Positions 1-64,000 of a DNA stretch of 64,000 nucleotides are shown here, one piece after another (positions within the stretch are counted from its first letter, which is position 1; the number at the start of each line of letters is the position of its first letter). This DNA comes from Deltaproteobacteria bacterium. GTDB lineage: Bacteria > Desulfobacterota > Syntrophia > Syntrophales > UBA2210. Below the pieces are notes generated by a model. The model ran no database searches and was not told the DNA's origin. It worked only from the letters and a program-made list of their open reading frames with translations. The stretch spans positions 9,264 to 73,263 of the forward strand of contig JAFDAI010000006.1 of the NCBI GenBank assembly GCA_019313905.1. The letters are read 5' to 3'. Both the position numbers and the translations under genes were made by a program.

Positions 1-1369
1 TTCCCGGCATAAGCACAAGACACGCGGGAATCAGGGAAGAGGAAATAAACACGGCGAACATTACGCCGACGGCGGAAGCTATGCCCCACTCACGCACAGC
101 CGAAACCTGGCTGGTTGCCAGCGTCATAAAAGCCATAAAGGTTGTCAGCCCGGCCAGAAGCACTGTCAGCGATATGTGAGACATAGACTCATAGAGGCCC
201 GTCTTCTTGTCCGTTTTCATAATGGTATTGAAATCGGAGTAATACTGATTGAGTATATGAATAGCGTAAGAGCTTCCCACTGCTATTATCAGCGGTGGAA
301 TGGATACACCGACCGGGGTTATCTTGTATCCGACATATCCCATAAGACCCAGAATCCACAGCTCTGCCAGTCCGAGCGTAACGAAGGGCAGCAGCACGCC
401 CCGAATTGATCGGAAATTGAAATAGAACACAATAACAACAACCAGCAGAACAAGGGAAACATTTTTGAATATATCATCGTGCATGTAATTGTTCATCTGC
501 ATATTTACGACCGGGACGCCCGAGGATATTATATCAAGGTCGTCACGGTGGCTGTCGATAACTTCCGTCATTTCGCGAACAACCGGGTCCTGATCATCGA
601 GATTGATAAACTTAACGACAACGCAAAAATCAGTTATTTTCCCTGTCTGAGGGTCTCTGCTGTATAGACCTTTTTCGAAGGAAGGATTACGCTCCAGTCT
701 CTGTCTGAATTCACCGATCTCTTTTTCGGACGAAGGGAGTATGCGTTTTCCGTCGTCATCTTTTTCGATAAGATCGTATGTTTCGAGGGTGTCGTTTTCG
801 CCGGTTATATCTTGCGACGTCAGTGGAGAAATAATCGAATCTATGACTTCCTTTCTCTTGAAGTCCATGGAATAAAGTATCTGTCCTCGCAGCTTTTTCA
901 GGTCGCTCCTGCTTAATATGCCGGTTTTGCCGAAGGCCCTGTCTGCTTTTCTTTCAAGCAGTCTCTGGAAGCCGGGATCATCGCGGAAGGCTGCCATAAG
1001 ATCATCATATCGAACGTTTTTATCTGATATTATCGAATCAAATTTCTTCAACCGGGAATTTTCTCTGTCCTTATCGAAGTCTTTATATCCCTCCAGGTCG
1101 GCAAGGAGGGCATCGAGTTCTCGGAAAGTTTCAGTGTTCCACAGATCATCACCGGACACGGCCATGATGATAAATCTGCCGTTATCACCGTAGATGTCTT
1201 TCAACTTGGTGTAATAAATATACTCACTGTCATCTTTGGGCATAAAGGACTCGACAGAGTTATCGAATTTCAACATGGTTATTCCGGGGACCAGTACCGC
1301 TGTGAAAATGACAAGCATGATCAGTATGGGTACGGGTCTTCGCAGGACAAAATTGATGTATCTATTCAT
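1..1369 (-). CDS. RND/MMPL-type membrane exporter, N-terminal part; gene runs off the left edge
   Basis: Absent from the ORF track because it is open at the window edge. Manual reverse translation from the ATG (complement of 1367-1369) gives MNRYINFVLRRPVPILIMLVIFTAVLVPGITMLKFDNSVESFMP..., then a large soluble loop, then a TM cluster ...LLPFVTLGLAELWILGLMGYVGYKITPVGVSIPPLIIAVGSSYAIHILNQYY.... This is the MMPL/HpnN-like layout. Confidence 0.6.
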   Translation of the reverse strand, partial: MNRYINFVLRRPVPILIMLVIFTAVLVPGITMLKFDNSVESFMPKDDSEYIYYTKLKDIYGDNGRFIIMAVSGDDLWNTETFRELDALLADLEGYKDFDKDRENSRLKKFDSIISDKNVRYDDLMAAFRDDPGFQRLLERKADRAFGKTGILSRSDLKKLRGQILYSMDFKRKEVIDSIISPLTSQDITGENDTLETYDLIEKDDDGKRILPSSEKEIGEFRQRLERNPSFEKGLYSRDPQTGKITDFCVVVKFINLDDQDPVVREMTEVIDSHRDDLDIISSGVPVVNMQMNNYMHDDIFKNVSLVLLVVVIVFYFNFRSIRGVLLPFVTLGLAELWILGLMGYVGYKITPVGVSIPPLIIAVGSSYAIHILNQYYSDFNTIMKTDKKTGLYESMSHISLTVLLAGLTTFMAFMTLATSQVSAVREWGIASAVGVMFAVFISSSLIPACLVLMPG

Positions 1370-1480
1370 AGAAAAACCTGATGGTGAACTTTTAGTCTAT
1401 TGCAGACACGAAACAGATGAAGTATATATATCCCATTACAATGTCAAACGATTTCTTCAACCAGACCAGGGGAACATAAA

Positions 1481-3055
1481 ATGAAGATAAGCAGTGTAGC
1501 ACAGATGAGAAATCTGGACAGGACAGCCATAGAGAAGTTCGGGATAGAAGACAAGCTGTTGATGGAAAACGCGGGTCTTGCCACGTTCGGCGTTATCCAG
1601 AGTAAATTGGGTGTAGGGGGCAGGAAGTTTGCTGTATTCTGCGGTGTTGGAAACAATGGAGGCGACGGGTGTGTTGTCGCGAGAAAACTGCACTCAAACG
1701 GCGGAGACGTAAAGGTTTTTATTGTTGGTAATCCGGATCGGTTCGCGGATTCCGCTAAGATGAATTTTAATATTATCAAAAAGCTTCCCGTAGAGATCAT
1801 AGAGATTGTTGATGCGGACTCCGTGAAGGCATATGTGCTCGATTCCGACGCGATTATAGACGCGATCTTCGGGACAGGCCTTGCGCGGGACGTCGAGGGA
1901 CTGTACCGGGATGTTATAGAAATGATAAATGCCGGCGGGAAACCGGTCTTCAGTGTTGACATACCATCGGGTGTCAACGGCGACACGGGAATGATTATGG
2001 GTGCAGCGGTGAAGGCGGATTACACCGTTACATTCGGACTGCCCAAGGCAGGGAATATGCTCTTTCCGGGATATGATCTGTGTGGAAAACTGTACGTGAC
2101 CCATATTTCGTTTCCCCCTTCACACTACAACGATGATTCCATAAATGTCGAAATCAATACTACGCCGGAGATTCCACCGAGAGGTGCTGACGTCCATAAG
2201 GGAGATTTAGGCAATGCACTCTTTATTGCAGGCGCCGCCGGTTATTTCGGAGCCCCTTATTTCGCAGCTTTTTCATTTATGAAAGCCGGGGGCGGATATT
2301 CGCGACTGGCATCCCCGCAGTCTATTACGTCCTTCATAGCCGACAAGGGAAGTGAGATTGTCTTTATCCCCCAGGAAGAGACAGCTTCCGGCAGTATCGC
2401 TTCCAAAAATAAAGATGATCTGCTGAAACTTTCAGAGAAGATGGATATGGTTGTGCTGGGGCCGGGTCTGTCGCTTGATGAAGAAACGCAGATGCTCGTG
2501 AGGGAACTCGCACGCGGGATCACAAAGCCCCTGCTGATAGATGGGGATGGGATTACCGCTCTGTGCGCGGATCTTCAGATTATCAGAAAAAGAACGGCGC
2601 CTACCATCCTGACGCCTCATCTGGGCGAGATGTCCAGAATCACGGGCGTTGATGTGGAAGAGATACAGGCGGACAGGATAAATATACTGCAGAACGCAGC
2701 CCGGGACCTGAACGCGATTATTGTAATGAAGGGCGCTCACTCGCTTACAGGATATCCCGATGGAAGAATTTTTATAAATCTCAGCGGAAATCCGGGGATG
2801 GCAACGGCCGGATCGGGTGATGTGCTCACCGGCACAATTGCCGCCATGTTCGGACTGGGATTGCCCATCGGGGAAGCGGTCAGAAAGGGTGTGTTCATGC
2901 ATGGAGTCTCCGGCGACCTCGCCGCGGAATGTGAAGGGGAAGATGGCATGACAGCTCAAGATATTATGGATTATCTTCCTCTCGCGGTAAAGATGGATCG
3001 TGAAGGCCTGGATGATGCCCTTCGCGGGAGATATGAGGGGGTGACTGTGATATGA
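1481..3055 (+). CDS. nnr: bifunctional NAD(P)H-hydrate repair enzyme (YjeF epimerase + ADP-dependent dehydratase)
   Basis: 524-aa ORF. N-terminal FCGVGNNGGDG motif (YjeF_N) and C-terminal carbohydrate-kinase-like GPGLS...GSGDVLTG motifs. Confidence 0.85.
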   Translation: MKISSVAQMRNLDRTAIEKFGIEDKLLMENAGLATFGVIQSKLGVGGRKFAVFCGVGNNGGDGCVVARKLHSNGGDVKVFIVGNPDRFADSAKMNFNIIKKLPVEIIEIVDADSVKAYVLDSDAIIDAIFGTGLARDVEGLYRDVIEMINAGGKPVFSVDIPSGVNGDTGMIMGAAVKADYTVTFGLPKAGNMLFPGYDLCGKLYVTHISFPPSHYNDDSINVEINTTPEIPPRGADVHKGDLGNALFIAGAAGYFGAPYFAAFSFMKAGGGYSRLASPQSITSFIADKGSEIVFIPQEETASGSIASKNKDDLLKLSEKMDMVVLGPGLSLDEETQMLVRELARGITKPLLIDGDGITALCADLQIIRKRTAPTILTPHLGEMSRITGVDVEEIQADRINILQNAARDLNAIIVMKGAHSLTGYPDGRIFINLSGNPGMATAGSGDVLTGTIAAMFGLGLPIGEAVRKGVFMHGVSGDLAAECEGEDGMTAQDIMDYLPLAVKMDREGLDDALRGRYEGVTVI

Positions 3056-3064
3056 AGCCGAAGA

Positions 3065-4129
3065 CTATACGGAGAGGTCGATATTGATAGTATACTGAAG
3101 TATCACGTAGATCAGGTAGATACCCAGCAGCCACACCCCCTGCCACTTTCTAAACCCCCCGTCCCTGTTCATAAAGACGAATGTCCTGAATGAGTATAGG
3201 ATAATGAGCATGACGGGAAAGTGAAAGATGAAAAAGTTTGGCGATATGTACAGTGGCCTTGCAGCTGCCGCGGCTCCTATGACAAAGAGGCAATTGAGCA
3301 CGTCGGCTCCCACGATATTTCCGACGATGATATCCGGGTGACCCTTCCGGATGGATGCAAAGGCGGTCATGAGTTCCGGCAGTGAAGTGCCGAGGGCCAC
3401 CATGGTGGCGGCTATGACATCCTCAGGTACACCGATTCGCAGCGCGATTTCCGCCGCCGCGGGAACGAGTATACGCGCCCCGGCGACTACCATAAACAAT
3501 CCCCCCACAACCATTGCCCAACACCTGCCCATATTGATGATCTCGGCGTCGCTGTGATTCTCTTCATTTGGGCCTGTGTCCTGTCTGGACCATCTATAAG
3601 TCAGGTACATATAACCCGCGAGGAGTGTCAGGAAAAAGATTCCCACCCACCTGTTCAGCACTGGTTGGCCGGACATTGAAACGAAAGCGTGGATGGAAAT
3701 AATGACCAGCAGTGTGGCAACTCCCACCTGCACCCAGCCCGTCCTGTTGAGGATGAAGCGATTGACCGGAATCGGCGCCAATATGCAGGCAAGACCGAAG
3801 ATCAGACCTGTGTCGGCGATTATAGAACCGACGCCATTTCCCAGGGCGAGACCCGGATTTCCCATCCATGCCGCCATTACTGACACGAACGCCTCCGGCA
3901 TTGTAGTGCCGAGAGAGATAATGGTCGCGCCGATTACGATCTTGGGAAGACCGGTTCGTTTTGCCAGCGCGACAACGCCGTCTATCATCCAATTCGCGCC
4001 TATGGACAGGAGAGCAATGCAGATGACGATTAAGAGCAGGAGGAGAAGGGCAGGGGCCCCCGCCATCAGATTGTGAAGGACAGTTGCGTCCCATAGCCAG
4101 CGAAAAATTTCCATATAATGACCGCTCAC
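3065..4129 (-). CDS. CaCA-family sodium/calcium (cation/Ca2+) antiporter, YrbG-like
   Basis: 354-aa polytopic ORF with two alpha-repeat signatures, GTTMPE and GTSLPEL. Confidence 0.75.
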   Translation of the reverse strand: MSGHYMEIFRWLWDATVLHNLMAGAPALLLLLLIVICIALLSIGANWMIDGVVALAKRTGLPKIVIGATIISLGTTMPEAFVSVMAAWMGNPGLALGNGVGSIIADTGLIFGLACILAPIPVNRFILNRTGWVQVGVATLLVIISIHAFVSMSGQPVLNRWVGIFFLTLLAGYMYLTYRWSRQDTGPNEENHSDAEIINMGRCWAMVVGGLFMVVAGARILVPAAAEIALRIGVPEDVIAATMVALGTSLPELMTAFASIRKGHPDIIVGNIVGADVLNCLFVIGAAAAARPLYISPNFFIFHFPVMLIILYSFRTFVFMNRDGGFRKWQGVWLLGIYLIYVILQYTINIDLSV

Positions 4130-4207
4130 TTTATTAAGAACAGGTGGCTGCTGTTTGAAATACAGAGGGTTTCCACTATGCTCATATCATAATAATAAAA
4201 CGTTTTT

Positions 4208-4480
4208 TCAGGCCCTAAAAATAGTCAGAGCGCCAATAGCGATAAAACCGATACCTGCAATTACGGAGAGATGTTTCTCACTAATATAATTGGAAATAAA
4301 ACTGCCTGCAAGGACACCGATTGCCGATGCGACAATGAGAGCCAGAGACGCACCCAAGAACACGGTCAGCTTGCTCACGCCCTTGTCCGTCGCGAAGAGC
4401 ATGGTGGCCAGCTGCGTTTTGTCACCGAGTTCCGCGATAAAGACAGCGGAAAATACGATAGAAAGAACTTTTATATCCAC
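4208..4480 (-). CDS. half-size GDT1/TMEM165 (UPF0016) family cation transporter subunit
   Basis: 90-aa, 3-TM ORF with the family signature ELGDKTQLAT. GTG start preceded by AAGGAG. Confidence 0.7.
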   Translation of the reverse strand: MDIKVLSIVFSAVFIAELGDKTQLATMLFATDKGVSKLTVFLGASLALIVASAIGVLAGSFISNYISEKHLSVIAGIGFIAIGALTIFRA

Positions 4481-4730
4481 GAGTTTCTCCTTGTTCAGTC
4501 ACCCAAAAGTGCGATAAAAAATTGAGTTATGTGCCAGATTCCAATAAATACGTTCTTTAAGCGTACATTAAATATATATATGACGTCAAGCTTTTGACCA
4601 TTCTTTCGGAGGATGGTTATTGTATAGTCTTTTATAATGTCCGGGTTGTATCTTGTGGTTTCAACGAAAATGTATTACATAACCGAGGTAAATCAGGTCA
4701 TTAAATCAGTATCACAGGAGTTTAATAATC

Positions 4731-5804
4731 ATGACAATCTCGCGAAAAGTCGAAGGTTTTATGTCAAAGTCTTCCTGGATAAGGAGGATGTTTGAGGATG
4801 GGATAAAGCTGAAGGAAAAATATGGCGCGGAAAACGTGTTCGACTTCAGTCTCGGAAATCCCAATGTTGCTCCCCCCGACAGGTTCAGAGAACTGTTGTC
4901 GGAGATTGCGGGTGAGAGCGTGCCGGGTGCCCACAAGTACATGCCGAATGTCGGTTACGCGCGGACCAGGGCTGAGATCGCGGCACATCTTTCCGGTGAG
5001 CATTCGGTGGCCCTGTCTCCGGAACATGTTATTATGACCTGCGGAGCGGGAGGAGCGCTGAATGTTGTATTTAAAACGCTTCTTGATCCTGGGGAAGAGG
5101 TCATCATACTGAAGCCGTTTTTTGCCGAATACACCTTTTATGTGGATAATCATGGCGGAACTTCCGTATTTGTAGAGACAAATGAGGACTTTTCCCTGAA
5201 TCTGGATGCCATAGAGAGGGTGGTGACAGAGAAAACAAAGATTATCTTAATAAATTCTCCTAACAATCCAACCGGAAAGATATATGACGAGGAGTCCATA
5301 AGGGGCCTTTCGCTGCTTATCGAGAAGAAGGAAAGGGAATATGGTAAAGAGATATATCTTGTTTCTGATGAACCTTACAGCGCGATAGCTTACGATGGAA
5401 TAAAAGTTCCAGGCATTCTTGGCGCCTGCAAGAACAGCATAATAGTCACGTCATATTCAAAGAGCCTGTCCATTCCGGGTGAAAGGATTGGTTATATAGC
5501 TCTCAGCCCCGGGATATCGGATATTGATAAGCTTATCGGGGGAATTGCCCTGTGCAATAGAATACTCGGTTTTGTGAATGCTCCGGCGTTTATGCAGAGG
5601 ATCGTGGAGCGGATGCAGGGAATATATGTCGATATTGAGCACTACAGAAGAAAACGGGATCTGTTGTGTGACGGCCTGTGGAAAGCAGGATTCGAGTTTG
5701 AAAAGCCTGAAGGCGCCTTCTATCTCTTTCCCAGAACACCGATAGACGATGATGTAGAATTTGTCCGCGCGCTGCAGGAGAAAAATATCCTTGTTGTCCC
5801 CTGA
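4731..5804 (+). CDS. class I/II PLP-dependent aminotransferase (aspartate/alanine aminotransferase-like), 3' end disrupted
   Basis: NSPNNPTG and SYSKSLSIPGERIGY (PLP-Lys) motifs. The ORF ends prematurely at ...NILVVP*. See the detached tail at 5803-5871. Confidence 0.75.
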   Translation: MTISRKVEGFMSKSSWIRRMFEDGIKLKEKYGAENVFDFSLGNPNVAPPDRFRELLSEIAGESVPGAHKYMPNVGYARTRAEIAAHLSGEHSVALSPEHVIMTCGAGGALNVVFKTLLDPGEEVIILKPFFAEYTFYVDNHGGTSVFVETNEDFSLNLDAIERVVTEKTKIILINSPNNPTGKIYDEESIRGLSLLIEKKEREYGKEIYLVSDEPYSAIAYDGIKVPGILGACKNSIIVTSYSKSLSIPGERIGYIALSPGISDIDKLIGGIALCNRILGFVNAPAFMQRIVERMQGIYVDIEHYRRKRDLLCDGLWKAGFEFEKPEGAFYLFPRTPIDDDVEFVRALQEKNILVVP

Positions 5805-5871
5805 CGATTCCACGATTATAAACTCTATGGATGGCTTTGAAGCCGTTATGAAAAAGTACAGAAAGAGTTAG
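5803..5871 (+). pseudogene. detached C-terminal tail of the aminotransferase in the +1 frame
   Basis: Manual translation gives DDSTIINSMDGFEAVMKKYRKS*, the normal end of this family. The intervening GxGFG...FRIxYCV segment is missing. Confidence 0.55.
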
Positions 5872-5879
5872 TAAGTTAG

Positions 5880-5915
5880 AAATTATTTTCTGCGTTTTTT
5901 GGCAGAAAATAATTT
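5880..5915 (+). terminator. 14-bp perfect hairpin downstream of the aminotransferase
   Basis: AAATTATTTTCTGC (5880-5893), 8-nt loop, GCAGAAAATAATTT (5902-5915), followed by T-rich sequence. The AT-rich stem makes terminator function uncertain. Confidence 0.4.
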
Positions 5916-6025
5916 TGTTAACGCATTAGTAAGATAGAAGTTGCTTTCTCGTGGAAAGCGACTTCATTATCGCACTTATCCCCTTTGGGGGGCTTATCCC
6001 GTTTATCGGGGTTAGGAGAGTTTCA

Positions 6026-6364
6026 ATGGAAGAACACCGGCCATGGGGATATTATCAGGTACTTTCTGATGAAGCTGATCACAAAGTAAAGAGGATTGTT
6101 GTTTATCCCGGCAAACGTTTGAGCCTCCAGAGACACCGTCGTCGTGATGAACACTGGTATCTGCTGACCGGGGAGGGCATTGTCACCATCGGCAGTGAAG
6201 ATCTGCATGTAAAAAGAGGACAATCGGTGGATATTCCAAGAGGCGCGCTGCATCGTATGATGAATTCCGGGACAGGGCCTGTAATGTTTATAGAAGTCCA
6301 GACGGGCGATTACTTTGGTGAAGACGATATCGAGCGGGTTGAGGATGATTATGGACGGGTCTAA
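6026..6364 (+). CDS. cupin-domain protein (type II phosphomannose isomerase C-terminal domain-like)
   Basis: RPWGYY...KRIVVYPGKRLSLQRHRRRDEHWYLLTGEG...IPRGALHRMMN is the cupin GxxxSxQxHxxRxExW pattern. ATG at 6026 is preceded by AGGAGAG. The track's upstream GTG start (5951) is unlikely. Confidence 0.7.
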   Translation: MEEHRPWGYYQVLSDEADHKVKRIVVYPGKRLSLQRHRRRDEHWYLLTGEGIVTIGSEDLHVKRGQSVDIPRGALHRMMNSGTGPVMFIEVQTGDYFGEDDIERVEDDYGRV

Positions 6365-6378
6365 ATCGAGTGGCTGAT

Positions 6379-7179
6379 ATGGAAGTTGTAAAGATTACCA
6401 TACTTGGATCGGGGACATGTGTTCCATCTCTTGTGCGCAGTTCCTGCTCTGTGCTTATGGAGATGGGCGGCGCGAGACTCGTGTTTGACATGGGTATCGG
6501 CACGATGAGACGTCTCCTCGAATCGGGCGTCACGATAGGTGAGGTATCCCATATCTTTTTCAGTCACCTTCATCCTGATCATACCGGCGAGCTGGTCAAT
6601 TTTCTCTTCGCGAGCAAGTATCCGGAGGGGAGCCGGAGACGCGACAGGCTCAGAATTACAGCCGCCGCGGGATTTATGGATTTTTATGAAGGGTTGAGGG
6701 ATGTGTATGGACAGTGGGTGGAGCTGGAAGAAGGAATCGTGGATATTGTTGAGATGAGCAATTCAGGGCCGGATTCCATTCAACTCGATTTTGCGGCTAT
6801 AAATACCCTTCCCATGGCACATATAGAAAGCAGTATTGGTTACCGCGTGACGACACCTGACAATATATCCATTGTTTATACAGGGGACACTGGTTACTGT
6901 GAAAACGCGGTAAAGCTCGCCATGGATGCCGATTTGCTTATATGTGAATCCGCGTTTCCGGATGAGCTGAAGGTTGACGGTCATCTGACTCCCTCGCTCG
7001 CGGGCAGGATTGCCTCTGAGGCCCGCGTGAAGAACCTTGTCCTCACGCACTTTTATCCTGAGTGCGAAGGGGTTGATATCGAGGCACAATGTCGAAAAAC
7101 ATATGGTGGCAGGCTTGTGTGTGCCGAGGATCTTATGCGGATTGAGATCGCGGAGGGACACCTCACCCTCTTGGAATAA
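6379..7179 (+). CDS. MBL-fold metallo-hydrolase (RNase Z-like)
   Basis: HLHPDHTGE metal-binding motif. ILGSGT start typical of RNase Z/MBL proteins. Confidence 0.7.
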   Translation: MEVVKITILGSGTCVPSLVRSSCSVLMEMGGARLVFDMGIGTMRRLLESGVTIGEVSHIFFSHLHPDHTGELVNFLFASKYPEGSRRRDRLRITAAAGFMDFYEGLRDVYGQWVELEEGIVDIVEMSNSGPDSIQLDFAAINTLPMAHIESSIGYRVTTPDNISIVYTGDTGYCENAVKLAMDADLLICESAFPDELKVDGHLTPSLAGRIASEARVKNLVLTHFYPECEGVDIEAQCRKTYGGRLVCAEDLMRIEIAEGHLTLLE

Positions 7180-7257
7180 GGGGATGTGTTACCTTATAAC
7201 CATTGAAGGGGTAAAAGAAGAAGTGGCGCCGGATCAATGCATGCACCGGAGTGAACT

Positions 7258-8709
7258 GTGATGAAGATGCAACTGCCGTTACATAAGACCAAAATAATCT
7301 GCACGATCGGTCCCGCCTCGCAGTCGGAAACGGTTCTATCTGATATGATGCGCAGGGGGATGACCATCGCCCGAATCAACTTCTCCCACGGTACCCTGGA
7401 AGAGCACCAACAGACCATCGCCTCCATACGAATGGTGGCGGAGAAACTTGGCAGGCGCTGTCCCATCCTTGTCGATCTACCTGGTCCGAAGATGCGGATC
7501 GGTAAACTGGAGAAGGAACCGCTGTTTCTCACGAAGGGAACAGAGGTTACGTTAACCACCAGGAACGTTTTGGGTACACCGGCCATTATCCCCGTGACTT
7601 ACCGGAGACTTCCAGAAAGCGTTTCACCGGGGAGTGTTATCTATCTTAATGATGGTTTCATCGCCATGGAGGTGATAACGGTCCTGGACGATGAGGTTTT
7701 GTGCACGGTGACGATGGGAGGACAGCTCCTCTCTGGGAAGGGTCTCAATCTTCCCGGGGCAAAGATCTTCATGAATCCCGTTACCGACCGGGACCTCGAA
7801 CTGATGGACTTCACCCTCGGGGAGGGTATCACCACCTTCAGTACATCTTTCGTCGAAACGGCGGATGATATCATCCGGGCAAAAATGTTTGCCCGGGAGA
7901 AGGGCAGGGAAATCTATGTTGTAGCGAAGATCGAGCGAGCAGCCGCCGTCGAGAATATTGATGAAATCCTTGAAGTCGCGGATGCCATTATGATCGCCCG
8001 TGGTGATCTGGGGGTCGAAATCCCCATCGAAGAGGTTCCCATTGTTCAGAAGCAGTTGATTCGAAAGGCCAACCTCTCCTGCCGTCCCATTATCACGGCG
8101 ACGCAGATGCTGGAATCCATGATCGACAACACCCGTCCCACCAGGGCGGAGGCGACCGATGTCGCCAATGCCATTCTGGACGGCACCGATGCCGTTATGA
8201 TGTCTGAGGAGACGGCAATCGGCCAGTACCCCGTCGAAGCCGTGGAGGTAATGGCACGGATTGCCATCGCCCTGGAACGGCAGCGGCACATGATACGGTC
8301 ATCCATTTTCCTTCAGGAGCAGCTGAAAGAAGAACTGGTCAACCGCCAGATAACCGTTCCGGACACCGTTTCACTGAATGTTTCCGAGGCGGTCCGGGCG
8401 CTGGGTTGCCCCTTTGTCCTGACGGCTACTTCAGGGGGGATGACGGCGCGCCGCGTGTCGAGGCTCAAGCCTGACAGCTGGATTATAGCCTGCAATAACG
8501 ATGAACGGATCTGCGATTTTCTCCGGTTTTCATACGGTGTCTTTCCCATACTCATGGACACCGGCATCCGGAAATGGTACCGGAAGCTGATAAACCTTCT
8601 CAAGAATTCAGGACTTATCCGAAGGGGAGACAGGGTCATCCTGACGGAGGGCAAGTTCTCAGGCACGACGGGGGGAACCGACTCTCTGGGGATTATTACG
8701 ATCTCATAG
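7258..8709 (+). CDS. pyk: pyruvate kinase
   Basis: 483-aa ORF with KIICTIGPAS, ARINFSHG, MIARGDLGVEIP and TQMLESM motifs. The start could be the ATG at 7261. Confidence 0.9.
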   Translation: MMKMQLPLHKTKIICTIGPASQSETVLSDMMRRGMTIARINFSHGTLEEHQQTIASIRMVAEKLGRRCPILVDLPGPKMRIGKLEKEPLFLTKGTEVTLTTRNVLGTPAIIPVTYRRLPESVSPGSVIYLNDGFIAMEVITVLDDEVLCTVTMGGQLLSGKGLNLPGAKIFMNPVTDRDLELMDFTLGEGITTFSTSFVETADDIIRAKMFAREKGREIYVVAKIERAAAVENIDEILEVADAIMIARGDLGVEIPIEEVPIVQKQLIRKANLSCRPIITATQMLESMIDNTRPTRAEATDVANAILDGTDAVMMSEETAIGQYPVEAVEVMARIAIALERQRHMIRSSIFLQEQLKEELVNRQITVPDTVSLNVSEAVRALGCPFVLTATSGGMTARRVSRLKPDSWIIACNNDERICDFLRFSYGVFPILMDTGIRKWYRKLINLLKNSGLIRRGDRVILTEGKFSGTTGGTDSLGIITIS

Positions 8710-8757
8710 CCCCTTCGTGAACGAGGCACGAACGGTTGAGACCTTTGCATAACGTCC

Positions 8758-8858
8758 CCTTTTGCCCAATTTCTGCGTCAGGCTCAAATTTTAATCCTCG
8801 AAATATCCAATATATTCCTGTGGTTAAAATCTTCGCCTTCCTTGAACTTGAACAAAAT
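8758..8858 (+). repeat. copy 1 of a ~100-nt structured dispersed element (partner at 24672-24780, opposite orientation)
   Basis: Manual alignment to the reverse complement of 24672-24780. The 55-nt core has about 43 identical positions, with conserved flanks TTTYGCCCAATYTCTG and CCTTGAMCTTGAAC. A hairpin is maintained by compensatory changes. Confidence 0.6.
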
Positions 8859-8947
8859 TGAATATTCTGCAAAGACCTCCGGTTGGCTGTAAGGCCTCAC
8901 GGCTGTGACGGAGATACTGGCGTGACCCTGTAATAGCAGTATGCAAT

Positions 8948-9430
8948 TCAGATATCTTCAAACTGGCCAAGTTCAACGTTTTTCCTGACCCTGCCGGAAT
9001 CAAAAATCCGTCCGTTCATCACGATGTATACACCCGGCGGCAACAATTGGACCGCGGCTATGGCGCATCCGATATTGAATTCCGCGTCACTCGATCTGAA
9101 TCTTGCCGGTTCCATCGAGCCGGTAAGAACTATCACTTTGTCCGGCACTGATCGTAGTATTTCTGCGGTTTGCACCATGGTATCGGTTCCGTGCGTTATC
9201 ACAATGTGCCGGTGTTTTTCTTCTGCTACCCTGCCCAGGATTATTTGACGTTCCTCATCTGTGATGTCCAGGCTGTCTTTCCTGAGGATGGATTCGCATT
9301 CGTATTCGAAAACGACATTTACTTCCTTCAATATCTCGTGGAGACGGGAATCTCCTACCTGATAGTTGTTTTTCCTGTCGAAATACACCTTGTCTATTGT
9401 GCCTCCGACTGTGAAAAATTTGATTTTCAT
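8948..9430 (-). CDS. asparaginase-domain protein (single N-terminal-type domain)
   Basis: MKIKFFTVGGTIDK...HIVITHGTDTM matches the L-asparaginase N-terminal TGGTI / HGTDT motifs. Start chosen at the internal ATG. Confidence 0.6.
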   Translation of the reverse strand: MKIKFFTVGGTIDKVYFDRKNNYQVGDSRLHEILKEVNVVFEYECESILRKDSLDITDEERQIILGRVAEEKHRHIVITHGTDTMVQTAEILRSVPDKVIVLTGSMEPARFRSSDAEFNIGCAIAAVQLLPPGVYIVMNGRIFDSGRVRKNVELGQFEDI

Positions 9431-9512
9431 GATTTGCACCCGGACGTTTTTTCTAAGGGACATAATAACAGGTAATCCTGTTTGTCAAGATGAAAGGTTT
9501 GCGCAAACAATG

Positions 9513-9546
9513 TAAAAAAGGCGTCCCATCCTGCAGGAGACGCCTT
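9513..9546 (-). terminator. rho-independent terminator of the YtfJ-like gene
   Basis: On the minus strand, GGCGTC...GACGCC stem with an inner TCCTGCAGGA palindrome, followed by TTTTTT. It lies 28 nt after the stop codon. Confidence 0.7.
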
Positions 9547-9573
9547 TTATGTATTTGTAATACCCGGGAATAT

Positions 9574-10104
9574 TTACTCGTTCTGAAGGTCAGCAGCTAA
9601 CTGTACAAGAACCGCAACCTGATCATCCGGCACACGACCACGCACGATGGCACGGCATACACCATCCTTGTCCAGAAGTATCGCGTTTGCGCTGTTTGTC
9701 TTGAGACCCCACGCATTCCTTAACGACGCGTCATAATCAAAAAGGATAACGGTCTTATATTTCTCTGCCTTTGCGGCGCCGAATGACTTAATAAGAAAAT
9801 CCGGCTTCCATGATGCCTTGCAATCGGCAATTCCTATCCCTTTATAAGTCGCATTTTTGAGAAGCCCGTCATCTTTTGCCTTTTTCATGGCCTCGGTGAA
9901 ATGCTCATTCATGTCTTTCTCATCCGGATCATTATAATTAACCAGAAGCACCTTACCTGCCCAGCTTTGCATCGTATACACCTTGCCGTCCGCGTCCGGG
10001 AATGACCAGTCCGAAGCCTTGTCTCCCACCTTTAAATCACCCGCGATCGCGCCTGAAACTGTCCATAACAACACCAGCAAAACTGTAAAAAATATCTTTT
10101 TCAT
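9574..10104 (-). CDS. secreted YtfJ-family / thioredoxin-fold protein without CxxC
   Basis: Signal peptide MKKIFFTVLLVLLWTVSGAIA. Overall layout (GKVLLVNY...ILLDKDG) resembles periplasmic YtfJ. No redox-active cysteine pair. Confidence 0.5.
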   Translation of the reverse strand: MKKIFFTVLLVLLWTVSGAIAGDLKVGDKASDWSFPDADGKVYTMQSWAGKVLLVNYNDPDEKDMNEHFTEAMKKAKDDGLLKNATYKGIGIADCKASWKPDFLIKSFGAAKAEKYKTVILFDYDASLRNAWGLKTNSANAILLDKDGVCRAIVRGRVPDDQVAVLVQLAADLQNE

Positions 10105-10139
10105 TTCAAACCCCCCTTTTAATTTGAAAGTATTGTGTG

Positions 10140-10168
10140 ACTATAGGGTAGCAAAGACTGCGTGTCAA
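10140..10168 (-). promoter_or_regulatory. sigma-70-type promoter for the YtfJ-like gene
   Basis: Minus strand reads TTGACA-N17-TATAGT (-35 at 10163-10168, -10 at 10140-10145), about 35 nt upstream of the ATG. Confidence 0.55.
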
Positions 10169-10252
10169 TGAAAATGAGACATCTCCGCCAATAATTTACT
10201 GTATCACAGAATCATTTCCTTCCAGTGATGGTTTATTAATCCAGACATCCTT

Positions 10253-10903
10253 CTAAGCCGTTCTTTTGATAATATAGATGCTGAGACGGTCTATTACGTC
10301 TTCGGCCTCATCTCCTATCTTTTCGATGAACCTCACGAAGTCGCGGAGATGCCTTTTGTGACTTAATCTCAAGCTCTCGTTTCTGAAGATGCGCTTCTGG
10401 AGCCTGGTAGACACGATATCTCCTTCAGTTTCCCAGAATATGACCTTGTGCATATGATTGCATGTCTCATCGATTTCCCGGAAAAAGGCCTTGCAGGACA
10501 GGACGGTAGATTCAACAGCGTTCACGCCGGAGACAATCAACTCTCTAAAGTCATCGTGAAATTCGGGCAGAATATCCGGATGCTCTATGTCAAACCTCCA
10601 TATGATGGACTTGTAGTGGTCAAGCAAAGCGTCCATATTTTCGAGAAGCTCCATTACGTCTCCGCGAGACTCAGGAACCAGCGTCTTTGTATATAAAAGA
10701 TGTTCAAGACTTCGACGCAGGGCGTCGCCCTGATGTTCGATGTCGCCCATTTTGTCCCGTTTCTTTTCAAAGGCTTCGAGATTGCCTTCAAAATAGTTGT
10801 CAGTGGCCTCACGGAAGAGCACTCCTGCCACACTGACATTGTCAAGGAAATTGCCGAATTGCCGCTCTGTTTCCTCGCTCGTTTTAAGTATACTGGATTT
10901 CAT
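10253..10903 (-). CDS. DUF47 (PhoU-like) phosphate-transport regulator family protein, copy 2
   Basis: 216-aa helical protein paralogous to 12487-13137. The C-terminal ~140 aa are roughly two-thirds identical by eye. Adjacent to pit. Confidence 0.75.
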   Translation of the reverse strand: MKSSILKTSEETERQFGNFLDNVSVAGVLFREATDNYFEGNLEAFEKKRDKMGDIEHQGDALRRSLEHLLYTKTLVPESRGDVMELLENMDALLDHYKSIIWRFDIEHPDILPEFHDDFRELIVSGVNAVESTVLSCKAFFREIDETCNHMHKVIFWETEGDIVSTRLQKRIFRNESLRLSHKRHLRDFVRFIEKIGDEAEDVIDRLSIYIIKRTA

Positions 10904-10996
10904 GACTTTTTGGTCCTCTTTGGGTTGAGGGAATAAATATTATGGAAAAACCTGTCGCCTCGCATATCCGCCGGGCCTTCGAAGTACCGGGAGAGA

Positions 10997-12475
10997 CTAT
11001 CTCATAAAAACTTCACGGGTACGGAACAGATTATGGATATAGGCGAACTTGCTTCTCAGAGTCCTGTTGAATAGCTTGTCGCCTTTCTTTATTCTCCACG
11101 ATGGAGATGCCCTGGAGATGGTCTTGTCCATCATCCATTTATGAATAAAAATCTGTCCGTCAAGTTTTTCCAGAGCCCTTAGCTGTTCTTCTGTAAGCCA
11201 CTCCGTATCCAGGGAACGGATACCAGCATCCGTTATTTCCATTTTATGATACTCAGTTGATTCCATAATAAAATTTAAGTCTTTATGCCTGATGTTTGTG
11301 CTTTCCTTCAGGGCATTGTTGAATCGAAGGGCTGAGGGGAATTTGTTGTCAAGCATGCCCTTGAGTTCATTTGTTGGTATGCCCTGATTCTCAATCCTTT
11401 CTATCGCCTCTGTGGAAACTATATACTCAACCGGTTTGTATGTCTGCTGCTGGAATACGTTCTGAAAAATGAAGAGAGAAATGAAACTTATCAGGGCGGC
11501 GAGGAGAGGCGTTACTACCCACCCGACGGAAATCCCACCCACAGTTTTCCATCTGATACCCTTTCCTCCCTTGAGGAGACCTATGCCGATAACCGCGCCG
11601 ACGATGGCCTGTGAACTGGAGACAGGAACCAGAGGAATAGAGGGGAGACCATGGTTTATCAGGAAACGCTCCAGGCCCTGGGAGGCGAAGAGAAAAAGAA
11701 CAATAGAATGGGCCCACACCGCCACAAACGCAGAAACGGGTGAAATTTTCATTATACCCGTTCCCACAGTCATCATGACACGCTTTGAATAGGTGATAAC
11801 CCCGATTGCTATGGCAATGCCTCCGATGAAGAAGAGCTGTTGCGCGGAGGTAAACGAAAAAATTCCCATAAAGGAGATGTCGCGGAATGGCGAGACGGGA
11901 ACAAATACACCCATAACGTTTGCAATATTATTTGCTCCGAGGGAGTAGGCCCCGAATATGCCGACGATTACCAAGCCGTATCGAATGAGAATATCGAGTT
12001 TGAACATCCGTACATTAAAAGTTTTAATGTAGATGACAACCAGCTTGTACAGTATAATGGAAAAAATTGCCGACAGAATCGGGCATGCAATCCAGCTGGA
12101 GACAATCTTTGTGAGAGAGGTGTAATCAATCAGGGAGCCGGTGAAAAGATTCCAGCCTATGATAGCCCCGACAATACCCTGAGAGGTCGATACGGGATAT
12201 CCCATGACGGTCATTATATAGACGCTTATTCCCGCGGCCAGGGCGACGATGAATGCACCGGCTATGGCATTCACGGTACCTAACTTTTCAAGAGTTCCGG
12301 AGGGGCCGGCACCACTAATAACCGCCCCGAGTACTAGAAAAATACCGCAGAGAATTGCGGCCTTTTTAAAGGATATCATTCGCGAGCCAACTGCGGTTCC
12401 GAAAACATTGGCGGCGTCGTTGGCCCCTAATGACCACCCTAGAAACAATCCGCTCGAGAGGAAAAAAAGAAACAT
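10997..12475 (-). CDS. pit: inorganic phosphate transporter, PiT (PHO4) family, with a ~150-aa soluble C-terminal extension
   Basis: GANDAANVFGT near the N-terminus and a second GANNIANVMG repeat. After the last TM (...FIFQNVF) comes a hydrophilic tail not typical of PiT. Confidence 0.8.
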   Translation of the reverse strand: MFLFFLSSGLFLGWSLGANDAANVFGTAVGSRMISFKKAAILCGIFLVLGAVISGAGPSGTLEKLGTVNAIAGAFIVALAAGISVYIMTVMGYPVSTSQGIVGAIIGWNLFTGSLIDYTSLTKIVSSWIACPILSAIFSIILYKLVVIYIKTFNVRMFKLDILIRYGLVIVGIFGAYSLGANNIANVMGVFVPVSPFRDISFMGIFSFTSAQQLFFIGGIAIAIGVITYSKRVMMTVGTGIMKISPVSAFVAVWAHSIVLFLFASQGLERFLINHGLPSIPLVPVSSSQAIVGAVIGIGLLKGGKGIRWKTVGGISVGWVVTPLLAALISFISLFIFQNVFQQQTYKPVEYIVSTEAIERIENQGIPTNELKGMLDNKFPSALRFNNALKESTNIRHKDLNFIMESTEYHKMEITDAGIRSLDTEWLTEEQLRALEKLDGQIFIHKWMMDKTISRASPSWRIKKGDKLFNRTLRSKFAYIHNLFRTREVFMR

Positions 12476-12486
12476 TATTATTGCTC

Positions 12487-13137
12487 CTATAACGCCCGTT
12501 TGATGATATAGATACTGAGCCGGTCTATTACGTCTTCGGCTTCATCGGCTATTTTTTCCATAAATCTGACGAAATCGCGAATATGTCGCTTGTGACTCAA
12601 TCGCAGGTCTTCGTGTCTGAAAATGGCACGCTGGAGGCGCGTCGAAACGACGTCGGATTTCTTTTCCCAATAGATTACCTTATCCATGTGGGCCGAGGCC
12701 GTATCGATATTTCTGAAAAAGGCCCTGCACGCGCAGACCGTGGATTCTACCGCCTCTACGCCATAGTCCACCAGTTCCTTGAAGTCCTCATGGAATTCAT
12801 CGCAGATCTGGGGCCTCTCGATGTCGATTCTCCACATTGCGCCCTTGTAATGATCCAGGAGTGTGTCCATGTTTTCGATGAGTTCCAGCACATCGCCCCT
12901 TGATTCGGGAATGAGCGTTTTCGTGTAGAGCATGCGCTCAAGTTCACGACGAAGGACATCGCCCTGTCGCTCGCTTTCATGGAGCCTGTCTCTCTTATGC
13001 TCGAAGGTTTCCAGATCGCCCTTCAGATAATCGACGATGGCACCCTTGAAAATCAGTCCCGCCTCGCTTATCCTGTTCAGAAATTCGTCGAGCTGTGTCT
13101 CTATTCCGGGTTTCCTTTTAAAGATGTCAAATTCCAT
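12487..13137 (-). CDS. DUF47 (PhoU-like) phosphate-transport regulator family protein, copy 1
   Basis: 216-aa ORF immediately upstream of pit (11-nt gap), the usual DUF47-PiT pair. Confidence 0.75.
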   Translation of the reverse strand: MEFDIFKRKPGIETQLDEFLNRISEAGLIFKGAIVDYLKGDLETFEHKRDRLHESERQGDVLRRELERMLYTKTLIPESRGDVLELIENMDTLLDHYKGAMWRIDIERPQICDEFHEDFKELVDYGVEAVESTVCACRAFFRNIDTASAHMDKVIYWEKKSDVVSTRLQRAIFRHEDLRLSHKRHIRDFVRFMEKIADEAEDVIDRLSIYIIKRAL

Positions 13138-13217
13138 TTTATCGTATCCTCATAGATTAATAGGTTCAAAATAGGGGAATGAATGCTATGTGTTAGTAGG
13201 TTCTACGCAGGCCTGCC

Positions 13218-15855
<2,638 letters not shown>

Positions 15856-15983
15856 TATCGAACTCTCAACAATAGATTTCAGGAAGATATTAGCTATACA
15901 CTGGTAAAATGTCAAACCAAAAGCTGTAAAATAACACTTGTCTTTTTATTATAGATATAATAGAAAATTCGCTATTGATGATT

Positions 15984-16466
15984 ATGAAAATAGGCGTTAT
16001 TTCCGACACTCATCTTAATGTTTCCGACGACAGACTTGAAAAGATCGTAGAGGATTATTTTCGTGATGTTGACTTAATCCTGCATGCGGGAGATATAATT
16101 GAGTTGGATGTCCTCAATGTTTTCAAAGGCATAGACGTGTACGCCGTTAGTGGAAATATGGATCGCGATTCGGTTAGGGAAGTGTTTCCCGAAAAACAGA
16201 TATTGGAGATCGAAGGGCGAAAAATAGGCTTGATACATGGCTGGGGGTCTCCATTTGGTTTGGAAGATAAGATAATGCAGGAATTTGAGAATGTTGAGTG
16301 CATAGTGTATGGTCATACACACCGGGTCATGAACGAGACGAGAAACGGTGTGCTGCTCTTCAATCCCGGATCACCTACAGATCGGAAATTTACCAGACAC
16401 AATTCAGTAGGGATACTGGATGTCGGAGAAGGGATAACCGGAAGGATTATATATCTGGAAGATTAG
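15984..16466 (+). CDS. YfcE/MJ0936-family metallophosphoesterase
   Basis: MKIGVISDTHL...HAGD...GNMD...GHTH motif series. Confidence 0.8.
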   Translation: MKIGVISDTHLNVSDDRLEKIVEDYFRDVDLILHAGDIIELDVLNVFKGIDVYAVSGNMDRDSVREVFPEKQILEIEGRKIGLIHGWGSPFGLEDKIMQEFENVECIVYGHTHRVMNETRNGVLLFNPGSPTDRKFTRHNSVGILDVGEGITGRIIYLED

Positions 16467-16648
16467 GGTCTGTCATGAAATAAGTGTTGCAGTTAGGCGC
16501 TCAGATTTAGGTTAGGTTTAGTCGATACGAGTGAGTAAAACCGTAAGAATAGCAGGGCTCTTTTGAGGATTTTGCGATTGAGAATCGGCTAAAAATGGCC
16601 TGAAGATGAGATGCATAAATGTGATACTTATTTCATGACAGACCCTTA
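16463..16648. mobile_element. MITE-like non-autonomous element with terminal inverted repeats and TTA flanks
   Basis: GGGTCTGTCATGAAATAAGT at 16466-16485 is the perfect reverse complement of 16626-16645 (21 bp if the adjacent A/T is included). 140-nt non-coding interior. TTA lies on both flanks (16463-16465, 16646-16648). Confidence 0.6.
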
Positions 16649-16665
16649 GGACAGGATATCGATTA

Positions 16666-17148
16666 ATGGATAACATAATGGCTCCCGGGAGGATGGAGTA
16701 TATTAAGGGTATAAAGCCGGATGGGTGTATCTTTTGCCGAGGATCTGCCAGGGAAGAAGATCTTGTATTGTACGAGGAGAAATCCTGTTATGTCATGATG
16801 AATAAATATCCCTATTCTTCCGGACATCTGCTGGTAATTCCTTTCAGGCATATATGTGCTATAGAAGAAACGAACGCCGAAGAAAAGCTGGAAATGATGG
16901 AACTCACCGACATGTGCGTGAGAATCCTGAAAAAAGCGCTTGATCCGGAAGGTTTCAATATAGGGATGAATCTCGGAAAGGTAGCAGGTGCCGGTGTTGA
17001 TGATCATCTGCATATACACATTGTTCCCAGGTGGCTGGGTGACACCAATTTCGCTACGGTACTGGGAGAAGTCAGGGTCATTCCAGAGGATATTGCAAAG
17101 ACCTGGAATACTTTATTACCTTATTTCATAGGAAGAGAGGAGACGTAG
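16666..17148 (+). CDS. HIT-family nucleotide hydrolase/transferase
   Basis: Histidine-triad DDHLHIHIVPR, plus the upstream MNKYPYSSGHLLV motif. Confidence 0.85.
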   Translation: MDNIMAPGRMEYIKGIKPDGCIFCRGSAREEDLVLYEEKSCYVMMNKYPYSSGHLLVIPFRHICAIEETNAEEKLEMMELTDMCVRILKKALDPEGFNIGMNLGKVAGAGVDDHLHIHIVPRWLGDTNFATVLGEVRVIPEDIAKTWNTLLPYFIGREET

Positions 17149-17149
17149 A

Positions 17150-17473
17150 ATGAAGCTTCTTTATACAATCATTATAACGTTAGTTATGCTGTTTATCATT
17201 ACCTTTTCGCTGGTAAATACCAGCCCTGTTCAGCTCAAATATTATGGCTTTATAGACGTTAGCATGGCTGCTTATATGCTGATCTTCATATCTTTTGGCG
17301 TGGGTATAATATTCGCCGGCTTTATGGGAATAGTGGAGAGGCTGAGACTTTCCGGGGAAGTTAAAAAGCTGAAAAAAAAGATTAAGGCGCTGGAGAAAAA
17401 AATACCGATCGAGAGCATACCTGCTGTTCAGGAGACCAAAGCTGAAGAGACGACAGGCAGGTGGAATTCATAA
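17150..17473 (+). CDS. LapA-domain (DUF1049) small membrane protein
   Basis: Two TM helices followed by a charged coiled tail (KKLKKKIKALEKK). Confidence 0.55.
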   Translation: MKLLYTIIITLVMLFIITFSLVNTSPVQLKYYGFIDVSMAAYMLIFISFGVGIIFAGFMGIVERLRLSGEVKKLKKKIKALEKKIPIESIPAVQETKAEETTGRWNS

Positions 17474-17487
17474 GAGGATCAGGGGAA

Positions 17488-17988
17488 TTACCCGCCGCAG
17501 TCCGACGTGTCCCCCTTTAGCTTTTCTATTGTGTGTTTCAGAGCCGGTAGAAGAACTGCCAGGTTTTCCCTGGCGCCTCTCGGGCTTCCTGGTAAATTGA
17601 CGATCAGAGATTGTCCTCTTATTCCTGCCACGGCCCTTGATATCATCGCGTGAGGTGTTTTGTCCATGCTTTCCCTCCGCATGGCTTCTCCCATACCGGG
17701 GAGTTCTTTTTCTATTACTTCCAAGGTCGCATCGGGTGTAACGTCCCGCGGACTTACGCCGGTTCCGCCGGTTGTTATAACCAGATCCAGATTTTTTTTA
17801 TCGGTATACTCTACTATCCTGTCTTTTATGATTTTTTTTTCATCGGGGATTATTTCGTAATCGGTAATCTGGATACCGATACCACCCAGCATGCGAATAA
17901 CCTCCCTGCCACTGATATCTTCCCTCTCACCGCGGGAACCCCTGTCACTTACTGTTATGACTCCACCAGTAATCATATAGATGTCCAT
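17488..17988 (-). CDS. mog: MogA/MoaB-family molybdenum cofactor biosynthesis protein
   Basis: ITVSDRGSRGEREDISG...LVITTGGTGVSPRD...LPGSP motifs. Confidence 0.85.
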   Translation of the reverse strand: MDIYMITGGVITVSDRGSRGEREDISGREVIRMLGGIGIQITDYEIIPDEKKIIKDRIVEYTDKKNLDLVITTGGTGVSPRDVTPDATLEVIEKELPGMGEAMRRESMDKTPHAMISRAVAGIRGQSLIVNLPGSPRGARENLAVLLPALKHTIEKLKGDTSDCGG

Positions 17989-18007
17989 CTCGTAACTGCT
18001 CAGGTTC

Positions 18008-18035
18008 AGGGTTCAAGACTGACCCCTTGAACCCT
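18008..18035. repeat. 10-bp perfect hairpin embedded in TTCAAG/TTCGAG short repeats
   Basis: AGGGTTCAAG (18008-18017) and CTTGAACCCT (18026-18035) with an 8-nt loop. No U-tract on either strand. Confidence 0.5.
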
Positions 18036-18055
18036 TGAATCCTCGAATCCTTCTC

Positions 18056-20134
18056 TTAAGACTCTTCCTTTTTCGATTCGGCGATGACCTTTTCCTGTAA
18101 GTGCGCGGGGAGTTCTTCGTAGTGAGAGATCTCGTAAGAGAAAGTGCCTCTGCCGCTGGTAATCGACGTAAGATCAGGCGCGTATGAAAGAATTTCAGCC
18201 AGTGGAACCTGTCCTTTGATGACCTGGTTCGATCCCTCTTTATCCATACCCAGCACACGTCCCCGTCTGCTGTTGAGATCGCCGATTACATCTCCCATAT
18301 ATTCATCGGGCATTTCAATGCTGATGTCGGCTATCGGCTCCAGGAGCGTTGGTTGACACTCCTGAACTCCCTTCTTAAAGCCCATGGAACCCGCTATCTT
18401 AAAGGCCATTTCGGATGAATCCACGGTATGGTACGAGCCATCGACAAGGGAGACTTTGATATCGACAATAGGATAGCCGGCCAGAAGACCTTCAGCCATT
18501 GCCTCTACAATGCCTTTTTCCACTGCCGGTATGTATGTTTTCGGTATGACTCCGCCTACAATCTTATCGACAAACTCAAACCCGCTGCCCTTAGGAAGGG
18601 ATTCTATTTCGAGCCAGGTATCACCGTACTGTCCTTTGCCCCCTGATTGTTTTTTATATTTGCCCTGGATTCTTGTTTTGCCCTTGATGGTTTCCCTGTA
18701 CGGAACCTTCGGTTGTCGAAGATTTACGTCAACACCAAATTTTCTCTTGAGCTTTTCCAAGGTTACATCGATGTGTACCTGCCCGACACCGGAAAGGATG
18801 GTTTCTCCTGTCTGGGGGTTTCTATGGATCGAGAGTGTTTGATCTTCGTCGATCAGCCTGTTCAGGGACGAATGTATCTTTTCCTCATCACCTTTGGACT
18901 TGGGTTTTACCGCGTAGTGAACGATCGGATTTATCAAAGGAACCTTATCATAGACAATAGGCGCTTTTGGATCACATATGGTATCGCCGGTGGACGTCTC
19001 TTTTAGTTTAGCAAGAGAGGCAATATCCCCGGGAATTAATGATTCCACCGGAACCTGAGTTTTTCCCTCCAGGTAGAAAATATTTCCGCATTTCTCACTA
19101 AGATCCTTTGATGCGTTATAAAAAACAAAATCCGACGTTAATGTTCCTGAAAATACCCTGAACAGTGTAAGCTTTCCCGCATATGGGTCGGCGATCGTTT
19201 TGAATACCATTGCCGAAAAGGGTGCATTTTCATCCGGTGTTCTTTCATTCTTTTCCTCTGTATTCGGTTCTTTGCCTGTGATAGCCCCTTGATCTATGGG
19301 GGAAGGGAGAGAGGTTACAATAATATCCATAAGAGGGACAATTCCTGTGTTATTCAGAGCCGATCCACATATAACAGGGATCAAGTCTCCTGAGATTACT
19401 CCCTTTCGGAGTCCATTTTGAATGTCGTCGATAGAAAGGTCTCCCTCCTCCAGGTATTTATCCATTAAGACCTCATCACATTCGGCTATATCTTCCACCA
19501 TAGTTTCCCGGTATGCCCTGGCATCTTTTACGAGGTCTTCAGGAATATCTTCTTTCCTGGATTTTCCCTTGGGATCATCAAAGATAAGTGCCTTCATGTT
19601 CATAAGGTCTATCAGACCTTTAAAGGATTCTTCGGAACCTATCGGAAGATAGCAAACAGTTACTTTCTTGCCGAATTTAGTATTTATATCGTTCAATGTT
19701 TTGGAAAAATCGGCACGCTCCCTGTCCATCCTGCTGATATATATCATACGTGGAAGCGATAGCTCGTCAGCGTATCTCCATACCCTTTCCGTCTGGAATT
19801 CGACCCCGCCCACGGCATCCACTACGACTATCACGCTGTCGGTGATGCGCAGACTGTATTTGGTGTCCATGAGAAAATTGGAATCGCCGGGAGTATCAAT
19901 AATGTTTATCTTGCATTTCTTCCATTCAAAAAAGTTTATTGCCGAGCCAATGGAAATATGTCTTTTCTGCTCTTCCGGTTCAAAATCCAGGGAAGAACTT
20001 CCATCGTCGACCCGCCCAAGCTTGTCGGATTTTCCGCTTAGAAACAGGAAAGATTCGCAGAGGGAGGTCTTCCCCGTTCCTCCATGTCCAGCGATTGCAA
20101 TATTCCTGAGTGAATTAGAATCGTATTTTGCCAT
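18056..20134 (-). CDS. elongation factor G paralog (EF-G-like GTPase) with degenerate G4 motif
   Basis: 692 aa with full five-domain EF-G length. P-loop GHGGTGKTS and DTPG are present. The NKxD position reads SRMD. Not in an rpsL-rpsG-fusA-tuf context. Confidence 0.8.
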   Translation of the reverse strand: MAKYDSNSLRNIAIAGHGGTGKTSLCESFLFLSGKSDKLGRVDDGSSSLDFEPEEQKRHISIGSAINFFEWKKCKINIIDTPGDSNFLMDTKYSLRITDSVIVVVDAVGGVEFQTERVWRYADELSLPRMIYISRMDRERADFSKTLNDINTKFGKKVTVCYLPIGSEESFKGLIDLMNMKALIFDDPKGKSRKEDIPEDLVKDARAYRETMVEDIAECDEVLMDKYLEEGDLSIDDIQNGLRKGVISGDLIPVICGSALNNTGIVPLMDIIVTSLPSPIDQGAITGKEPNTEEKNERTPDENAPFSAMVFKTIADPYAGKLTLFRVFSGTLTSDFVFYNASKDLSEKCGNIFYLEGKTQVPVESLIPGDIASLAKLKETSTGDTICDPKAPIVYDKVPLINPIVHYAVKPKSKGDEEKIHSSLNRLIDEDQTLSIHRNPQTGETILSGVGQVHIDVTLEKLKRKFGVDVNLRQPKVPYRETIKGKTRIQGKYKKQSGGKGQYGDTWLEIESLPKGSGFEFVDKIVGGVIPKTYIPAVEKGIVEAMAEGLLAGYPIVDIKVSLVDGSYHTVDSSEMAFKIAGSMGFKKGVQECQPTLLEPIADISIEMPDEYMGDVIGDLNSRRGRVLGMDKEGSNQVIKGQVPLAEILSYAPDLTSITSGRGTFSYEISHYEELPAHLQEKVIAESKKEES

Positions 20135-20248
20135 GATGCTCCCTTCCTTGTAGTTGTTGGTGGTGTTATAACCGAATTTGCTTAGCCCATTCCATCTTGC
20201 AAAGTCAAGACAAATTTCTACATTCAGCGAGTTTCTTGGAGGATTTGA

Positions 20249-20277
20249 TTGACCGCAATACAGGATTGTGATATATA
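20249..20277 (+). promoter_or_regulatory. sigma-70-type promoter with extended -10 for carD
   Basis: TTGACC (20249-20254), N17, TATATA (20272-20277), with TG at 20269-20270. About 54 nt upstream of the ATG. Confidence 0.5.
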
Positions 20278-20330
20278 TACTTTTTTATGAATATAGATTG
20301 ATTCAGATCGAGAGAGGTGTGTGGAAAGAG

Positions 20331-20813
20331 ATGTTTAATGTGGGAGATATGGCTGTTTATCCAGCACATGGAGTAGGCGTTATTGAGGCTATAGAAACCA
20401 GAAACGTTATGGGAAGCGAACAAGCCTTCTACGTAATGAAGATATTGGGTAATAATGCGACTATCATGATACCTAGGAATGGCGCTGAATTTGTTGGTCT
20501 CAGGGAAGTAATTTCAGAAGAAGAGATACCCATGGTCTATAAGATATTAAAAGAGAAGAATGTGGTGGTAGACAAGCAGACATGGAATAAGAGATATAAG
20601 GAGTACTGGGAAAAGATAAAAACAGGATCTGTTTATGAAATAGCGGGGGTATTGCGCGATCTTTTTACGTTAAAGGTTGACAAGGATCTGTCATTTGGCG
20701 AGAGGAAGATGATGGACACCGCGAAAAGTCTGTTGATAAGAGAAATATCGATAGCCGGCGACTGCGATGAAGCAGAAGTAGAAGAAAACCTTAAAGTAAT
20801 ATTTACGATATAA
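20331..20813 (+). CDS. carD: CarD/CdnL-family RNA polymerase-binding transcription regulator
   Basis: MFNVGDMAVYPAHGVGVIEAIE is the CarD_TRCF N-terminal signature. The track's upstream start (20268) only adds junk residues. Confidence 0.85.
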   Translation: MFNVGDMAVYPAHGVGVIEAIETRNVMGSEQAFYVMKILGNNATIMIPRNGAEFVGLREVISEEEIPMVYKILKEKNVVVDKQTWNKRYKEYWEKIKTGSVYEIAGVLRDLFTLKVDKDLSFGERKMMDTAKSLLIREISIAGDCDEAEVEENLKVIFTI

Positions 20814-21011
20814 TATCTTATGTTTTGTTCTTTGAAATAATGATAAGTTCTTGAATATTGATGATATCATATAAGCACTTGACTTTTTGCTGTTTTGTCA
20901 TTTTTCTGGAAGCAAAAATCAGGTGTTGTCAGTTAGTTGTATAAAGTTACGATCATAATATATATTTCATATTATCTTTTTTACGGGTCCATCAGCATTA
21001 GGAGGTGAAAT

Positions 21012-22028
21012 TTGATTCTAAGGTTTTTACTGATAGTGGGCTGTTCCATAGGTGGTTATTTTATTGCTTTACAATATCATACATTTCCGTTTTCATTAAT
21101 AGGTTTGGTAGCAGGATTTTTTCTTTCAATTTTTGTAATACAGATCGAACAGACCATAAGAAAACTTTCCCTGAGGGTTATAGCTGGCGGTGTTATCGGA
21201 ACAGTTTCCGGGCTTCTGATTGCCTTTCTCTTTACCTATGGTCTGAAGTTTATGCCAGGGCTGGAGAAACAGGAGATAATACCGTGGGGATATCTCTATT
21301 TCATAGTTACCTGCATTCTGGCATACCTCGGCTTGGTTCTTGGCTCAAAAAAGGTTGAAGAAATCTCCTTTCCCAGATCCAAATCTTCAAAAGATGAAAA
21401 AAATCCGGATTACAGGATACTTGATACCAGCGTTATTATTGACGGCAGAATGGCTGATATATGCGATACGGGCTTTATTGAGGGCAGTCTGATAGTTCCT
21501 CGTTTCGTATTGGATGAATTGCAACAGATAGCCGATTCATCCGACCATATGAAACGTTCAAGGGGCAGGAGGGGGCTGGATATACTCAACCGGATGCAGA
21601 AAAGTGCCGATATAAGGATTGATGTCGTGGATGTCGATTTCCCGGAGATAAGGGGTGTCGACGCGAAGCTTGTCGCCCTTGCCAAACAAAAGGGGGGCAA
21701 AATCGTAACCAATGACTACAATCTGAACAAAGTTGCTGAATTGCAGGGTATAAAGATTCTGAATGTCAATGAACTTGGGAATGCCCTGAAACCTCTGGTT
21801 CTACCCGGAGAGACAATGACAGTCAGGGTTATAAAAGAAGGAACAGAAGCGGGGCAGGGCGTAGCATATCTTGATGATGGCACCATGGTGGTTGTGGATA
21901 ATGGGGGCAAACACATGGGAGAAAACGTAGGGGTGGTTGTAACCAGTGTTCTTCAAACAACGGCGGGAAGGATGATCTTTTCCGGCATGAAAAATGATGA
22001 ACATGACAGCGCATCCGCGCAGACATAA
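21012..22028 (+). CDS. membrane-anchored PIN + TRAM domain protein (YacL-like)
   Basis: N-terminal TM helices, then PIN ([11 protein letters not shown]...) and a C-terminal TRAM-like beta domain. TTG start after AGGAGG. Precedes ispD-ispF, as in the yacL-ispD-ispF arrangement. Confidence 0.75.
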
Positions 22029-22078
22029 GAAAAAGGGTTTGAGTTGAAAAACTCTTCAATGAGACTGATAGCCTGAAT

Positions 22079-22122
22079 AGTGCCCCTCCAGAAATGGCTA
22101 TTTTTCACTCTGGAGGGGCACT
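22079..22122. other. 14-bp perfect GC-rich hairpin between yacL-like gene and ispD
   Basis: AGTGCCCCTCCAGA (22079-22092), 16-nt loop, TCTGGAGGGGCACT (22109-22122). No U-tract on either strand. Confidence 0.6.
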
Positions 22123-22145
22123 AAATAGCAAATAGAAAAGCAATA

Positions 22146-22850
22146 ATGATGGTGCAATCAATTGCGATTATCGTTGCCGGCGGTTCCGGAAAACGAATGT
22201 TGCGTGATCTTCCAAAACAGTTTCTATCGCTGGATGGCATACCTGTATTAGCCCGAACCCTTAGCAAATTTGAAAAGGCTCTGTCCGTTATCCGCATCGT
22301 ACTTGTGGTTCCGAAAGAGGATATGAATTATGCGAAGGATGAAATCGTTGGCAAACACCGAATCCTTAAGGTAGAGCATATCCAGGCCGGGGGGAAGACA
22401 AGACAGGATTCCGTCAGAAAAGGCTTGGAGATGGTTGATGACGGAGACGACATTATAGTTATTCACGATGGTGTCAGGCCCTTTCTCTCGGAAGAATTGA
22501 TAGACCTTTCCATTCGGGAAGCTGTCCGAAACGGGGCAGTGGTTCCGGTAATTCCCTTGACGGATACGGTTAAGATAGTTGGTGAAGACGGAATTATAAG
22601 AGATACCCCCGGCAGGAACGATCTGTGGTTCGCTCAGACGCCCCAGGCATTTAGAAGGGAAATCATCCTGGAGGCATACAGAAATGCGTACAGAGAGGGA
22701 TTTTACGGCACAGACGACGCATCCCTTGTGGAACGCATGGGCGTGCCTGTGAAAACAATCCCGGGTTCGCATGACAATATCAAGATTACCACGCCGGAAG
22801 ATATTACCCTTGGTAACCTTCTCCTGAAGAAAATTGGAACAGGCGTATGA
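22146..22850 (+). CDS. ispD: 2-C-methyl-D-erythritol 4-phosphate cytidylyltransferase
   Basis: AIIVAGGSGKRM N-terminal motif. 4-nt overlap with ispF. Confidence 0.9.
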   Translation: MMVQSIAIIVAGGSGKRMLRDLPKQFLSLDGIPVLARTLSKFEKALSVIRIVLVVPKEDMNYAKDEIVGKHRILKVEHIQAGGKTRQDSVRKGLEMVDDGDDIIVIHDGVRPFLSEELIDLSIREAVRNGAVVPVIPLTDTVKIVGEDGIIRDTPGRNDLWFAQTPQAFRREIILEAYRNAYREGFYGTDDASLVERMGVPVKTIPGSHDNIKITTPEDITLGNLLLKKIGTGV

Positions 22851-23335
22851 GAATCGGTTTTGGATATGACAGCCACAGGCTGGTGAAAGGGAGGAAACTG
22901 ATTTTGGGGGGCGTGGAGATTCCCTGTGAAAGGGGACTTCTTGGTCATTCCGATGCGGATGCCCTGCTTCATGCCCTGTGTGACGCCATTCTGGGCGCTA
23001 TTGGAGAAGGTGACATTGGAAAACACTTTCCGAACAGCGATCCCGCCTACAAAGATATATCCAGCAGAGAGCTGTTGATCAGGGTTAATAAACTGGCAAT
23101 CCGGAAGGGGTACCGGGTGAATAATGTTGATTCAACTCTTATACTGGAAGAGCCGAAATTAAGAGAGTATATAGACGAAATGATTGCGAATATAACCGGT
23201 TTCCTTGATATGGAGCCGGGCCGGGTAAACGTCAAGGCTTCAACCAACGAAGGTATGGGCTTTACCGGACGGCGTGAAGGTATAGCGGCCTTTGCGGTGG
23301 TTACGATGGAAGCTCAGAGCCCTCTCCTGCCTTAA
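22847..23335 (+). CDS. ispF: 2-C-methyl-D-erythritol 2,4-cyclodiphosphate synthase
   Basis: MRIGFGYDSHRL...GHSDADALLHAL...GDIGKHFP motifs. Confidence 0.92.
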   Translation: MRIGFGYDSHRLVKGRKLILGGVEIPCERGLLGHSDADALLHALCDAILGAIGEGDIGKHFPNSDPAYKDISSRELLIRVNKLAIRKGYRVNNVDSTLILEEPKLREYIDEMIANITGFLDMEPGRVNVKASTNEGMGFTGRREGIAAFAVVTMEAQSPLLP

Positions 23336-23362
23336 TACACCCCAGTATTGGGGAGTTGTATC

Positions 23363-23391
23363 TTGACCGCTCCGCGTCAGTATTATATAGA
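23363..23391 (+). promoter_or_regulatory. candidate sigma-70 promoter for pgk
   Basis: TTGACC (23363-23368), N17, TATAGA (23386-23391), about 45 nt before the GTG start. Confidence 0.35.
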
Positions 23392-23435
23392 CACACAATC
23401 TCCATTCTGAACGTATACTAAATAAGGAGGAATTT

Positions 23436-24632
23436 GTGAAGTACATAAATCAGGTTGACATTAAAGGTAAAACGGTGCTTTGCCGGTTTGATTTTAACGT
23501 TTCGTTGGATGAGGATCTGCATATTGCCGATGACAGGAGAATAAAGACGGCGCTTCCGACAATCAACTATGCGCTGGATGAGGATGCGCGGGTGATAGTG
23601 ATGGCTCATTTGGGCAGACCAGAGGGGAAAGTAATAGATAGCCTCAGTCTCAGGCCAGTGGCCAAAAGATTGTCACGCCTTCTTGGCAAAGAGGTTGTGC
23701 TGACAAAGGACTGTATTGGCGACGATGTAAAAACGCTGATTCAGGATATGAAACCCGGTTGCGTACTCATGCTGGAAAACCTGAGATTTCACATAGAAGA
23801 AACAGAGAATAATGATGAGTTTGCACGGGAACTGGCCGGTTATGCCGATGTGTACGTGGATGATGCCTTTGGAAACGCCCACAGGACCCATGCTTCCAAT
23901 GTTGGAATAACAAAATTTGCAAAGGAGTGTTGCGCCGGTCTTCTGATGAAAAAGGAATTAAACTATTTTAGCGCTACCCTTAAAAACCCCTTACGCCCTT
24001 TTGTGGCTATAATCGGTGGTTCAAAGGTATCAGACAAGCTGGAAGCCCTTGCGAATCTCATCAGAAGAGTTGACAAGATGATAATAGGGGGGGGGATGGC
24101 TTTTACCTTTCTGAAGGCGATGGGGCACGAGGTGGGCACATCCCTGATAGAGGATAACCTTATCAATATGGCGCGCCGGGGCATCAAGATAGCAAAGGAA
24201 AGGGGCGTAAAATTATACCTTCCCGTTGATTGCGTTATCGCCGAAGAGGCCGATTCGAAGGCGGTGACAAAGATCGTACCCGTCCAGGAAATAGACCCCG
24301 ACTGGATGGGTCTGGATATTGGACCCGCCTCTATTGCCCTCTTTCGTGAGGTGCTCGGAGACGCGAAAACAATTATATGGAACGGTCCTATGGGCGTGTT
24401 TGAGATTGACGCGTTCAGCATGGGCACCTTTTCCATGGTTCATACCGTTGCGCAATCCCATGCCCTTACGATTGTGGGAGGAGGTGATACGGATGTCGCT
24501 GTCCACAGAGCGGGACAGAGCGATTATATTACCTATATATCCACCGGAGGTGGCGCATCCCTTGAACTTCTGGAGGGCAAGAAATTGCCGGCGGTTAAAG
24601 CGCTTGATGAATGTAAAAAGAGAATGAGTTGA
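23436..24632 (+). CDS. pgk: phosphoglycerate kinase
   Basis: 398 aa. RFDFNV, HLGRPEG, GGGMAFTF and STGGGASLE motifs. GTG start after AAGGAGG. Confidence 0.95.
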   Translation: MKYINQVDIKGKTVLCRFDFNVSLDEDLHIADDRRIKTALPTINYALDEDARVIVMAHLGRPEGKVIDSLSLRPVAKRLSRLLGKEVVLTKDCIGDDVKTLIQDMKPGCVLMLENLRFHIEETENNDEFARELAGYADVYVDDAFGNAHRTHASNVGITKFAKECCAGLLMKKELNYFSATLKNPLRPFVAIIGGSKVSDKLEALANLIRRVDKMIIGGGMAFTFLKAMGHEVGTSLIEDNLINMARRGIKIAKERGVKLYLPVDCVIAEEADSKAVTKIVPVQEIDPDWMGLDIGPASIALFREVLGDAKTIIWNGPMGVFEIDAFSMGTFSMVHTVAQSHALTIVGGGDTDVAVHRAGQSDYITYISTGGGASLELLEGKKLPAVKALDECKKRMS

Positions 24633-24671
24633 CTTTTTGCTGCTACATCATAGATGATTCTATTGATTTAT

Positions 24672-24780
24672 GAGGATTTTAGTTCAAGGTCAAGGCATGC
24701 GAAAAAAATAACCGCAGGTATATAGTTAATATTCCGAGGATTATTTTTTGAGCATAACACAGAGATTGGGCGAAAAAACC
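24672..24780 (-). repeat. copy 2 of the ~100-nt structured dispersed element
   Basis: The reverse complement aligns with 8758-8858. Same hairpin architecture with compensatory substitutions. Confidence 0.6.
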
Positions 24781-24821
24781 ATTAATCAACAGCATCATGA
24801 ATTGACCGTGGACCGGACCCT

Positions 24822-25556
24822 ATGAGAAATGTAAGGATTGTTTGCGAATATGACGGCACCTCCTATCATGGGTGGCAGATACAACCCAACGGTATCAGTA
24901 TTCAAGAGGTGCTTGAGAAAAAGATAGGGATAATCACGCAGGAAAAGATAAAATTGACGGCTTCGGGTAGAACGGACGCCGGCGTTCATGCCTTAAATCA
25001 GGTGGCAAACTTCAGAACAGGGTCGGCCATAGGGTGTGAGAACCTTCTGAAAGGGATCAACAGCCTTCTGCCCGGAGACATTGTCATAAAAGACCTGCGG
25101 GATACGGATGAGGATTTTCACGCGCGCTACAACGCGAAGAACAAGATATATCTGTACAAAATATTAAACAGTCCGGTGAGAACAGCCCTCTACAGAAACT
25201 ATTCCTGGCATGTGCGCGTTTCTCTTGATGTGGGTGCAATGAGAGAAGCGGCGATACTGCTGAAGGGGAGACGCGATTTTTCATCTTTCTGCGCCTCCGG
25301 GTGCGATTCCGAAAACCATGTAAGGACGGTTATTGATACTTCTATTGATGTGAAGGGCGACATGATTTCATTCACCATAGCGGCAGACGGTTTTTTGCGT
25401 TATATGGTGAGAAACATTGTCGGTCTGCTTGTCGATGTGGGGAGGGGAATCGTTACGCCTGCCGGATTCGAGGAAATAATGGATGCCAGGAACAGGACGG
25501 CGGCCGGTATTACTGCCCCTCCGCAGGGGCTTTTTCTCAGGGAGGTCAGATACTGA
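24822..25556 (+). CDS. truA: tRNA pseudouridine(38-40) synthase
   Basis: YDGTSYHGWQIQPN...SGRTDAGVHA catalytic Asp motif. Confidence 0.92.
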   Translation: MRNVRIVCEYDGTSYHGWQIQPNGISIQEVLEKKIGIITQEKIKLTASGRTDAGVHALNQVANFRTGSAIGCENLLKGINSLLPGDIVIKDLRDTDEDFHARYNAKNKIYLYKILNSPVRTALYRNYSWHVRVSLDVGAMREAAILLKGRRDFSSFCASGCDSENHVRTVIDTSIDVKGDMISFTIAADGFLRYMVRNIVGLLVDVGRGIVTPAGFEEIMDARNRTAAGITAPPQGLFLREVRY

Positions 25557-26395
25557 TGAAGATACTGGTGCTGGGACATAATGGTATGCTCGGAACTGAC
25601 CTTGTAACAACTCTTGGCGGAGTCCATGATGTAATCGGAAAAGATGTTGAAGATTTTGATATTGCGTCTGCCACCCATTGCAGACGTGTGGTTGAAGAAT
25701 CCGGTGCGGATATGGTTATAAATGCGGCCGCCTATACGAATGTGGACGGTTGTGAAACGGATGAGGCAGGATGTTTTTCCGTGAATGCCGATGGAATGAA
25801 AAACGTAGCTCTGGCGTGCAGAGAGCCCGGCACCAAGCTGGTCCACTTCAGCACCGATTATGTGTTTGATGGTACGAAAGCCGCTCCCTATGTGGAAGAG
25901 GATGCATGTAATCCTATCAACGTCTATGGGAGATCCAAGCTGAAGGGGGAGGAGTATCTCAGGAAATTTTCCGATAATTACATATTGTTGAGAACGTCCT
26001 GGCTTTATGGGAAGAATGGAAGGAATTTTGTCGGGGCAATAGTGGAAAAGGCGGAGAAAACTGGAAAACTGGAGGTGGTTGATGACCAGACGGGCTCGCC
26101 CACCTGTACAGTGGATCTGGCGGCAGCAGTGAAGGTTCTTGTTGAGGGCGATTACAGGGGCGTTTTTCATGTAACGAACAGGGGAACGTGTAGCTGGTAT
26201 CAGTTTGCCCTGAAGATACTGGAATACAAGGGTGTGGAGAATGTCAGGATTGTTCCGATAAAATCTGCAAAACTTGGCAAAGGCGCGCCCCGTCCCGAAT
26301 ATTCGGTTCTCAGTTGTAAAAAGTTCGCCGATGCCACACACAGGACGATGAGATTCTGGCAGATAGCGCTGAAGGATTATATGGCCGGCGCATAA
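25556..26395 (+). CDS. rfbD: dTDP-4-dehydrorhamnose reductase
   Basis: MKILVLGHNGMLG Rossmann start, YGRSKLKGE (YxxxK), RmlD-type length. Confidence 0.85.
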   Translation: MKILVLGHNGMLGTDLVTTLGGVHDVIGKDVEDFDIASATHCRRVVEESGADMVINAAAYTNVDGCETDEAGCFSVNADGMKNVALACREPGTKLVHFSTDYVFDGTKAAPYVEEDACNPINVYGRSKLKGEEYLRKFSDNYILLRTSWLYGKNGRNFVGAIVEKAEKTGKLEVVDDQTGSPTCTVDLAAAVKVLVEGDYRGVFHVTNRGTCSWYQFALKILEYKGVENVRIVPIKSAKLGKGAPRPEYSVLSCKKFADATHRTMRFWQIALKDYMAGA

Positions 26396-26413
26396 TCTGA
26401 GGAGAATTGACGA

Positions 26414-27217
26414 ATGATCACCACAGACAGAGACAACCTCCGGAAAGTGTATCCAGTTTTGAACACAGGTTTTGCCAGGGCTTACCTTATCGAAGGCAGT
26501 GGAGGACTCATGGCTGTTGATGTAGGGAGTCCCGGATGCGCGAAAGATATAGCCGGGTACATAACCCGTGTGCTGGGTCGGACTCTGGATGATCTGAAAT
26601 ATATAACAGCCACGCATTTTCATATAGATCACATAGGTGGAATCGGCCACCTGCTTGACATGTGTCCGCCGCAAACGAGGGTGCTTTTTCATTATATGGT
26701 GAAGGATTACATCATGGGAAGAAAAAAGATATCCCTGATAAAAAACTGGTTTGTGGGCCTTCCTCCCGCAACAGTGGTGAGCGCCCGCTATCTCAGGAGA
26801 TTTTCGCATCTTGGTATTGAGAGCCTGACGGGGATTCCCATCCCGGGACTGAGGAATATCGTAAGACTTCCCTTCAGCCACGACAGGATCGATTATTTCG
26901 GAAGCGAGGGAAGGAAAATATATCCCCTCGACGATCCAGGTTTTGAAGAATGGGAGGCAATAAAAACGCCCGGCCATACGGAAGACTCTGTGTGCTTTTT
27001 CAACAGGGCAACAGGAGAACTGATATCGGGGGACCTGATCATAAATATTTCCAAAGATGGCAGGGGAGAGCTGAACAGGTTTCACTGGAGCAGAAATGTC
27101 ATAAAAGAATCCTGCGATTATCTGCGCGGCACAATAAAACCTGTGGTTATCTATCCCGGTCACGGTGAGGTGATAGCCGGGAACGTTGATATGCTCGCGA
27201 AAGTTAAGACTTTTTAG
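26414..27217 (+). CDS. MBL-fold metallo-hydrolase
   Basis: THFHIDHIGG motif, later TPGHTEDS. Confidence 0.7.
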   Translation: MITTDRDNLRKVYPVLNTGFARAYLIEGSGGLMAVDVGSPGCAKDIAGYITRVLGRTLDDLKYITATHFHIDHIGGIGHLLDMCPPQTRVLFHYMVKDYIMGRKKISLIKNWFVGLPPATVVSARYLRRFSHLGIESLTGIPIPGLRNIVRLPFSHDRIDYFGSEGRKIYPLDDPGFEEWEAIKTPGHTEDSVCFFNRATGELISGDLIINISKDGRGELNRFHWSRNVIKESCDYLRGTIKPVVIYPGHGEVIAGNVDMLAKVKTF

Positions 27218-27234
27218 AGAGTGATGAGGAGCTT

Positions 27235-28881
27235 GTGGTGCAGGGAAAAATAGTTGTCATGTCTGAAGAGCTGTCCAACAGGATAGCCGCGGGCGAGGTA
27301 ATTGAAAGGCCCGCCTCCATAGTCAAGGAGCTTGTCGAGAATTCCCTTGATGCCGGCGCGACTGACATCCTTGTTGAACTTGAGAGCGGAGGAAAGCAAT
27401 CTGTAAAGGTTGTGGATAACGGCAGGGGGATCGACAGGGATGACGTGGCCCTGGCCTTTGAGAGACACGCCACGAGCAAGATATATACATTTGAAGACAT
27501 CCATGAGATAGAATCTTTCGGGTTTCGCGGCGAGGCCATCGCGAGCATAGCTTCCATATCCAGGATTGAAATGCTGACAAGAAAGGAAAATTCTCTGTCA
27601 GGTACCCGGGCGGTGGTAAAGGGAGGAAGAGTCGAAGAGATTATTGATGCCGGCTGCCCTGTCGGCACATCGGTAACTGTCAGTGATATCTTTTATTCCA
27701 CGCCAGCCCGGATGAAGTTTATGAAGGGGGATTCCACCGAACAGACCCACTGCATAGACGCCATAATGAGGCTGGCGCTTTCCAACCCGGAAGTGAAAAT
27801 GAGGGTTGTCGCAAAAGGCAAAGCTGTCCTTAATGTACCGAGAACAAAAAATCTGTCAGACAGAATTGCACTTGTATTTGGCGAAGACTTCGGGAGACAC
27901 ACACTTGAGGTTGAAGGACAAAGGGGAAATGCAACCATTCGAGGGATCATCTCCATGCCCGACCGCACAAGGGCAAACACGAAGGGGCAATTCTATTTTA
28001 TCAACAACAGATTTATAAGGGACAGACTCCTGAATCATTCGGTTATAACCTCTTACAGAAGATTGATAGAACCTAGGAGATTTCCTTACGTCGTCCTGTT
28101 TATAGATATGCCCGCGTCCGATGTGGATATAAATGTCCATCCGGCCAAGATGGAGGTGCGCTTCAGAAGCTCTGGAGATGTATACAGTCTTGTTACAGAC
28201 ACCCTTTCCAGGGCGCTGTCCGGTATGTCCACTGCCAGAACTGACTTCCCCGAGCCCTCTTTCGGAGTGAGTGCGGGTGCGTACAGAGAAAGGGTTGGAG
28301 ATGTTTTAAAAAAGTACACCGTTCTGTCAGGTGCTGAAAAGAAAACCTTTAATATGAATGTTTCTGAGGGGGGAATGAGAAAGGCGTGGGATTCTTCCGG
28401 CTGGAAAGGAGGCGAGGAAGAGCTGCCAACCCTTTTCAATGAGCATGATGTGCCGGAAGACACGGTAACCTTCTCGTCTCTCAAATACTTGGGACAAATT
28501 GCGGGCACATACCTCGCGTTTTCATCGGACGGCGCATTTATTCTCATGGATCAGCATGCGGCCCACGAGAGGGTGCTTTTTGAAAAGCTGAAGGTGTCCA
28601 CGAAAGAGATGACACATATTCAGGGCTTGCTGATACCGGAGATTGTGAGCCTTCAACCCGGACGCTTTGATCTGCTTATGAATAATATTGACGTGCTGAA
28701 AGATGCGGGACTTGGCGTGGAGCGGTATGGCGAGAATACGATACTGGTAAAACAGATTCCCGCCTTCCTGACTGGGTGCAATCTGGAAGAGCTTATTTCC
28801 GATATAATAGAAGAAATCGGGGATACAGGGAAGACTGCGAATATCGATGAAACAAGAGACAAAATCCTTACCAGACCTTGA
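27235..28881 (+). CDS. mutL: DNA mismatch repair protein MutL, 3' end disrupted
   Basis: IAAGEVIERPASIVKELVENSLDAG GHKL ATPase start and DQHAAHERVLFEKL endonuclease motif. The ORF stops at ...DKILTRP*, before the ACR/SCK and CPHGRP motifs. Confidence 0.85.
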   Translation: MVQGKIVVMSEELSNRIAAGEVIERPASIVKELVENSLDAGATDILVELESGGKQSVKVVDNGRGIDRDDVALAFERHATSKIYTFEDIHEIESFGFRGEAIASIASISRIEMLTRKENSLSGTRAVVKGGRVEEIIDAGCPVGTSVTVSDIFYSTPARMKFMKGDSTEQTHCIDAIMRLALSNPEVKMRVVAKGKAVLNVPRTKNLSDRIALVFGEDFGRHTLEVEGQRGNATIRGIISMPDRTRANTKGQFYFINNRFIRDRLLNHSVITSYRRLIEPRRFPYVVLFIDMPASDVDINVHPAKMEVRFRSSGDVYSLVTDTLSRALSGMSTARTDFPEPSFGVSAGAYRERVGDVLKKYTVLSGAEKKTFNMNVSEGGMRKAWDSSGWKGGEEELPTLFNEHDVPEDTVTFSSLKYLGQIAGTYLAFSSDGAFILMDQHAAHERVLFEKLKVSTKEMTHIQGLLIPEIVSLQPGRFDLLMNNIDVLKDAGLGVERYGENTILVKQIPAFLTGCNLEELISDIIEEIGDTGKTANIDETRDKILTRP

Positions 28882-28975
28882 TTCAATACCATTCGCGGCG
28901 ACCTGCCCGCATGGGAGACCTACCTATGCAGTGCTTCGCATAAGGGATTTGGAGAGGATGTTCAAGCGAAGATGA
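28877..28975 (+). pseudogene. detached MutL C-terminal fragment in another frame
   Basis: Manual translation gives LDSIPFAATCPHGRPTYAVLRIRDLERMFKRR*, the canonical MutL end including C(P/N)HGRP. Confidence 0.65.
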
Positions 28976-29013
28976 CGGATAACCAGGAGAGTAGGGAGTA
29001 AGGAATAACCGGA

Positions 29014-29973
29014 ATGCAAAACTCAAGACCCGAAACTCGAAACCCCCAAAAGGGGACACGCCCGAAACCCCCGCTTATTGTTATCATGGGTCCCACCGGT
29101 GTGGGAAAGACCAGCCTGGCGATCAAACTTGCCGAAAGATACAACGGAGAAATTATCAGTGCCGACTCAATGCAGATTTACAGGTACATGGATATAGGCA
29201 CTGCAAAACCTTCTTCTGAAGAGAGGCTTCGTGTACCCCATCACCTGATTGATGTTGTAAATCCGGATGAAGAATTCAATGCCTCAATGTTTGTGAAAAA
29301 GGCCGATGAGGCAATTGCGCTTCTTCACAGCAGGCATAAAAAGGTGTTTGTGGTGGGAGGCACAGGATTGTATCTGGACGCCCTGCTCGGCGGGCTTTTG
29401 AGTGCCCCCGGCGCTGACGGGAGACTCCGCGATTCCTATAGAAGGGATGCCTCGCAATATGGAAAAGAACATCTTTACAAACGGTTAAAGGAGATAGATG
29501 CGATAGCCGCCGAGAAAATACACCCGAATGACCTTGTCAGGACAATCAGGGCGCTTGAGGTGCTGGAGCATACCGGACAGTCCATCACCGAGATACAGGG
29601 AGAACACAAATTCAGCAATAATGCTTATGATTTCGTGAAGATAGGCCTTAATATCGACAGGAATCTCTTGTATGACAGGATAAATGACAGAGTTGAGAAG
29701 ATGATAGAGACCGGACTTGTGGAGGAAGTGGAAAGACTTATGGACAGGGGTTATGACGAATCAGTCAGGCCGATGCAATCGATGACCTACAGGAACGTTA
29801 TTTCCTTCATCAGGGGAAAACAGAGCGAGCAGGATATGGTGAGATTGATCAAGCGTGATACGAGGCACTATGCTCGCAGACAACTGACCTGGTTCAAGAG
29901 GGATCCGGACATCAAATGGTTTGCCCCTCAGGATGAAAATATGATAAGTGGCACGATTGAAAAATTTGTGTGA
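29014..29973 (+). CDS. miaA: tRNA dimethylallyltransferase
   Basis: IMGPTGVGKTSLAI P-loop, DSMQIYR, HHLIDV motifs. The first ~20 codons are a shared DNA-level leader module, so the exact start is uncertain. Confidence 0.88.
   Translation: MQNSRPETRNPQKGTRPKPPLIVIMGPTGVGKTSLAIKLAERYNGEIISADSMQIYRYMDIGTAKPSSEERLRVPHHLIDVVNPDEEFNASMFVKKADEAIALLHSRHKKVFVVGGTGLYLDALLGGLLSAPGADGRLRDSYRRDASQYGKEHLYKRLKEIDAIAAEKIHPNDLVRTIRALEVLEHTGQSITEIQGEHKFSNNAYDFVKIGLNIDRNLLYDRINDRVEKMIETGLVEEVERLMDRGYDESVRPMQSMTYRNVISFIRGKQSEQDMVRLIKRDTRHYARRQLTWFKRDPDIKWFAPQDENMISGTIEKFV
29018..29072 (+). repeat. leader module shared with trmFO (heptamer repeats + CCCCCAAAAGGGGACACNCCCGAAACCCCC)
   Basis: 39 nt, ACTCGAAACCCCCAAAAGGGGACACGCCCGAAACCCCCG, matches the trmFO 5' region with 2 mismatches (manual alignment). 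Confidence 0.65.
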
Positions 29974-30013
29974 GCAGTTTATGCTCGCTATAGTAAATCA
30001 AGAAGGACGTGTT

Positions 30014-32671
30014 ATGGAAAAAGAAGAATTGAACAAATCTTATGAGTCTCGTGATGTTGAAGAAAAGTGGTATCGGAGCTGGCTTGATGAAGGCCTGTTC
30101 CGGGCGGAAGATAAGAGTGACAAAAAACCTTTCTCGATAGTTATTCCCCCGCCGAATGTTACCGGGATACTTCACATAGGACACGCGCTGAACAATACCC
30201 TGCAGGATATTATCGTGAGATATAAGAGGATGGATGGCTGCAATACGCTCTGGATGCCCGGAACTGATCACGCGGGAATTGCCACTCAGAACGTGGTGGA
30301 GCAGGAACTTGCCAGAGAGGGAACGACCAGGCACGATATAGGAAGAGAAAGATTTATAGAGAAGGTGTGGGAATGGAAGAAAGAATATGGCGGCGCCATC
30401 ATAAACCAGCTGCATAAGATGGGCTGTTCCTGCGACTGGTCCCGGGAACGGTTTACCATGGATGATGGACTTTCCCGCGCGGTCAGGGAGGTTTTTGTCC
30501 GGCTCTATAATGATGATCTTATATATCAGGGTGATTATATCATTAACTGGTGTCCAAGGTGTCATACGGCCATATCCGACCTTGAGGTTGAATATGAGGA
30601 AGAAGAGACCAGCCTCTGGCATATACGATATCCATATGCCGAAGGAGAGGGCGAAATAGTTGTGGCTACGACACGTCCGGAGACCATGCTGGGCGATACT
30701 GCCGTTGCGGTCAACCCCGACGACGAAAGATACGCGGATGTTATAGGGAAGGAAGTAATTCTTCCGATTGTGAACAAGAGGATACCGATTATCGCGGATG
30801 ATTACGTGTCCAGGGAATTCGGTACAGGCGCGGTGAAGATAACACCTTCAGCGGATCCCAACGACTTTGCCATGGCGCAAAGACATGATCTTGATGTGGT
30901 TACTATTATAGACAAGAGTGCTATTATAAATGAAAACGGCGGAATATATCAGGGGCAGGATTGTTACACATGCCGGGAAAATATCGTTGAGGATCTTAAG
31001 AAGGGCGGCTATCTTGTGAAAACAGAGCCCTATTCACACAACGTGGGGCGCTGTTACAGATGCAAGACTGTTGTGGAGCCAGCGGTATCCAAACAGTGGT
31101 TTGTCAAGGTGAAACCCCTGGCAAGGCCGGCGATCGCTGCAGTTGTGAAAGGTGAGACAAAGATTATTCCTTCCACGTGGGAGGCCACATATTTTGACTG
31201 GATGGATAATATAAGGGACTGGTGTATTTCCAGGCAGATATGGTGGGGACACAGAATACCGGTATGGTATTGTAATGATTGTGGTAACACCATAGCGGCA
31301 GTTAAAGACCCTGACAGTTGCCCCGAATGTGGGGGGACTTCTCTCAGGCAGGATGAGGATGTCCTGGATACATGGTTCAGTTCCTCTCTATGGCCGTTCT
31401 CAACCATGGGATGGCCGGATAAAACGCAGGCGCTTGAGACATTTTATCCCACTTCGCTCCTTGTAACCGGGTTTGATATCATATTTTTCTGGGTAGCCAG
31501 GATGATGATGATGGGGCTTTACGTTATGGGAAAGGTTCCCTTCTCAGATGTTTATCTGCATGCCCTTGTTCGGGATGAAAAGGGCGACAAGATGAGTAAA
31601 TCAAGTGGAAACAGTGTAAATCCACTGGAAATGATTGACAAATACGGTGCAGACGCCCTTCGCTTCACCCTGGCGGCCTTTACCGCGCAGGGGCGGGATG
31701 TGAAGATGTCTGAGGAGCGCATTAAGGGATACAGACATTTTGTAAATAAGATATGGAACTCGGCCAGATTTTCTCTGATGAATCTTGAGGATTATCCTGG
31801 GGAAACCGTATTAAAACGGGAAGAATATTCGCTCTGTGACCGGTGGATCAAAGACAGTCTTAACAGTACGGTGGCGGATGTCAGGAAAGCGCTTGACGAA
31901 TATCGGTTTAACGATGCCGCGGGCAGGATATATCAGTTTATCTGGCATGAGTTCTGTGACTGGTACCTTGAGCTGATAAAACCGGCACTGTATGACAAAC
32001 AACAATCACGGCAGGGAAAACTTGCCGCCCAACAGACATTGCTCTCAGTATTAAAGACAACCCTTCAACTCCTTCATCCCTTCATGCCCTTTGTCACAGA
32101 GGAAATATGGCAGAAATTAACAACAGACGAGGGATATATAATGGTGAGCGAATTTCCCGACCAGGATGATTCTCTCAGGGATGAAGATGCAAGGCAACGG
32201 ATGGATCTTATTAAGAATATTATAAACAGTATCAGAAATATAAGGGGTGTAATGAATATCAGTCCTTCAAAAAAGTTGAAGGCACTTGTTTCCGCTCCCG
32301 ATAGTGATATGCTGTCCATTATAGAGGCAGGCAGAGACTATATAAGGGACATCGCGAAGCTGGAAGACCTGATGATAGAGAAAAATGCCATAGAGCCGAA
32401 GGGGTCTGCGACAGGGGTAGTGGGTCCTGTCAAGGTGTATATATTCCTTGAAGGTGCTGTGGATGTCGCGGCCGAGAAGACAAGGCTGGAAAAGGAAATG
32501 AAAAAGCTTGATAAAGACCTCGGTTTCATCTCCAAAAAACTGGGAAATCAGGATTTTCTGGAAAAGGCGTCCAAGAATATAGTTGAAAAAGAAGAAAATA
32601 AATTCAGAGACCTGAAGGAAAAAAGCGGGGTGCTGGAAGACGCTCTGGGCAGGCTCCGTAATATAGCGTGA
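30014..32671 (+). CDS. valS: valine--tRNA ligase
   Basis: PPNVTGILHIGHA (HIGH) and KMSKSSGN (KMSKS) motifs, plus a C-terminal coiled coil. Start placed at MEKEELNKSYESRDVEEKWY. Confidence 0.95.
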   Translation: MEKEELNKSYESRDVEEKWYRSWLDEGLFRAEDKSDKKPFSIVIPPPNVTGILHIGHALNNTLQDIIVRYKRMDGCNTLWMPGTDHAGIATQNVVEQELAREGTTRHDIGRERFIEKVWEWKKEYGGAIINQLHKMGCSCDWSRERFTMDDGLSRAVREVFVRLYNDDLIYQGDYIINWCPRCHTAISDLEVEYEEEETSLWHIRYPYAEGEGEIVVATTRPETMLGDTAVAVNPDDERYADVIGKEVILPIVNKRIPIIADDYVSREFGTGAVKITPSADPNDFAMAQRHDLDVVTIIDKSAIINENGGIYQGQDCYTCRENIVEDLKKGGYLVKTEPYSHNVGRCYRCKTVVEPAVSKQWFVKVKPLARPAIAAVVKGETKIIPSTWEATYFDWMDNIRDWCISRQIWWGHRIPVWYCNDCGNTIAAVKDPDSCPECGGTSLRQDEDVLDTWFSSSLWPFSTMGWPDKTQALETFYPTSLLVTGFDIIFFWVARMMMMGLYVMGKVPFSDVYLHALVRDEKGDKMSKSSGNSVNPLEMIDKYGADALRFTLAAFTAQGRDVKMSEERIKGYRHFVNKIWNSARFSLMNLEDYPGETVLKREEYSLCDRWIKDSLNSTVADVRKALDEYRFNDAAGRIYQFIWHEFCDWYLELIKPALYDKQQSRQGKLAAQQTLLSVLKTTLQLLHPFMPFVTEEIWQKLTTDEGYIMVSEFPDQDDSLRDEDARQRMDLIKNIINSIRNIRGVMNISPSKKLKALVSAPDSDMLSIIEAGRDYIRDIAKLEDLMIEKNAIEPKGSATGVVGPVKVYIFLEGAVDVAAEKTRLEKEMKKLDKDLGFISKKLGNQDFLEKASKNIVEKEENKFRDLKEKSGVLEDALGRLRNIA

Positions 32672-32679
32672 GGATTATC

Positions 32680-33522
32680 ATGATTTCAGATATCAGGTTG
32701 AAGGAACTTATCCGGACAGCGTTTGATGAAGACATGGGGTCGGGTGACCTTACCACGTCATCTATCCTTACCGGTGACGAAACCGGTGTTGCGCAGGTGA
32801 TTTCGAAGGGAGAAATCATAGTTGCGGGTATCAATGTTTTCAGAGAGGTATTCCATGTTCTGGATTCATCTCTGGACTTTGAGACGTATTTCTGCGACGG
32901 CCAATCGGCGGGGGAAGGAGAGATTCTTGCCTGTGTTTCGGGCAGCCTGAAAAGTATTCTCCTTGCAGAACGCGTGGCGTTGAATTTTTTTCAGAGAATG
33001 TGCGGGATTGCCACGATGACACACCAATATGTTGAAGAAGTAAGAGGCATTGGAGTCAAAATACTGGATACTAGAAAGACGACGCCAAACCTGAGAAGTC
33101 TTGAGAAATACGCGGTAAAAACAGGAGGGGGACTTAATCACAGATTCGGCCTGTATGATGGTGTGATGATCAAGGATAACCACATAACCGCTGCGGGGAG
33201 TATCTCGGATGCGGTAAGAAAAGTGATTGGAAATATTCCACCCACTGTAAAGATCGAAGTAGAGGTGAAAAACCTTCAGGAAGTTGAAGAGGCCCTTGCC
33301 ACGGGAGCTGATATAATCATGCTGGACAATATGGTGACAGGGGAGATGAAAAAAGCGGTTTCTCTCATCGATAGAAAGGCGCTGGTCGAGGCCTCGGGAA
33401 ATGTCACCCTGTCGAATGTGAAGGAGATCGCGGGAACCGGTGTGGACTTTATATCTGTCGGGGCGCTTACTCATTCCGCACCCGCCGCCGATATATCGCT
33501 TGTGTTCAAGAATAAGGGGTGA
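32680..33522 (+). CDS. nadC: nicotinate-nucleotide diphosphorylase (carboxylating)
   Basis: EDMGSGDLTT start. ILDTRKTTPNLR and MIKDNH motifs. Confidence 0.9.
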   Translation: MISDIRLKELIRTAFDEDMGSGDLTTSSILTGDETGVAQVISKGEIIVAGINVFREVFHVLDSSLDFETYFCDGQSAGEGEILACVSGSLKSILLAERVALNFFQRMCGIATMTHQYVEEVRGIGVKILDTRKTTPNLRSLEKYAVKTGGGLNHRFGLYDGVMIKDNHITAAGSISDAVRKVIGNIPPTVKIEVEVKNLQEVEEALATGADIIMLDNMVTGEMKKAVSLIDRKALVEASGNVTLSNVKEIAGTGVDFISVGALTHSAPAADISLVFKNKG

Positions 33523-33555
33523 GGAGTAAGGTACAACAACCCGGAACTCGAAACC

Positions 33556-34356
33556 ATGGACCTGAAATTTAATAAAACCAACCTGGAGAAACTCGTTTCC
33601 GATGGCCTCATAGGAAACAGAATCCACTTTTTTGACGAGCTTGATTCAACGAATAACCATGCGGTTTCGCTTGCCGGGGATGGAGCCGGCGAAGGTGAAG
33701 TGGTAATAGCCGATTGCCAGACAGCGGGAAGGGGAAGATTGAGAGACAGGGTCTGGCACTCACCCCCGGGCAGGAACCTGTACACATCCATCATATTAAG
33801 GCCTGATATACAACCCGCTTCCGCTCAGGGTTTGACCCTTGTCGCCGGAGTTGCGGTGACTGAATTGCTTTCCGGTTATTGTCCTGTTGCGCTCAAGTGG
33901 CCCAACGACATACTAGCAGGGGACAGGAAAATTTCCGGTATCCTGACGGAAATGAGGATCAAAGGACAGAATCTTGATTCTGTTGTTGTGGGAATCGGCA
34001 TTAATGTAAATATGGAACCAACCGATTTTCAGGAGGAACTTCGCAATATATCCACATCGCTGAAGGAGCAGACATCAAGCAGCATTTCACGTCTTGACCT
34101 TACCGTCGATTTGTACAGGTTGTTTGAGAAATGGTACAGGATATTTATTGATGAGGGGTTTATCTCTGTGAGAGACCAGTGGATAGAATATTCGGATATA
34201 ATCGGGAAAACCATTGAGGTGACAGACAGAGGTGTTGTGCAGAGGGGGGGGATATGCCGGGGAATAGACAGCGAAGGTGCGCTTCTGCTCATTGATGAGA
34301 AAAACAGGACAAGACGCGTTCTGTCCGGAGATGTAAATGTGACGAAGAACAGGTGA
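33556..34356 (+). CDS. birA: biotin--[acetyl-CoA-carboxylase] ligase, no N-terminal HTH
   Basis: QTAGRGRLRDRVWHSPPG (GRGRxGR) motif. 266 aa. Confidence 0.88.
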   Translation: MDLKFNKTNLEKLVSDGLIGNRIHFFDELDSTNNHAVSLAGDGAGEGEVVIADCQTAGRGRLRDRVWHSPPGRNLYTSIILRPDIQPASAQGLTLVAGVAVTELLSGYCPVALKWPNDILAGDRKISGILTEMRIKGQNLDSVVVGIGINVNMEPTDFQEELRNISTSLKEQTSSSISRLDLTVDLYRLFEKWYRIFIDEGFISVRDQWIEYSDIIGKTIEVTDRGVVQRGGICRGIDSEGALLLIDEKNRTRRVLSGDVNVTKNR

Positions 34357-34362
34357 TCTATT

Positions 34363-35127
34363 ATGCTTCTGGTTATCGATGTGGGAAATTCAAATACCGT
34401 TATTGGTCTTTATGATGGGGATAAACTTTTAAACCACTGGAGAGTTCGTACAGTAGCGGACCACACCGTTGATGAATACGGAATGCTTCTTTTGAATCTC
34501 TACAAGACAAGTAAAATGGGTTCAGACTCCATTGATGCTGTCATTATATCATGCGTAGTGCCATCCATGCTGAATATACTGGAACCTCTTTGCAGGAAAT
34601 ATTTTCATCTTACTCCGCTCATCGTGGGCCCGGGTATAAAGACGAGTATGCCAATATACTATGACAATCCGAAAGACGTGGGTGCTGACAGGGTTGTCAA
34701 CGCCGTTGCCGCCCATGAGAAATATGAAGGGAATCTCATCATTGTGGATTTTGGCACAGCGACTACCTTTGATTATATTACGAAAAAGGGAGAGTATATG
34801 GGCGGATGCATAGCTCCGGGGGTTGTTATATCAAGCGAGGCGCTCTTTGAGAAGGCCTCCAAGTTGCCGCCGGTTGAATTCAGCAGACCTAAATCCGTAG
34901 TTGCCAGGGATACCGTGAGCAGTATACAGGCTGGCATCATGTTTGGGTATGCAGGTCTTGTAGACGGGATAGTGGATCGTATAAAGAAGGAAACAAAGAC
35001 GGAATCCACCGTTATCGCAACAGGCGGGCTGGCGAAAGTTATGACCGCGGAAGCCAGTAGCATTGATCTTGTCGATGAAATGCTTACACTGGAAGGACTT
35101 AAGATAATCCATTCAAGAAACATATAA
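34363..35127 (+). CDS. coaX: type III pantothenate kinase
   Basis: [12 protein letters not shown]...GADR...DFGTATTFD motifs. Confidence 0.92.
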
Positions 35128-36528
35128 TCCCATCCATTTTCTCAGCGCATCGATGGAGCGCCCGGCATAAATCCCGCCTCTTTCTTTCTTTGGCGCCCGG
35201 TTTTCAAGCGGAGCAAAGAGACCGAAATTCACATTCATCGGCTGAAAGGTTTTATAATCAGCGTTTGTAATGTGACGTAAAAGCGCACCCAGAGCGGTTG
35301 TTCCCGGAGGTTCCTCCATATCCCTTCCCTCTATATACCGGCAGACGTTTATTCCAGCCATCAATCCCATGGCTGCCGATTCCACATATCCTTCAACACC
35401 GGTAAGCTGTCCCGCAAAGAAGAGGTTATCATCGGAGTGAAACTGAAGTGATCTTTTAAGCAGGGCAGGGGAATTTATGAATGTGTTGCGGTGTATGCTG
35501 CCGTATCTGGCGAACTCGGCCTTTTCCAGTCCCGGTATCATCCTGAAAATGCGTTTCTGTTCAGGCCATGTCAGTTTTGTTTGAAATCCCACCAGATTGT
35601 AAAGAGTGCCCTCACTGTTTTCCTGTCTGAGTTGGACTACGGCATGGGGTCGCTTTCCTGTTTTCGGATCTGTAAGTCCCACCGGTTTCATCGGGCCGAA
35701 AAGCAGGGTTTTCGGCCCCCTTCTTGCGAGGATCTCAACAGGAAGGCATCCTTCAAAAAAACGCCTGTCTTCAAAATCTCTGAGGGGTACCTCATCCCCG
35801 CCCGATATTTCCGTCCAGAACCTTTCATATTCCTCCCTTGTCATGGGGCAGTTCAAATAGTCTCCTTCACCGCTGTTGTCGTATCTCGATGCCCTGAAAG
35901 CCCTGTTGTAGTCAATAGAGCGTGCTTCCACGATGGGTGAAATGGCGTCATAGAAATAGAGGTATTCATTTCCTGTAACGGAAGAAATGGTTTTTGCCAG
36001 AGATTCGGATGTGAGAGGACCAGTAGCTATAATGACTATGGAATCTTCAGGGATTCCGACGACCTCTTCCCTGATTATCCGGAGCCTGGTGGATGCGAGC
36101 CTGTCTTCAATATAGTTTGAAAAAAGGGTTCTATCCACGGCCAGGGCCTTGCCTGCCGGAACGGCTGTGGCATCGGCGGCTTCCATTACCAATGATCCCA
36201 TCGTGCGCATCTCTTCCTTGAGAAGACCAATCGCATTTTCTATCGCGTTGGAGCGGAAAGAGTTACTGCATACGAGTTCCGCGAGGAGAGGGGATTTGTG
36301 AGCCGGAGAGAAGAGGGTGGGTTTCATTTCGTAAAGTAGAGTGTCAAATCCCCTTCTTGAAATTTGCCACGCGGCCTCACACCCTGCAAGTCCGCCACCT
36401 ATGATTATAACAGGTTTAGAGAGAGCCTCCTTTTGGGTGTTTCGGATGCGTCCCATTCCGGGGGTTTCGGGTGTGTCCCCTTTTGGGGGTTTCAAGTTTC
36501 GAGTATCTGATTTCAAATTTTGATTCAC
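35113..36528 (-). CDS. trmFO: methylenetetrahydrofolate--tRNA-(uracil54-C5)-methyltransferase (FADH2-oxidising)
   Basis: [17 protein letters not shown] motif with Gid/TrmFO length and context (dprA-topA-trmFO). The first ~35 codons are the shared leader module, so the true start probably lies downstream of 36528. Confidence 0.88.
36460..36520 (-). repeat. leader module shared with miaA
   Basis: Reverse complement reads AAATTTGAAATCAGATACTCGAAACTTGAAACCCCCAAAAGGGGACACACCCGAAACCCCCG. A degenerate second unit GAAACACCCAAAAGGAGG follows at about 36425-36445. Confidence 0.65.
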
Positions 36529-36554
36529 TCCCTATATCCCATACCCTACACCTT

Positions 36555-38819
36555 TTACTCTTCATCTCTCTCTTTATACCCGCATTCCTTGTTGGGACAC
36601 GTTTTTATGAGACCTTTCCCACGGTAATACTTTTCGACCAGAAATGGATGGCCGCATAATGGACATTTCTCCGGTATCGGCCTGTCCCACAGGGCATAGG
36701 TGCAGTTCGGGTAGTTTGAACATCCAAAGAACGTCTTGCCTTTTTTTGAACGTCTCTCACAGAGGCTGCCGCCACACCCCTCCTGCGGGCATTCTACCCC
36801 TGTATCGATCGGTTTTGTATTCTTGCATTCCGGGTACCCCGAGCATCCCAGAAATCTTCCGAATTTGCCTTCCTTGATAATCATACTCTTGCCACACACG
36901 TCGCAGATAATATCGGTTGTCTCCGCCTCCATTTTGCTGATTGCGCCATTTTCATCCTGCGCGATATTGCCTGTATTCTTGCATTCAGGATAGTTGGAAC
37001 AGGCCAGGAATTTCCCGTTCTTTCCCCACTTTATTACCATTGGGCTTCCACACTTATCGCATGCAAGATCGGTGGGGATTTCTTCTCTCTTGACATTTTT
37101 CATTTCTTTACCGGCCTTTTCCAGCTCCGACTTAAAGGGGGTATAGAAATCCTCTAATGTCTTATGTCTTGTGAGATTCCCCTCCTCGATCATATCCAGG
37201 TTGTTTTCCATCGAAGCGGTGAACTGGACATCCATGATGTTGGGAAAATTCTCTACAAGAAGCCCATTGACAATGGTTCCGAGTTCCGTGGGGTGGAATC
37301 TGCCCTTTTCAAGTTCTGCATACTTTCTGTTCTGTATAGTGCTTATGATAGCGGCATATGTGCTGGGTCTGCCGATCCCTTTTTCTTCCAGCTCTTTCAC
37401 GAGAGTCGCTTCGGAAAACCTTGCCGGCGGCTGCGTGAAACTTTGCTGCGGTTCCAGTGAGATCAGGGTAAGCTCATCCCCTTTGGAAACCTCTGGGAGT
37501 TCCGACGTGTCCGGCTTGCCCGACTGGTTATCTCTGTCATTGACTTCTTTATCTGTGGTTTCTGTGTAAACAATGCTGAACCCGGGGAATTTCATTATAG
37601 AACCCTGCGCGTGGAGAAGACAGCGACCCGCCTCTATATCAATGCCTGTCTGGTCGAATACAGCCGGATTCATCTGGCTCGCTATGAAGCGGTTCCATAT
37701 CAGTTGATACAGACGAAATTCGTCATTCTTGAGATACTGTTTGATATTTTGTGGCGTGTATGCTGTCGCGGTCGGTCTTATTGCCTCATGCGCGTCCTGT
37801 GAAGATTTTGGGGATTTGAAGAATCTGGCTTTTGCGGGAAGGAATTCTTTTCCATAATTCTTTTCTATGTACCCTCTCGCGTCTTCCAGGGCTTCCGACG
37901 CTACACGGACCGAATCGGTTCTCATGTACGTGATAAGACCAACGGAACCTTCTTCCCCCAGTTCTATTCCCTCATAAAGCCTCTGGGCCACACTCATCGT
38001 TCTTTTTGCCGTGAAACGAAGCTTTCTTGATGCCTCCTGCTGGAGTTTGCTTGTAGTGAATGGGGGAGCCGGAGAACGCTTTACCTCCTTTTCCTCCACT
38101 TTCTTCACAATAAAGGAAGCGTCTTTCAGCTCTTCGAGCAGTTCTTTTGTCTGAGTTTCATTTGTAAGTTTCAGCTTTTTGGAGTCTATTTTTGTCAGTC
38201 GCGCTTCAAGGGGAGGAGGATTGTCTCCCTCCAGCACAGCTGTAATGTTCCAGTATTCCTCCGATACAAACGCCTGGATCTCGGCCTCTCTGTCGCATAT
38301 TATTCTTACCGCAACCGACTGGACCCGGCCCGCGCTCAGTCCACGCTGTACCTTTTCCCAGAGTATCGGACTGATTTGATATCCTACAAGCCTGTCAAGA
38401 ATCCGCCTGGTCTGTTGGGCCTCATATTTATTGATGTTAAGCTTCGAAGGATTATTGATGGCCGCGATAACGGTTTTCTTTGTAAGATCGTTGAAGAGTA
38501 CCCTGTAGATATTTTTATTTCCGCCTATTTCGCTCGCCACGTGCCATGCTATGGCTTCTCCTTCTCTGTCAGGGTCAGGCGCCAGAAAGATATTATCCAC
38601 GTTCTTCGCGGATTTCTTCAGCTCAGAGATGACTTTTTTCTTTTCACTGATAACTTCGTAAGTTGGTTCAAAATTGTTTTCAAGATCAATACCCAGTTTG
38701 CTTTTGGGAAGGTCTTTTACGTGTCCAACAGAGGCCTTCACCTCAAATTCCGGGCCGAGATATTTCTTTATCGTTTTTATTTTTGCCGGCGATTCAACGA
38801 TAATAAGAGAACTGGGCAT
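36555..38819 (-). CDS. topA: DNA topoisomerase I
   Basis: 754 aa. TOPRIM start LIIVESPAKIKTI, catalytic-Tyr region GLITYMRTDS, multiple C-terminal C4 zinc ribbons. Confidence 0.95.
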   Translation of the reverse strand: MPSSLIIVESPAKIKTIKKYLGPEFEVKASVGHVKDLPKSKLGIDLENNFEPTYEVISEKKKVISELKKSAKNVDNIFLAPDPDREGEAIAWHVASEIGGNKNIYRVLFNDLTKKTVIAAINNPSKLNINKYEAQQTRRILDRLVGYQISPILWEKVQRGLSAGRVQSVAVRIICDREAEIQAFVSEEYWNITAVLEGDNPPPLEARLTKIDSKKLKLTNETQTKELLEELKDASFIVKKVEEKEVKRSPAPPFTTSKLQQEASRKLRFTAKRTMSVAQRLYEGIELGEEGSVGLITYMRTDSVRVASEALEDARGYIEKNYGKEFLPAKARFFKSPKSSQDAHEAIRPTATAYTPQNIKQYLKNDEFRLYQLIWNRFIASQMNPAVFDQTGIDIEAGRCLLHAQGSIMKFPGFSIVYTETTDKEVNDRDNQSGKPDTSELPEVSKGDELTLISLEPQQSFTQPPARFSEATLVKELEEKGIGRPSTYAAIISTIQNRKYAELEKGRFHPTELGTIVNGLLVENFPNIMDVQFTASMENNLDMIEEGNLTRHKTLEDFYTPFKSELEKAGKEMKNVKREEIPTDLACDKCGSPMVIKWGKNGKFLACSNYPECKNTGNIAQDENGAISKMEAETTDIICDVCGKSMIIKEGKFGRFLGCSGYPECKNTKPIDTGVECPQEGCGGSLCERRSKKGKTFFGCSNYPNCTYALWDRPIPEKCPLCGHPFLVEKYYRGKGLIKTCPNKECGYKERDEE

Positions 38820-38821
38820 AT

Positions 38822-39946
38822 TTACTCCTTAACAACAAAATTTTTGCCTGGAAGCTGTTCGACATAGTCACCGAGTTCAAGTGACATGAGAATACTTAGG
38901 ATATCATGTATTTGATAGCTGGAATCAGTCGCCAGGCTGTCTATATGAACAGGTTTTTTGCCTATTAACTTCAGGATTGCTCTTTCATCAGCATTTAACT
39001 CTTCGGATCTGCCCGAATGACCCTGCACAGGTTTTTCGTCTGATGATTTGGCAGTTGTATGATTAAGATTTAACTGTGGTAATATTTCTTCCAATATATC
39101 ATATGTATTTTCAACAAGTTTTGCGCCTTCTCTTATAAGCCTGTGGGTTCCTTTTGTTCCCGTGGAGTCGATGCTCCCCGGCACGGCGAAGACTTCTCTT
39201 CCCTGTTCCAGTGCAACCCGTGCGGTTATCAAGGAACCGCTTTTCTCGTTGGCTTCAACCACGACAACTCCCAGTGAAAGACCGCTTATTATCCTGTTTC
39301 TGGCGGGAAAGTTGGAAGCCAGCGGCTGGGTGGAAAAGGGGAATTCGGTAATAACGGCGCCATGTTCCGCGATCTTTTCAAAGAGCTTCCTGTTTTCCGG
39401 GGGATAGATAACATCAATGCCGGATCCGAGCACAGCGATTGTCCTTCCCTTTCCCGCGATCGCGCCGGCATGGGCAGCGGAATCAATTCCCCTTGCCATA
39501 CCGCTTACGACAGTTATTCCCTTCATGACAAGCTCGCGGCACAGTCTTTCCGTCGTAAATCTGCCATAAGTGCTTGCCATCCTGGAGCCTACCACGGCAA
39601 TATTGATATCCTGATTGGAGAGTGTCCCCCTGATGTACAGAATGGGTGGAAAATCGTATATATTCAGAAGCAGTCTGGGATACAGTGGGGAATCGGACGT
39701 GATTATTGAAACATTCGACTTATCAGCCAGTTCCAGTTCCTTTTCGACCCTTGCCCAGTTGTCAAAGTTTTTTATGTCGCGGGCTGTCTTTTGTGTAATG
39801 CGGTGTATCTTTTGTAGAGAGGATGCCGGTGCGTCAAAGACCGCCCGTGGAGAACCAAAGGTTTCTACAAGATTGTTGAACCCGACATTTCCCACTTTTT
39901 CCACAAACTTCAGGGCAAGCCAGTATTTTATATCATTATGAGTCAT
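38822..39946 (-). CDS. dprA: DNA-processing protein DprA (Smf)
   Basis: Rossmann-like core VVSGMARGIDSAAH...GSGIDVIYP...FPARNRIISGLS. Confidence 0.9.
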   Translation of the reverse strand: MTHNDIKYWLALKFVEKVGNVGFNNLVETFGSPRAVFDAPASSLQKIHRITQKTARDIKNFDNWARVEKELELADKSNVSIITSDSPLYPRLLLNIYDFPPILYIRGTLSNQDINIAVVGSRMASTYGRFTTERLCRELVMKGITVVSGMARGIDSAAHAGAIAGKGRTIAVLGSGIDVIYPPENRKLFEKIAEHGAVITEFPFSTQPLASNFPARNRIISGLSLGVVVVEANEKSGSLITARVALEQGREVFAVPGSIDSTGTKGTHRLIREGAKLVENTYDILEEILPQLNLNHTTAKSSDEKPVQGHSGRSEELNADERAILKLIGKKPVHIDSLATDSSYQIHDILSILMSLELGDYVEQLPGKNFVVKE

Positions 39947-40030
39947 TGTCTTGTCGATAAAGGTTAAAGTTGTAATGGTTATAGATGATTATCAATATCA
40001 AGCCCGGCACTATATATGGTATCTTCGAGA

Positions 40031-40068
40031 GATGTCAAGCTTTTTTGGCCTGTCTGCCGCTTGACATC
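40031..40068. promoter_or_regulatory. 10-bp perfect inverted repeat overlapping a TTGACA box in the dprA / 40199 divergent region
   Basis: GATGTCAAGC (40031-40040) and GCTTGACATC (40059-40068). The right arm contains TTGACA (40061-40066). Confidence 0.3.
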
Positions 40069-40198
40069 ACCCTGAAGTTGTAATAATTTCACAATTACTC
40101 AGAGGGCAGGGGGAAACTCCAGCCTCTCATTAAACAGGATGATAACCACTTGTTAAGAATAAAGACTTTAACCCTGAACCCTGAAGAAAGGTATAGCA

Positions 40199-43075
40199 TT
40201 GTTTAAATCAAAATCTATAATTGCCGCGGTCTTTGCCGCGCTTTTGATGTTTGTGGAGTTGCCCGCTCTGTTCGCGCAGGTCAATCAGCCTGTTGAAGAA
40301 GGACCTATCCTTTCTGTAATGCCCGAGGTGATAGATTTTGGCGTTCTGGAGGGAACAGCGACGGGGGTCGAGTTTATTGAGATAAGCAACAAAGGGCAGG
40401 GGAAGATAAAATGGATAGTTAAAAGGACAGAACCCTGGCTGACGCTGGATGTGTATTTCGGGGTTGTGGGTGACGGTGTTAATGTCGTACCAATTACAGC
40501 AGATCCGAGTGATCTTTCCCCGGGACATCACCAGGCTGAAATTGCCATAACATCGTCCTGCGGGACCAGAACCGTACCGGTTTCCATTACCGTTCTCCCG
40601 GATAATGATGATACATTCATACCGGAATTGGAGGAAATCAATCTGGATGTGGTGGCTACTGCCACTCAGGTCGGCAGAAAAATTTACCTGGGCGCTGTCG
40701 GTGTATATTCGGATGGTTCCAAAAAAGATATTACAAAAGAGATAAAATGGGTATCAAAGAACAGGAGGGTTGGATATTTTATCGATAAGGGACTTTTTAT
40801 CGGAAAACAGACGGGGGATGTATCTGTCTTCGCGAAGAAGGATGGAATTAAAAGCCCTGTAATTACAATCCATATAGATGCCCTCGATGGACCCGTCCTG
40901 AAGGTGTCTCTGCCGAAGATCAAGCTGGATCATATGGAAAGGGGGTCGGTTGAAGATATTCCCATGACTCTGCGAAATGCAGGCAAGGGAGAATTGGAGT
41001 GGGAAATCATAAGCATGACGCCATGGCTGGTATTGAATGGAGGCATATCTTCAGATGGCGCGAAAGAAGATCTGCCGGACGAATGGAAATCTGTATACAG
41101 CAGCCTGCATGGCAGAGGTAAAAAGAAGGTAAAAATTGTTGTGGATACCACAGAACTTCCGGATGGAAGGCACGAGGGGATCATTCTGGTAAGATCAAAC
41201 GGAGGCGATCAGAAAATAACTGTTCCCGTAAAGATTCGTTCACTCGAATCCATCTCCCTCACGCCGGTTTCTGTAAGAATGGCTGTCAACCATAAAACAA
41301 TGTTCAGGGCGACCGGTATGTGGTCCGACGGGAGCAGAACCGATCTTTCAGGGGGTTCGGATGGAAGATGGATAATATCTGATTCTTCCATCGGGTTCTT
41401 CCCGCGCGGCAGATCTGTCTTTGTGGCCCAAAACACCGGTCCTGTGGAGATCAGAAGAGTGAGAGGGGATGTAAGCAGCAATGTCGCGGTTGTTGATGTT
41501 GAAGAGGATGTTGCAGGTCCTGTTCTGCTGGTATCTCCCCGCGAAGTGGATTTTGGCGCAATAGGCCCCGGCGAGAGTTCAAAGGGTGTAATTTCCCTTA
41601 AAAATGTTGGAGGCGGAAACCTGACGTGGCAGGTGAACAGGATGGGAGACTGGATATCGCCATTTGATGACACGCTTTCAGGAACGGCCGGGATGTCCGC
41701 GCGTTACCTTCGTATTTCAGTTGAGTCTATGGCAGATGATGGAGCTTTAGTGGATGGGCTGTCTGACATTCGGATGAAATTCGAAACGAGACATAAAACA
41801 GTGTATTATAGAAAGCTTCTGTCTACCGGGAGCTACAGAGAAGAGCTAAAGGTATCCTTTAATGGAGGAGAGCGAACTGTATTTCTAAAATTTGTTGTGG
41901 CAGAGAAGGAGGGCTCTCGTTCCTCTATGGATGTAAAGCCTCTCGGAATAGACTTTGGCAGTGTTGATGCCGGCATAAAATTGATGAAAAGGGTTGAACT
42001 GAGAAACGCGGGGGGGAATGTCCTGAAATGGAAGGCGATACTGCAGAGAAACAGGAAGACTTTCCGGGGCGTGGTTCTTGAAAGGGGCAGGTATGTTTCG
42101 TTTGCTAATGAGGCCGTTTTGGGGAAGGGTAGCTATAGCGTGCCGGGCCGTTTGGAAAGCGAGCTTGATATCTCCGGTGAATGGTCCGAGAAGGGTGGCT
42201 ATCCATATGGCACAGGTGACAATAAACTACTGAAATATACATTCTTTGGGAAAGGAATAGTCCTCTTTTTATGGAAGGACGTTTATGGGGGAATTCTTGA
42301 TCTTTTTGTTGATAACCAGATGGTGGGTCAGATAGATTGCGCATCCGAGAAGAAAAAAAGGATTGAATTTCCGGTGGTGGAAAACCTGGCGGAGGGGGAG
42401 CCGCATTTGCTCGTCCTGGCGGCAAGAGGGGGAAGTGTAGAAATTGAAGGCGTGAGGATTTATACTTCGGGGCTCATGAAGGGTAAGAAGGGCTGGATAA
42501 GGATATCTCCTGAAAAGGGAACCACCACGAATGAAGTGGATTACATTAATGTAATGGTCAACACCGGGGACTTATCCCCCGGTTCGTATAGTGAGAATAT
42601 ACTTTTTTATTCCAGCGAGGGGGCCGAAACAGTTGAAGTGTCACTTGATATCAGGAGCGACAAGGTGTCAGAATTAATTGATATCTACAGGTATACAAAA
42701 GGAACGGACAGCTTGCTGTCTCCAGATGTCGCGCGCGGGGACTTCTCGCTTGAAGGATACAAAAAAAGTGGGCCGGCATTCAGACTCTTTCACAAGGATA
42801 CGCCGGGAACCACAGAATTCTTCCAGTGGCATAATCCTTCGGAGGCAACCCATTTTTATTCCTACATCCGGTCAGGTGGAAAACATTCTCTAAAGGGATA
42901 TGTTTTTGACGGGTCTATAGGAAATATCGCAACCCTGAAATTGCCCCACACCAGAGATCTGTACAGATGGTTCAATCCTGAAACGAGAGCATATTTCTAT
43001 ACGACAGACCCGAAGGGTGAAAGTCGCGAGAAAATGGGATACATATACGACGGAGTGGCGGGATATGTCAGGTAG
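40199..43075 (+). CDS. large secreted multidomain protein (BACON-like + Ig-like Big_2 domains, C-terminal HFY(T/S) repeat module)
   Basis: Signal peptide MFKSKSIIAAVFAALLMFVELPALFAQ. Repeated 'IDFG...G...W.....PWL' beta-sandwich units, Big_2-like segments (..VGVYSDGSKKDIT..) and C-terminal repeats (THFYSY, AYFYTTDPKGE). Confidence 0.6.
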   Translation: MFKSKSIIAAVFAALLMFVELPALFAQVNQPVEEGPILSVMPEVIDFGVLEGTATGVEFIEISNKGQGKIKWIVKRTEPWLTLDVYFGVVGDGVNVVPITADPSDLSPGHHQAEIAITSSCGTRTVPVSITVLPDNDDTFIPELEEINLDVVATATQVGRKIYLGAVGVYSDGSKKDITKEIKWVSKNRRVGYFIDKGLFIGKQTGDVSVFAKKDGIKSPVITIHIDALDGPVLKVSLPKIKLDHMERGSVEDIPMTLRNAGKGELEWEIISMTPWLVLNGGISSDGAKEDLPDEWKSVYSSLHGRGKKKVKIVVDTTELPDGRHEGIILVRSNGGDQKITVPVKIRSLESISLTPVSVRMAVNHKTMFRATGMWSDGSRTDLSGGSDGRWIISDSSIGFFPRGRSVFVAQNTGPVEIRRVRGDVSSNVAVVDVEEDVAGPVLLVSPREVDFGAIGPGESSKGVISLKNVGGGNLTWQVNRMGDWISPFDDTLSGTAGMSARYLRISVESMADDGALVDGLSDIRMKFETRHKTVYYRKLLSTGSYREELKVSFNGGERTVFLKFVVAEKEGSRSSMDVKPLGIDFGSVDAGIKLMKRVELRNAGGNVLKWKAILQRNRKTFRGVVLERGRYVSFANEAVLGKGSYSVPGRLESELDISGEWSEKGGYPYGTGDNKLLKYTFFGKGIVLFLWKDVYGGILDLFVDNQMVGQIDCASEKKKRIEFPVVENLAEGEPHLLVLAARGGSVEIEGVRIYTSGLMKGKKGWIRISPEKGTTTNEVDYINVMVNTGDLSPGSYSENILFYSSEGAETVEVSLDIRSDKVSELIDIYRYTKGTDSLLSPDVARGDFSLEGYKKSGPAFRLFHKDTPGTTEFFQWHNPSEATHFYSYIRSGGKHSLKGYVFDGSIGNIATLKLPHTRDLYRWFNPETRAYFYTTDPKGESREKMGYIYDGVAGYVR

Positions 43076-43139
43076 TTTCCATCCATAATTGGCCATTTCC
43101 CGGATGAAGACGAGGTATCTGGACGAGTAGTGTTTTGTC

Positions 43140-43168
43140 TTGACAAATATAAGCAAAGTGACTAAAAG
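43140..43168 (+). promoter_or_regulatory. candidate sigma-70 promoter for the tRNA pair
   Basis: TTGACA (43140-43145), N17, TAAAAG (43163-43168), about 20 nt before tRNA-Arg. Confidence 0.45.
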
Positions 43169-43189
43169 AACCTTTCATTTTCGAACAAT

Positions 43190-43266
<77 letters not shown>

Positions 43267-43323
43267 TAAATGGTGTCTATCCGGTTCCGATACATGGGGC
43301 TGTCCGGGCACGCAAATATATGT

Positions 43324-43401
43324 GGTGGATGTAGCTCAGTTGGTTAGAGTGCCTGGTTGTGGCCCAGGAGGTCGGGGGTTCAAGTCCCCTCATTCACCCC
43401 A
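43324..43401 (+). tRNA. tRNA-His (anticodon GTG) with encoded G-1 and CCA
   Basis: Acceptor GTGGATG/CATTCAC. An extra 5' G pairs with discriminator C. Anticodon stem CCTGG/CCAGG with loop TTGTGGC. T-loop TTCAAGT. Confidence 0.88.
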
Positions 43402-43410
43402 AATAAAAAC

Positions 43411-43447
43411 AAGGGGTTACGAGAGATTCGTAATCCCTTTGTTTTTG
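43411..43447 (+). terminator. rho-independent terminator after the tRNA pair
   Basis: About 12-bp stem AAGGGGTTACGA / TCGTAATCCCTT with a 5-nt loop, followed by TGTTTTTG. Confidence 0.7.
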
Positions 43448-43527
43448 CCTGATTTTAGATTTCCAACCCTCGGCTCTAATTTCAGCCTTTTTGCCTCTAT
43501 CTCACTACAAGAACCTGAATGTGGTGA

Positions 43528-43558
43528 TAAAAAAGGCAACGCCTTGATGACCTTGCCT
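43528..43558 (-). terminator. rho-independent terminator of the PEP-CTERM gene
   Basis: Minus strand: AGGCAA, 13-nt loop, TTGCCT, followed by TTTTTTATC. About 30 nt after the stop. Confidence 0.55.
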
Positions 43559-43589
43559 CCTTTAGTTAAGATTGTCAATTCTATAAATT

Positions 43590-44171
43590 TTATTTTTTTA
43601 TCCTTCGCCGGATTCCCGCTAAGCCGACCAAACCAAAGCCGAGAAAGAGGAGGGTGACAGGCTCGGGGACGCTGGTGGAGCCGTAAATGGATACGTGGGA
43701 AATGGCTCCCTGGTTTGGCCAGAAATTCTCCATGTAGATGGTATCGGTGCCGTCCCAACTAACAGACGGGGTCGGCGGGGACACAGAATGCAAATCAAAG
43801 ATGTACGATCCCTGAATGCCATCCTTAACCAAAAGATAAAGAGGATCTCCCGTAATATAGGGTCCCGATCCATAACTTATTGTCGCGTCCTCGGGATCAG
43901 TCGGTGTGTTATAGAAGGTAGTTTCGTAAGATGAGGCGAACGACCCGGATTCACCGCCATCGACGTCTTGCTTGTACAACTCAAACAAAGTCCCGCCGTA
44001 GCCAACTATACCAGGGATGTCAGCCGCTTGGGGGTTAGAATTGTCCGAATGCGATACAATCCACTGGGGAAGAGTATCCGGCGTAATTGTGAGGGCGCTT
44101 GCGCTGGCCACCATGCCAAACGTCACAAACGTCACACACAATATTGTCATTAATATCTTAATCTTTTTCAT
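43590..44171 (-). CDS. PEP-CTERM sorting-domain secreted protein
   Basis: Signal peptide MKKIKILMTILCVTFVTFGMVASASA. C-terminus VPEPVTLLFLGFGLVGLAGIRRRIKK (PEP motif + TM + basic tail). Start at 44171 follows GAGGTG. Confidence 0.85.
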   Translation of the reverse strand: MKKIKILMTILCVTFVTFGMVASASALTITPDTLPQWIVSHSDNSNPQAADIPGIVGYGGTLFELYKQDVDGGESGSFASSYETTFYNTPTDPEDATISYGSGPYITGDPLYLLVKDGIQGSYIFDLHSVSPPTPSVSWDGTDTIYMENFWPNQGAISHVSIYGSTSVPEPVTLLFLGFGLVGLAGIRRRIKK

Positions 44172-44224
44172 ATGACACCTCATAAGAGACTGTTTTATTC
44201 TTCTATTATTATTGGTAAACCAAC

Positions 44225-44239
44225 GCAATTTATATGCCC
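44225..44239 (-). promoter_or_regulatory. sigma-54 (-24/-12) promoter for the PEP-CTERM gene
   Basis: Minus strand reads GGGCATATAAATTGC, against consensus TGGCAC-N5-TTGC. The GG and GC dinucleotides are 12 nt apart. It lies 54 nt upstream of the ATG at 44171. Confidence 0.6.
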
Positions 44240-44650
44240 AATAACATTTATAAGTTTCATTTATGCATTATCTGTTTAATATAATTGATTAAATGTTAGA
44301 TAATATTTATCAAGAAGAAGGCTCTTTTTTTAACGCCATCACAATATGTAAATTTATCCGACACTAAAAGGTGGCAAATTTAGGCTCAGTTTCTTTATCT
44401 TATCGAATTATTTGATCTTTTAGAAAAATTAACTTATTTTAAGATTGTAAAAAATTCCGACACTCATAATGGAAGAATAGACGTATTCCAATATTCTATA
44501 ATAATTATAATACCATACAGCATTTTAAAGCTGTAAAGAGATCCGAGAGTTTTATGTAAATTTTACATTTTCGCTCTCGGAGCGCGTATTTTCACTTTCA
44601 ACTCTATAGATACTCAAATGTATTACCCCGCCGCAAGCAGCGGGGTATCA

Positions 44651-45048
44651 TCAAAAACATTGAACGTCCCAAGGGGCAGGGAATGTAACCCTGATCTGAT
44701 CTCTAATATTTTCGATTTCCTTGTCAAGATAGTCAATGTGTCCTTTGATCAATGGGGTGACGGATTCATGGGCACTACCGAGCCGGTTCTTCTCCTGGGT
44801 AAGCATACCTATCAGGCTGTCGGTCCTTCTGACCAGGGCTCGCAGGGATCTGATTTCGTGTGAAGGCGGAGTCCATGATTCCGGTCTCACGGCCATACAA
44901 AAACACGCAATAATACCTGCATCAACCTTGTCGATCTTTGTACGAATGGTGCGTTCTTGAATGATCTGTTCTTGACCTTGCCATCGACAAGCAATACCAC
45001 CTCTACCCTCTGTTTGGCGATGTCGATCCCGAGAATTGGTGTTGACAT
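44651..45048 (-). mobile_element. decayed IS110-family transposase (N-terminal DEDD-domain fragments only)
   Basis: ATG at 45048 after GGAGG gives MSTPILGIDIAKQRVEVVLLVDGKVKNRSFKNA.... A frame change follows to ..IRTKIDKVDAGIIACFCMAVRPESWTPPSHEIRSLRALVRRTDSLIGMLTQEKNRL.... About 60 internal residues and the whole C-terminal domain are missing. Confidence 0.7.
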
Positions 45049-45527
45049 ATGAATCCCTCCTCTCAATTATAAGTGCCGCCTGATCGGTAAAAGCCCTGTT
45101 CGAATCAACCTTGCAAGTACAAACTCATTCCCATGTGGGACGGTTTCTGATACCGTACAAGTTACTGAACAAAGCATTGGGAAGAGGATCTAATATACGA
45201 GCCATGCTCACGGGCATCAGGTGAATCACAGATTCTCTCTCCCCATTTACCCCGGCGTCCCAGGGTATCTTACAACTTCTGATATCCTTTTAAAACACAA
45301 GGTGAAGACAACAACAAGAACACCATATGAAGCATTCAAAGTCCTTCTTTGCTACTTTATATTGCTGTGGTGCCAGATAATATTCATTTTCCTCGTAGAT
45401 CTGCCCAAAGTTTAGATTCGTTCCGGATGCATATACCAAGGGAGAAATGGAAATTGGTCAGAGTATCTTAATAAGCTACGAGACAGTTTCTAACCTGCCT
45501 CAACCAGCGACCCCAGATATTTTATCT

Positions 45528-46907
45528 TCATTTGGTGTCTTTCTTTCGAAGATTATATTTTATCATTTTCAGTTGGAGTCCTTTTCTGCTGAGGCCGAGC
45601 TTCAGGGCTGCCTTGCTGATATTCCTGTTACACTCTTCCAGGATCTTTACGATCACGCCCTTTTCTAATTGTTCCGTTTTGCTTTTAAGGATATTCCAGG
45701 GAGTCCCTTCCGATTTCGCAGTGCCAATGGTCGTTTCAGCCACAGCGGAGACATGCATCTCCGGTGGAACATCCTCAAGGGTTATCGTGTTACCCGTAGC
45801 CAGCAGCACAAGTCTTTCCATGAGATTTTCCAATTCCCTGATATTTCCGGGCCAGTTGTAGTGCGCAAAAAGCTTCCTCACCTCGGGGTCAACATGTTCT
45901 ATCCTGCGGCTGAGCTTTTTATTAAAAGTATCGAGAAAATAATCGGTAAGACGCTCTATATCACCCTTTCTCTCTCTGAGAGGAGGGAGATTTAAAGGCA
46001 ACACATTCAACCTGTAATACAAATCCTCCCTGAATCGTCCCTCTTGTACTTCCTGCAGGAGGTTCTTGTTTGTTGCCGTAATGAGCCTTACATCGATTTT
46101 TATTGTCTGAAGACCACCTACTCTTTCAAATTCCTGCTCCTGAATCACCCTGAGGATTTTTGCCTGCATATCTTTTGGCAAATCCCCAATCTCATCAAGG
46201 AAGAGAGTGCCTGTGTGGGCCAGTTCAAACCTTCCCGGTTTTTTGTTTACAGCGCCCGTAAAAGCACCTTTTTCAAAACCGAAAAGCTCGCTCTCCATCA
46301 AATTTTCCGCGATAGCCACACAATTGATTTTGATGAAAGGGTTGTTCATGCGAGGGCTGTTCATATGGATTGCACGGGCCAGAAGCTCCTTTCCAGTACC
46401 TGTTTCACCGGTAATCAGGACTGTCGTTGTAGTCGGAGCCACTTTCTCGACAAGCCTGTATATCTTTACCATGCGTTTACTGGAGCCTATAATTTCACTC
46501 TGGCCTGTTTTTCCGGGAGATGAAACCAGTTCACTTTCATTCAGTGCGCTTGTCTTAAAGGCCTTTTCTATAATATTTTTCAGGTCATCCTGATCAAAGG
46601 GTTTTGTGATGTAATCAAATGCTCCGTTCTTCAGGGCTTCCACCGCTGTTTCGACGGTGCCATGAGCGGTGATCATAATTACAGGTATTGAAGGATAATG
46701 CGCTTCTATTCTGCTAAGAAGCCCGAGACCATCAAGCCTGGGCATTTTCAGATCTGTAACGACCACAGCCACATCACCGGCTTTGAGGATATTAAGCGCT
46801 TCAAGACCGTCAGATGCCGTAACAACTTTATACTTCTCCTTTTTAAGCATGGCCTCTAAGACAAGAAGCATGTTCAGTTCATCATCAACTATCAGTATTT
46901 TTCCCAT
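45528..46907 (-). CDS. sigma-54-dependent response regulator (NtrC/AtoC family; REC + AAA+ + Fis HTH)
   Basis: ILIVDDE...D (REC), GETGTGKELLARAIH, ESELFGFEKGAFTGA (GAFTGA) and a C-terminal Fis-type HTH. Confidence 0.92.
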   Translation of the reverse strand: MGKILIVDDELNMLLVLEAMLKKEKYKVVTASDGLEALNILKAGDVAVVVTDLKMPRLDGLGLLSRIEAHYPSIPVIMITAHGTVETAVEALKNGAFDYITKPFDQDDLKNIIEKAFKTSALNESELVSSPGKTGQSEIIGSSKRMVKIYRLVEKVAPTTTTVLITGETGTGKELLARAIHMNSPRMNNPFIKINCVAIAENLMESELFGFEKGAFTGAVNKKPGRFELAHTGTLFLDEIGDLPKDMQAKILRVIQEQEFERVGGLQTIKIDVRLITATNKNLLQEVQEGRFREDLYYRLNVLPLNLPPLRERKGDIERLTDYFLDTFNKKLSRRIEHVDPEVRKLFAHYNWPGNIRELENLMERLVLLATGNTITLEDVPPEMHVSAVAETTIGTAKSEGTPWNILKSKTEQLEKGVIVKILEECNRNISKAALKLGLSRKGLQLKMIKYNLRKKDTK

Positions 46908-47027
46908 GGTTTATGTATATCCGGTTCTTTAATTTTTTTACGAGTGTAACATTTTAATGCCTGTTAATGCCTGAAATAACTTTTATGAGATTTAATTCCT
47001 GTCAAGGCAATCTAATACACGGGTTGA

Positions 47028-48542
47028 TCAGATCCTTATAAAAAAAGCTGTTCCCTCGCCGGGAACGGATTCAAGATCGATGCTGCCACCATGACTTCTC
47101 ATAATCCGCTGACACACGGGAAGACCAAGTCCAGTCCCCTTCTTCTTAGTTGTAAAAAAGGGTTTAAAGATATTCTTCAAATCTTTCCCTTCTATCCCGG
47201 AACCTGTATCGCGAATAGTAATTTCCACAGTCATATTTCCGTTATTTTTAATTCCGGCTGTTATAAAGCTTAAAGAACCTCCTTCCGGCATTGCTTCAAT
47301 TCCGTTAAGTGCCATATTCAGGATAACTTGTGTCATCTGTTCTCCGTCCACCTTCATGCTTGGAAGTTCGGAATCCAGATTTTCCTCAATGACTACATTT
47401 TCCGGTAGACCGGCGGTCTTGAGAAGCGATACCACTTTGGTTACGATGCGGTTTACATCCTGATTGCTCGCATCTATTGAATGAGGTCGTGCGTAGTTAA
47501 GAAATTGTGACATAACACCGTTCAGTCTGTCTGTTTCCTCTACTATCACATCAAGAAGCTTCTGGTTCTGGGGAAATTCCGTTTCTGATTTAAGGTATTG
47601 CGCGGCACCCTTGATGGCCCCCAGGGGATTTCGTATTTCATGAGCAAGACCGGTTGCCATTTCTTCCAAGAGCATCGACTTTTCTTTCTCTACCTCTTCA
47701 TCGATGGCATAGAGCGATATGGATACATCACTCCTGCCTTCAAAGAAAATATGCCCCGCAACCTTTTTTAAGATCACTTTAACCGGATCTATAAAGATAA
47801 CGATGATAAAGGATGCCATTAAAACACTGTTTAACCAACTGCTTGAATTCTTTCCGAAAAGGGCAATAACGAAGCAGAAAGTAATAGTGGCAAATAGTAC
47901 AAGGGCAAAGATGATGAGCGCCCTTACCATGATCTCGTGAATCTCCGGCAGGCGGTGGTGCGTTATGATTATCAGAATAAAATAGATCAGAGCGGCTATC
48001 GCAATATTAGACAGCGGGGGAAGAGCACTGCCATAGTAATGAAATATATCAGAAATGCTTAAGATTACAGTCAGGGCACAGGCAATGGCTATGTAAAGCA
48101 TTCCCTTTCTTTCCACGCCCGGCGTCTCTTTTTTGATAGAGTCAATAAGCGCTATGTAACAGTAAATCATAGCGGAGCCATTGTACAGATAGAGGACGAT
48201 ATGCATGTATGGCCATTTGTATCCTGACGCGAAGAGAAAGATGATGAGGAAAAGACTACCGAGTACAGTTGCCAGTATAATTTTTTTAGAGGGGAATTCT
48301 TGCCGGTTCAGGAAGGTCCGGCAAAAGGAGAGCAGGAGCGGAGGAATTACCAGGGCTCCGGTATAGTTAACTATTTTCCATGCATTGGCGTTGAAGACTT
48401 CGTAGAAAAATGTTCCGGTCTTTTGGAGAAAGAGGGCAAAACACAAAAGGGCAAAGGCCTGGTGGACAGGGCTCTTAACTTTTTTGATAAACAGAGAAAT
48501 AGCAATTGTCAGACTGATTGCTGCCAGGGCAAAGGTTTCCAT
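47028..48542 (-). CDS. membrane sensor histidine kinase (multi-TM N-terminal sensor + HisKA + HATPase_c)
   Basis: About 7 predicted TM helices, then H-box LAHEIRNPL, and N/G boxes (NALNGIEAM, DTGSGI, GTGLGL). Start placed at METFALAA. Confidence 0.85.
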   Translation of the reverse strand: METFALAAISLTIAISLFIKKVKSPVHQAFALLCFALFLQKTGTFFYEVFNANAWKIVNYTGALVIPPLLLSFCRTFLNRQEFPSKKIILATVLGSLFLIIFLFASGYKWPYMHIVLYLYNGSAMIYCYIALIDSIKKETPGVERKGMLYIAIACALTVILSISDIFHYYGSALPPLSNIAIAALIYFILIIITHHRLPEIHEIMVRALIIFALVLFATITFCFVIALFGKNSSSWLNSVLMASFIIVIFIDPVKVILKKVAGHIFFEGRSDVSISLYAIDEEVEKEKSMLLEEMATGLAHEIRNPLGAIKGAAQYLKSETEFPQNQKLLDVIVEETDRLNGVMSQFLNYARPHSIDASNQDVNRIVTKVVSLLKTAGLPENVVIEENLDSELPSMKVDGEQMTQVILNMALNGIEAMPEGGSLSFITAGIKNNGNMTVEITIRDTGSGIEGKDLKNIFKPFFTTKKKGTGLGLPVCQRIMRSHGGSIDLESVPGEGTAFFIRI

Positions 48543-48747
48543 ATATTTTTCACCATATACAATTTTCAGGCAGTTATGATATCGGCAAACAACCTGCAAG
48601 TCAAGGTAACGCAGGTGTATTGTGCGTACAACAGTTCCGGCTGCGAACAAAACTACGCACCAAAAACCGGACTTTCATATACAAACCCGGGAAAGCTCAT
48701 ATGCCAATTAGTAAGAATTCCGGAGTGTTATGCGGTATCACTACTTT

Positions 48748-48763
48748 TGGCATGGATGGTGCT
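48748..48763 (+). promoter_or_regulatory. sigma-54 (-24/-12) promoter in front of the lipid cluster
   Basis: TGGCATGGATGGTGCT, against TGGCAC-N5-TTGCW, with correct GG/GC spacing. About 100 nt upstream of the GTG at 48860 and divergent from the kinase/regulator operon. Confidence 0.55.
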
Positions 48764-48859
48764 AACAATTAAGAGCACAGAGTGGTGCGCTTAGTCGATA
48801 CGAGACCCAGATCCGACAATTGAAAATAGAATACTGCGAAGCTTCAAGGAGAACGAGAC

Positions 48860-50059
48860 GTGGATTACAAGCTTACCGATAATCAGAGAATGTACATAGA
48901 GACGGTCCAGAAGTTTGTTAAGAACGAAATTACACCAACCGTTATGGAACGTGAAGCAACCCATGAATTCCCCTTCGATATAATTAAAAAGGCATGGGAA
49001 GTTGGCGTATTGAATCTTTCTATTCCCGAATCAGTGAAGGGATATGAAGTGGACGATATTTCCGCGGCTTTAATTATCCGGGAACTGTCCTACGGTGATA
49101 CGGGTATTTCTACGTCAGCCATGTGTAATGACCTGGCGAACGTTGTAATAGCACAGCATGGAACAAAGGAGCAAAAAAAAGCTTTTCTGCTTCCCTTTGT
49201 AGAAGCTCCCCTCATTTCATCTTTCTGTCTGACTGAACCGGGTGCAGGTTCTGATAACCTGGCCATGACTGCATTTATTAGAAAAAGAGATGATGGAAAG
49301 TATATTCTGAACGGAGAAAAATCTTTCATTACCAATGCTTCATACGCCTCTCAGTTTACCGTGTTCTGCAAGGTTGGGAAACCGGGTAGCCTTCTAATGG
49401 CCTGTGTTGTTATCCCATACGATTCGATTCGTAATGGAGAAGTGGTCACTCAGCCTTCCGGTGTAAGAGAGATTACCCTGTCCACAGGAGGTACGGTAAT
49501 AACAGGAAAACCGGAAGATAAACTTGGACAGTGCCTCTCGAATACGGCAACGGTCAAGTTTGAGGATGTTGTTATCGAAGATAATCAGATTATCGGCAAC
49601 AGGAGGCTCGGCTTTCGGTATATAATTGAAGTTCTCGATTATGCGCGGCCCATGATTGCGGCCATCGGAGTCGGTCTTGCCAGGAGAGCACTGGATCTGA
49701 CACTGGAATATACGAAGGAACGCAAACAGTTCGGGCAGAGGATCTGCGATATACCCGTAGCGAGAGACATGCTGGTCAACATGTGGAAAAAAGTAGAACT
49801 GGCCGACATGGCCCTGATGAAGGCCGCATTCAAGGTCTTGGAACAGGACGAAGACAGGGGGATGTATGCTTCCCTGGCAAAAAATGTTGCAGCGGAAGCG
49901 GCCCTTTACTGCTCCAAAGAGGGGTTACACCTTCACGGTGGTTACGGTTTCATGTCGGAATATGAGATATCGAAACTGGCGCGGGATGCCCATATCATCG
50001 ATATTTATGAAGGTGTGAGGGAAATTCAGGATATGATTATAGGAAGGGAGTTGGTGTAA
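48860..50059 (+). CDS. acyl-CoA (or acyl-ACP) dehydrogenase family flavoprotein
   Basis: 399 aa. CLTEPGAGSD and C-terminal YEGVREIQ (catalytic Glu region). GTG start after AAGGAG. Confidence 0.8.
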   Translation: MDYKLTDNQRMYIETVQKFVKNEITPTVMEREATHEFPFDIIKKAWEVGVLNLSIPESVKGYEVDDISAALIIRELSYGDTGISTSAMCNDLANVVIAQHGTKEQKKAFLLPFVEAPLISSFCLTEPGAGSDNLAMTAFIRKRDDGKYILNGEKSFITNASYASQFTVFCKVGKPGSLLMACVVIPYDSIRNGEVVTQPSGVREITLSTGGTVITGKPEDKLGQCLSNTATVKFEDVVIEDNQIIGNRRLGFRYIIEVLDYARPMIAAIGVGLARRALDLTLEYTKERKQFGQRICDIPVARDMLVNMWKKVELADMALMKAAFKVLEQDEDRGMYASLAKNVAAEAALYCSKEGLHLHGGYGFMSEYEISKLARDAHIIDIYEGVREIQDMIIGRELV

Positions 50060-50061
50060 CT

Positions 50062-51048
50062 ATGTTATATCTTCATGGATTAGGTCATTTCCACCCGGAA
50101 AATGTTATTACAAACCGATTTCTGAGTGAACTGGAAATAGGAAGCAATGAGGAATGGATCATGGAGCGCGTGGGCGTTCGTACCCGCCGCACTAGCCTTT
50201 CTCTGGATTACATAAAAACGACAAAAAATGAAGACCCTCGAGCGGCTTCCGAGGCAAGTATGTACACTAACGCGCAGATGGGGGCTTTTGCAGCGCGCGT
50301 GGCGCTGGAGAGGGCCGGGTTGAAGCCTGAAGATATAGGCATGGTAATATCCGGGAGTTCGACACCGGATCATGTGACACCGGCCGAGGCCGCAACCGTG
50401 GCGGCAGAGCTTGGGGTGGATGTTCTCTGTTTTGATCTTAATTCCGCGTGTTCAACCTTTGGAATGCAGCTCAAATTTCTGTCCGACATGAAACCGGACG
50501 CGCTTCCGGCTTACGTCCTGGTTGTCAATCCGGAGAGTTTTACCCGCTCGGTTGACTATTCTGACAGGAAGGTGGCCCCGTTATTTGGTGATGGAAGCAG
50601 TGCCGCGGTTGTGTCCGCTTCCGTTCCTTCAAAAATGGTATTTGAGGCGTTCTTTTGTGATTCAAATCCCCTGTCGTGGGACAAGGTGCGTATTCCCCAC
50701 ATGGCCCACTTCGGACAGAACGGAAGAGCCGTTCAGGGTTTTGCTATACGTAAGACCACTGAATCGCTCAGGAAATTGCAGGAAATTTACCCTATAAACT
50801 CCGGCAGATTCAAGTTTGTAGGACATCAGGCAAACTATGGAATGCTGAAGACTGTATGTGAAAGATGCGGCTTAGCTGAAGACGATCACTGGCATAATGT
50901 TGTAAATTACGGCAATACGGGAGGCTCGAGTGCTCCCTGTGTCCTGAGTCAGCATTGGGACAGATTCCGTCCAGGAAACCACATAGCATTAGTTATGGTT
51001 GGCTCGGGGCTTACCTGGGGTCGCACGATGCTGAAGATTCAGGAATAA
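50062..51048 (+). CDS. KAS III (FabH-like) 3-oxoacyl-ACP synthase
   Basis: Cys-His-Asn triad contexts NSACSTFG, VGHQANYG and NYGNTGGSS. Confidence 0.8.
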   Translation: MLYLHGLGHFHPENVITNRFLSELEIGSNEEWIMERVGVRTRRTSLSLDYIKTTKNEDPRAASEASMYTNAQMGAFAARVALERAGLKPEDIGMVISGSSTPDHVTPAEAATVAAELGVDVLCFDLNSACSTFGMQLKFLSDMKPDALPAYVLVVNPESFTRSVDYSDRKVAPLFGDGSSAAVVSASVPSKMVFEAFFCDSNPLSWDKVRIPHMAHFGQNGRAVQGFAIRKTTESLRKLQEIYPINSGRFKFVGHQANYGMLKTVCERCGLAEDDHWHNVVNYGNTGGSSAPCVLSQHWDRFRPGNHIALVMVGSGLTWGRTMLKIQE

Positions 51049-51089
51049 AGGCTTCGAGCTTCAAGTTAGAAACCGGATATGGAAAAATA

Positions 51090-51686
51090 GTGAAATACTC
51101 TGAATTTATAAAAAAAGAAAGTTTTGAACTGGACGACCTGATTGCCTTTGCTTACGGACGACTGGTTGCTGATCCGCCTGAGGATTTCGATGCACGACTA
51201 CCCGCCCCCCCCTTCCTTATGGCGGATCGCATCCTTTCGATAAAGAATGACGGAAGGAAGGGATCTATTATTGCCGAGCAGGATATAAGGATAGACGCTT
51301 GGTATTTTCAGTGCCATATGCCGGGAGATCCTGTGCAGCCGGGTTGTCTTTGCGTGGATGCGATCTGGCAATTGCTCGGTTTTTACTGTAGCTGGAGTGG
51401 AGGATTGGGTGGCGGCAGAGCGCTCGGTTGCGAAGAAATCGTCTTCAACGGACAGATACGGCCATATAATCAAAAGGTTCGTTATGAAATTGACGTAAGG
51501 CGTTTTTCTCATCTTAAAGCTTCAGGTTCAAGTATTGTCATCGGAAATGGCAGAGTATTCGTGGATGACGAATTGATAATGACTATTAAAAATGCCCGCA
51601 CTGGAATCTTCAAGGGAATTGTCTATCCGGATTATCCGAAAATGTCACCCAATTCCAGGGGAGGAATTATAAAGAGAGATATATGA
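51090..51686 (+). CDS. fabA: FabA-type 3-hydroxyacyl-ACP dehydratase/isomerase
   Basis: LPAPPFLMADRI...WYFQCHMPGDPVQPGCLCVDAIWQLLGF...GRALG matches the FabA core (CHFxGDPVMPGCL). GTG start is the first plausible start after the fabH-like stop. Confidence 0.75.
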   Translation: MKYSEFIKKESFELDDLIAFAYGRLVADPPEDFDARLPAPPFLMADRILSIKNDGRKGSIIAEQDIRIDAWYFQCHMPGDPVQPGCLCVDAIWQLLGFYCSWSGGLGGGRALGCEEIVFNGQIRPYNQKVRYEIDVRRFSHLKASGSSIVIGNGRVFVDDELIMTIKNARTGIFKGIVYPDYPKMSPNSRGGIIKRDI

Positions 51687-52441
51687 ATAGGTCAAAATTA
51701 GAAATTAAAGATTCAGAATTGAAACCCGTTGCAATTGTAACCGGCGGCGGAACCGGAATAGGCGCGGCCTGTTGCCTGGCCCTTGCCGACGAAGGTTTCA
51801 GGGTGGGTATTCATTATCGGAAAAGTGAAGATCAGGCAAAGGACGTTCTCTCTCGAATAGACGATGGATTTCTTCTGAAAGCCGATCTTGCCGATGTGGA
51901 TGAAGTGGAAGAAATGTCAAAATCCATCAAGAGCGCGGCTGGTCGTGTGGACGTATTGGTCAACAATGCCGGGATATCTATTAACAGTGATATCAACACG
52001 ATGAAGGTCGGCGAGTTTGACGCACAGCGGGCGATGCTTCGCGGCACCTGGTATCTGACCAAGCGGATATTGCGCCTTTTCATGCTGCGCGGCGGCAGTG
52101 GAAGAATTATCAATATCTCCAGTGTAGTAGGGCATACCGGTAATGGCGGCCAGATTCCATACACTATGGAAAAAGCAGCACTTGATGCCTTTACCAAATC
52201 TCTGGCCAAAGAATTATGGGGACGAAATATTCTCATCAATTCCGTGGCGCCCGGGTTTATCGATACGTCCATGACGGAAATTCTTCCTGATGACGTTCGG
52301 AACAAGATTCTTGAGAACATTCCCCTGGGGCGGATGGGCCAGCCTGAAGAAGTGGCCGATGTCGTGACCTTTCTTGCCAGCCGGGGCAGCTATATTACCG
52401 GAACGGTTATTCATGTTAACGGGGGGCTGTATGGGGGTTGA
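51683..52441 (+). CDS. fabG: 3-oxoacyl-ACP reductase (SDR)
   Basis: TGGGTGIGAA, NNAG, and Y-x3-K (YTMEK). 4-nt overlap with fabA. Confidence 0.85.
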   Translation: MNRSKLEIKDSELKPVAIVTGGGTGIGAACCLALADEGFRVGIHYRKSEDQAKDVLSRIDDGFLLKADLADVDEVEEMSKSIKSAAGRVDVLVNNAGISINSDINTMKVGEFDAQRAMLRGTWYLTKRILRLFMLRGGSGRIINISSVVGHTGNGGQIPYTMEKAALDAFTKSLAKELWGRNILINSVAPGFIDTSMTEILPDDVRNKILENIPLGRMGQPEEVADVVTFLASRGSYITGTVIHVNGGLYGG

Positions 52442-52910
52442 TGCAAACATGGTGCAAAACGTACTTTCTCTGGTTCCTCAACAGCATCCGTTCCGTTTTA
52501 TTGATGACATACTGGAGATGGATGAGGATCATATCGTTGGAACATACCGCTTCCGGGACGACGAATACTTCTATAAGGGACATTTTCCCGGACAGCCGGT
52601 CACGCCCGGGGTTATTTTGATTGAAACGATGGCTCAAACCGGCGTTGTTGCCTTTGGCATATATCTGCTCATGCGGCAGGGTTTATTGTCCGGGCAGATT
52701 AAACAACTGGTTACCCTGTTTGCCATGGTTGATGGTTGTGAGTTCAACGGCATCGTCAATCCGGGAGAAAAGGTTATCATTAGAGGCGAAAAAGTCTATC
52801 TTCGCAGAGGAAACCTGAAAACGAAGGTCAGTATAGAAAGAGAAAACGGAGACATTGTCTGTTACGGAGTGCTTACCGGTAAAGGAGTTGAACTTAATGA
52901 AGAAAAATAG
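52431..52910 (+). CDS. FabZ-like hotdog 3-hydroxyacyl-ACP dehydratase
   Basis: PQQHPFRFIDDI...YFYKGHFPGQPVTPGVILIETMAQ is the FabZ His/Glu motif context. Start at 52431 or 52449. Confidence 0.75.
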   Translation: MGVDANMVQNVLSLVPQQHPFRFIDDILEMDEDHIVGTYRFRDDEYFYKGHFPGQPVTPGVILIETMAQTGVVAFGIYLLMRQGLLSGQIKQLVTLFAMVDGCEFNGIVNPGEKVIIRGEKVYLRRGNLKTKVSIERENGDIVCYGVLTGKGVELNEEK

Positions 52911-54174
52911 AGTAGTTATAACAGGAATGGGCGTTGTAGCGCCGAATGGACACGGGTTGAACGATTTCGAACAGGCCCTGCGCGATGGGCGGTCGGGAAT
53001 TAGTTTTTTCCCCAGACTGAAAGAACTCAAATTTGGATGCCAGATCGGGGGGATGCCGCATGGCTTTGACGAAGTTCGCAAGAGCTATTTCGATCATGAA
53101 AAGCTTCTCTCTCTGAACGATAATATCGGATATATATCCGTATCTGCTGTTGACGCCTGGCGTGACGCGGGATTTGACTGGTCCGACGATAACCATGAGG
53201 TAGACTGGGACACAGGCGCCATTCTCGGTTGCGGTATCGGCGGCATGGATACGATTGCCGAGAGGGTTGTTCCCATGGTTAACCAGGGCAAGACAAGACG
53301 CATGGGGAGCAGGATTGTTGAACAGGTCATGAACAGTGGTACGAGTGCCCGCGTAGGCGGTTTGTTGGGGTTGGGCAACCAGGTAACCTCCAACTCCGCT
53401 GCCTGCAGTACCGGAACAGAAGCAATTGTTAATGCGATGTTAAGAGTGCAATCGGGACTGGCAAAACGGATGCTGGCAGGTGGATCTGAAGGAGCATCGC
53501 CCTACATATGGGCGGGATTCGATTCAATGCGTGTCATTCCCCGCAAGTTCAATGACAATCCGGAGCAGGGTTCCCGTCCGATGAGCGCTTCCGCAAACGG
53601 ATTTGTTCCCGGTGCGGGAGGGGCAGTCCTGGTCCTTGAAGATCTGGAAACAGCGCTTGAACGGGGGGCTATGATTTACGCGGAAATCCTCGGAGGAAAC
53701 GTCAATAGCGGCGGGCAGAGGAACGGTGGTTCCATGACAGCGCCAAACCCTGAAGGCGTTCAGCGCTGTATCAGAAGTGCCATGGCTGATGCGGGTGTTA
53801 CCTCGCGTGAAATAGATGCCATTAATGGACACCTGACGGCGACATTTGCGGATCCGTCTGAAGTAAACAACTGGTCACTGGCTCTCGACAGGGGGCCCGG
53901 GGATTTTCCGTACATAAACTCGACAAAATCAATGATCGGTCACTGTCTCGGTGCGGCGGGAGCCATCGAAGCTGTTGCCGTTGCCCTTCAGCTATATAAA
54001 GGATTTATGCACCCGTCTGTCAATTGTGAAGATGTACATCCGGAGATTGAAGCGTTCGCGGAAAACATTCCTCATGAAGTTATGGAGTACCCGGAATTAA
54101 AAATCATGGCGAAGGCATCTTTCGGTTTTGGAGACGTGAACAGTTGCCTTATTTTCAAAAAGTGGGAAACATAA
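52897..54174 (+). CDS. elongating beta-ketoacyl-ACP synthase (KAS I/II type)
   Basis: RVVITGMGVVAPNG start, active-site Cys in NSAACSTG, His residues in INGHLTAT and KSMIGHCLGAAG. AAAGGAG RBS. Confidence 0.85.
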   Translation: MKKNRVVITGMGVVAPNGHGLNDFEQALRDGRSGISFFPRLKELKFGCQIGGMPHGFDEVRKSYFDHEKLLSLNDNIGYISVSAVDAWRDAGFDWSDDNHEVDWDTGAILGCGIGGMDTIAERVVPMVNQGKTRRMGSRIVEQVMNSGTSARVGGLLGLGNQVTSNSAACSTGTEAIVNAMLRVQSGLAKRMLAGGSEGASPYIWAGFDSMRVIPRKFNDNPEQGSRPMSASANGFVPGAGGAVLVLEDLETALERGAMIYAEILGGNVNSGGQRNGGSMTAPNPEGVQRCIRSAMADAGVTSREIDAINGHLTATFADPSEVNNWSLALDRGPGDFPYINSTKSMIGHCLGAAGAIEAVAVALQLYKGFMHPSVNCEDVHPEIEAFAENIPHEVMEYPELKIMAKASFGFGDVNSCLIFKKWET

Positions 54175-54227
54175 ATTCAATTTTGAGTTTCAAGTTAAAA
54201 GACATAAAAATTACAAGGAGAGAAATA

Positions 54228-54476
54228 ATGGAAGAAAAAGAAATTTTGCAAGAGATGGTAAATATCCTCAAACCGTACATTAAGGACCCGGCTTTGCTGG
54301 ATAATGCGACAAAAGAGACACATATCCTCGATGACCTCAAGGTCAATTCAGCGCGCCTTGTGGATATCATTATCAAATGTGAAGATGTATTTGACATTGA
54401 AATCGACGATGACGATGCCGACAAGATCAGAACCATCGGAGACGCTGTTGAAATTATTCAGAATAAATTAAGTTAG
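54228..54476 (+). CDS. dedicated acyl carrier protein
   Basis: 82-aa acidic four-helix-type protein. Putative phosphopantetheine Ser in DDLKVNSARLVD (non-canonical versus DSL). AAGGAG RBS. Confidence 0.7.
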   Translation: MEEKEILQEMVNILKPYIKDPALLDNATKETHILDDLKVNSARLVDIIIKCEDVFDIEIDDDDADKIRTIGDAVEIIQNKLS

Positions 54477-54506
54477 TCTTCAGATGGATATGAATCAGGG
54501 TAATTT

Positions 54507-55325
54507 ATGATGAAACGGACGGCAAAATTTTTCCTGTACCTGCAGCTTCTTATTGGGCGCCTGGGGGTTTTCCTTTTAGGCCCCCTTATATTTATCGCGA
54601 TAAAGCTTATAGGGTACAGGGTGAGAGATCTGAGAAAAATAAGAGGGAATGTCCTGAACCTGTTTGAAAAACACAATGGTCCCTGGGTGATATGTCCAAA
54701 TCACCTGACCATGATAGATTCAGCAGTGCTGGCCTATGCCATGGCGCCGCTGCATCGCTATATGCTTAATTACAGGTTACTTCCCTGGAATCTTCCGGAA
54801 AGAGCGAATTTCCAGAGCAATATTTTTCTGGCTGTTCTCTGTTATTTGGCGAAGTGCCTACCGATCAGCCGCGGTGGAAATCGAAAAAAAATGAAAGCCA
54901 CCATGGACAAATGCGCCTATCTCTTGAATCAGAAAGAAAGCCTGCTCATTTTTCCGGAAGGGGGACGTAGCCGGACAAGCCGTGTGGATACGGAAAACTT
55001 TTCCTATGGAGTCGGGCGTTTGATAAACAACAACCCTGATTGCAATGTCATGTGTATCTATCTGCGCGGTGATGGACAGGATAAATACAGCAATATTCCC
55101 CGTTTTGGTGAACGGTTCACTATGCGCATAGAAGCATTTCAACCTCGTACGGAAAGTACAGGATTGAAAGGACAGAGAGAATGCGCGAAGCAAATCGTAG
55201 AACAACTGGCCCAGATGGAGAAAGATTATTTTGGTAGGCAACGATATTGTAGATCTGACCGATTCCCGGACAAAAGGGAAAAGCCGGGATATGCGGTTCA
55301 TGAACAGAGTGTTCACACCGGCTGA
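54507..55325 (+). CDS. lysophospholipid/glycerol-phosphate acyltransferase (PlsC/LPLAT family)
   Basis: HX4D motif NHLTMID and FPEGGRS motif. The 3' end overlaps the next gene by 95 nt. Confidence 0.75.
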   Translation: MMKRTAKFFLYLQLLIGRLGVFLLGPLIFIAIKLIGYRVRDLRKIRGNVLNLFEKHNGPWVICPNHLTMIDSAVLAYAMAPLHRYMLNYRLLPWNLPERANFQSNIFLAVLCYLAKCLPISRGGNRKKMKATMDKCAYLLNQKESLLIFPEGGRSRTSRVDTENFSYGVGRLINNNPDCNVMCIYLRGDGQDKYSNIPRFGERFTMRIEAFQPRTESTGLKGQRECAKQIVEQLAQMEKDYFGRQRYCRSDRFPDKREKPGYAVHEQSVHTG

Positions 55326-55866
55326 ACAACTGGATATCCTGGAAAGCAGCAAACCGGATATTGTTCTCTGGAGCCTGTGGGCGGCAAAAGAAACGGGGTA
55401 CAAGGCAATAAGCAAGCTGCATCCCACCGTTTCTTCCGCACCCGGGTATTATGAAGTAAAATTGTTCTCAGCAGACGGGTCTTTGCCTGAAACGGGGGTT
55501 GTCTATACGCCTTGCGGACAGGTATCAGTCTGTTTTTTCATAAGCAGTGACCATATTCATTGTATCGGCACAACTCCGGATAGAGATACGGATTCGATCA
55601 TGTGGGATGTCCGTAAGATATACCGGCGCCGGTTTTCCCCCGATTATGAATCGGATCTTGTCCGGAATATGGCCGGGGAAAAGATAGCGCGCTATCTGAA
55701 AAAAGATTCGAAAGCCATAGAGATCATTCGTCCAAAGGGGCATCGCGGTCTCGGCCCCCCGGTAATCTATGCCGGAAAGAAAAGAACCGCAATCGACATC
55801 AGCATGAGCCACGACGGCCGGTTTGTGGCCTATGCGCTTCAGGACACAAACAATACTATTCATTAA
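55231..55866 (+). CDS. 4'-phosphopantetheinyl transferase
   Basis: GNDIVDL start and WAAKETGYKA (W..KEA..K) motif. TTG start preceded by GGAGAAAG. Confidence 0.6.
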   Translation: MVGNDIVDLTDSRTKGKSRDMRFMNRVFTPAEQLDILESSKPDIVLWSLWAAKETGYKAISKLHPTVSSAPGYYEVKLFSADGSLPETGVVYTPCGQVSVCFFISSDHIHCIGTTPDRDTDSIMWDVRKIYRRRFSPDYESDLVRNMAGEKIARYLKKDSKAIEIIRPKGHRGLGPPVIYAGKKRTAIDISMSHDGRFVAYALQDTNNTIH

Positions 55867-56056
55867 TAAAATCAATTAGTACCCATCTATCACATAGAAA
55901 ACGGGTGCCTTTATTTGAAATAAAAGAAAAGGTTTTTCGGAGAAAAGCAATTTCTTCCTGTCCTCCATAAACTCTTTCAATTATCCGGGCGTGATGATTT
56001 TTGCACTTAAGCAAAATTTGTTGTGTATTTATTTGCTTTATGGTAAATAAGCTCAC

Positions 56057-57223
56057 ATGATAATATCACGGTATCTAACAGAACCGATCCATCAGGATCT
56101 CAAAGAAAAGATGGTTTTCATTTCCGGGCCTCGGCAGGTAGGTAAAACAACTCTAGCGAAGACCTTTCTGGAAAAGAAAGAGTATCAGTATTATAACTGG
56201 GATAACCGGGCGGATCGAAAGAAGATATTAGCTGCACAGTGGCCGGCGGTTGAAAGCGTCATAGTATTTGATGAGCTTCATAAATATAAAAACTGGAAGG
56301 GCTGGATCAAGGGCGAATATGATTCTCATGGCGACCGAATCCAGTTTATCATAACAGGTAGCGCCCGATTGGATATTTACCGCAAGGGTGGAGATTCACT
56401 ACAGGGACGTTATCATGCTCATCGTTTACACGGTTTTTCAGTTGGTGAACTGCAAAAAACGAAGGCAACCCTTGTCCCCGGAAAAGAGATTGAGTTTCCC
56501 GAAAAGATTGAACAGGATCTGTTGCCTGCATTATTCCAGTTCGGTTCCTTTCCCGAGCCCTTCCTGAAGCAAAATAAGCGCGGTTTGAGAAGATGGCAGC
56601 GAGAACGCCTGGATCGTTTTTTCAGAGAAGATGTTCGTGATCTTGAAAACGTTCGGGATCTCTCGTCAATGGAACTCCTGGCGTCCATGCTCGAAGATCG
56701 TATAGGCAGTCTTCTTTCCCTCCAGTCATTGCGGGAAGATCTTGAAGTCAGCCATCGGGCGGTATCTCACTGGATGGCCATACTTGAACATTTGTATCAC
56801 TGTTTTAGTGTGACACCATTTACTCACAAATCCATACGATCGCTTAAAAAAGCTGCAAAGGTATATTTGTGGGACTGGTCTGTGGTGCCGGATAAGGGGG
56901 CCCGCTTTGAAAATCTCGTGGCATGTCACCTGTTAAAAATGAAACACGCCCTTGAAGATCAGGAGGGCTACAGAATTGGCCTTCACTACCTGAGAGATGC
57001 CGGAAAAAGAGAGGTTGATTTCCTGGTTACCGTTGAGAACAAGCCCTGGTTTGCCGTAGAATGCAAGACAGCAAGCCGGACGCCGAACCCCGCGCTCAAC
57101 TACTATGGCGAAAGACTGAAAATCCCCTACCTGTATCAGATAACACTTGAAGAGGGCGATGATACATTTAACGGCAGAGTCAGAGTGATGCCGGCCGGCA
57201 AGTTCCTGGGAGCGCTTCCATGA
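56057..57223 (+). CDS. AAA+ ATPase with DUF4143 (PD-(D/E)xK-like) C-terminal domain
   Basis: Walker A GPRQVGKTT, Walker B VIVFDELH, and C-terminal ..REVDFLV...AVECK nuclease-fold-like motif. Confidence 0.75.
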   Translation: MIISRYLTEPIHQDLKEKMVFISGPRQVGKTTLAKTFLEKKEYQYYNWDNRADRKKILAAQWPAVESVIVFDELHKYKNWKGWIKGEYDSHGDRIQFIITGSARLDIYRKGGDSLQGRYHAHRLHGFSVGELQKTKATLVPGKEIEFPEKIEQDLLPALFQFGSFPEPFLKQNKRGLRRWQRERLDRFFREDVRDLENVRDLSSMELLASMLEDRIGSLLSLQSLREDLEVSHRAVSHWMAILEHLYHCFSVTPFTHKSIRSLKKAAKVYLWDWSVVPDKGARFENLVACHLLKMKHALEDQEGYRIGLHYLRDAGKREVDFLVTVENKPWFAVECKTASRTPNPALNYYGERLKIPYLYQITLEEGDDTFNGRVRVMPAGKFLGALP

Positions 57224-57317
57224 TAAAACAAAACTCCAAGTCACCTGACACGCGCTCCAATCCTGCTCTGACAATTGTTTAGAATAATCAAGCATAAAGA
57301 ATCAAGAGGGACATAGT

Positions 57318-58838
57318 GTGAATAAAAAGAATAATAATTCGAATAATAATCATATTGAACTTTCCGGATTGTCGAATCACCTTTGGGAATCGGCAAGCAT
57401 ATTACGCGGTCCTATCGATGCGGCGGATTTCAAGACATATATTTTCCCGTTTTTATTCTTTAAGAGAATTTCAGATGTTTATGACGAAGAGATGAAAGCT
57501 GCTTTGGATGAATCCGATGGTGACCTTGAATACGCACAGTTTCCAGAAAACCATCGTTTCCAGATCCCGAATGACTGCCACTGGGAGGACATTCGAGAAA
57601 AAGGCGAAAATATCGGCTATGCGCTTCAGGAGGCCATGCGCAGTATAGAAAAGGCGAATCCCGACACTTTGCATAGTATATTTGGAGACGCTCAGTGGAC
57701 AAACAAAGACCGACTATCAGACGCACTCTTGAAAGACCTGATCGAACATTTTTCGAAATTGAGCCTTGGGAACCAAAACTGTAAAGCCGATATCCTCGGT
57801 CAATCCTATGAATATCTCATCAAAAAGTTTGCTGATCTGACGAATAAAAAGGCCGGTGAGTTCTATACGCCTCGTTCCGTTGTTGCGTTGATGGTGAGAA
57901 TACTGGCGCCGAGAGAAGGCGGAACAATCTATGATCCTGCCTGTGGAACCGGTGGAATGCTTTTAGAAGCACTGCATTATGTCAAAGAGCATGGTGGTAG
58001 TGAGAATTTGATGCTGGGAAAATTATATGGACAGGAAAAAAACCTGACAACGTCAGCCATTGCAAGAATGAATCTGTTTCTTCATGGGGCGGAAGATTTT
58101 CGCATTGAACGAGGAGATACCCTCCGCCTGCCTGCGTTCTACTCAGGCGACAGCTTGGCTACTTTTGATTGCGTCATTGCAAATCCACCTTTTTCACTCC
58201 AGAAGTGGGGTGATGAAATTTGGCAAAATGATCCGTATGGGCGAAATTTTGTAGGCTTGCCACCTGCTAAGACCGGTGATTTCGCCTGGGTTCAGCACAT
58301 GATCAAATCCATGGCACCCAAAACAGGTCGCATGGCTGTTGTTCTACCACACGGCGTACTTTTCCGCATGGCCAAAGAGGGCAAAATTCGGCGCAAACTC
58401 ATTGAAATTGATATTCTTGAGGCAGTCATTGGATTAGGACCAAATCTTTTTTACGGCACCGGCTTGGCGGCCTGTATATTGGTCTTTCGAGCAACGAAAC
58501 AACAGTCGCACCGGGAAAGGGTGCTCTTCATCGACGCATCAAAAGAATTCAAGACAGGTAGAGCACAGAACGAGCTTTTACCGGAACATATAGAGAATAT
58601 ACATGGGTGGTATGCTGATTTTCAAGATGTCGAAGGTGCTTGTCGGGTAATCACGCTCGATGAAGTCAGGGAGAATGACTACAACCTGAACATCCCACGC
58701 TACGTGGAACCGGTTATCGAAGAAGAAACCATGACCTTGGATCAGGCTATCGCAAATTTTAAAGAATCGATTGAGGCAGCATATAAAGCGGAAGATCGAC
58801 TTAAAGATTTATTGAAGCGTGAGGGTCTAATGACATGA
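57318..58838 (+). CDS. hsdM: type I restriction-modification DNA methyltransferase subunit M, copy 1
   Basis: 506 aa. HsdM_N-type start (LW..A..LRG), EFYTPRSVV, DPACGTGGML (motif I) and NPPF (motif IV). Confidence 0.9.
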   Translation: MNKKNNNSNNNHIELSGLSNHLWESASILRGPIDAADFKTYIFPFLFFKRISDVYDEEMKAALDESDGDLEYAQFPENHRFQIPNDCHWEDIREKGENIGYALQEAMRSIEKANPDTLHSIFGDAQWTNKDRLSDALLKDLIEHFSKLSLGNQNCKADILGQSYEYLIKKFADLTNKKAGEFYTPRSVVALMVRILAPREGGTIYDPACGTGGMLLEALHYVKEHGGSENLMLGKLYGQEKNLTTSAIARMNLFLHGAEDFRIERGDTLRLPAFYSGDSLATFDCVIANPPFSLQKWGDEIWQNDPYGRNFVGLPPAKTGDFAWVQHMIKSMAPKTGRMAVVLPHGVLFRMAKEGKIRRKLIEIDILEAVIGLGPNLFYGTGLAACILVFRATKQQSHRERVLFIDASKEFKTGRAQNELLPEHIENIHGWYADFQDVEGACRVITLDEVRENDYNLNIPRYVEPVIEEETMTLDQAIANFKESIEAAYKAEDRLKDLLKREGLMT

Positions 58839-61096
58839 AAGATGCACAAAAACCAGATCACATAAGTCTGAACACACTCATTAATAGACTGAAGGAAGGC
58901 CGATTCGTTATTCCGGATTTTCAGAGAGAGTTCGAATGGCGGCCTTGGGATATCAAAGATTTAATGCGATCAATCTTTCTCGATTATTACATTGGCAGCA
59001 TGTTGTTATGGAAAGGTAAAAGAGAGAATTTCAATGCCTTATCCTGCGAAATTCTCTATGGATTCGACAACAAAACCGGGCAGCATCCTTGGAACTACAA
59101 TGGTGGCAAACCGGAGTACATCGTGCTTGATGGACAACAGCGACTCACGGCTCTATATTATGCATTCATTGCGCCAGATGTACCACTGCCCAATAGGGCT
59201 AATCGTGCGGTTTATTTTATACATGTCGATAAGTTCATGGACGAACACTACGATGAAGCCTTTCAATATGATTGGCTTTCGAGGCGCTTTAATAAAATCT
59301 TGAATGATCGTAAGGTGCAGTATGATGAACATATATTTCCTCTCTCAGTGGTAGGCGCCGGGGGATGGGATTTGCCTAATTGGGTGCAAGGTTATGAGCA
59401 ATACTGGGGAAAAGCGGCGTCAGATGCCCAAGGTCGTGGCAATGCAGCAGAAGCAGAGAGTGCAAAACGACATGCTCAGAATGCGAAAGCATTCGGCGAG
59501 CACCTGAAAGGTATCACTGAAGAATATCAGATTGCATATATAGAGCTCAATAAAGACATAGCGGTCGATAAGGTTTGTGACATTTTTACCCAGATCAACA
59601 GTCGTGGTATTAGGCTTGATGTTTTCGACCTCGTCAACGCCCTGATTAAGCCAAAGGGACTTCAGCTCAAACACATGTGGAGAAAAGCGGCGCCCCGCTT
59701 AGAGTTTGTTGATACGGAAAAGATGAATGTCTATATTTTGCAGGTAATGTCAATCTTGCGACAGTCTTACTGCTCTCCAAAATATCTCTATTATTTGCTT
59801 CCCGGTCAGGAAAAACAGGTAAGAGACCCCGATGGCACAAAAAGAAAAGAAGTCCTCATACCGGACATCGTTGATTTCGAGAAGCGATGGGATGAGGCCG
59901 TAGTTGCACTTGAGAATGCGATCAGGCTCTTACGACATCCACAAGAGTTTGGAGCTGTTTCGTCACAATACCTGCCTTATGTTTCCGTTCTTCCCGTTTT
60001 TGCAGCCTTGCAGGCGCAAAGCACAACCCTGCCCGCCAACAAGCGGCTTGATGCCCAGCGCAAAATCCGTTATTGGTACTGGGCATCGGTGTTCATAAAC
60101 CGTTATTCAGGCTCTGTTGAGTCGACAAGTGCCCGTGATTTCCTTGATGTAAAGGCATGGTTAGAAGATGATGCTGCCGAACCTGTGCTATTACAGGAGT
60201 TCAAGATCCATTTCAAGAATCTGGAGTTACGCAAAGAAAACAAGAAAGGCACTTCTGTTTACAACGGCATATTTAACTTGCTTGTTCTTCAGGGCGCTCG
60301 GGACTGGATGACTGGCAATGTTCCGCAATATGATGATCTTGATGACCACCATATTGTGCCCGCCTCTTGGGGGGCAAGGAATCTGGGAAACAACTCTGTT
60401 CACACAATCCTTAACAGAACCCCGTTGAGTGCTGATACCAATAGGAATATTATTAACGATAGATTGCCTAATGAATATCTACCAGAACTGATCTCAAACA
60501 ATGGGGAGAAGGCTGTGCGCGCTATCCTCGAGTCGCACTTTATATCGCAAGTGGCGCAGGAAATCTTAATGCGCGATCCGTTTACTCCTGATGATTTTGA
60601 GGCATTTATTTCTGAGCGCCAGCGCACTATTCAAGATGCCATAGAGAATCTACTAATCAAAGAGCGTCTGGATCTTTCGCCTCAGCTCCGTGAGTTGGAT
60701 GAGAACATTGAACAAACAGAACTTGGCTTACGCCAGATAATTGTCAAAACCTTTGGCGAAGATGCCTCACAACTTCCTCAACACATTCAACAAAAAGTCG
60801 GTGAAAGAATTCAAGGTGCAGCTAAGAAAAATCCCGCTATGGATACGGAACGGTATCAAACCCTTCCCGGCATGATTGAGTTCTTTGACCTGCGGGACCT
60901 TCAGGACGCAATTACATCCAAGACATATTGGGCACAATTCGAATCAAGATTCTCTAATAAAGAAATGCTTATGGCAAAGTTCAGTCAACTAGTAGGGCTC
61001 AGGAATGTCATTCGCCATAGCCGTACAGTCGACGATATTACCAGGAAAGAGGGCGAGGCAGCGATTCTTTGGTTTAAACAGGTCTTGGGGAAATGA
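58835..61096 (+). CDS. DUF262 (ParB/GmrS-like) + His-Me finger (DUF1524-like) + C-terminal Swt1-like HEPN fusion protein
   Basis: IPDFQREFEW and DGQQRLT (aa 99-105, nt 59129-59149). DDHHIVP...N...N (His pair at nt 60347-60352). LRNVIRHS Rx4H HEPN motif (nt 61001-61018). ATGA overlaps at both ends. Confidence 0.7.
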   Translation: MKDAQKPDHISLNTLINRLKEGRFVIPDFQREFEWRPWDIKDLMRSIFLDYYIGSMLLWKGKRENFNALSCEILYGFDNKTGQHPWNYNGGKPEYIVLDGQQRLTALYYAFIAPDVPLPNRANRAVYFIHVDKFMDEHYDEAFQYDWLSRRFNKILNDRKVQYDEHIFPLSVVGAGGWDLPNWVQGYEQYWGKAASDAQGRGNAAEAESAKRHAQNAKAFGEHLKGITEEYQIAYIELNKDIAVDKVCDIFTQINSRGIRLDVFDLVNALIKPKGLQLKHMWRKAAPRLEFVDTEKMNVYILQVMSILRQSYCSPKYLYYLLPGQEKQVRDPDGTKRKEVLIPDIVDFEKRWDEAVVALENAIRLLRHPQEFGAVSSQYLPYVSVLPVFAALQAQSTTLPANKRLDAQRKIRYWYWASVFINRYSGSVESTSARDFLDVKAWLEDDAAEPVLLQEFKIHFKNLELRKENKKGTSVYNGIFNLLVLQGARDWMTGNVPQYDDLDDHHIVPASWGARNLGNNSVHTILNRTPLSADTNRNIINDRLPNEYLPELISNNGEKAVRAILESHFISQVAQEILMRDPFTPDDFEAFISERQRTIQDAIENLLIKERLDLSPQLRELDENIEQTELGLRQIIVKTFGEDASQLPQHIQQKVGERIQGAAKKNPAMDTERYQTLPGMIEFFDLRDLQDAITSKTYWAQFESRFSNKEMLMAKFSQLVGLRNVIRHSRTVDDITRKEGEAAILWFKQVLGK

Positions 61097-62613
61097 ATAA
61101 ACGTATTGCACAAGCTGAACTTGAATCATACCTCTGGGGTGCGGCAACCCTGCTGCGCGGCCACATCGATGCCGGGGACTACAAACAATTTATTTTCCCC
61201 CTGCTTTTCTACAAGAGGTTGTGCGACGTCTATGATGGGGAAATTACTCAATCATTGGAAGAATCAAGTGGCGATAAAGAATATGCCAGGCTCCCGGAGC
61301 AGCATCGGTTTCAAATCCCGATGGAAGCGCACTGGAAAGTCATTCGCACCAAGGTCAAAAATATCGGCAAGGCCATTCAGGATGCTCTCCGCTCAATCGA
61401 AAAGACAAATCCCGATACCCTCTATAGCGTATTCGGGGATGCACAATGGACCAACAAGGAACGACTGCCGGACAGCATGCTTAGAGAGCTCATCGAACAT
61501 TTCAGTTCCAAAACACTATCCATAGAAAATTTGCCTGAGGATGAACTCGGACTTGGATATGAATTTCTTATAAAGAAGTTTGCCGACGACTCCGGACATA
61601 CGGCGGCTGAATTCTATACTAACCGGACCCTGGTCCATCTTATGACCGAAATGCTTGAACCAAGCCCGGGTGAATCAATTTACGATCCCACATGCGGTTC
61701 TGCCGGGATGCTGCTCTCCGCTGTGTCGCATTTAAAACGGCAAAACAATGAATGGCGCAATCTCAAACTTTACGGCCAGGAACGCAACCTGTTGACCTCG
61801 GCGATAGGTCGTATGAATCTCTTCCTGCACGGTATTGTCGACTTTAAGATCGTCAGGGGAGATACACTTGCGCACCCGGCATATGTGCAGGGCGATCGGC
61901 TCATGCAATTCGACGTTGTGCTGGCCAATCCACCATATTCCATCAAACAGTGGGATCGTAAAGCCTGGTCATCTGATCCGTGGGGGCGCAATATTTACGG
62001 TACGCCACCACAGGGCCGTGCTGACTATGCCTTCTGGCAGCATATTATCGCCAGCATGAAACCTAAAACCGGCCGCTGCGCAATCCTCTTCCCCCATGGT
62101 GTCCTTTTCCGCAACGAAGAACTTGGTATGCGTGAGAAGCTCATCGCTCATGACTTGATAGAGTGTGTACTCGGGCTGGGACCGAATCTATTTTATAACT
62201 CGCCAATGGAGGCCTGTGTCGTTATCTGCCGCATGGCCAAACCACGAGAAAGGCGGAACAAAGTTCTCTTCATAAATGCGGTAAACGAAGTCACCCGAGA
62301 GCGGGCGCAGAGTTTTCTGACTGACGAGCATATTTCAAAGATCGTGAATGCATATCGTGATTTTGAAGACTCAAACGGATTTGCTCGTGTAGCTGATGTG
62401 AGCGAAGTTCGGGAAAAAGGAAATAATTTGAGTATCCCACTCTACGTGCGAATGAACAATGGAAATCATGTGCTCGGCATTGCAGAACACGCGCCTCCAT
62501 ACGGACTCACGCCGCTTACTCAAGCAATAGATGAGTGGCAAAAAAGCTCACAAGAATTACATGAATCTCTAAATGAATTATTTGAAACTCTGGAGGGCAA
62601 TTACCGTGGATAA
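61093..62613 (+). CDS. hsdM: type I RM methyltransferase subunit M, copy 2 (divergent paralog)
   Basis: Also 506 aa and colinear with copy 1 (roughly half or more of N-terminal residues identical by eye). NPPY motif IV. Atypical EFYTNRTLV and DPTCGSAGML. Confidence 0.85.
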   Translation: MNKRIAQAELESYLWGAATLLRGHIDAGDYKQFIFPLLFYKRLCDVYDGEITQSLEESSGDKEYARLPEQHRFQIPMEAHWKVIRTKVKNIGKAIQDALRSIEKTNPDTLYSVFGDAQWTNKERLPDSMLRELIEHFSSKTLSIENLPEDELGLGYEFLIKKFADDSGHTAAEFYTNRTLVHLMTEMLEPSPGESIYDPTCGSAGMLLSAVSHLKRQNNEWRNLKLYGQERNLLTSAIGRMNLFLHGIVDFKIVRGDTLAHPAYVQGDRLMQFDVVLANPPYSIKQWDRKAWSSDPWGRNIYGTPPQGRADYAFWQHIIASMKPKTGRCAILFPHGVLFRNEELGMREKLIAHDLIECVLGLGPNLFYNSPMEACVVICRMAKPRERRNKVLFINAVNEVTRERAQSFLTDEHISKIVNAYRDFEDSNGFARVADVSEVREKGNNLSIPLYVRMNNGNHVLGIAEHAPPYGLTPLTQAIDEWQKSSQELHESLNELFETLEGNYRG

Positions 62614-63922
62614 AGCCACACCCTTCTCCCAAGAGAAGCTCAATGAAATATTTAAAATATTGCCTAAGAACCCCGAAAGAGTAATTTCTCGGGAAAGCAG
62701 AAATTTAGAATTTAAAGAATCCTTCGGCTGGAAAAGTCTGCCAAAGTATCTCAAGACATGTGCTTCATTTGCTAATACAAAAGGAGGATACATTGTATAT
62801 GGCATAGCAAATCGGCCGCATAAGCTCATTGGTCTTACAGGGGCCAATTTGAAGTTGTTCGAAGGCATTGATCCTGCGAAATTGGCAATGTATTTTAATG
62901 AACATTTTTCACCCGAGATGATTTGGGATATCCAAGAGTATGAACTCAGTGGAAGAAGCTATGGTCTTCTATATGTACACGAATCGCAGGATAAGCCGGT
63001 TGTCTGCACCAAGAATGCAGAACAAGAGCTAAAAGAAGGGGATATTTACTATCGGTATCGTGGGCGCTCCCAAAGAATTAAATATCCAGAATTGCGAAGT
63101 ATTTTGGATTATAAGAGAGAGAGCGAACAGCGGCTATGGATGCGACACCTTACACAGATTGCCAAGATTGGCGTTAAGGACACTGGAATTTTTGATCTTC
63201 AAACAGGGCAAGTTACCGGAACAGAAGGAGCCTTTCTTATTGATGAATCTTTGCTGAGTCAGTTGTCTTTTATAAAGGAAGGAGAGTTTTTCGAGACTAA
63301 GGGCAGGCCAACGCTTAAACTCATTGGAAGCATAAAATCAATTAAAGGTGGTCTGCCAATAATTGGACAAAAACAGATAATCAGAAGTAAAGGAATACGA
63401 ATCGGTGATATAGTCTTGGCATTCCTAAATAACCTGAAGATTGATGATCCAACCGAGTATATCAAACAAATCTGTTTCGAAAGTACAGGGTTTCTACCTG
63501 TATATTATTTTATGCATAGAAGTGGTTTTAATAAAGACAAAACGATTGGCTTAATCGAAAAAGTTATATCCCGTTCTCAGTCAAAAAATAAATTGCTTGA
63601 GCGATTACAGGAACAAAAAACTCAATATTTAAAACTATCTTTATCAAATACGCCTGCCGCCGTAAAAAGACGGACATATGTCGAACAAGCCAAAAAGAAA
63701 GGGATTCCTTTAGATCTTGGCAACCAGGAGATCAATTATTGCCTGAAAGGGCTGCGCACGCTCACTCCCGAAGAAGTAAAAAGACTCTCTGATTACATCT
63801 GTGACACATTGAGAACGTGGTTCAATAAGCACTATGCATCTGGCGATGGAGTGTTGGCAGACAATCTCAGACGGACAATATGCTGGGTCGATGAAGCGCT
63901 GTACATGGAGGGTCTGGAATGA
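62606..63922 (+). CDS. Schlafen/AlbA_2-domain putative nucleic-acid-binding protein
   Basis: ESRNLEFKESF...KTCASFANTKGGYIVYGI is the AlbA_2 signature. The C-terminal ~250 aa are unassigned. GTG at 62606 follows GGAGGG and overlaps the hsdM2 stop by 8 nt. Confidence 0.65.
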   Translation: MDKATPFSQEKLNEIFKILPKNPERVISRESRNLEFKESFGWKSLPKYLKTCASFANTKGGYIVYGIANRPHKLIGLTGANLKLFEGIDPAKLAMYFNEHFSPEMIWDIQEYELSGRSYGLLYVHESQDKPVVCTKNAEQELKEGDIYYRYRGRSQRIKYPELRSILDYKRESEQRLWMRHLTQIAKIGVKDTGIFDLQTGQVTGTEGAFLIDESLLSQLSFIKEGEFFETKGRPTLKLIGSIKSIKGGLPIIGQKQIIRSKGIRIGDIVLAFLNNLKIDDPTEYIKQICFESTGFLPVYYFMHRSGFNKDKTIGLIEKVISRSQSKNKLLERLQEQKTQYLKLSLSNTPAAVKRRTYVEQAKKKGIPLDLGNQEINYCLKGLRTLTPEEVKRLSDYICDTLRTWFNKHYASGDGVLADNLRRTICWVDEALYMEGLE

Positions 63923-64000
63923 GCATACTCGAAGATCTCGCTCGGTGGGTAGAAAAAAAGCCTTTGGTTTTGATGAGATTTGACAAGGAATTTGCTGAGT
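63919..64000 (+). CDS. 5' end of a further coupled ORF, function unknown (runs off the right edge)
   Basis: ATGA overlap with the preceding stop. Manual translation gives MSILEDLARWVEKKPLVLMRFDKEFAE.... Only 27 codons are visible. Confidence 0.35.
   Translation, partial: MSILEDLARWVEKKPLVLMRFDKEFAE

Follow-up and report, generated by a model that had tools for sequence, protein, structure and literature searches.

A low-copy, lineage-specific family of short tandem repeats at the 5′ ends of miaA and trmFO

Two tRNA-modification genes, miaA and trmFO, carry a nearly identical stretch of DNA at their 5′ ends. A repeat search of the 64-kb window (the whole stretch of DNA that was analyzed) aligned 46 nt of miaA (29028-29073, plus strand) with trmFO (36459-36504, minus strand) at 43 of 46 positions (93% identity). 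This pair is by far the best repeat of the window and the only strong one. A preliminary description of the region had reported a match at 37 of 39 positions, which was confirmed (ACTCGAAACCCCCAAAAGGGGACACGCCCGAAACCCCCG in miaA versus ACTTGAAACCCCCAAAAGGGGACACACCCGAAACCCCCG on the minus strand in trmFO). The 17-mer CCCCCAAAAGGGGACAC occurs exactly twice in the window, a count reached in 0 of 100 shuffles. Homology between the two genes extends back through degenerate heptads as far as the start codons. The shared module lies within the longest open reading frames of both genes (29014..29973 for miaA, with a protein start of MQNSRPETRNPQKGTRPKPP-LIVIMGPTGVGKT; 36528..35113 on the minus strand for trmFO), confirming its reported position inside the N-terminal extensions. 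A third, weak match at 5976-6016 (minus strand) was rejected; it is another small hairpin pair, on the opposite strand of a 5′ UTR, and is at chance level.

Within the module, degenerate GAAACYC heptads and 25-nt units follow one another in a short tandem array, a repetition that the preliminary description missed. Each 25-nt unit consists of a heptad plus an 18-nt, hairpin-forming CCCC-AAAA-GGGG-ACACGC insert (CCCCAAAAGGGGACACGC); there are about 1.5 such units in miaA and 3 in trmFO (Table 1). Tandem Repeats Finder (TRF) detected a 25-nt period with 2.4 copies at 36435-36493 and a period of 14 with 1.9 copies at 29019-29045 in miaA, where CGAAACCCCC recurs at 29038 and 29063. MAFFT aligned the trmFO heptad stretch with itself, shifted by one register. 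Of 128,000 57-mers, the 4 poorest in T include both modules. Because it is so extremely T-poor, the array contains no stop codon in any of the three sense frames, and the miaA copy lies within the longest all-frame stop-free stretch of the plus strand. The module was said to be read in different frames in the two genes, and the frames are indeed one base apart. The point is trivial, since a single extra 7-nt heptad in trmFO accounts for the offset. The related statement, that conservation is at the nucleic-acid level, was right, and the fallback offered at the time, a small repeat that lands at 5′ ends, came close to the evidence.

Table 1. Features of the repeat arrays and their surroundings (positions in the window)
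Feature	Position	Strand	Remarks
G/A-rich Shine-Dalgarno-like run GGAGAGTAGGGAGTAAGGA	28986..29004	+	precedes miaA start
miaA ATG start	29014..29016	+	sole canonical in-frame start 5′ of β1
Degenerate heptads CAAAACT CAAGACC CGAAACT CGAAAC	29017..29043	+	miaA; coding QNSRPETRN
25-nt unit TCGAAACCCCCAAAAGGGGACACGC (heptad + 18-nt insert)	29037..29061	+	1 mismatch to family consensus; nhmmer 34.8 bits
Mini hairpin CCCC-CAAAA-GGGG	29043..29055	+	in predicted MFE structure
Terminal partial unit CCGAAACCCCCG	29062..29073	+	coding PKPP; directly abuts β1
MiaA first structural element LIVIMGPTGVGKT (β1 + P-loop)	29074..29112	+	marks end of repeat-coded tail
GAAAC-type heptads CAACAAC CCGGAAC TCGAAAC C	33536..33555	+	5′ UTR, directly before birA ATG
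G-rich SD-like run GGTGTAGGGTATGGGATATAGGGA	36529..36552	-	between topA stop and trmFO start
trmFO GTG, first in-frame start	36526..36528	-	GTGAATCAAAAYTTGAAATCAGATAC context conserved among orthologs
Degenerate heptads ..TCAAAAT TTGAAAT CAGATAC TCGAAAC TTGAAAC	36489..36525	-	trmFO; coding 12 residues
Last trmFO heptad TTGAAAC	within 36489..36525	-	extra, frame-shifting relative to miaA
57-nt segment (1 heptad + 2 units)	36445..36501	-	holds near-identical miaA match; only in window and L005/L011 lineage
Unit 1, TTGAAACCCCCAAAAGGGGACACAC	36471..36495	-	trmFO
Unit 2, CCGAAACCCCCGGAATGGGACGCAT	36446..36470	-	trmFO; holds in-frame ATG of codon 25
Unit 3, CCGAAACACCCAAAAGGAGGCTCTC	36421..36445	-	trmFO; ancestral unit, present in all close orthologs
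TrmFO first structural element (β1 + GxGxxG loop)	36376..36411	-	12 residues

Two further host genes, an SDR gene and an acyl-CoA-ligase-like (AMP-ligase) gene, have the module at their starts, so that it is not confined to tRNA-modification genes. In unbiased DNA scans, the unit was found only on the sense strand at the ORF 5′ ends of miaA, trmFO, the SDR gene, and the AMP-ligase gene. These scans of a genome collection, which does not include the source genome, and of a metagenome collection recorded exact matches only; 3 of 4 and 3 of 11 matches, respectively, were real, the rest being chance occurrences in alaS-like and other ORFs. One additional metagenomic context came without placement relative to a gene. 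In one metagenome, the core was covered about 8 times as deeply as the flank. The best-matching public run contains just 18% of the words of the window, and none of the runs listed is marked as RNA. There are only 2 loci in 64 kb, and a profile search of 327 kb gave no further unit copies. Neither a phmmer search with the 38-residue TrmFO tail against 1.84 billion representatives (0 matches at E ≤ 0.001) nor a peptide search with the concatenated three-frame translation of the unit (5 candidates, none scoring) extended the family. There was no match in IMG/VR and therefore no sign of phage carriage. The miaA/trmFO repeat family is real, low in copy number, and lineage-specific.

The arrays sit at junctions between co-transcribed, co-oriented genes: mutL-miaA, topA-trmFO, ABC-ATPase/AMP-ligase, and FabA/SDR. 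The mutL gene of the window is apparently defective. At birA, the heptads lie in the 5′ UTR rather than in the ORF, and no Shine-Dalgarno (SD) sequence is found within 12 nt.

The annotated start codons of miaA and trmFO had been called suspect. This doubt is not supported, since the module is not an untranslated one. No ATG, GTG, or TTG lies between the module and the essential β1 strand in miaA, the SDR gene, or the AMP-ligase gene; the AMP-ligase copy begins at an ATGA stop/start overlap. The trmFO gene has four start candidates (GTG1, TTG5, TTG12, and ATG25). Of these, only ATG25, inside unit 2, would count as a start between the module and β1, and at least the last unit is coding under each candidate. 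In the short forms of the orthologs, every start is upstream, and the Met25 codon of miaA shows no conservation. Since no canonical start separates the array from the first β-strand, the array, as read from the sequence, is just inside the coding start and is translated.

The encoded tail (e.g., NPQKGTRPKPPLIVIMGPTGVGK) is rich in Pro, Lys, Thr, Asn, and Gly, mildly basic (net charge of about +4 in both MiaA and TrmFO), and ends exactly at β1 of the nucleotide-binding fold. Homology to structures in the PDB begins at residue 18 of MiaA and residue 40 of TrmFO (3g5q). The AlphaFold model of MiaA, in which β1 spans residues 20-25 and residues 1-14 have pLDDT values below 50, predicts that the repeat-coded tail is disordered. 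It might be supposed that the peptide is what is selected, the basic, flexible tail serving solubility or the non-specific binding of RNA/tRNA, in the manner of the Lys-rich extensions found on aminoacyl-tRNA synthetases of eukaryotes. The positive charge, the maintained frame, the hydrophilic sense-only orientation, and the placement of a disordered tail beside a nucleotide/tRNA-binding domain all speak for this proposal. However, the tail is highly variable in length and sequence, many close orthologs are nearly without it, and solved homologs function without such a tail. Furthermore, the SDR and AMP-ligase proteins do not bind tRNA, and the birA copy is untranslated. We therefore regard selection on the peptide as very unlikely. 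The birA heptads in particular argue for a property at the RNA or DNA level over one at the peptide level.

The relatives with arrays are uncultured Syntrophales-type bacteria of vent and seep sediments (individual relatives are denoted by L numbers). Arrays occur at the same two genes, miaA and trmFO, in relatives down to 57-69% protein identity, and some are cleaner than those of the window: there are 5 clean heptads in miaA of L020 (57% identity) and 7 in trmFO of L025 (69% identity), and the heptad position of miaA holds 4-5 clean copies in L020 and L024. In L018, a different heptad, (GCAACGC)x4, takes the same place in miaA; it is therefore the array that is kept and not one particular motif. 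The 18-nt insert is missing from miaA of L005 and L024 and is degenerate in trmFO of L017/L024. The miaA start context ATGnAAAAC/GTTC recurs in L017, L004, L024, and L018. Tandem SD-like heptads precede trmFO and miaA in relatives too, and the trmFO GGTGTAGGGTATGGGATATAGGGA run corresponds to (GGGGTAA)x4 in L005 and to (AAGGAGT)-type heptads in L007 and L021. We also considered whether a 32-nt core of the module is hyper-conserved. The orthologous copies carry 1-5 mismatches per 32 nt, as compared to 86% identity across the miaA coding sequence, so the rates are about equal and the idea was dropped.

Array length differs among these relatives in a regular manner. The distance from the trmFO GTG to GGTGGCGG is 138 nt in the window and L005 and 81 nt in L007, L021, and L024; across orthologs, the 5′ region measures 138, 81, or 72 nt in trmFO and 102, 96, 87, 84, 75, 69, or 66 nt in miaA. 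When anchored on conserved start contexts, the length differences are 57, 9, 18, 18, and 3 nt, all of which are in frame. The net -57 form of trmFO is found alongside the long form in contigs of metagenome X5. Copy number thus varies between orthologs and between strains of one sediment, always by multiples of 3 nt. The N-termini of 240 TrmFO/MiaA homologs are likewise variable in length, and the peptides ETRN, KPETRNSKP, and QKG found there are translations of the repeat. With head-to-tail copies whose number varies between relatives and strains, the array has the properties of a heptanucleotide SSR.

Variable copy number and unit lengths that are not multiples of 3, together with the apparent defect in mutL, would suit a contingency (phase-variation) locus, where the genes would be switched on and off by frameshift whenever a single 7-nt or 25-nt unit is gained or lost. 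However, all variants observed keep the frame, units as diverged as those of the window would not slip often, and the hosts are housekeeping genes, all of which makes such switching extremely improbable.

The preliminary description proposed that the module is a shared cis-regulatory RNA leader (attenuator, hairpin switch, or tRNA sensor), able to form two mutually exclusive hairpins. The first, CCCC-(C)AAAA-GGGG, is indeed predicted; the second, GGGG-N12/13-CCCC, is possible on paper and has zero comparative support. Across 17 units, 92.6% of cells are paired in hairpin 1, and six C-to-U changes preserve the pairing. Its covariation was equalled by 16/500 and 11/500 shuffles, which is within the stated false-positive range of the tool. 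Hairpin 2 was equalled by 340/500 shuffles and, because it has no support, neither does a two-state switch. Each hairpin has one double compensatory change (L007 unit 2, CUUC/GAGG; L017, GGAG/CUCC). Folding z-scores against shuffled sequence were +1.14, -0.09, +0.09, -0.60, and +1.96. No terminator-like site was detected in 28600-29300 or 36250-36950, and promoters were likewise absent. At gathering thresholds, Rfam matched only two tRNAs; in E-value mode, the best matches (E = 2-7.4) were to unrelated families.

These results bear directly on the leader proposal. The two main hosts encode tRNA-modification enzymes in many genomes, the small hairpin is predicted and mostly preserved, and the compensatory changes just described support one hairpin each. 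A substrate-mimic version can also be formulated, in which C4-CAAAA-G4 resembles an A36-A37-A38 anticodon arm and G4-..CCCGAAA-C4 a T-arm, with the enzymes regulating their own synthesis. Against this, the module is inside the ORF, its variants stay in frame, its folding is at the level of shuffles, and its covariation is weak; there is no terminator, promoter, or Rfam family to go with it, the SDR and AMP-ligase genes have it too, and some orthologous miaA and trmFO genes have no hairpin unit. A structured leader common to the two genes is therefore highly improbable, and there is no sign that the array is a structured regulatory RNA. Riboswitch, attenuator, and T-box leaders resemble it in their position near the 5′ end of the message and in their tRNA-linked host genes, but the array is in an ORF, lacks an expression platform and an Rfam match, and has a fold that is no more stable than shuffles and only weakly covarying.

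Several other nucleic-acid roles were considered and rejected. For SD sequestration or a thermometer, in which the G-rich upstream heptads would pair with the C tracts, the fold was no more stable than shuffles. A CRISPR repeat, which the GAAAC ends and the stem-loop might suggest, is contradicted by the 25-nt period (CRISPR repeats measure 28-37 nt) and the lack of spacers, and the only CRISPR-DR match was on the opposite strand (E = 7.4; 14 bits versus a gathering threshold of 39). A -1 frameshift on C_CCA_AAA, a G-quadruplex, and an i-motif were considered from the sequence and dropped, as nothing conserved requires them.

The best explanation, to which we assign a probability of roughly 60%, is a lineage-specific short tandem repeat, built of GAAACYC heptads and their 25-nt derivative, that occupies, in sense orientation, the first part of the coding region in a few genes. 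Replication slippage, together with unequal or ectopic recombination among GAAAC repeats, would let arrays of this kind grow, shrink, and homogenize. By this route, trmFO of the window lineage may have received its 57-nt block from a sister array, for example the one in miaA, and the 93% identity would be accounted for. Neither 7 nor 25 is divisible by 3, so only sets of units that total a multiple of 3 (21, 18, or 57 nt) would survive. The arrays would encode the same cyclic peptide whatever the frame, and the different frames would therefore have no special meaning. An array may persist because a hydrophilic tail at the N-terminus does no harm; a further, generic benefit may be that it keeps the start-proximal mRNA of operon-internal genes A/C-rich and unstructured, with no specific regulatory fold or ligand involved. 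Any function of the array is probably generic. Three observations sit uneasily with this tandem-repeat explanation. The retention of the C4/G4 hairpin in 92.6% of cells, with its six pairing-preserving C-to-U changes, counts against it, as does the placement of the birA heptads in a 5′ UTR, and GAAAC arrays at the same two genes across lineages of 57-69% identity, all in sense orientation and near the start, are more ordered than a neutral microsatellite is expected to be.

A rival explanation is a start-proximal, cis-acting translation element, in which the A/C-rich repeats would either be bound by a trans-factor (S1, a Csp, CsrA, Hfq, or a KH-type protein) or provide an SD-independent enhancer or standby site. 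This would coordinate the translation of MiaA, TrmFO, and a few more operon-internal genes, as has been proposed for the TAACTGA repeats of the Beggiatoaceae (PMC4679880), a published precedent. Every copy has the sense orientation and is either no more than about 30 codons away from a start codon or immediately in front of one. The arrays are found at miaA and trmFO over deep divergence, tandem SD-like G-rich heptads stand on the other side of the start, and the birA heptads occupy a UTR with no nearby SD. However, the sequence of the unit can change (L018 has GCAACGC in place of GAAACYC), copy number varies freely, and the hairpin insert is absent in L005/L024 miaA and degenerate in L017/L024 trmFO. 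There is no conserved candidate binding protein or motif, the GGA in the unit 2 loop being lost in L005, and the family is low in copy number and not a large regulon. On balance, we consider a translation element unlikely. The fuller proposition, that the GAAACYC/25-nt arrays are a functional start-proximal RNA element (SD-independent enhancer or RNA-binding-protein site) that co-tunes translation of MiaA and TrmFO along with a few metabolic genes within an uncultured clade of sediment Syntrophales, is distinctly unlikely. If true, it would amount to a small post-transcriptional regulon with an operator that lies inside the coding sequence and is translated as part of it; in a bolder version, the two hairpins could mimic the anticodon and T-arms and the enzymes could autoregulate.

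The tandem-repeat explanation places the array with a known kind of element, start-proximal heptamers or other small repeats fused in frame to ORFs, among which the GAAACYC family is new. One close parallel is the TAACTGA heptamer, present as direct repeats in marine Beggiatoaceae, cyanobacteria, and Bacteroidetes (about 170 sets) and suspected of a translational role (MacGregor 2015, PMC4679880). There, too, one heptamer is found in 2-7 repeats at several unrelated genes, co-oriented and a few nucleotides from the start codon. GAAACYC is co-oriented with the gene at miaA, trmFO, birA (UTR), the SDR gene, and the AMP-ligase gene. A canonical SD is often missing near TAACTGA repeats, as it is at birA, and the habitat is the same (Guaymas-type sediments). 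TAACTGA, however, has stops in all three forward frames and hence lies upstream of the start, whereas GAAACYC is stop-free, mostly downstream of the start, and translated, being upstream only at birA. GAAACYC also serves few genes and has the additional 25-nt hairpin-bearing unit.

The account of Geobacter metallireducens in PMC2700814 describes four-heptanucleotide elements (GGACCGG, at 49 inter- and intragenic sites) and MTYCTGA x5. As presented there, they share with our arrays a dispersed, tandem heptanucleotide form, a host among the former "deltaproteobacteria," positions within and between genes, and a putative regulatory annotation without proof; they differ in having GC-rich units and a higher copy number, and that account reports no start-codon or strand bias. 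Heptanucleotide units are given as the commonest class of long SSRs in prokaryotes and ascribed to polymerase slippage (Mrazek et al. 2007, as outlined in PMC4679880). By the same outline, their copy number varies between relatives, as here, but the units surveyed in coding regions were mostly 3n nt long, as opposed to 7-nt and 25-nt units within ORFs whose total is in frame.

For annotation, a conspicuous match at nucleotide level in two tRNA-modification genes is no ground for recording a riboswitch-like leader, nor should MiaA and TrmFO lose their long N-terminal extensions by trimming. For genome evolution, the arrays offer a clean case of a non-triplet microsatellite (7-nt and 25-nt units) inside the ORFs of essential genes, with only in-frame combinations surviving and variable, disordered N-terminal tails created throughout an uncultured clade. 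Should the sense-only placement close to the start prove functional, the family would join the still unexplained heptamers of Beggiatoaceae and Geobacter as evidence for a layer of translational control based on repeats.

Larger elements share some of these features. MIRUs (mycobacterial interspersed repetitive units), as summarized from Supply (1997) in PMC3184786, are variable-number tandem units at intercistronic junctions of operons; they are co-oriented with transcription, can be translated, and extend into the ends of the neighboring genes. In that summary they are 40-100 bp long, occupy 40-50 loci per genome, and contain small separate ORFs; the present arrays have 7- and 25-nt units at few loci and are fused to the downstream gene. 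Rickettsia palindromic elements, BRE, and RUP also represent a nucleic-acid repeat read as extra peptide where the fold tolerates it, including at 5′ ends, but they are palindromic or MITE-like elements of 100-150 bp with many copies (PMC3184786). The array described here is microsatellite-like, has no terminal inverted repeats, and has as its only self-complementarity a 4-bp stem in a hairpin of at most 13 nt.

The 5′ stretches of miaA and trmFO had been described as nearly identical, and the sequences do agree at 37 of 39 nt. In a repeat search of the window, the match grows to 46 nt with 93% complementarity and is the top-ranked repeat. The 17-mer CCCCCAAAAGGGGACAC has exactly two sites in the window, the miaA and trmFO copies, and the observed number of matches was reached in none of 100 dinucleotide-preserving shuffles. 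Translation bears out the further claim that both copies lie within the first codons of their ORFs, in frames one base apart. Thousands of homologous database proteins, together with solved structures, identify the ORFs as MiaA and TrmFO.

The module is itself tandem, and CGAAACCCCC recurs at 25-nt spacing in miaA as well as in trmFO. Three units are present in trmFO (TTGAAACCCCCAAAAGGGGACACAC, CCGAAACCCCCGGAATGGGACGCAT, and CCGAAACACCCAAAAGGAGGCTCTC); miaA has a full unit followed by a partial one. The space between the start codon and the 25-nt units of each gene is filled with degenerate YGAAAYY-type heptads. The trmFO array exceeds that of miaA by one heptad (TTGAAAC), and this single extra 7 nt accounts entirely for the difference in frame. 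The 25-nt unit combines a heptad with an 18-nt insert, CCCCAAAAGGGGACACGC, and exactly such an 18-nt block is absent from miaA of L005 and L024 (L numbers denote comparison loci from related genomes and metagenome contigs). Of the 128,000 57-mers in the window, the two modules rank among the four poorest in T, and the longest plus-strand stretch free of stop triplets in all frames contains the miaA copy.

Features of the window and of comparison loci (window coordinates unless a locus is named)
Feature	Position	Strand	Remark
miaA ORF	29014..29973	+	N-terminus MQNSRPETRNPQKGTRPKPP then LIVIMGPTGVGKT
trmFO ORF	36528..35113	-	39-residue N-terminal stretch, then 12-residue segment
46-nt match	29028-29073 / 36459-36504		miaA / trmFO
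25-nt tandem period	36435-36493		2.4 copies (TRF)
birA heptads	33536-33555	+	GAAAC-type; 5′ UTR, directly before ATG
Module in miaA	L002, L004, L007	sense	exact-pattern scan
Module in trmFO	L011 (= L005)	sense	exact-pattern scan
Module, short-chain dehydrogenase 5′ end	L003	sense	exact-pattern scan; gene between two FabA-like genes
Module, AMP-binding ligase 5′ end	L006	sense	exact-pattern scan
Toxin-antitoxin genes	L017 250-3300		MazE/PIN, HicB-like
Intergenic heptads	L025 13727-13760	+	TCGAATA TCGAATA TCGAAAC TCGAAAC; near DNA-methyltransferase genes
mutL ORF	27235..28881	+	ends ...DKILTRP*
mutL 3′ region	28860-28980	+	conserved MutL C-terminus DLDSIPFAATCPHGRPTYAVLRIRDLERMFKRR* continues in another frame to ~28977
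G/A-rich tandem repeats	13541-13567, 18020-18052, 36529-36552	-	Shine-Dalgarno-like cores
G/A-rich tandem repeat	33516-33535	+	Shine-Dalgarno-like core
G/A-rich tandem repeats, relatives	L005 ~9955-9990; L018 ~9870-9990		Shine-Dalgarno-like cores
Two adjacent small hairpins	5951-6030	+	CTTATCCCCTTTGGGG, CTTATCCCGTTTATCGGGG
Inverted repeat, 34 nt	16465-16498 / 16613-16646		85% complementary, arms 114 nt apart
(AACCCTG)x2.3	40170-40185	+	just 5′ of 958-aa ORF starting 40199
TGAACCCTGAACC	18000-18020	-	adjoins 18020 repeat
valS start / miaA end	29948-30020	+	longest valS ORF: GTG 29948, 907 aa
Two tRNA genes	43190-43263, 43325-43398	+	Rfam RF00005, 66-67 bits

Close orthologs of trmFO (L007, L021, L017, and L024) carry a single unit. 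An extra 57 nt, made up of one heptad and two units, is common to the window and L005, and this block is the part of trmFO that matches miaA. Most simply, the block would have entered trmFO by duplication, through slippage or ectopic copying between arrays flanked by GAAAC, presumably in an ancestor shared by the lineages of the window and L005. Orthologous copies of the 32-nt core differ at 1–5 positions, and identity across the miaA CDS of these genomes is 86%; the core is therefore not hyper-conserved.

No ATG, GTG, or TTG occurs in miaA after the start and before β1, the first strand of the nucleotide-binding fold, which directly follows the array. The ATG at codon 25 falls within β1, where orthologs have ACA, ACG, ATA, or ACC. 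The start candidates of trmFO are GTG1, TTG5, TTG12, and ATG25; in the short forms of orthologs the first two are the sole candidates, which makes the ancestral unit, at a minimum, coding in every case. The dehydrogenase and ligase genes that carry module copies have no start codon downstream of the module. Measured from conserved start contexts, array lengths differ by 57, 9, 18, 18, and 3 nt, each divisible by three, for which we estimate a chance of about (1/3)^5 = 0.004 if the five events were independent and frame irrelevant. The net −57 form is present on contigs of metagenomes X3 and X5, in X5 alongside the long form. Phase variation, read beside these in-frame lengths and the coexisting forms, is scarcely credible. 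Homology to solved structures starts at residue 18 of MiaA and residue 40 of TrmFO. The AlphaFold model of MiaA (mean pLDDT 88.5) falls below 50 at residues 1–14 and lacks secondary structure before residue 20, with β1 at residues 20–25. Given the absence of downstream starts, the in-frame lengths, the late structural homology, and this modeled disorder, translation is thus predicted to carry on through the array and to yield a mildly basic, disordered N-terminal tail.

The closest proteins come from MAGs of uncultured Thermodesulfobacteriota, Syntrophales, or "Deltaproteobacteria", and matches to the window DNA in hydrothermal-vent and cold-seep metagenomes were of low similarity. Across 120 TrmFO and 120 MiaA homologs, the segment before β1 ranges from 2 to ~55 residues, with well-conserved catalytic cores. 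Within the clade it is built from the peptides QKG, KPP, ETRN, KPETRNSKP, and KLETRNSK, the last being three tandem GAAACTC heptads translated. In L020 miaA (57% identity), the ATG is immediately followed by five clean heptads, and in L025 trmFO (69% identity) seven clean heptads abut β1 on its 5′ side. Another heptad, GCAACGC x4, occupies the array position in L018 miaA. That the repeat-coded tail itself matters as a peptide is, beside a segment so variable, decidedly unlikely. Spacers also hold repeats: (GATCAGG)x10 and (AGAAGTA)x3 between mutL and miaA in L018, and (GGGGTAA)x4 between topA and trmFO in L005. The clade therefore tends to carry short tandem repeats around its cistron boundaries. 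Toxin-antitoxin genes replace mutL upstream of miaA in L017, where the miaA array is kept. The intergenic heptads of L025 share a genome with the trmFO of seven GAAACYC heptads.

The preliminary description had proposed a shared cis-regulatory RNA leader with two mutually exclusive hairpins. Folds of five start regions gave z-scores of +1.14, −0.09, +0.09, −0.60, and +1.96 against shuffles; these regions are no more structured than composition allows, and miaA and birA rather less. CCCC-CAAAA-GGGG, the sole hairpin appearing in predicted folds, is paired in 92.6% of cells across 17 units, with C-to-U changes on one side in six instances, a double change in one, and breaks in five; 11–16 of 500 shuffles reach the same level, within the false-positive range stated for the tool. 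The alternative, GGGG-N13-CCCC, found no comparative support (340 of 500 shuffles were as good), so the two-state switch lacks comparative backing. Neither terminators nor promoters were found near the miaA or trmFO copy, and Rfam returned no family for the module at gathering or permissive thresholds. A structured leader, to which the first hairpin's pairing could be credited, is on these data very improbable.

Scanning 596 Gb of genomes, and the JGI metagenomes, for exact patterns gave few matches. The real copies are all on the sense strand and inside the first ~25 codons; in L006 the ligase start codon and the stop codon of the ABC ATPase before it overlap in the sequence ATGA. A 36-nt unit profile found no further copies in 327 kb of window and comparison loci. 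In one cold-seep metagenome, core depth is ~8x flank depth, and at least three kinds of flank are joined to the core (miaA-like, trmFO-like, and one unplaced). From the few matches, the profile result, and the core depth, the family is low-copy. A third gene of the window, birA, has GAAAC-type heptads and no Shine-Dalgarno sequence within 12 nt of its start, the heptads separating a distant SD-like run from the ATG; this arrangement is conserved in L007, L017, L018, and L022.

Heptanucleotide repeats are the commonest class of long SSR in prokaryotes (Mrazek 2007, as summarized in PMC4679880). In Guaymas Beggiatoaceae, TAACTGA forms one-heptamer families immediately 5′ of start codons, where an SD is often lacking (PMC4679880). 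Elements of four heptamers occupy 49 sites, between and within genes, in Geobacter metallireducens (PMC2700814), and a review (PMC3184786) covers MIRUs along with further small repeats that join ORF ends in frame. The module shares with such repeats a tandem short unit, co-orientation, and proximity to starts, but differs in being stop-free, inside the ORFs of housekeeping genes, and built on a composite 25-nt unit.

We conclude that the module is a lineage-specific, start-proximal short tandem repeat of 7-nt and 25-nt units, stop-free in every frame and, by prediction, translated into a tolerated N-terminal tail. The array would change by slippage, filtered for frame. Some function is suggested by copies lying strictly in sense orientation and near starts (the birA UTR copy included), and by the persistence at miaA and trmFO over deep divergence. 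Against a sequence-specific function stand the replaced heptad of L018, a hairpin unit that several orthologs lack or have in degenerate form, and freely varying copy number. A site for a specific regulator is accordingly unlikely; weighing both sets of points, we favor at most a generic role, in keeping the start regions of operon-internal genes unstructured and A/C-rich.

The window mutL lacks ~24 codons (VMACKGAVKANHKLTDAEVVALCE) relative to L018 and L005, a ~71-nt deletion with frameshift. This may be a genuine pseudogene of mismatch repair; the alternative is an artifact of the MAG assembly or of strain. The true stop would fall just ~36 nt 5′ of the miaA ATG. At the other end of miaA, the longest valS ORF overlaps by 26 nt; orthologs are called at 884–885 aa, so the real start is probably ~22 codons further in. 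G/A-rich tandem repeats lie at intercistronic junctions of the window (GGGCAAGGAGTGA x2; AAGGRTTC x4, then a complementary arm; GGGGTGAGGAGTAAGG) and, as the spacer arrays already named, of L005 and L018; (GGGGTAA)x4 also matches a G-quadruplex motif. The two small hairpins, in the 5′ UTR of a cupin/mannose-6-phosphate-isomerase-like ORF (ATG near 6026), were rejected as a module copy, the consensus match being no better than chance and on the opposite strand. The (AACCCTG) repeat and the similar TGAACCCTGAACC may represent another small repeat type near gene starts.

Follow-up and report, generated by a model that had tools for sequence, protein, structure and literature searches.

The original prediction had compared the locus analyzed here with the acpXL-lpxXL clusters and the aryl-polyene clusters, in the latter of which the lipid-anchoring enzyme is a PF01553 acyltransferase. 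The likeness is one of analogy only, and the genes that define the acpXL-lpxXL clusters and those that define the aryl-polyene clusters are absent from this operon. For KAS III, there are precedents in PA3286 and RsFabW, two enzymes of this type that feed octanoyl-CoA into FAS II (PMC4549310). A literature search found no publication describing the operon itself. Our preferred reading, to which we give a probability of about 0.55, is that of a second FAS II operon, regulated by sigma-54 and a two-component system, which uses a private ACP to build a chain for direct insertion into glycerolipids.

Gene content and organization

The window, a stretch of 64,000 nucleotides from a genome of the order Syntrophales, contains nine co-directional genes between positions 48860 and 55866 that form a real operon:

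48860..50059, + strand: ACAD-family flavoprotein, 399 aa, first operon gene, candidate enoyl-thioester reductase or dehydrogenase (three ACAD Pfam domains)
50062..51048, + strand: KAS III, FabH-like initiating condensing enzyme, 328 aa (Pfam ACP_syn_III and ACP_syn_III_C)
51090..51686, + strand: FabA-type 3-hydroxyacyl-ACP dehydratase and probable isomerase, 198 aa, GTG start (PF07977, NF003509)
51683..52441, + strand: FabG-type 3-oxoacyl-ACP reductase, 252 aa (Pfam adh_short_C2, TIGR01830)
52431..52910, + strand: FabZ-like hotdog dehydratase, 159 aa, start moved from 52374 (Pfam FabA domain)
52897..54174, + strand: elongating KAS I/II-type condensing enzyme, 425 aa, start moved from 52855 (Pfam ketoacyl-synt, N and C)
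54228..54476, + strand: dedicated ACP, 82 aa, start moved from 54144 (Pfam PP-binding)
54507..55325, + strand: membrane-anchored GPAT/AGPAT-fold acyltransferase, 272 aa (PF01553, AF2 model)
55231..55866, + strand: AcpS-like PPTase, 211 aa, TTG start (PF01648, AF2 model)

By Pfam and NCBIfam domains, all nine ORFs matched the functions first assigned to them (ACAD, KAS III, FabA, FabG, FabZ-like, KAS, ACP, acyltransferase and PPTase), and all the catalytic residues checked by alignment to the Escherichia coli enzymes were intact. The starts of FabA, FabZ-like, KAS and ACP in the ORF track were corrected on the basis of relatives and ribosome-binding sites; with FabA starting at 51090 rather than 50955, its overlap with KAS III is gone. 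Intergenic distances, in operon order, are +2, +41, -4, -11, -14, +53, +30 and -95 nt. The last of these, an overlap of acyltransferase and PPTase already noticed in the ORFs, proved to be real and conserved. The N-terminal [LIV]GNDIVDL motif of the PPTase falls within it, while the acyltransferase tail that it encodes is poorly conserved and residues 248 to 272 are predicted to be disordered (pLDDT of <50). As had been claimed, fabD, acc and plsX are missing from this copy of the operon, although fabD is the first operon gene in most relatives. Neither FabI/K/L/V genes nor an ETF gene were found in the operon.

The biosynthetic enzymes have complete active sites, and most score below the cut-offs of the corresponding NCBIfam models. 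KAS III reached 148 to 154 bits against TIGR00747 (cut-off of 292), with the triad Cys130-His255-Asn285. FabG (adh_short_C2, 180 bits; TIGR01830, 240 bits, under the cut-off of 298) keeps Ser147-Tyr160-Lys164 and shares 43% identity with the housekeeping FabG, and the FabZ-like protein, with conserved His51 and Glu65, scored 76.5 bits against TIGR01750, under the cut-off of 155. FabA was recognized by PF07977 (133 bits) and NF003509 (197.8 bits, cut-off of 124) but stayed under the cut-off of TIGR01749 (154 against 238 bits); it shares 43% identity with the FabA of E. coli, conserves His76 and Asp90, and has orthologues of 196 to 198 aa. The elongating KAS, with an intact Cys170-His312-His349 triad, scored 291 bits with the fabF model and 250 with that of FabB, both far under the cut-offs, and is 35% identical to E. 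coli FabB, 32% to E. coli FabF and 34% to the FabF of its own genome. In a phylogeny, the cluster KAS formed a clade of its own (100/100 support), although its placement in the tree is not reliable. Judged by its score (250 bits against a cut-off of 630), this KAS is not a FabB orthologue. FabA is the only enzyme pointing to a product that is probably unsaturated, and a Syntrophales variant of the operon without FabA (G038) counts against such a product.

A private carrier protein and its partners

The ACP was recognized by the PP-binding domain with 23.2 bits (cut-off of 20.8) and falls under the cut-off of all NCBIfam ACP models. We aligned it with 11 orthologues, E. coli AcpP and the AcpP of the same genome, and the atypical context of its Ser, pointed out originally, held up, as DDLKVNSARLVD is invariant in 12 cluster ACPs with identity down to 49%. 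The recognition helix is altered, reading NSARLVD instead of the usual DSLDxVE, and this motif is invariant across the clade of cluster ACPs. The protein also carries a 9-aa loop insertion and has a pI of 4.26 and a net charge of -11. In the PPTase, PF01648 matched residues 2 to 62 (43.2 bits); there is an insertion of ca. 85 aa, and the motifs GNDIVDL, WAAKETGYK and IDISMSHDG are conserved. Its AF2 model (pLDDT of 84.8) matches AcpS, the PPT domain of fungal FAS and AASDHPPT. The acyltransferase (PF01553, 54.8 bits) has an N-terminal helix and the motifs NHLTMID (NHxxxxD) and FPEGGRS. Its more than 1,000 homologues come nearly all from Syntrophales or "Deltaproteobacteria," and a sequence search of the PDB gave no match at an E value of ≤1. 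Similarity of its AF2 model (pLDDT of 79.9) to human GPAT1 and mycobacterial PatA was modest (TM of 0.40 to 0.45). The NSARLVD clade of ACPs, the co-conserved PPTase with its predicted PPTase fold and the separate KAS clade together suggest a private carrier system, and the proposal of a self-contained FAS-like unit with its own ACP, PPTase and terminal acyltransferase is supported.

Regulatory genes and promoter

Divergent from the operon lie two regulatory genes, followed by a promoter element:

45528..46907, - strand: NtrC-type sigma-54-dependent response regulator with receiver, AAA+ and HTH_8 domains, divergent from the operon (Pfam Response_reg, Sigma54_activat, HTH_8)
47028..48650, - strand: sensor histidine kinase, 7TM membrane module at the N terminus, large extracytoplasmic domain absent (HisKA_7TM, HisKA, HATPase_c)
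48748..48763, + strand: -24/-12 promoter element of the sigma-54 type, TGGCATGGATGGTGCT, located 97 nt before the start of the ACAD gene (read from the sequence)

The response regulator is AtoC/NtrC-like by NCBIfam and adjoins the operon in six related loci (L004, L005, L016, L034, L035 and L036). The position of the kinase (HisKA_7TM, 32.9 bits, cut-off of 28.6) beside the operon is likewise conserved in relatives, and 8 of the 10 loci compared, that of Syntrophus gentianae among them, have the pattern TGGCA[CT]-N5-xTGCT ahead of the gene that opens the operon. A search for RNA runs containing the present sequence gave none. From its domain architecture, the kinase might sense a membrane or envelope signal.

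Distribution and relationship to the housekeeping FAS genes

At least 10 other genomes share this gene order, their proteins being 50 to 99% identical, so the operon is not due to chance. Comparison of the cluster across genomes showed it to be conserved across Syntrophales, including the cultured S. gentianae. It is typical of the order and patchy within the genus: 9 of 41 genomes of the order lack it, 7 of these being at least 92% complete and 3 of them belonging to the 13 congeners, and these 3 keep the canonical FabF. FabF was found at >600 bits in all eight of the nine operon-less genomes that were checked. FabZ and FabA are missing from all nine and KAS III from eight, the exception being G034. 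Outside the order, four carriers have the operon together with a canonical FabZ. Minimal variants comprise only a KR, a FabZ-like dehydratase, a KAS, an ACP, an acyltransferase and a PPTase.

The original prediction had made its accessory role depend on the presence of another FAS set in the genome, and this was found only in part. There is a housekeeping fabG-acpP-fabF trio, which adjoins rpmF, on one contig (C170), fabD on another (C124) and a FabK-like reductase gene elsewhere, as well as three PlsC-like genes outside the operon. However, no FabH, FabZ or FabA was found outside the operon in this 98.8%-complete genome, in which the KAS III of the operon is the sole strong KAS III match. On contig C75, lpxD-lpxA-lpxB occur together, with lpxD and lpxA adjacent and no fabZ between them. 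Canonical FabZ was found in none of the 41 relatives from the order, and canonical FabH exceeded the cut-off in only one, with two more coming close.

These absences are what one would expect if Syntrophales had moved FabH, FabZ and FabA into the operon, making it the primary FAS or an essential part of it. The fabG-acpP-fabF trio would then rely on the operon for initiation and dehydration, and thus for the 3-hydroxyacyl-ACP and acyl-ACP that lipid A and phospholipids need. The need of the operon for housekeeping FabD in this genus points the same way, since it implies that the two systems already cross-talk. We nevertheless consider this explanation unlikely. The nine genomes of the order without FabZ or FabA include mostly near-complete ones and three of the same genus, and the highly conserved FabF in the operon-less genomes checked indicates that the core set functions where the operon is missing. 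In addition, a housekeeping FAS would not usually have a sigma-54 promoter or a sensor kinase of its own, the altered ACP helix and the operon's own PPTase and acyltransferase argue for insulation from AcpP, and in other families the core operon stands alongside the canonical FabZ. Three results favor an accessory role, namely, FabF in operon-less relatives, patchiness within the genus and coexistence with FabZ outside the order. A purely accessory role should not be assumed, though, because the operon is the only source of FabH, FabZ and FabA here. In an order lacking canonical FabZ or FabH, the operon dehydratases and KAS III of the carriers may serve the core pathway too.

Enoyl reduction and nature of the product

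The best NCBIfam match of the ACAD was the acryloyl-CoA reductase AcrC (246 bits, far under the cut-off), and the best PDB matches were MCAD (235 bits), followed by Bcd and CarC. The catalytic Glu of the YEG motif is conserved in the alignment, the beta domain has an insertion of ca. 19 aa, and identity to the closest paralogue within the genome reaches only 32%. Within our preferred model, the ACAD may carry out enoyl reduction with electrons from one of the three EtfAB pairs of the genome, an assignment that we make tentatively and at somewhat less than even odds; otherwise, the FabK-like enzyme encoded outside the operon would act in trans. A reductase role is plausible given the lack of FabI/K/L/V in the operon, the position of the ACAD as first gene, 2 nt from KAS III, and named relatives (AcrC, Bcd and CarC) that include enzymes run reductively with ETF. 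Operon variants that occur alongside a canonical FAS II do not have the ACAD, which also counts for it. Against it stand the best structural relative, MCAD, which is oxidative and CoA dependent, the FabK-like gene elsewhere and the missing ETF gene. A full variant of the operon (G272) has neither ACAD nor any enoyl reductase, so this step can come in trans. The "dehydrogenase" previously thought to add a further modification to the chain may instead fill the missing enoyl-reductase step.

The similarity to medium-chain acyl-CoA dehydrogenases, with the catalytic Glu kept, would equally suit an oxidative ACAD that turns saturated medium-chain acyl-CoA or acyl-ACP from beta-oxidation into trans-2-enoyl thioesters. 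FabA would isomerize these, and KAS, FabG, the FabZ-like enzyme and FabK (in trans) would elongate them, so that the cell would form unsaturated acyl chains for its membrane from saturated intermediates of degradation with no need for O2. The beta-oxidizing Syntrophales carry numerous ACAD paralogues as well as ETFs, entry of octanoyl-CoA into FAS II through a KAS III has precedent, and the FabK-like reductase is available. However, KAS III and FabG already supply 3-hydroxyacyl-ACP to FabA, which makes the ACAD redundant for this purpose. Moreover, G038 has the ACAD without FabA and G272 FabA without the ACAD, indicating that they are not an obligate pair, and the sequence lends no support to a chain-length or carrier specificity of the ACAD. 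Such a salvage shunt appears improbable, more so than a primary FAS.

The lack of FabI/K/L/V and the minimal variants could also fit a product made with no enoyl reduction and anchored to lipid by the acyltransferase, either a conjugated polyene or polyketide-like pigment or lipid in the style of aryl polyenes and flexirubins or a specialized 3-hydroxy or 2-enoyl acyl chain. The hotdog proteins of S. gentianae have weak ApeI/ApeP-like Pfam matches, and the PF01553 family of the acyltransferase is the one that serves for anchoring in aryl-polyene clusters. This is the least likely of the alternatives. Its hallmarks are missing, as the window and ten related loci contain no chain-length-factor partner KAS, aryl-starter AMP ligase/TAL or thioesterase, nor LolA/MMPL export genes, a glycosyltransferase or a methyltransferase. 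FabA is also close to the true fatty-acid FabA (43% identity, above the NF003509 cut-off), and one KAS III with a single KAS is a FAS pattern.

Proposed function

In the reading as a second FAS II operon, the AcpS-like PPTase would activate the dedicated ACP with the altered recognition helix, and malonyl loading would be left to the housekeeping FabD, the operon's own fabD having been lost in this genus. KAS III would prime with an acyl-CoA, maybe a medium-chain beta-oxidation intermediate, in the manner of PA3286 and RsFabW. FabG and FabA would then provide cis-3-enoyl-ACP for elongation by the dedicated KAS, with later cycles finished by the FabZ-like enzyme, FabG and an enoyl reductase. 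Once complete, the chain, which is probably cis-monounsaturated, would be passed by the acyltransferase straight from the private ACP to glycerol-3-phosphate or a lysophospholipid. Upon a membrane or envelope signal, the operon might be turned on by the 7TM kinase together with the NtrC-type activator and, if this is the case, the operon would be a lipid-remodelling module.

Gene content of the operon

The nine co-directional genes of the original prediction were confirmed by ORF listing and by Pfam and NCBIfam scans. Four starts were moved on the basis of orthologue comparison and ribosome-binding sites, and the revised start of FabA makes the overlap between KAS III and FabA an artefact of choosing the longest ORF.

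Operon features, by position in the window
48860-55866, + strand: nine genes in the order acyl-CoA dehydrogenase-like flavoprotein (ACAD), KAS III, FabA, FabG, FabZ-like hotdog dehydratase, KAS I/II-type enzyme (KAS), ACP, PF01553 acyltransferase, and PPTase with an ACPS domain
51090, + strand: revised start of FabA (198 aa)
52431, + strand: revised start of the FabZ-like dehydratase
52897, + strand: revised start of the KAS
54228, + strand: revised start of the ACP (82 aa)
55231-55325, + strand: overlap of the acyltransferase and PPTase genes

Intergenic spacings along the operon are +2, +41, -4, -11, -14, +53, +30, and -95 nt. The last of these, already seen as an acyltransferase frame running into the PPTase gene, is real and conserved: the N-terminal GNDIVDL motif of the PPTase lies inside it, and most Syntrophales copies have an out-of-frame overlap of 80 to 98 nt. 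Across the overlap the acyltransferase tail is weakly conserved and predicted to be disordered, and two other genomes with the cluster (G272 and G183) have no such tail. It looks like read-on into the PPTase gene rather than a functional extension.

Alignment with the E. coli K-12 proteins found all catalytic residues of five enzymes in place, namely the Cys-His-Asn triad of KAS III (C130/H255/N285, against FabH), the Cys-His-His triad of the KAS (C170/H312/H349, against FabF), the Ser-Tyr-Lys triad of the SDR protein FabG (S147/Y160/K164), the His/Glu pair of the FabZ-like dehydratase (H51/E65), and the His/Asp pair of FabA (H76/D90). The Pfam domains of both condensing enzymes scored above their cut-offs. 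FabA shares 43% identity with its E. coli namesake and keeps the His/Asp pair, and is a candidate bifunctional dehydratase/isomerase; it scored above the cut-off of NF003509 (197.8 against 124) and below that of TIGR01749 (154 against 238). The KAS, in turn, is not a FabB orthologue by the NCBIfam model (NF005935, 250 bits against a cut-off of 630) and is about equally far from E. coli FabB (35% identity) and FabF (32%), although it may still be able to elongate cis-3-decenoyl-ACP. A KAS phylogeny, one of the checks proposed with the original prediction, set the cluster proteins apart in a clade of their own (100/100 support), but their join with FabB is a long-branch join. Assignment to either FabB or FabF by the tree was rejected, given the very long stem and the flagging of the E. 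coli FabB join as possible long-branch attraction.

The atypical context of the ACP serine is not confined to the window's copy: the attachment site DDLKVNSARLVD was present in all 12 cluster ACPs compared. Their recognition helix reads NSARLVD in place of DSLDxVE (the AcpP of E. coli and that of the window's own genome both carry DLGADSLDxVEL), and an insertion lengthens the first loop of the cluster ACP by 9 residues. FAS enzymes and AcpS dock onto helix II. The replacement of its acidic residues is consistent with a putatively private, insulated ACP that would need its own PPTase. The latter has conserved GNDIVDL, WAAKETGYK, and SHDG motifs in the AcpS order and scores above the cut-off for PF01648 (43.2 bits against 25) and below that for TIGR00556; its atypical length (211 aa) is due to an insertion of about 85 residues. 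Its AF2 model (pLDDT 84.8) matched AcpS, the PPT domain of fungal FAS, and AASDHPPT, so that the GxD(I/V)(V/E) Mg/CoA motif, the W/FxxKExxxK motif, and the alpha/beta fold of AcpS-type 4'-phosphopantetheinyl transferases are all found. In the acyltransferase, NHLTMID (NHxxxxD) and FPEGGRS were invariant in 33 homologues. It scored 54.8 bits with PF01553, fell below the TIGR00530 cut-off, and had no sequence relatives in the PDB at E<=1; its AF2 model (pLDDT 79.9) matched human GPAT1 and mycobacterial PatA with a probability of 1.0 and TM values of 0.40 to 0.45. From motifs and model, it is predicted to be a membrane-anchored enzyme of the GPAT/AGPAT fold.

Distribution and variants of the cluster

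The acyltransferase has more than 1000 homologues, nearly all from Syntrophales or "Deltaproteobacteria" MAGs and including the cultured Syntrophus gentianae, and was found in 13 genomes of a 301-genome sample of the phylum. The cross-genome comparison that the original prediction had called for covered 14 loci and showed synteny, with a ten-gene form as the Syntrophales standard. The S. gentianae locus comprises a divergent regulator and kinase followed by FabD, ACAD, KAS III, FabA, FabG, FabZ-like dehydratase, KAS, ACP, acyltransferase, and PPTase. A fabD gene heads the operon in S. gentianae and in genomes G022, G036, G038, G272, and G333; it is absent from the window's copy, having been lost in that genus. 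Since there is no cluster-type fabD orthologue elsewhere in the genome, the housekeeping FabD on contig C124 must serve.

Other genomes carry shorter forms. G272 lacks ACAD; G183 has an SDR, KAS III, FabA, FabZ-like dehydratase, KAS, ACP, acyltransferase, and PPTase; and G085 and G333 have only a ketoreductase (KR), FabZ-like dehydratase, KAS, ACP, acyltransferase, and PPTase, with or without FabD. An invariant core of KR, FabZ-like dehydratase, KAS, ACP, acyltransferase, and PPTase thus emerges, to which FabD, ACAD, KAS III, and FabA are added as optional modules. The locus of G038 (L032, on G038:C20) lacks FabA and has an extra carboxyltransferase. The latter (L032 3677-5149, 490 aa, HMGL-like and PYC_OADA domains) lies between FabD and ACAD, resembles the oxaloacetate decarboxylase alpha or transcarboxylase 5S subunit, and may be a built-in supply of malonyl-CoA; in the window's own genome, no carboxylase of the AccA type is evident. 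In G034 (G034:C77:45382-48418), a cluster-type KAS III and KAS lie about 0.8 kb apart and no FabZ or FabA match was found anywhere in the genome, which suggests a further reduced variant without dehydratases.

Regulation and genomic context

Upstream of the operon, and divergent from it, are genes for a histidine kinase with a 7TM membrane module and an NtrC-type sigma-54 activator, a pair that stands beside the operon in six Syntrophales loci. A matching promoter element could be read from the sequence.

48748-48763: -24/-12 element TGGCATGGATGGTGCT

Of 10 related loci, 8 have an equivalent element, TGGCA[CT]-N5-xTGCT, upstream of the first gene of the operon. Within the operon, sigma-70 promoter-like and terminator-like sites were no more frequent than in shuffled sequence. 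A link to PEP-CTERM/exosortase systems was weighed because of a PEP-CTERM gene nearby and was rejected: the kinase and regulator are generic NtrC/AtoSC-like proteins scoring below the PrsK/PrsR cut-offs, and the adjacency of the PEP-CTERM gene is not kept in relatives.

56057-64000: AAA_14/DUF4143 ATPase, then a restriction/defence island (two hsdM, GmrSD, Schlafen)

These downstream genes have no relation to the operon. At this place S. gentianae has Mla genes, G183 an ABC transporter and AMP-ligase, G085 a sulfatase, and G022 a Memo-like gene, and the downstream neighbours, different in every locus, were discarded as a functional clue. The 3' end of the operon would thus seem to be a hotspot for insertions. 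The operon sequence was matched only in metagenome contigs from hydrothermal-vent, cold-seep, brine, and sediment samples, and none of the RNA runs searched for it contained a match.

Accessory or housekeeping fatty acid synthesis

The window's genome is a 2.45-Mb MAG rated 98.8% complete. The accessory role originally proposed hinged on a separate fabH/fabF/fabG/fabZ/acpP set in this genome, and part of that set is there. Contig C170 carries yceD-rpmF-fabG-acpP-fabF (fabG-acpP-fabF at G000:C170:23019-25406, G000 being the window's genome), and fabD lies on C124 beside a second ACP and an Sfp/PptT-like PPTase. FabZ, FabA, and KAS III, in contrast, have their sole matches in the operon, in agreement with tblastn searches with the E. 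coli proteins. The same genome gave nothing convincing with E. coli FabI, PlsX, PlsY, or AccA. It has three PlsC-like genes and an lpxD-lpxA-lpxB cluster (G000:C75:53404-56595) with no fabZ between lpxD and lpxA. A side observation concerns the fabD locus (G000:C124:6154-9789), where a SauS/EutE-like acylating aldehyde dehydrogenase of 466 aa and, after it, a divergent ACP of 79 aa face fabD and the Sfp/PptT-like PPTase; this could be an acyl-ACP reductase system yielding fatty aldehydes.

The gap extends to the order. None of 41 order relatives had a FabZ above the curated cut-off; 32 had only the FabZ-like and FabA pair of the operon, about 1.3 kb apart, and the other 9 had a match to neither. 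FabH exceeded its cut-off in 1 of the 41, two more reached 270 to 277 bits, and the others had only the operon KAS III or none. Syntrophales thus appear to lack canonical FabZ throughout and canonical FabH for the most part, yet keep AcpP, a highly conserved FabF, FabG, FabD, and the lipid A genes. Apart from mycobacterial HadABC, no case of FAS II without FabZ is known to us. Initiation without FabH, either by FabB or through decarboxylation of malonyl-ACP, has a published precedent (PMC10869286).

With the only FabZ, FabA, and KAS III of the genome in the operon, it might be the primary FAS. Eight of the nine relatives that lack FabZ and FabA (three of them from the same genus) nevertheless have one canonical FabF each (610 to 633 bits), so that the core AcpP/FabF set works without the operon, which is dispensable at the genus level. 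Four carriers outside Syntrophales have the cluster together with a canonical FabZ above the cut-off, and the operon ACP, KAS, and PPTase are divergent families of their own. These three observations favour an accessory role, and we consider it unlikely that the operon is the primary system.

The enoyl reduction step

Pfam and NCBIfam scans of the operon revealed none of the known enoyl-ACP reductase classes (FabI, FabK, FabL, or FabV), and neither FabI nor FabV was found elsewhere in the genome. A FabI candidate on C49 was discarded, being nearer FabG (35% identity) than FabI (26%) and a generic SDR by NCBIfam. Contig C57 carries a FabK-like gene (332 bits against a cut-off of 453), and there are two NMO paralogues in the genome. 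The reductase serving the operon would be either the ACAD, working with an ETF, or a FabK in trans.

The ACAD belongs to its superfamily by all three domains (PF02771, PF02770, and PF00441, above cut-offs), and the catalytic Glu of the YEG in its IYEG motif aligns with Glu376 of MCAD, whereas no NCBIfam equivalog cut-off was reached, all scores being far below. Its best matches in the PDB are MCAD (235 bits), then Bcd and CarC; among the NCBIfam models, AcrC comes nearest. The beta domain contains an insertion of about 19 residues. A tblastn search gave nine paralogous matches on seven other contigs, the best of them with only 32% identity. One paralogue lies beside a FabK/NMO-family gene (G000:C102:1736-4128) and another beside an EtfAB pair (G000:C53:6573-9129); both loci may be useful comparators. 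The genome has three EtfAB pairs, none within the operon.

Several features argue for the ACAD as the enoyl reductase: the operon encodes no known reductase class, the first place in it, only 2 nt from KAS III, is consistently taken by the ACAD, some relatives of the ACAD run reductively, and variants whose genomes possess a complete FAS II lack it. Its likeness to MCAD, the lack of an adjacent ETF, and the FabK-like gene in the genome speak against this role, and the ACAD-less variant of G272 implies that enoyl reduction can come in trans. A mutual exclusion between ACAD and another reductase in ACAD-less variants would have supported the ACAD, but the extra SDR of G085 and G183 is the only SDR there, is thus more likely the ketoreductase, and carries no weight either way. 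The MCAD likeness would suit an oxidative ACAD, in a shunt leading from beta-oxidation to unsaturated chains; we regard such a shunt as improbable. A full-text search for ACAD-type enoyl-ACP reductases gave nothing describing the operon.

The most far-reaching proposal would make the ACAD a new, ETF-dependent class of enoyl-ACP reductase in an order without canonical FabZ, FabH, or FabI (PlsX is undetectable in this genome). The sigma-54-switched operon would then be the sole complete ACP-based FAS, and the remaining acyl chains would have to come from a truncated half-cycle of AcpP, FabF, and FabG, together with beta-oxidation run in reverse or some further dehydratase. We advance this as a speculative idea and a doubtful one.

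Comparison with known systems

The operon resembles the E. coli-type FAS II with its FabA/FabB branch in having discrete KAS III, KAS I/II, FabG, FabZ, FabA, and ACP components, and by homology it probably works like that system. It departs from FAS II in being a single operon under sigma-54 control with a private ACP, PPTase, and acyltransferase, a KAS orthologous to neither FabB nor FabF, and no known reductase class, with the ACAD flavoprotein heading it instead of a FabI, FabK, FabL, or FabV. Its ACP helix also differs, and it parallels a separate acpP-fabF-fabG set.

Two specialised clusters had been offered as models. The rhizobial acpXL-fabZXL-fabF1XL/fabF2XL-adhA2XL-lpxXL cluster, which makes the very-long-chain acyl group of lipid A, likewise has a dedicated ACP, its own dehydratase and condensing enzymes, and an acyltransferase acting onto a lipid. 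The operon acyltransferase, however, belongs to PF01553 only and not to the LpxL family (PF03279); there is one KAS instead of a FabF1/FabF2 pair, no alcohol dehydrogenase, and no linkage to the lpx genes, which are on C75. To our knowledge, the rhizobial cluster has no KAS III, FabA, ACAD, or PPTase, all four of which the operon has. Aryl-polyene (ape) and flexirubin clusters share with it an ACP, a KAS III-like initiator, a KAS, a KR, two hotdog dehydratases, a PF01553 lysophospholipid-type acyltransferase, and the lack of an enoyl reductase, and orthologues of the hotdog proteins gave weak ApeI/ApeP-like Pfam matches. A reductase-free pathway to a polyene or hydroxy-acyl product was therefore weighed as a rival reading. 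The operon, unlike ape clusters, has a genuine FabA and the ACAD, and searches of the window flanks and of ten related loci turned up no chain-length-factor KAS, aryl-starter ligase/TAL, thioesterase, glycosyltransferase, methyltransferase, or LolA/MMPL export gene; we consider such a product very unlikely. As the defining genes of both models were sought and not found, the operon is neither an acpXL-lpxXL nor an aryl-polyene cluster.

Single components also have parallels. ACAD-fold enzymes can run reductively in anaerobes, as in Bcd/EtfAB, the acryloyl-CoA reductase AcrC, and the caffeyl-CoA reductase CarC. The operon ACAD is nearest these ETF-coupled reductases and MCAD. The known reductases, however, take CoA esters as substrates in catabolic or fermentative routes and are usually encoded beside etfAB, whereas the ACAD gene belongs to a FAS operon that has no ETF next to it. 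In PA3286/RsFabW, a KAS III diverts medium-chain units from beta-oxidation to FAS II (PMC4549310). By analogy, a second KAS III could prime with a beta-oxidation acyl-CoA to give 3-oxodecanoyl-ACP, the branch point to unsaturated chains; PA3286 and RsFabW, however, are single genes feeding the housekeeping AcpP pathway, whereas the operon KAS III is part of a full private pathway.

A literature search on the operon and on Syntrophus lipid biosynthesis found no paper describing it. New here are the order-wide absence of canonical FabZ and FabH, the tests of dispensability and of coexistence, the variant map, the conserved promoter, the revised starts, and the fold-level support for the acyltransferase and PPTase.

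Proposed pathway and implications

Our preferred reading, to which we assign a probability of roughly 0.55, is that the operon is a regulated second FAS II. The PPTase would activate the private ACP, and FabD, here the housekeeping copy, would load malonate. KAS III would prime, possibly with a medium-chain acyl-CoA as described for PA3286/RsFabW (PMC4549310). FabG and FabA may then make the cis-3 branch point and the dedicated KAS elongate its product, with later cycles completed by FabG, the FabZ-like dehydratase, and the reductase. The acyltransferase would place the finished chain on a glycerolipid, and the 7TM kinase and sigma-54 activator would tie the pathway to a membrane signal.

FAS II is among the best-charted bacterial pathways and an antibiotic target, and enoyl reduction is the step of this pathway at which one non-orthologous enzyme is known to have repeatedly taken the place of another (FabI, FabK, FabL, FabV). 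A conserved operon with all FAS II functions except a known reductase, and with an ACAD at its head, is a testable candidate for a further class. If true, such a class would couple lipid synthesis to ETF and low-potential carriers in energy-limited syntrophs. The apparent lack of canonical FabZ and FabH across the order raises, in addition, the question of how acyl chains are initiated and dehydrated on AcpP. Control by a sensor kinase and sigma-54 suggests an anaerobic counterpart of DesK/DesR-type membrane homeostasis, which would matter for life in the hydrothermal and cold-seep sediments from which the matching DNA came.

Follow-up and report, generated by a model that had tools for sequence, protein, structure and literature searches.

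Two hsdM genes interleaved with defence-type cargo very probably belong to the 5' portion of a single PacII-type m4C/m6A type I restriction-modification operon

Two hsdM genes that alternate with nuclease-type genes, with no hsdS or hsdR in view, raise the question of whether they belong to a new kind of defence module or to a known restriction-modification (R-M) system. These genes occur at the end of the 64,000-nucleotide stretch of DNA that was analysed as a whole (hereafter, the window), where five consecutive genes lie on the plus strand. The first is hsdM1 (57318..58838), which encodes 506 aa from a GTG start with AAGAGGG 6 nt upstream. It is followed by a gene for a 753-aa DUF262 protein (58835..61096), by hsdM2 (61093..62613, 506 aa), by a gene for a Schlafen/AlbA_2-domain protein (62606..63922), and by a fifth gene that is clipped at the window edge (63919..64000). 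Inspection of the letters revealed ATGA stop/start overlaps at 58835, 61093, and 63919, such that the DUF262 gene is overlapped in this manner on each side. The hsdM2/AlbA_2 junction reads GTGGATAA at 62606-62613, which is an 8-nt overlap with the hsdM2 stop. The AlbA_2 gene has candidate starts at 62573 and 62606, and the GGAGGG ahead of 62606 makes this GTG codon the most likely start, giving 438 aa. Stop/start overlaps are an ordinary operon feature and are unremarkable alone. Re-reading every junction upheld the claim of a preliminary description of this DNA that the five genes form one translationally coupled unit, and its suggestion that they need not be two ordinary R-M systems also holds.

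We first consider the identity of the two methyltransferase subunits. Both proteins contain the Pfam domains HsdM_N and N6_Mtase (E 1e-101 and 4e-85), and hsdM1 was assigned to MTase_I by PADLOC. The preliminary description had called them equal in length but clearly diverged, which agrees with the 54% identity that we found across 455 aa. This value falls within the 45-55% published for the M1 and M2 subunits of PacII-type systems (Morgan et al. 2016, PMC5100572). The same study describes m4C/m6A type I systems as having an NPPF/NPPY rule, an M1M2S heterotrimer, and the gene order M1-M2-S-R, and counts more than 300 of them in REBASE. In our alignment of M1 and M2, the context of motif IV is IANPPFS in the upstream subunit and LANPPYS in the downstream subunit, which predicts m6A for M1 and m4C for M2. 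The distinction is uniform among orthologues: NPPF occurs in 69/69 M1 proteins, none of which (0/69) has the loop NSPME, while NPPY and NSPME each occur in 88/88 M2 proteins. This m4C-subunit loop (here N369-S-P-M-E373) shows no variation among the aligned M2 orthologues and corresponds to N375-S-P-M-E379 of M2.PacII.

Each subunit is also closest to its own chain in the crystal structure of the PacII M1M2S complex (PDB 7VRU; Zhu et al. 2022, PMC9613975). The best PDB match of M1 was the NPPF chain 7vru_A at 591 bits (7vru_B, 483 bits), and that of M2 was the NPPY chain 7vru_B at 632 bits (7vru_A, 445 bits), with the runner-up HsdM after the PacII chains scoring 239 or 204 bits. Across loci, M1 and M2 fall into separate orthologous lineages, with 57-90% identity inside a lineage and 46-54% between them. 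Judged by motifs and closest matches, hsdM1 and hsdM2 are the M1/M2 pair of a PacII-type m4C/m6A type I R-M system, a kind already described and termed 'non-canonical'. The NPPF/NPPY pairing, the NSPME loop, and the matches to the PacII chains thus argue that the pair is no new composite module.

If so, one hsdS and one hsdR would be expected downstream of M2. The preliminary description was right that neither is in view, as tblastn searches with HsdS and HsdR of relatives as queries found none in the whole 64-kb window. Using the HsdR of the closest syntenic relative (locus L002, proteins 85-91% identical) as a query gave no match traceable to the source contig. The window, though, stops 27 codons inside the fifth gene. 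In L002 the gene order is M1 - DUF262 - M2 - AlbA_2 - hsdS - hsdR, with Methylase_S in hsdS and HSDR_N, SWI2_SNF2, and T1R_D3 in hsdR. One hsdS and one hsdR were also found in each of L005-L007, L033, L034, and L045, and in every relative whose downstream sequence reaches far enough. Because both syntenic and distant relatives carry one of each downstream, the absence is most likely an effect of the window edge at 64000, and both genes are predicted shortly beyond this base.

Our preferred reading, which we hold to be highly likely, is that the region represents the 5' portion of a single PacII-type m4C/m6A type I R-M operon carrying passenger genes. M1 and M2 would join one HsdS in a heterotrimeric M1M2S methyltransferase, as is established for the family. 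The target would be bipartite and asymmetric, with M1 placing m6A in one half-site and M2 placing m4C in the other, while M1M2S together with HsdR would restrict unmethylated DNA. The M1/M2 junction would hold the DUF262 gene as cargo, and the M2/hsdS junction the AlbA_2 gene plus a member of an unknown ~430-aa family. This cargo would share a transcript and translational coupling with the R-M genes, yet consist of autonomous, horizontally mobile defence-type genes rather than subunits of the R-M enzyme.

Passengers of this sort have precedent: of the 10 characterised systems, 6 have additional ORFs between their M genes and 2 have them between M2 and hsdS (PMC5100572). We quantified their occurrence in 80 sampled loci, each centred on an M2 orthologue, of which 66 have M1 upstream. 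Among these 66, the M1/M2 junction was empty in 38, contained a 75-aa ORF in 7, and contained cargo in 21. The M2/hsdS junction of the same 80-locus sample held cargo in 26 cases and was empty in 13. Cargo families in the two slots included AbiEii, AbiEi_2, AIPR, AAA_13, TIR_2, HTH+Peptidase_M78, and DUF4062+HATPase_c_4; an AAA_13 protein fills the M2/hsdS slot in L100 and L101 and is not found at the present locus. Since the M1/M2 junction is so often empty and cargo families occur outside such operons, the interleaved genes are optional, variable cargo in two known insertion slots. The preliminary description had instead seen nuclease or nucleic-acid-binding genes replacing hsdS after each hsdM. 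The present locus differs from the characterised PacII-type systems in having what are probably three cargo genes together and in that its predicted hsdS and hsdR fall outside the window.

The cargo of the M2/hsdS slot begins with the AlbA_2 gene, whose 438-aa product has an SLFN_AlbA_2 domain at residues 30-158 (Pfam, E about 7e-20) and is 85% identical to its positional counterpart in L002. Homologues were located between M2 and hsdS (L092, L093, and L151). In L171 one separates hsdS from hsdR in a single-M type I system, and others stand alone. NCBI records label the protein 'ATP-binding protein'. The fifth gene was considered as a possible hsdS and ruled out: its N-terminus, MSILEDLARWVEKKPLVLMRFD, has no match to the conserved hsdS N-terminus KPGWKMVKFGD and resembles the N-termini of a 428-aa protein (L110) and a 449-aa protein (L129), the latter encoded directly upstream of hsdS. 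L002 keeps just a 21-codon remnant of this gene ahead of hsdS. The fifth gene is probably a third cargo gene, to judge from its 27 codons, and would belong to an uncharacterised family of ~430-450 aa, which had zero matches in Pfam, PADLOC, and NCBIfam.

The cargo of the M1/M2 slot is a larger, widespread protein, which the preliminary description had read as a DUF262/His-Me/HEPN fusion. The first part of this reading stands, with GmrSD_N/DUF262 at residues 13-271 (Pfam, E 1.3e-32) and the QR, DGQQR, and FxxxN motifs of the domain all present. In the homologue alignment these correspond to invariant F29-Q30-R31, D99-G-Q-Q-R103, and F251...N255. PADLOC assigned the protein to HEC-05 and also matched PDC-M34B at residues 627-735 (E 5e-8). 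BrxU was both the PDB profile match and the top Foldseek match (7p9k/7p9m), with a profile E value of 4e-16 to 7p9k. Alignment to an ordinary GmrSD_N protein by hhalign (98% probability) covered residues 10-427 and ended at 427. The predicted layout runs from a DUF262/ParB-like NTPase through a helical linker and a putative His-Me finger to an all-alpha C-terminal domain.

The remaining two parts of the fusion are putative assignments from motifs. The putative His-Me motif consists of invariant D503-D-H-H-I-V-P509 followed by N527 and N536. It lies in a region where the structure model is unreliable (residues 464-543, pLDDT <50), and DUF1524 had no Pfam match in the protein, including the isolated fragment at E values up to 10. 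The putative HEPN motif is an invariant R723-N-x-I-R-H728 (R-x4-H). It falls within residues 596-753, which are modelled as all-alpha with a pLDDT of 88.6, but this part of the model had no Foldseek PDB match at E <=0.001 and no Pfam match.

Several embedded GmrSD-like genes offer a comparison, including TgvAB from the VPI-2 type I R-M operon of Vibrio cholerae (PMC11411939), RloF from Campylobacter jejuni, and BrxU/HEC-05 from BREX and Hma loci (PDB 7P9K; 10.1101/2024.01.29.577857). They share with the present protein an N-terminal DUF262 domain with DGQQR and a location inside R-M operons, and the family is also found away from such operons. Where GmrSD-like genes are inserted in type I R-M or other defence operons, they are described as acting independently (PMC11411939; Payne et al. 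preprint 10.1101/2024.01.29.577857). Among PDB entries, BrxU is the best match by sequence as well as by structure, although sequence similarity to it is limited to the DUF262 domain. TgvAB requires two proteins, in contrast to a single 753-aa protein here. Further differences are that the present protein has just an H...N...N motif in place of a detectable Pfam DUF1524, that it has an added C-terminal domain with R-x4-H, and that its gene is flanked by two hsdM genes. A matching three-part architecture, likewise predicted, is known from 'Swt1-like' HEPN fusions, which include ParB(DUF262)+HNH+HEPN proteins such as VNG7073 with an active R-x4-6-H (Anantharaman et al. 2013, PMC3710099). Distant Halobacterium plasmid homologues align as far as residue 751 at ~26% identity. 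The likeness to the fusions is one of predicted architecture, and the putative HEPN part had no Pfam or Foldseek match. We infer that the protein is most likely a GmrSD/BrxU/TgvAB-like NTP-dependent nuclease against modified phage DNA that escapes classical restriction, and that it would bear an extra, HEPN-type putative RNase domain.

Bacteria and archaea together encode more than 2,800 homologues of the DUF262 protein. Genes of this family also occur in single-M type I operons, after hsdM and before hsdS in L020, L026, L053, and L061, and between res and mod in type III-like Res/Mod loci. This distribution bears on whether the protein might be tied to the R-M enzyme. It could be a PrrC-like guard, held inactive on M1M2S(R), perhaps along with the AlbA_2 protein, and freed by anti-restriction proteins of the Ocr/ArdA type to form a two-layer system. 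Such a guard would fit a gene that is coupled on both sides within type I operons whose HsdM families are unrelated and is found in type III-like systems as well, and the seamless ATGA coupling of the cargo is compatible with its being functionally tied to the R-M complex. The HEPN survey also reports members of this superfamily encoded within R-M operons, and the R-x4-H motif resembles that of PrrC and RloC, HEPN nucleases of type I loci (PMC3710099). In addition, Ocr and ArdA are reported to inhibit PacII (PMC9613975). However, no type I R-M gene was detected nearby in 31 of the 54 DUF262-family loci having at least 3 kb of flank on each side, the M1/M2 slot holds nothing in the majority of PacII-type loci, and the HEPN fold is unsupported by the Foldseek PDB search. 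PrrC (EcoprrI) and RloC are anticodon nucleases, and the present gene resembles theirs in being an accessory gene with a HEPN-type motif that occupies, within a type I operon, the usual place of 'restriction-linked ORFs'. The likeness is one of motif and gene position rather than of R-M-controlled latency or activation, and the N-terminal domain here is a DUF262 NTPase instead of an ABC/AAA_13 ATPase. We consider a guard at this locus quite unlikely. The broader proposal is that the DUF262/His-Me/HEPN protein is a second layer wired to R-M generally, across several type I families and type III, with a methyltransferase complex keeping it in check and its DNase and/or HEPN RNase firing once a phage blocks or evades restriction. 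This too we regard as unlikely. If true, it would amount to a PrrC-like guard on a GmrSD chassis, and the conserved two-sided ATGA coupling would reflect a need for matched stoichiometry.

It is highly improbable that the genes form a new composite module lacking HsdS and HsdR, whose two divergent, orphan HsdM proteins shield the host from the interleaved effectors or license them. The preliminary description had raised this possibility, suggesting that the two methyltransferases could 'guard or license' an effector set, and the 64-kb window does indeed lack hsdS and hsdR while placing a nuclease-type gene after each hsdM. Moreover, relatives belonging to different phyla share the arrangement hsdM1 - DUF262 gene - hsdM2. 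Yet DNA recognition by HsdM depends on HsdS in type I systems, and an hsdS and an hsdR accompany the pair in all relatives with sufficient downstream sequence. M1 and M2 are orthologous to PacII subunits that are experimentally functional with HsdS, and M1 directly adjoins M2 with no effector between them in more than half of the loci (38/66). The proposal is not supported for a pair of the PacII type with optional cargo. Least credible of all is a collapse of two type I systems that left hsdM1 and the DUF262 gene as a remnant without hsdS/hsdR beside an intact hsdM2-hsdS-hsdR, which a deletion could yield from operons such as the four with the DUF262 gene between hsdM and hsdS, but M1 orthologues are intact, always NPPF, and paired with an NPPY M2 in 66/80 loci, M1 is closer to M2 (54% identity) than it is to the HsdM proteins of DUF262-bearing single-M operons (28-33%), and full methylation by PacII needs both M subunits (PMC5100572).

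A PacII-type operon with passengers is the reading that we carry forward. An hsdM pair with ~50% identity, NPPF upstream, and NPPY downstream is a marker of the published m4C/m6A type I systems and not of a new module. The M1/M2 and M2/hsdS junctions of these systems act as cargo slots that hold abortive-infection and defence genes (AbiE, AIPR, TIR, AAA_13, and GmrSD-like) along with unannotated families. Since they behave in this way, the junctions could be mined through 'guilt by embedding', and the standout candidates from these slots are the widespread 753-aa protein with its putative DUF262/His-Me/HEPN architecture and the annotation-free ~430-aa family.

The operon begins with hsdM1 (57318-58838, + strand, 506 aa), which has a GTG start with AAGAGGG 6 nt upstream. 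It is followed by a gene for a 753-aa GmrSD-like protein, hereafter the DUF262 gene (58835-61096, +), which overlaps its neighbors by ATGA at both ends. Next come hsdM2 (61093-62613, +, 506 aa) and an AlbA_2 gene (62606-63922, +) that has a GTG start after GGAGGG and an 8-nt overlap with hsdM2 (GTGGATAA). A fifth gene starts at 63919 (+) within another ATGA overlap and has only 27 codons inside the window. An ORF scan and direct reading of the junctions confirmed the preliminary description of five consecutive same-strand genes joined by stop/start overlaps. Pfam and PADLOC assigned HsdM_N and N6_Mtase to both 506-aa proteins and SLFN_AlbA_2 to the fourth protein; the 753-aa protein received GmrSD_N (DUF262) at its N-terminus. 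The HsdM proteins (M1 and M2) are, as had been noted, equal in length yet diverged, with 54% identity between them. A scan of 55800-64000 found promoter and terminator consensus sequences about as often as in shuffled sequence.

An AAA_14 and DUF4143 ATPase is encoded at 56057-57223 (+), separated from hsdM1 by 94 nt, and matched PADLOC PDC-S01 (E 2e-53). Homologs of this ATPase lie within 10 kb of a DUF262 gene in three loci of relatives fetched for comparison (L021, L039, and L083), and it may be a further defense-island gene. Farther upstream, tRNA-Arg(TCT) and tRNA-His(GTG) occupy window positions 43190-43401, after which G+C falls to 0.39-0.41 at 43500-45000, versus about 0.46-0.49, and GC skew switches. 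The tRNAs and G+C dip near 43190-45000 may mark an island boundary; such a boundary would precede the R-M locus by 14 kb, and fatty-acid-type genes occupy the interval.

Paired hsdM genes are characteristic of PacII-type m4C/m6A type I R-M systems, which have two M genes, one S gene, and one R gene (Morgan et al. 2016, PMC5100572) and of which REBASE catalogs more than 300 (PMC5100572). Their M subunits form a heterodimeric M1M2S methyltransferase, in which upstream M1 carries NPPF and makes m6A, downstream M2 carries NPPY and makes m4C, and the two share 45-55% identity in published systems (PMC5100572). PDB entry 7VRU is the PacII M1M2S complex (PMC9613975). When M1 and M2 of the window were aligned, motif IV read NPPF in M1 and NPPY in M2, and M2 also has the m4C-type loop N369-S-P-M-E373. 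M1 scored 591 bits against 7vru_A, where the alignment shows NPPF, versus 483 bits against 7vru_B, while M2 scored 632 bits against 7vru_B (NPPY, NSPME) versus 445 bits against 7vru_A. Across all fetched loci, NPPF occurred without NSPME in 69 of 69 M1 orthologs and NPPY with NSPME in 88 of 88 M2 orthologs. HsdM proteins of relatives sorted by position: upstream copies grouped with M1 at 57-90% identity and downstream copies with M2 at 61-91%, and cross-comparisons gave 45-54%. Every testable hallmark of the PacII type is present in the window M1/M2 pair.

The absence of hsdS and hsdR from view, noted previously, was upheld by tblastn searches with HsdS and HsdR of relatives, which found no match on either strand of the whole 64-kb window; the idea of a copy elsewhere in it was rejected. 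Relatives' loci always had one hsdS and one hsdR. The closest useful relative, L002 (DUF262 protein 91%, M1 90%, M2 91%, and AlbA_2 85% identical to the window proteins), has the order M1-DUF262-M2-AlbA_2-hsdS (Methylase_S)-hsdR. Its hsdR encodes HSDR_N, SWI2_SNF2, ResIII, and T1R_D3, with the 3' part lost to the contig end, and as a query this HsdR recovered only matches 79-91% identical. L005-L007 (DUF262 protein 77% identical) have M1-DUF262-M2-hsdS-hsdR (988 aa) without an AlbA_2 gene, and L033, L034, and L045 from Verrucomicrobia and Planctomycetaceae have M1-DUF262-M2 ... hsdS ... hsdR. The M1-DUF262-M2 order recurs in these loci; it is part of the five-gene order whose co-occurrence in other genomes had been proposed as a check. 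In L032 (Geobacteraceae) hsdS is fused to M2, and the contig of L014 (Bipolaricaulota) stops inside M2.

The N-termini of hsdS products are strongly conserved across related loci (KPGWKMVKFGD...), which fits the published remark that m4C half-site domains are few and alike (PMC5100572). The 27 fifth-gene residues in the window (MSILEDLARWVEKKPLVLMRFDKEFAE) have no likeness to these N-termini, ruling out the fifth gene as hsdS. Instead, its N-terminus matches those of a 428-aa protein of L110 (L110:7279-8565; MSLIAKLPKWFESKPLVVLRFDE...) and a 449-aa protein of L129 (L129:6523-7872). These two proteins share 61% identity, and their family had no Pfam, PADLOC, or NCBIfam match. The L129 gene lies directly upstream of hsdS. 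Judging by these likenesses, the fifth gene seems to be a member of an unannotated family, ~430-450 aa in length, that sits immediately before hsdS in PacII-type operons. L002 retains ~44 nt from the 5' end of the fifth gene, but there the frame closes after 21 codons and the hsdS start lies 58 nt past the AlbA_2 stop, so the gene has apparently been lost from L002 save for a 21-codon remnant. Together, the N-terminal matches, the position in L129, and the remnant in L002 make it most likely that the window operon has a third cargo gene ahead of hsdS.

Scanning metagenomes with a profile of M2 returned at least 583 relatives, the best match being 81% identical, and 80 loci were fetched and annotated for junction counts. 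The M1/M2 junction, in the 66 loci where M1 was seen upstream, was empty in 38 (usually with an M1/M2 ATGA overlap), held a 75-aa ORF in 7, and held larger cargo genes in 21. The M2/hsdS junction was empty in 13 of the 39 loci assessed and held cargo in 26. Representatives of the cargo clusters matched Pfam families DUF6088 + AbiEii, AbiEi_2, and AIPR, and further clusters matched AAA_13, TIR_2, HTH_3 + Peptidase_M78, and DUF4062 + HATPase_c_4 + wHTH. AAA_13 is the ATPase type of PrrC/RloC-like proteins. The cargo represents a typical defense and abortive-infection repertoire. AlbA_2 homologs occupied the M2/hsdS slot in four of the 80 fetched loci (L092, L093, L127, and L151). Only 5 of the 80 M2-centered loci had a DUF262 gene in the M1/M2 slot (L102, L107, L144, L148, and L156), so this gene is not obligatory in two-M systems. 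Genes interleaved with the hsdM pair are optional cargo.

The small ORF of the M1/M2 junction encodes 75 aa in a ~200-nt spacer. It is conserved, has no Pfam match, and lies at L089:2286-2513 and at the same place in L091, L097, L098, L100, and L101; these six carriers are among the loci whose M2 is nearest in identity to that of the window (79-81%). In about 15 loci M2 is long and apparently fused to hsdS, an arrangement published for one characterized system only, Dac11109IV. In many metagenomic members of the family, among them L117, L119, L136, L140, L143, L147, and L157, such a fused M2 ORF of about 900 aa has hsdR directly after it.

The preliminary description had proposed a novel composite defense module of two hsdM genes with interleaved effectors. 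This reading is unsupported because M1 and M2 fit the published PacII-type pattern and the interleaved genes are optional. The locus is very probably a type I R-M operon of the PacII type, with two methyltransferases and with defense-type passengers embedded in it, a kind already published.

The passengers also occur outside two-M operons. Homologs of the 753-aa protein number more than 2,800, with more than 120 at ≥ 70% identity. In a plasmid collection, only distant homologs (< 30% identity) were present. We scanned GTDB species genomes for the family and obtained 224 confirmed relatives across many bacterial phyla and methanogenic archaea, fetching 80 loci. Of the 54 DUF262 loci flanked on each side by 3 kb or more, 17 had a type I gene next to the DUF262 gene, 6 had one nearby, and 31 had none. 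The gene also sits within type I operons that have a single M gene; their HsdM shares no more than 28-33% identity with M1, and ATGA overlaps are frequent in them. Their gene orders include M-DUF262-S-R (L020, L026, L031, L053, and L061), M-S-DUF262-R, and DUF262-M-S-R. In four loci without type I genes, the neighbors are helicases or the type III-like genes Res (ResIII) and Mod (N6_N4_Mtase), which ties the family to R-M operons generally rather than to type I only. L042:6646-14789 reads Res (ResIII)-DUF262-Mod (N6_N4_Mtase), and type III-like neighbors are also found in L035, L056, and L064.

Identities of cargo and flank are incongruent, as cassette exchange would predict: relative to the window, L005 and L014 have a DUF262 protein 73-77% identical and an M1 just 57% identical, whereas in L034 these values are 69% and 76%. 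In an endosymbiont of Escarpia spicata (L015:9992-12507), the DUF262 gene is followed through an ATGA overlap by an 82-aa hsdM2 fragment with no R-M system nearby. This fragment looks like the relic of a cassette transferred with a piece of its flank.

The AlbA_2 family comprises 522 homologs at E ≤ 1e-20, named 'ATP-binding protein' by NCBI, and the window protein shows 100% identity to a cluster that includes MBW2630562.1. A homolog stands alone beside toxin-antitoxin genes in Prosthecochloris, and another adjoins transposase and integrase genes in a different genome. The single-M type I operon of Geotalea sp. SG265 (L171:2596-11559) has the order hsdS fragment-hsdM-RhuM-hsdS-AlbA_2-hsdR. 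All of its genes overlap, with the Virulence_RhuM and AlbA_2 cargo packed seamlessly into the operon. The DUF262 and AlbA_2 cargo genes appear to be autonomous and mobile.

The 753-aa protein had been labeled a DUF262/His-Me/HEPN fusion. Its DUF262 part is established by motifs invariant in 37 homologs (F29-Q30-R31, D99-G-Q-Q-R103, and F251...N255) and by a profile match to BrxU (7p9k, E 4e-16). Aligning it to an ordinary GmrSD_N protein with hhalign placed DUF262 and a helical linker at residues 10-427, where the alignment stops. Foldseek with the full-length AlphaFold model, which has low confidence (pLDDT 64), found BrxU only, at poor TM-scores. The remaining two assignments are plausible from invariant motifs: D503-D-H-H-I-V-P509, N527, and N536 fit an H...N...N His-Me finger in a part where the model is unreliable, and R723-N-x-I-R-H728 fits the HEPN R-x4-6-H motif. 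Pfam DUF1524 was not detected in the protein, and fragments of its C-terminal half gave nothing relevant at E up to 10. Residues 596-753 form a confidently modeled all-alpha domain (pLDDT 88.6) without a significant Foldseek match in PDB, and PADLOC PDC-M34B matches residues 627-735. Published Swt1-like HEPN fusions include 'ParB (DUF262) with HNH ... (VNG7073), active' (Anantharaman et al. 2013, PMC3710099). Halobacterium plasmid homologs align with the 753-aa protein out to residue 751 at about 26% identity.

By extension from what has been shown for the family, M1M2S of the window locus would methylate a bipartite target, with M1 producing m6A and M2 producing m4C, and together with HsdR would restrict unmethylated DNA. 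The cargo genes would share the transcript of the R-M genes and act independently. Precedents for such independence are TgvAB, which lies in a type I operon of V. cholerae and still protects with HsdR inactivated (PMC11411939), and BrxU/HEC-05 and HEC-06, each of which protects as a single cloned system (Payne et al. preprint 10.1101/2024.01.29.577857). A PrrC-like guard, with the DUF262 protein monitoring the R-M complex, is the main alternative; the data do not require such an arrangement, and we consider it improbable. As independently acting cargo, the DUF262 protein would most likely attack modified phage DNA in an NTP-dependent manner, as a complement to classical restriction, and its HEPN-like domain could possibly add RNase activity. 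What residual value the locus has is minor and lies in its cargo slots and the uncharacterized cargo families that fill them.
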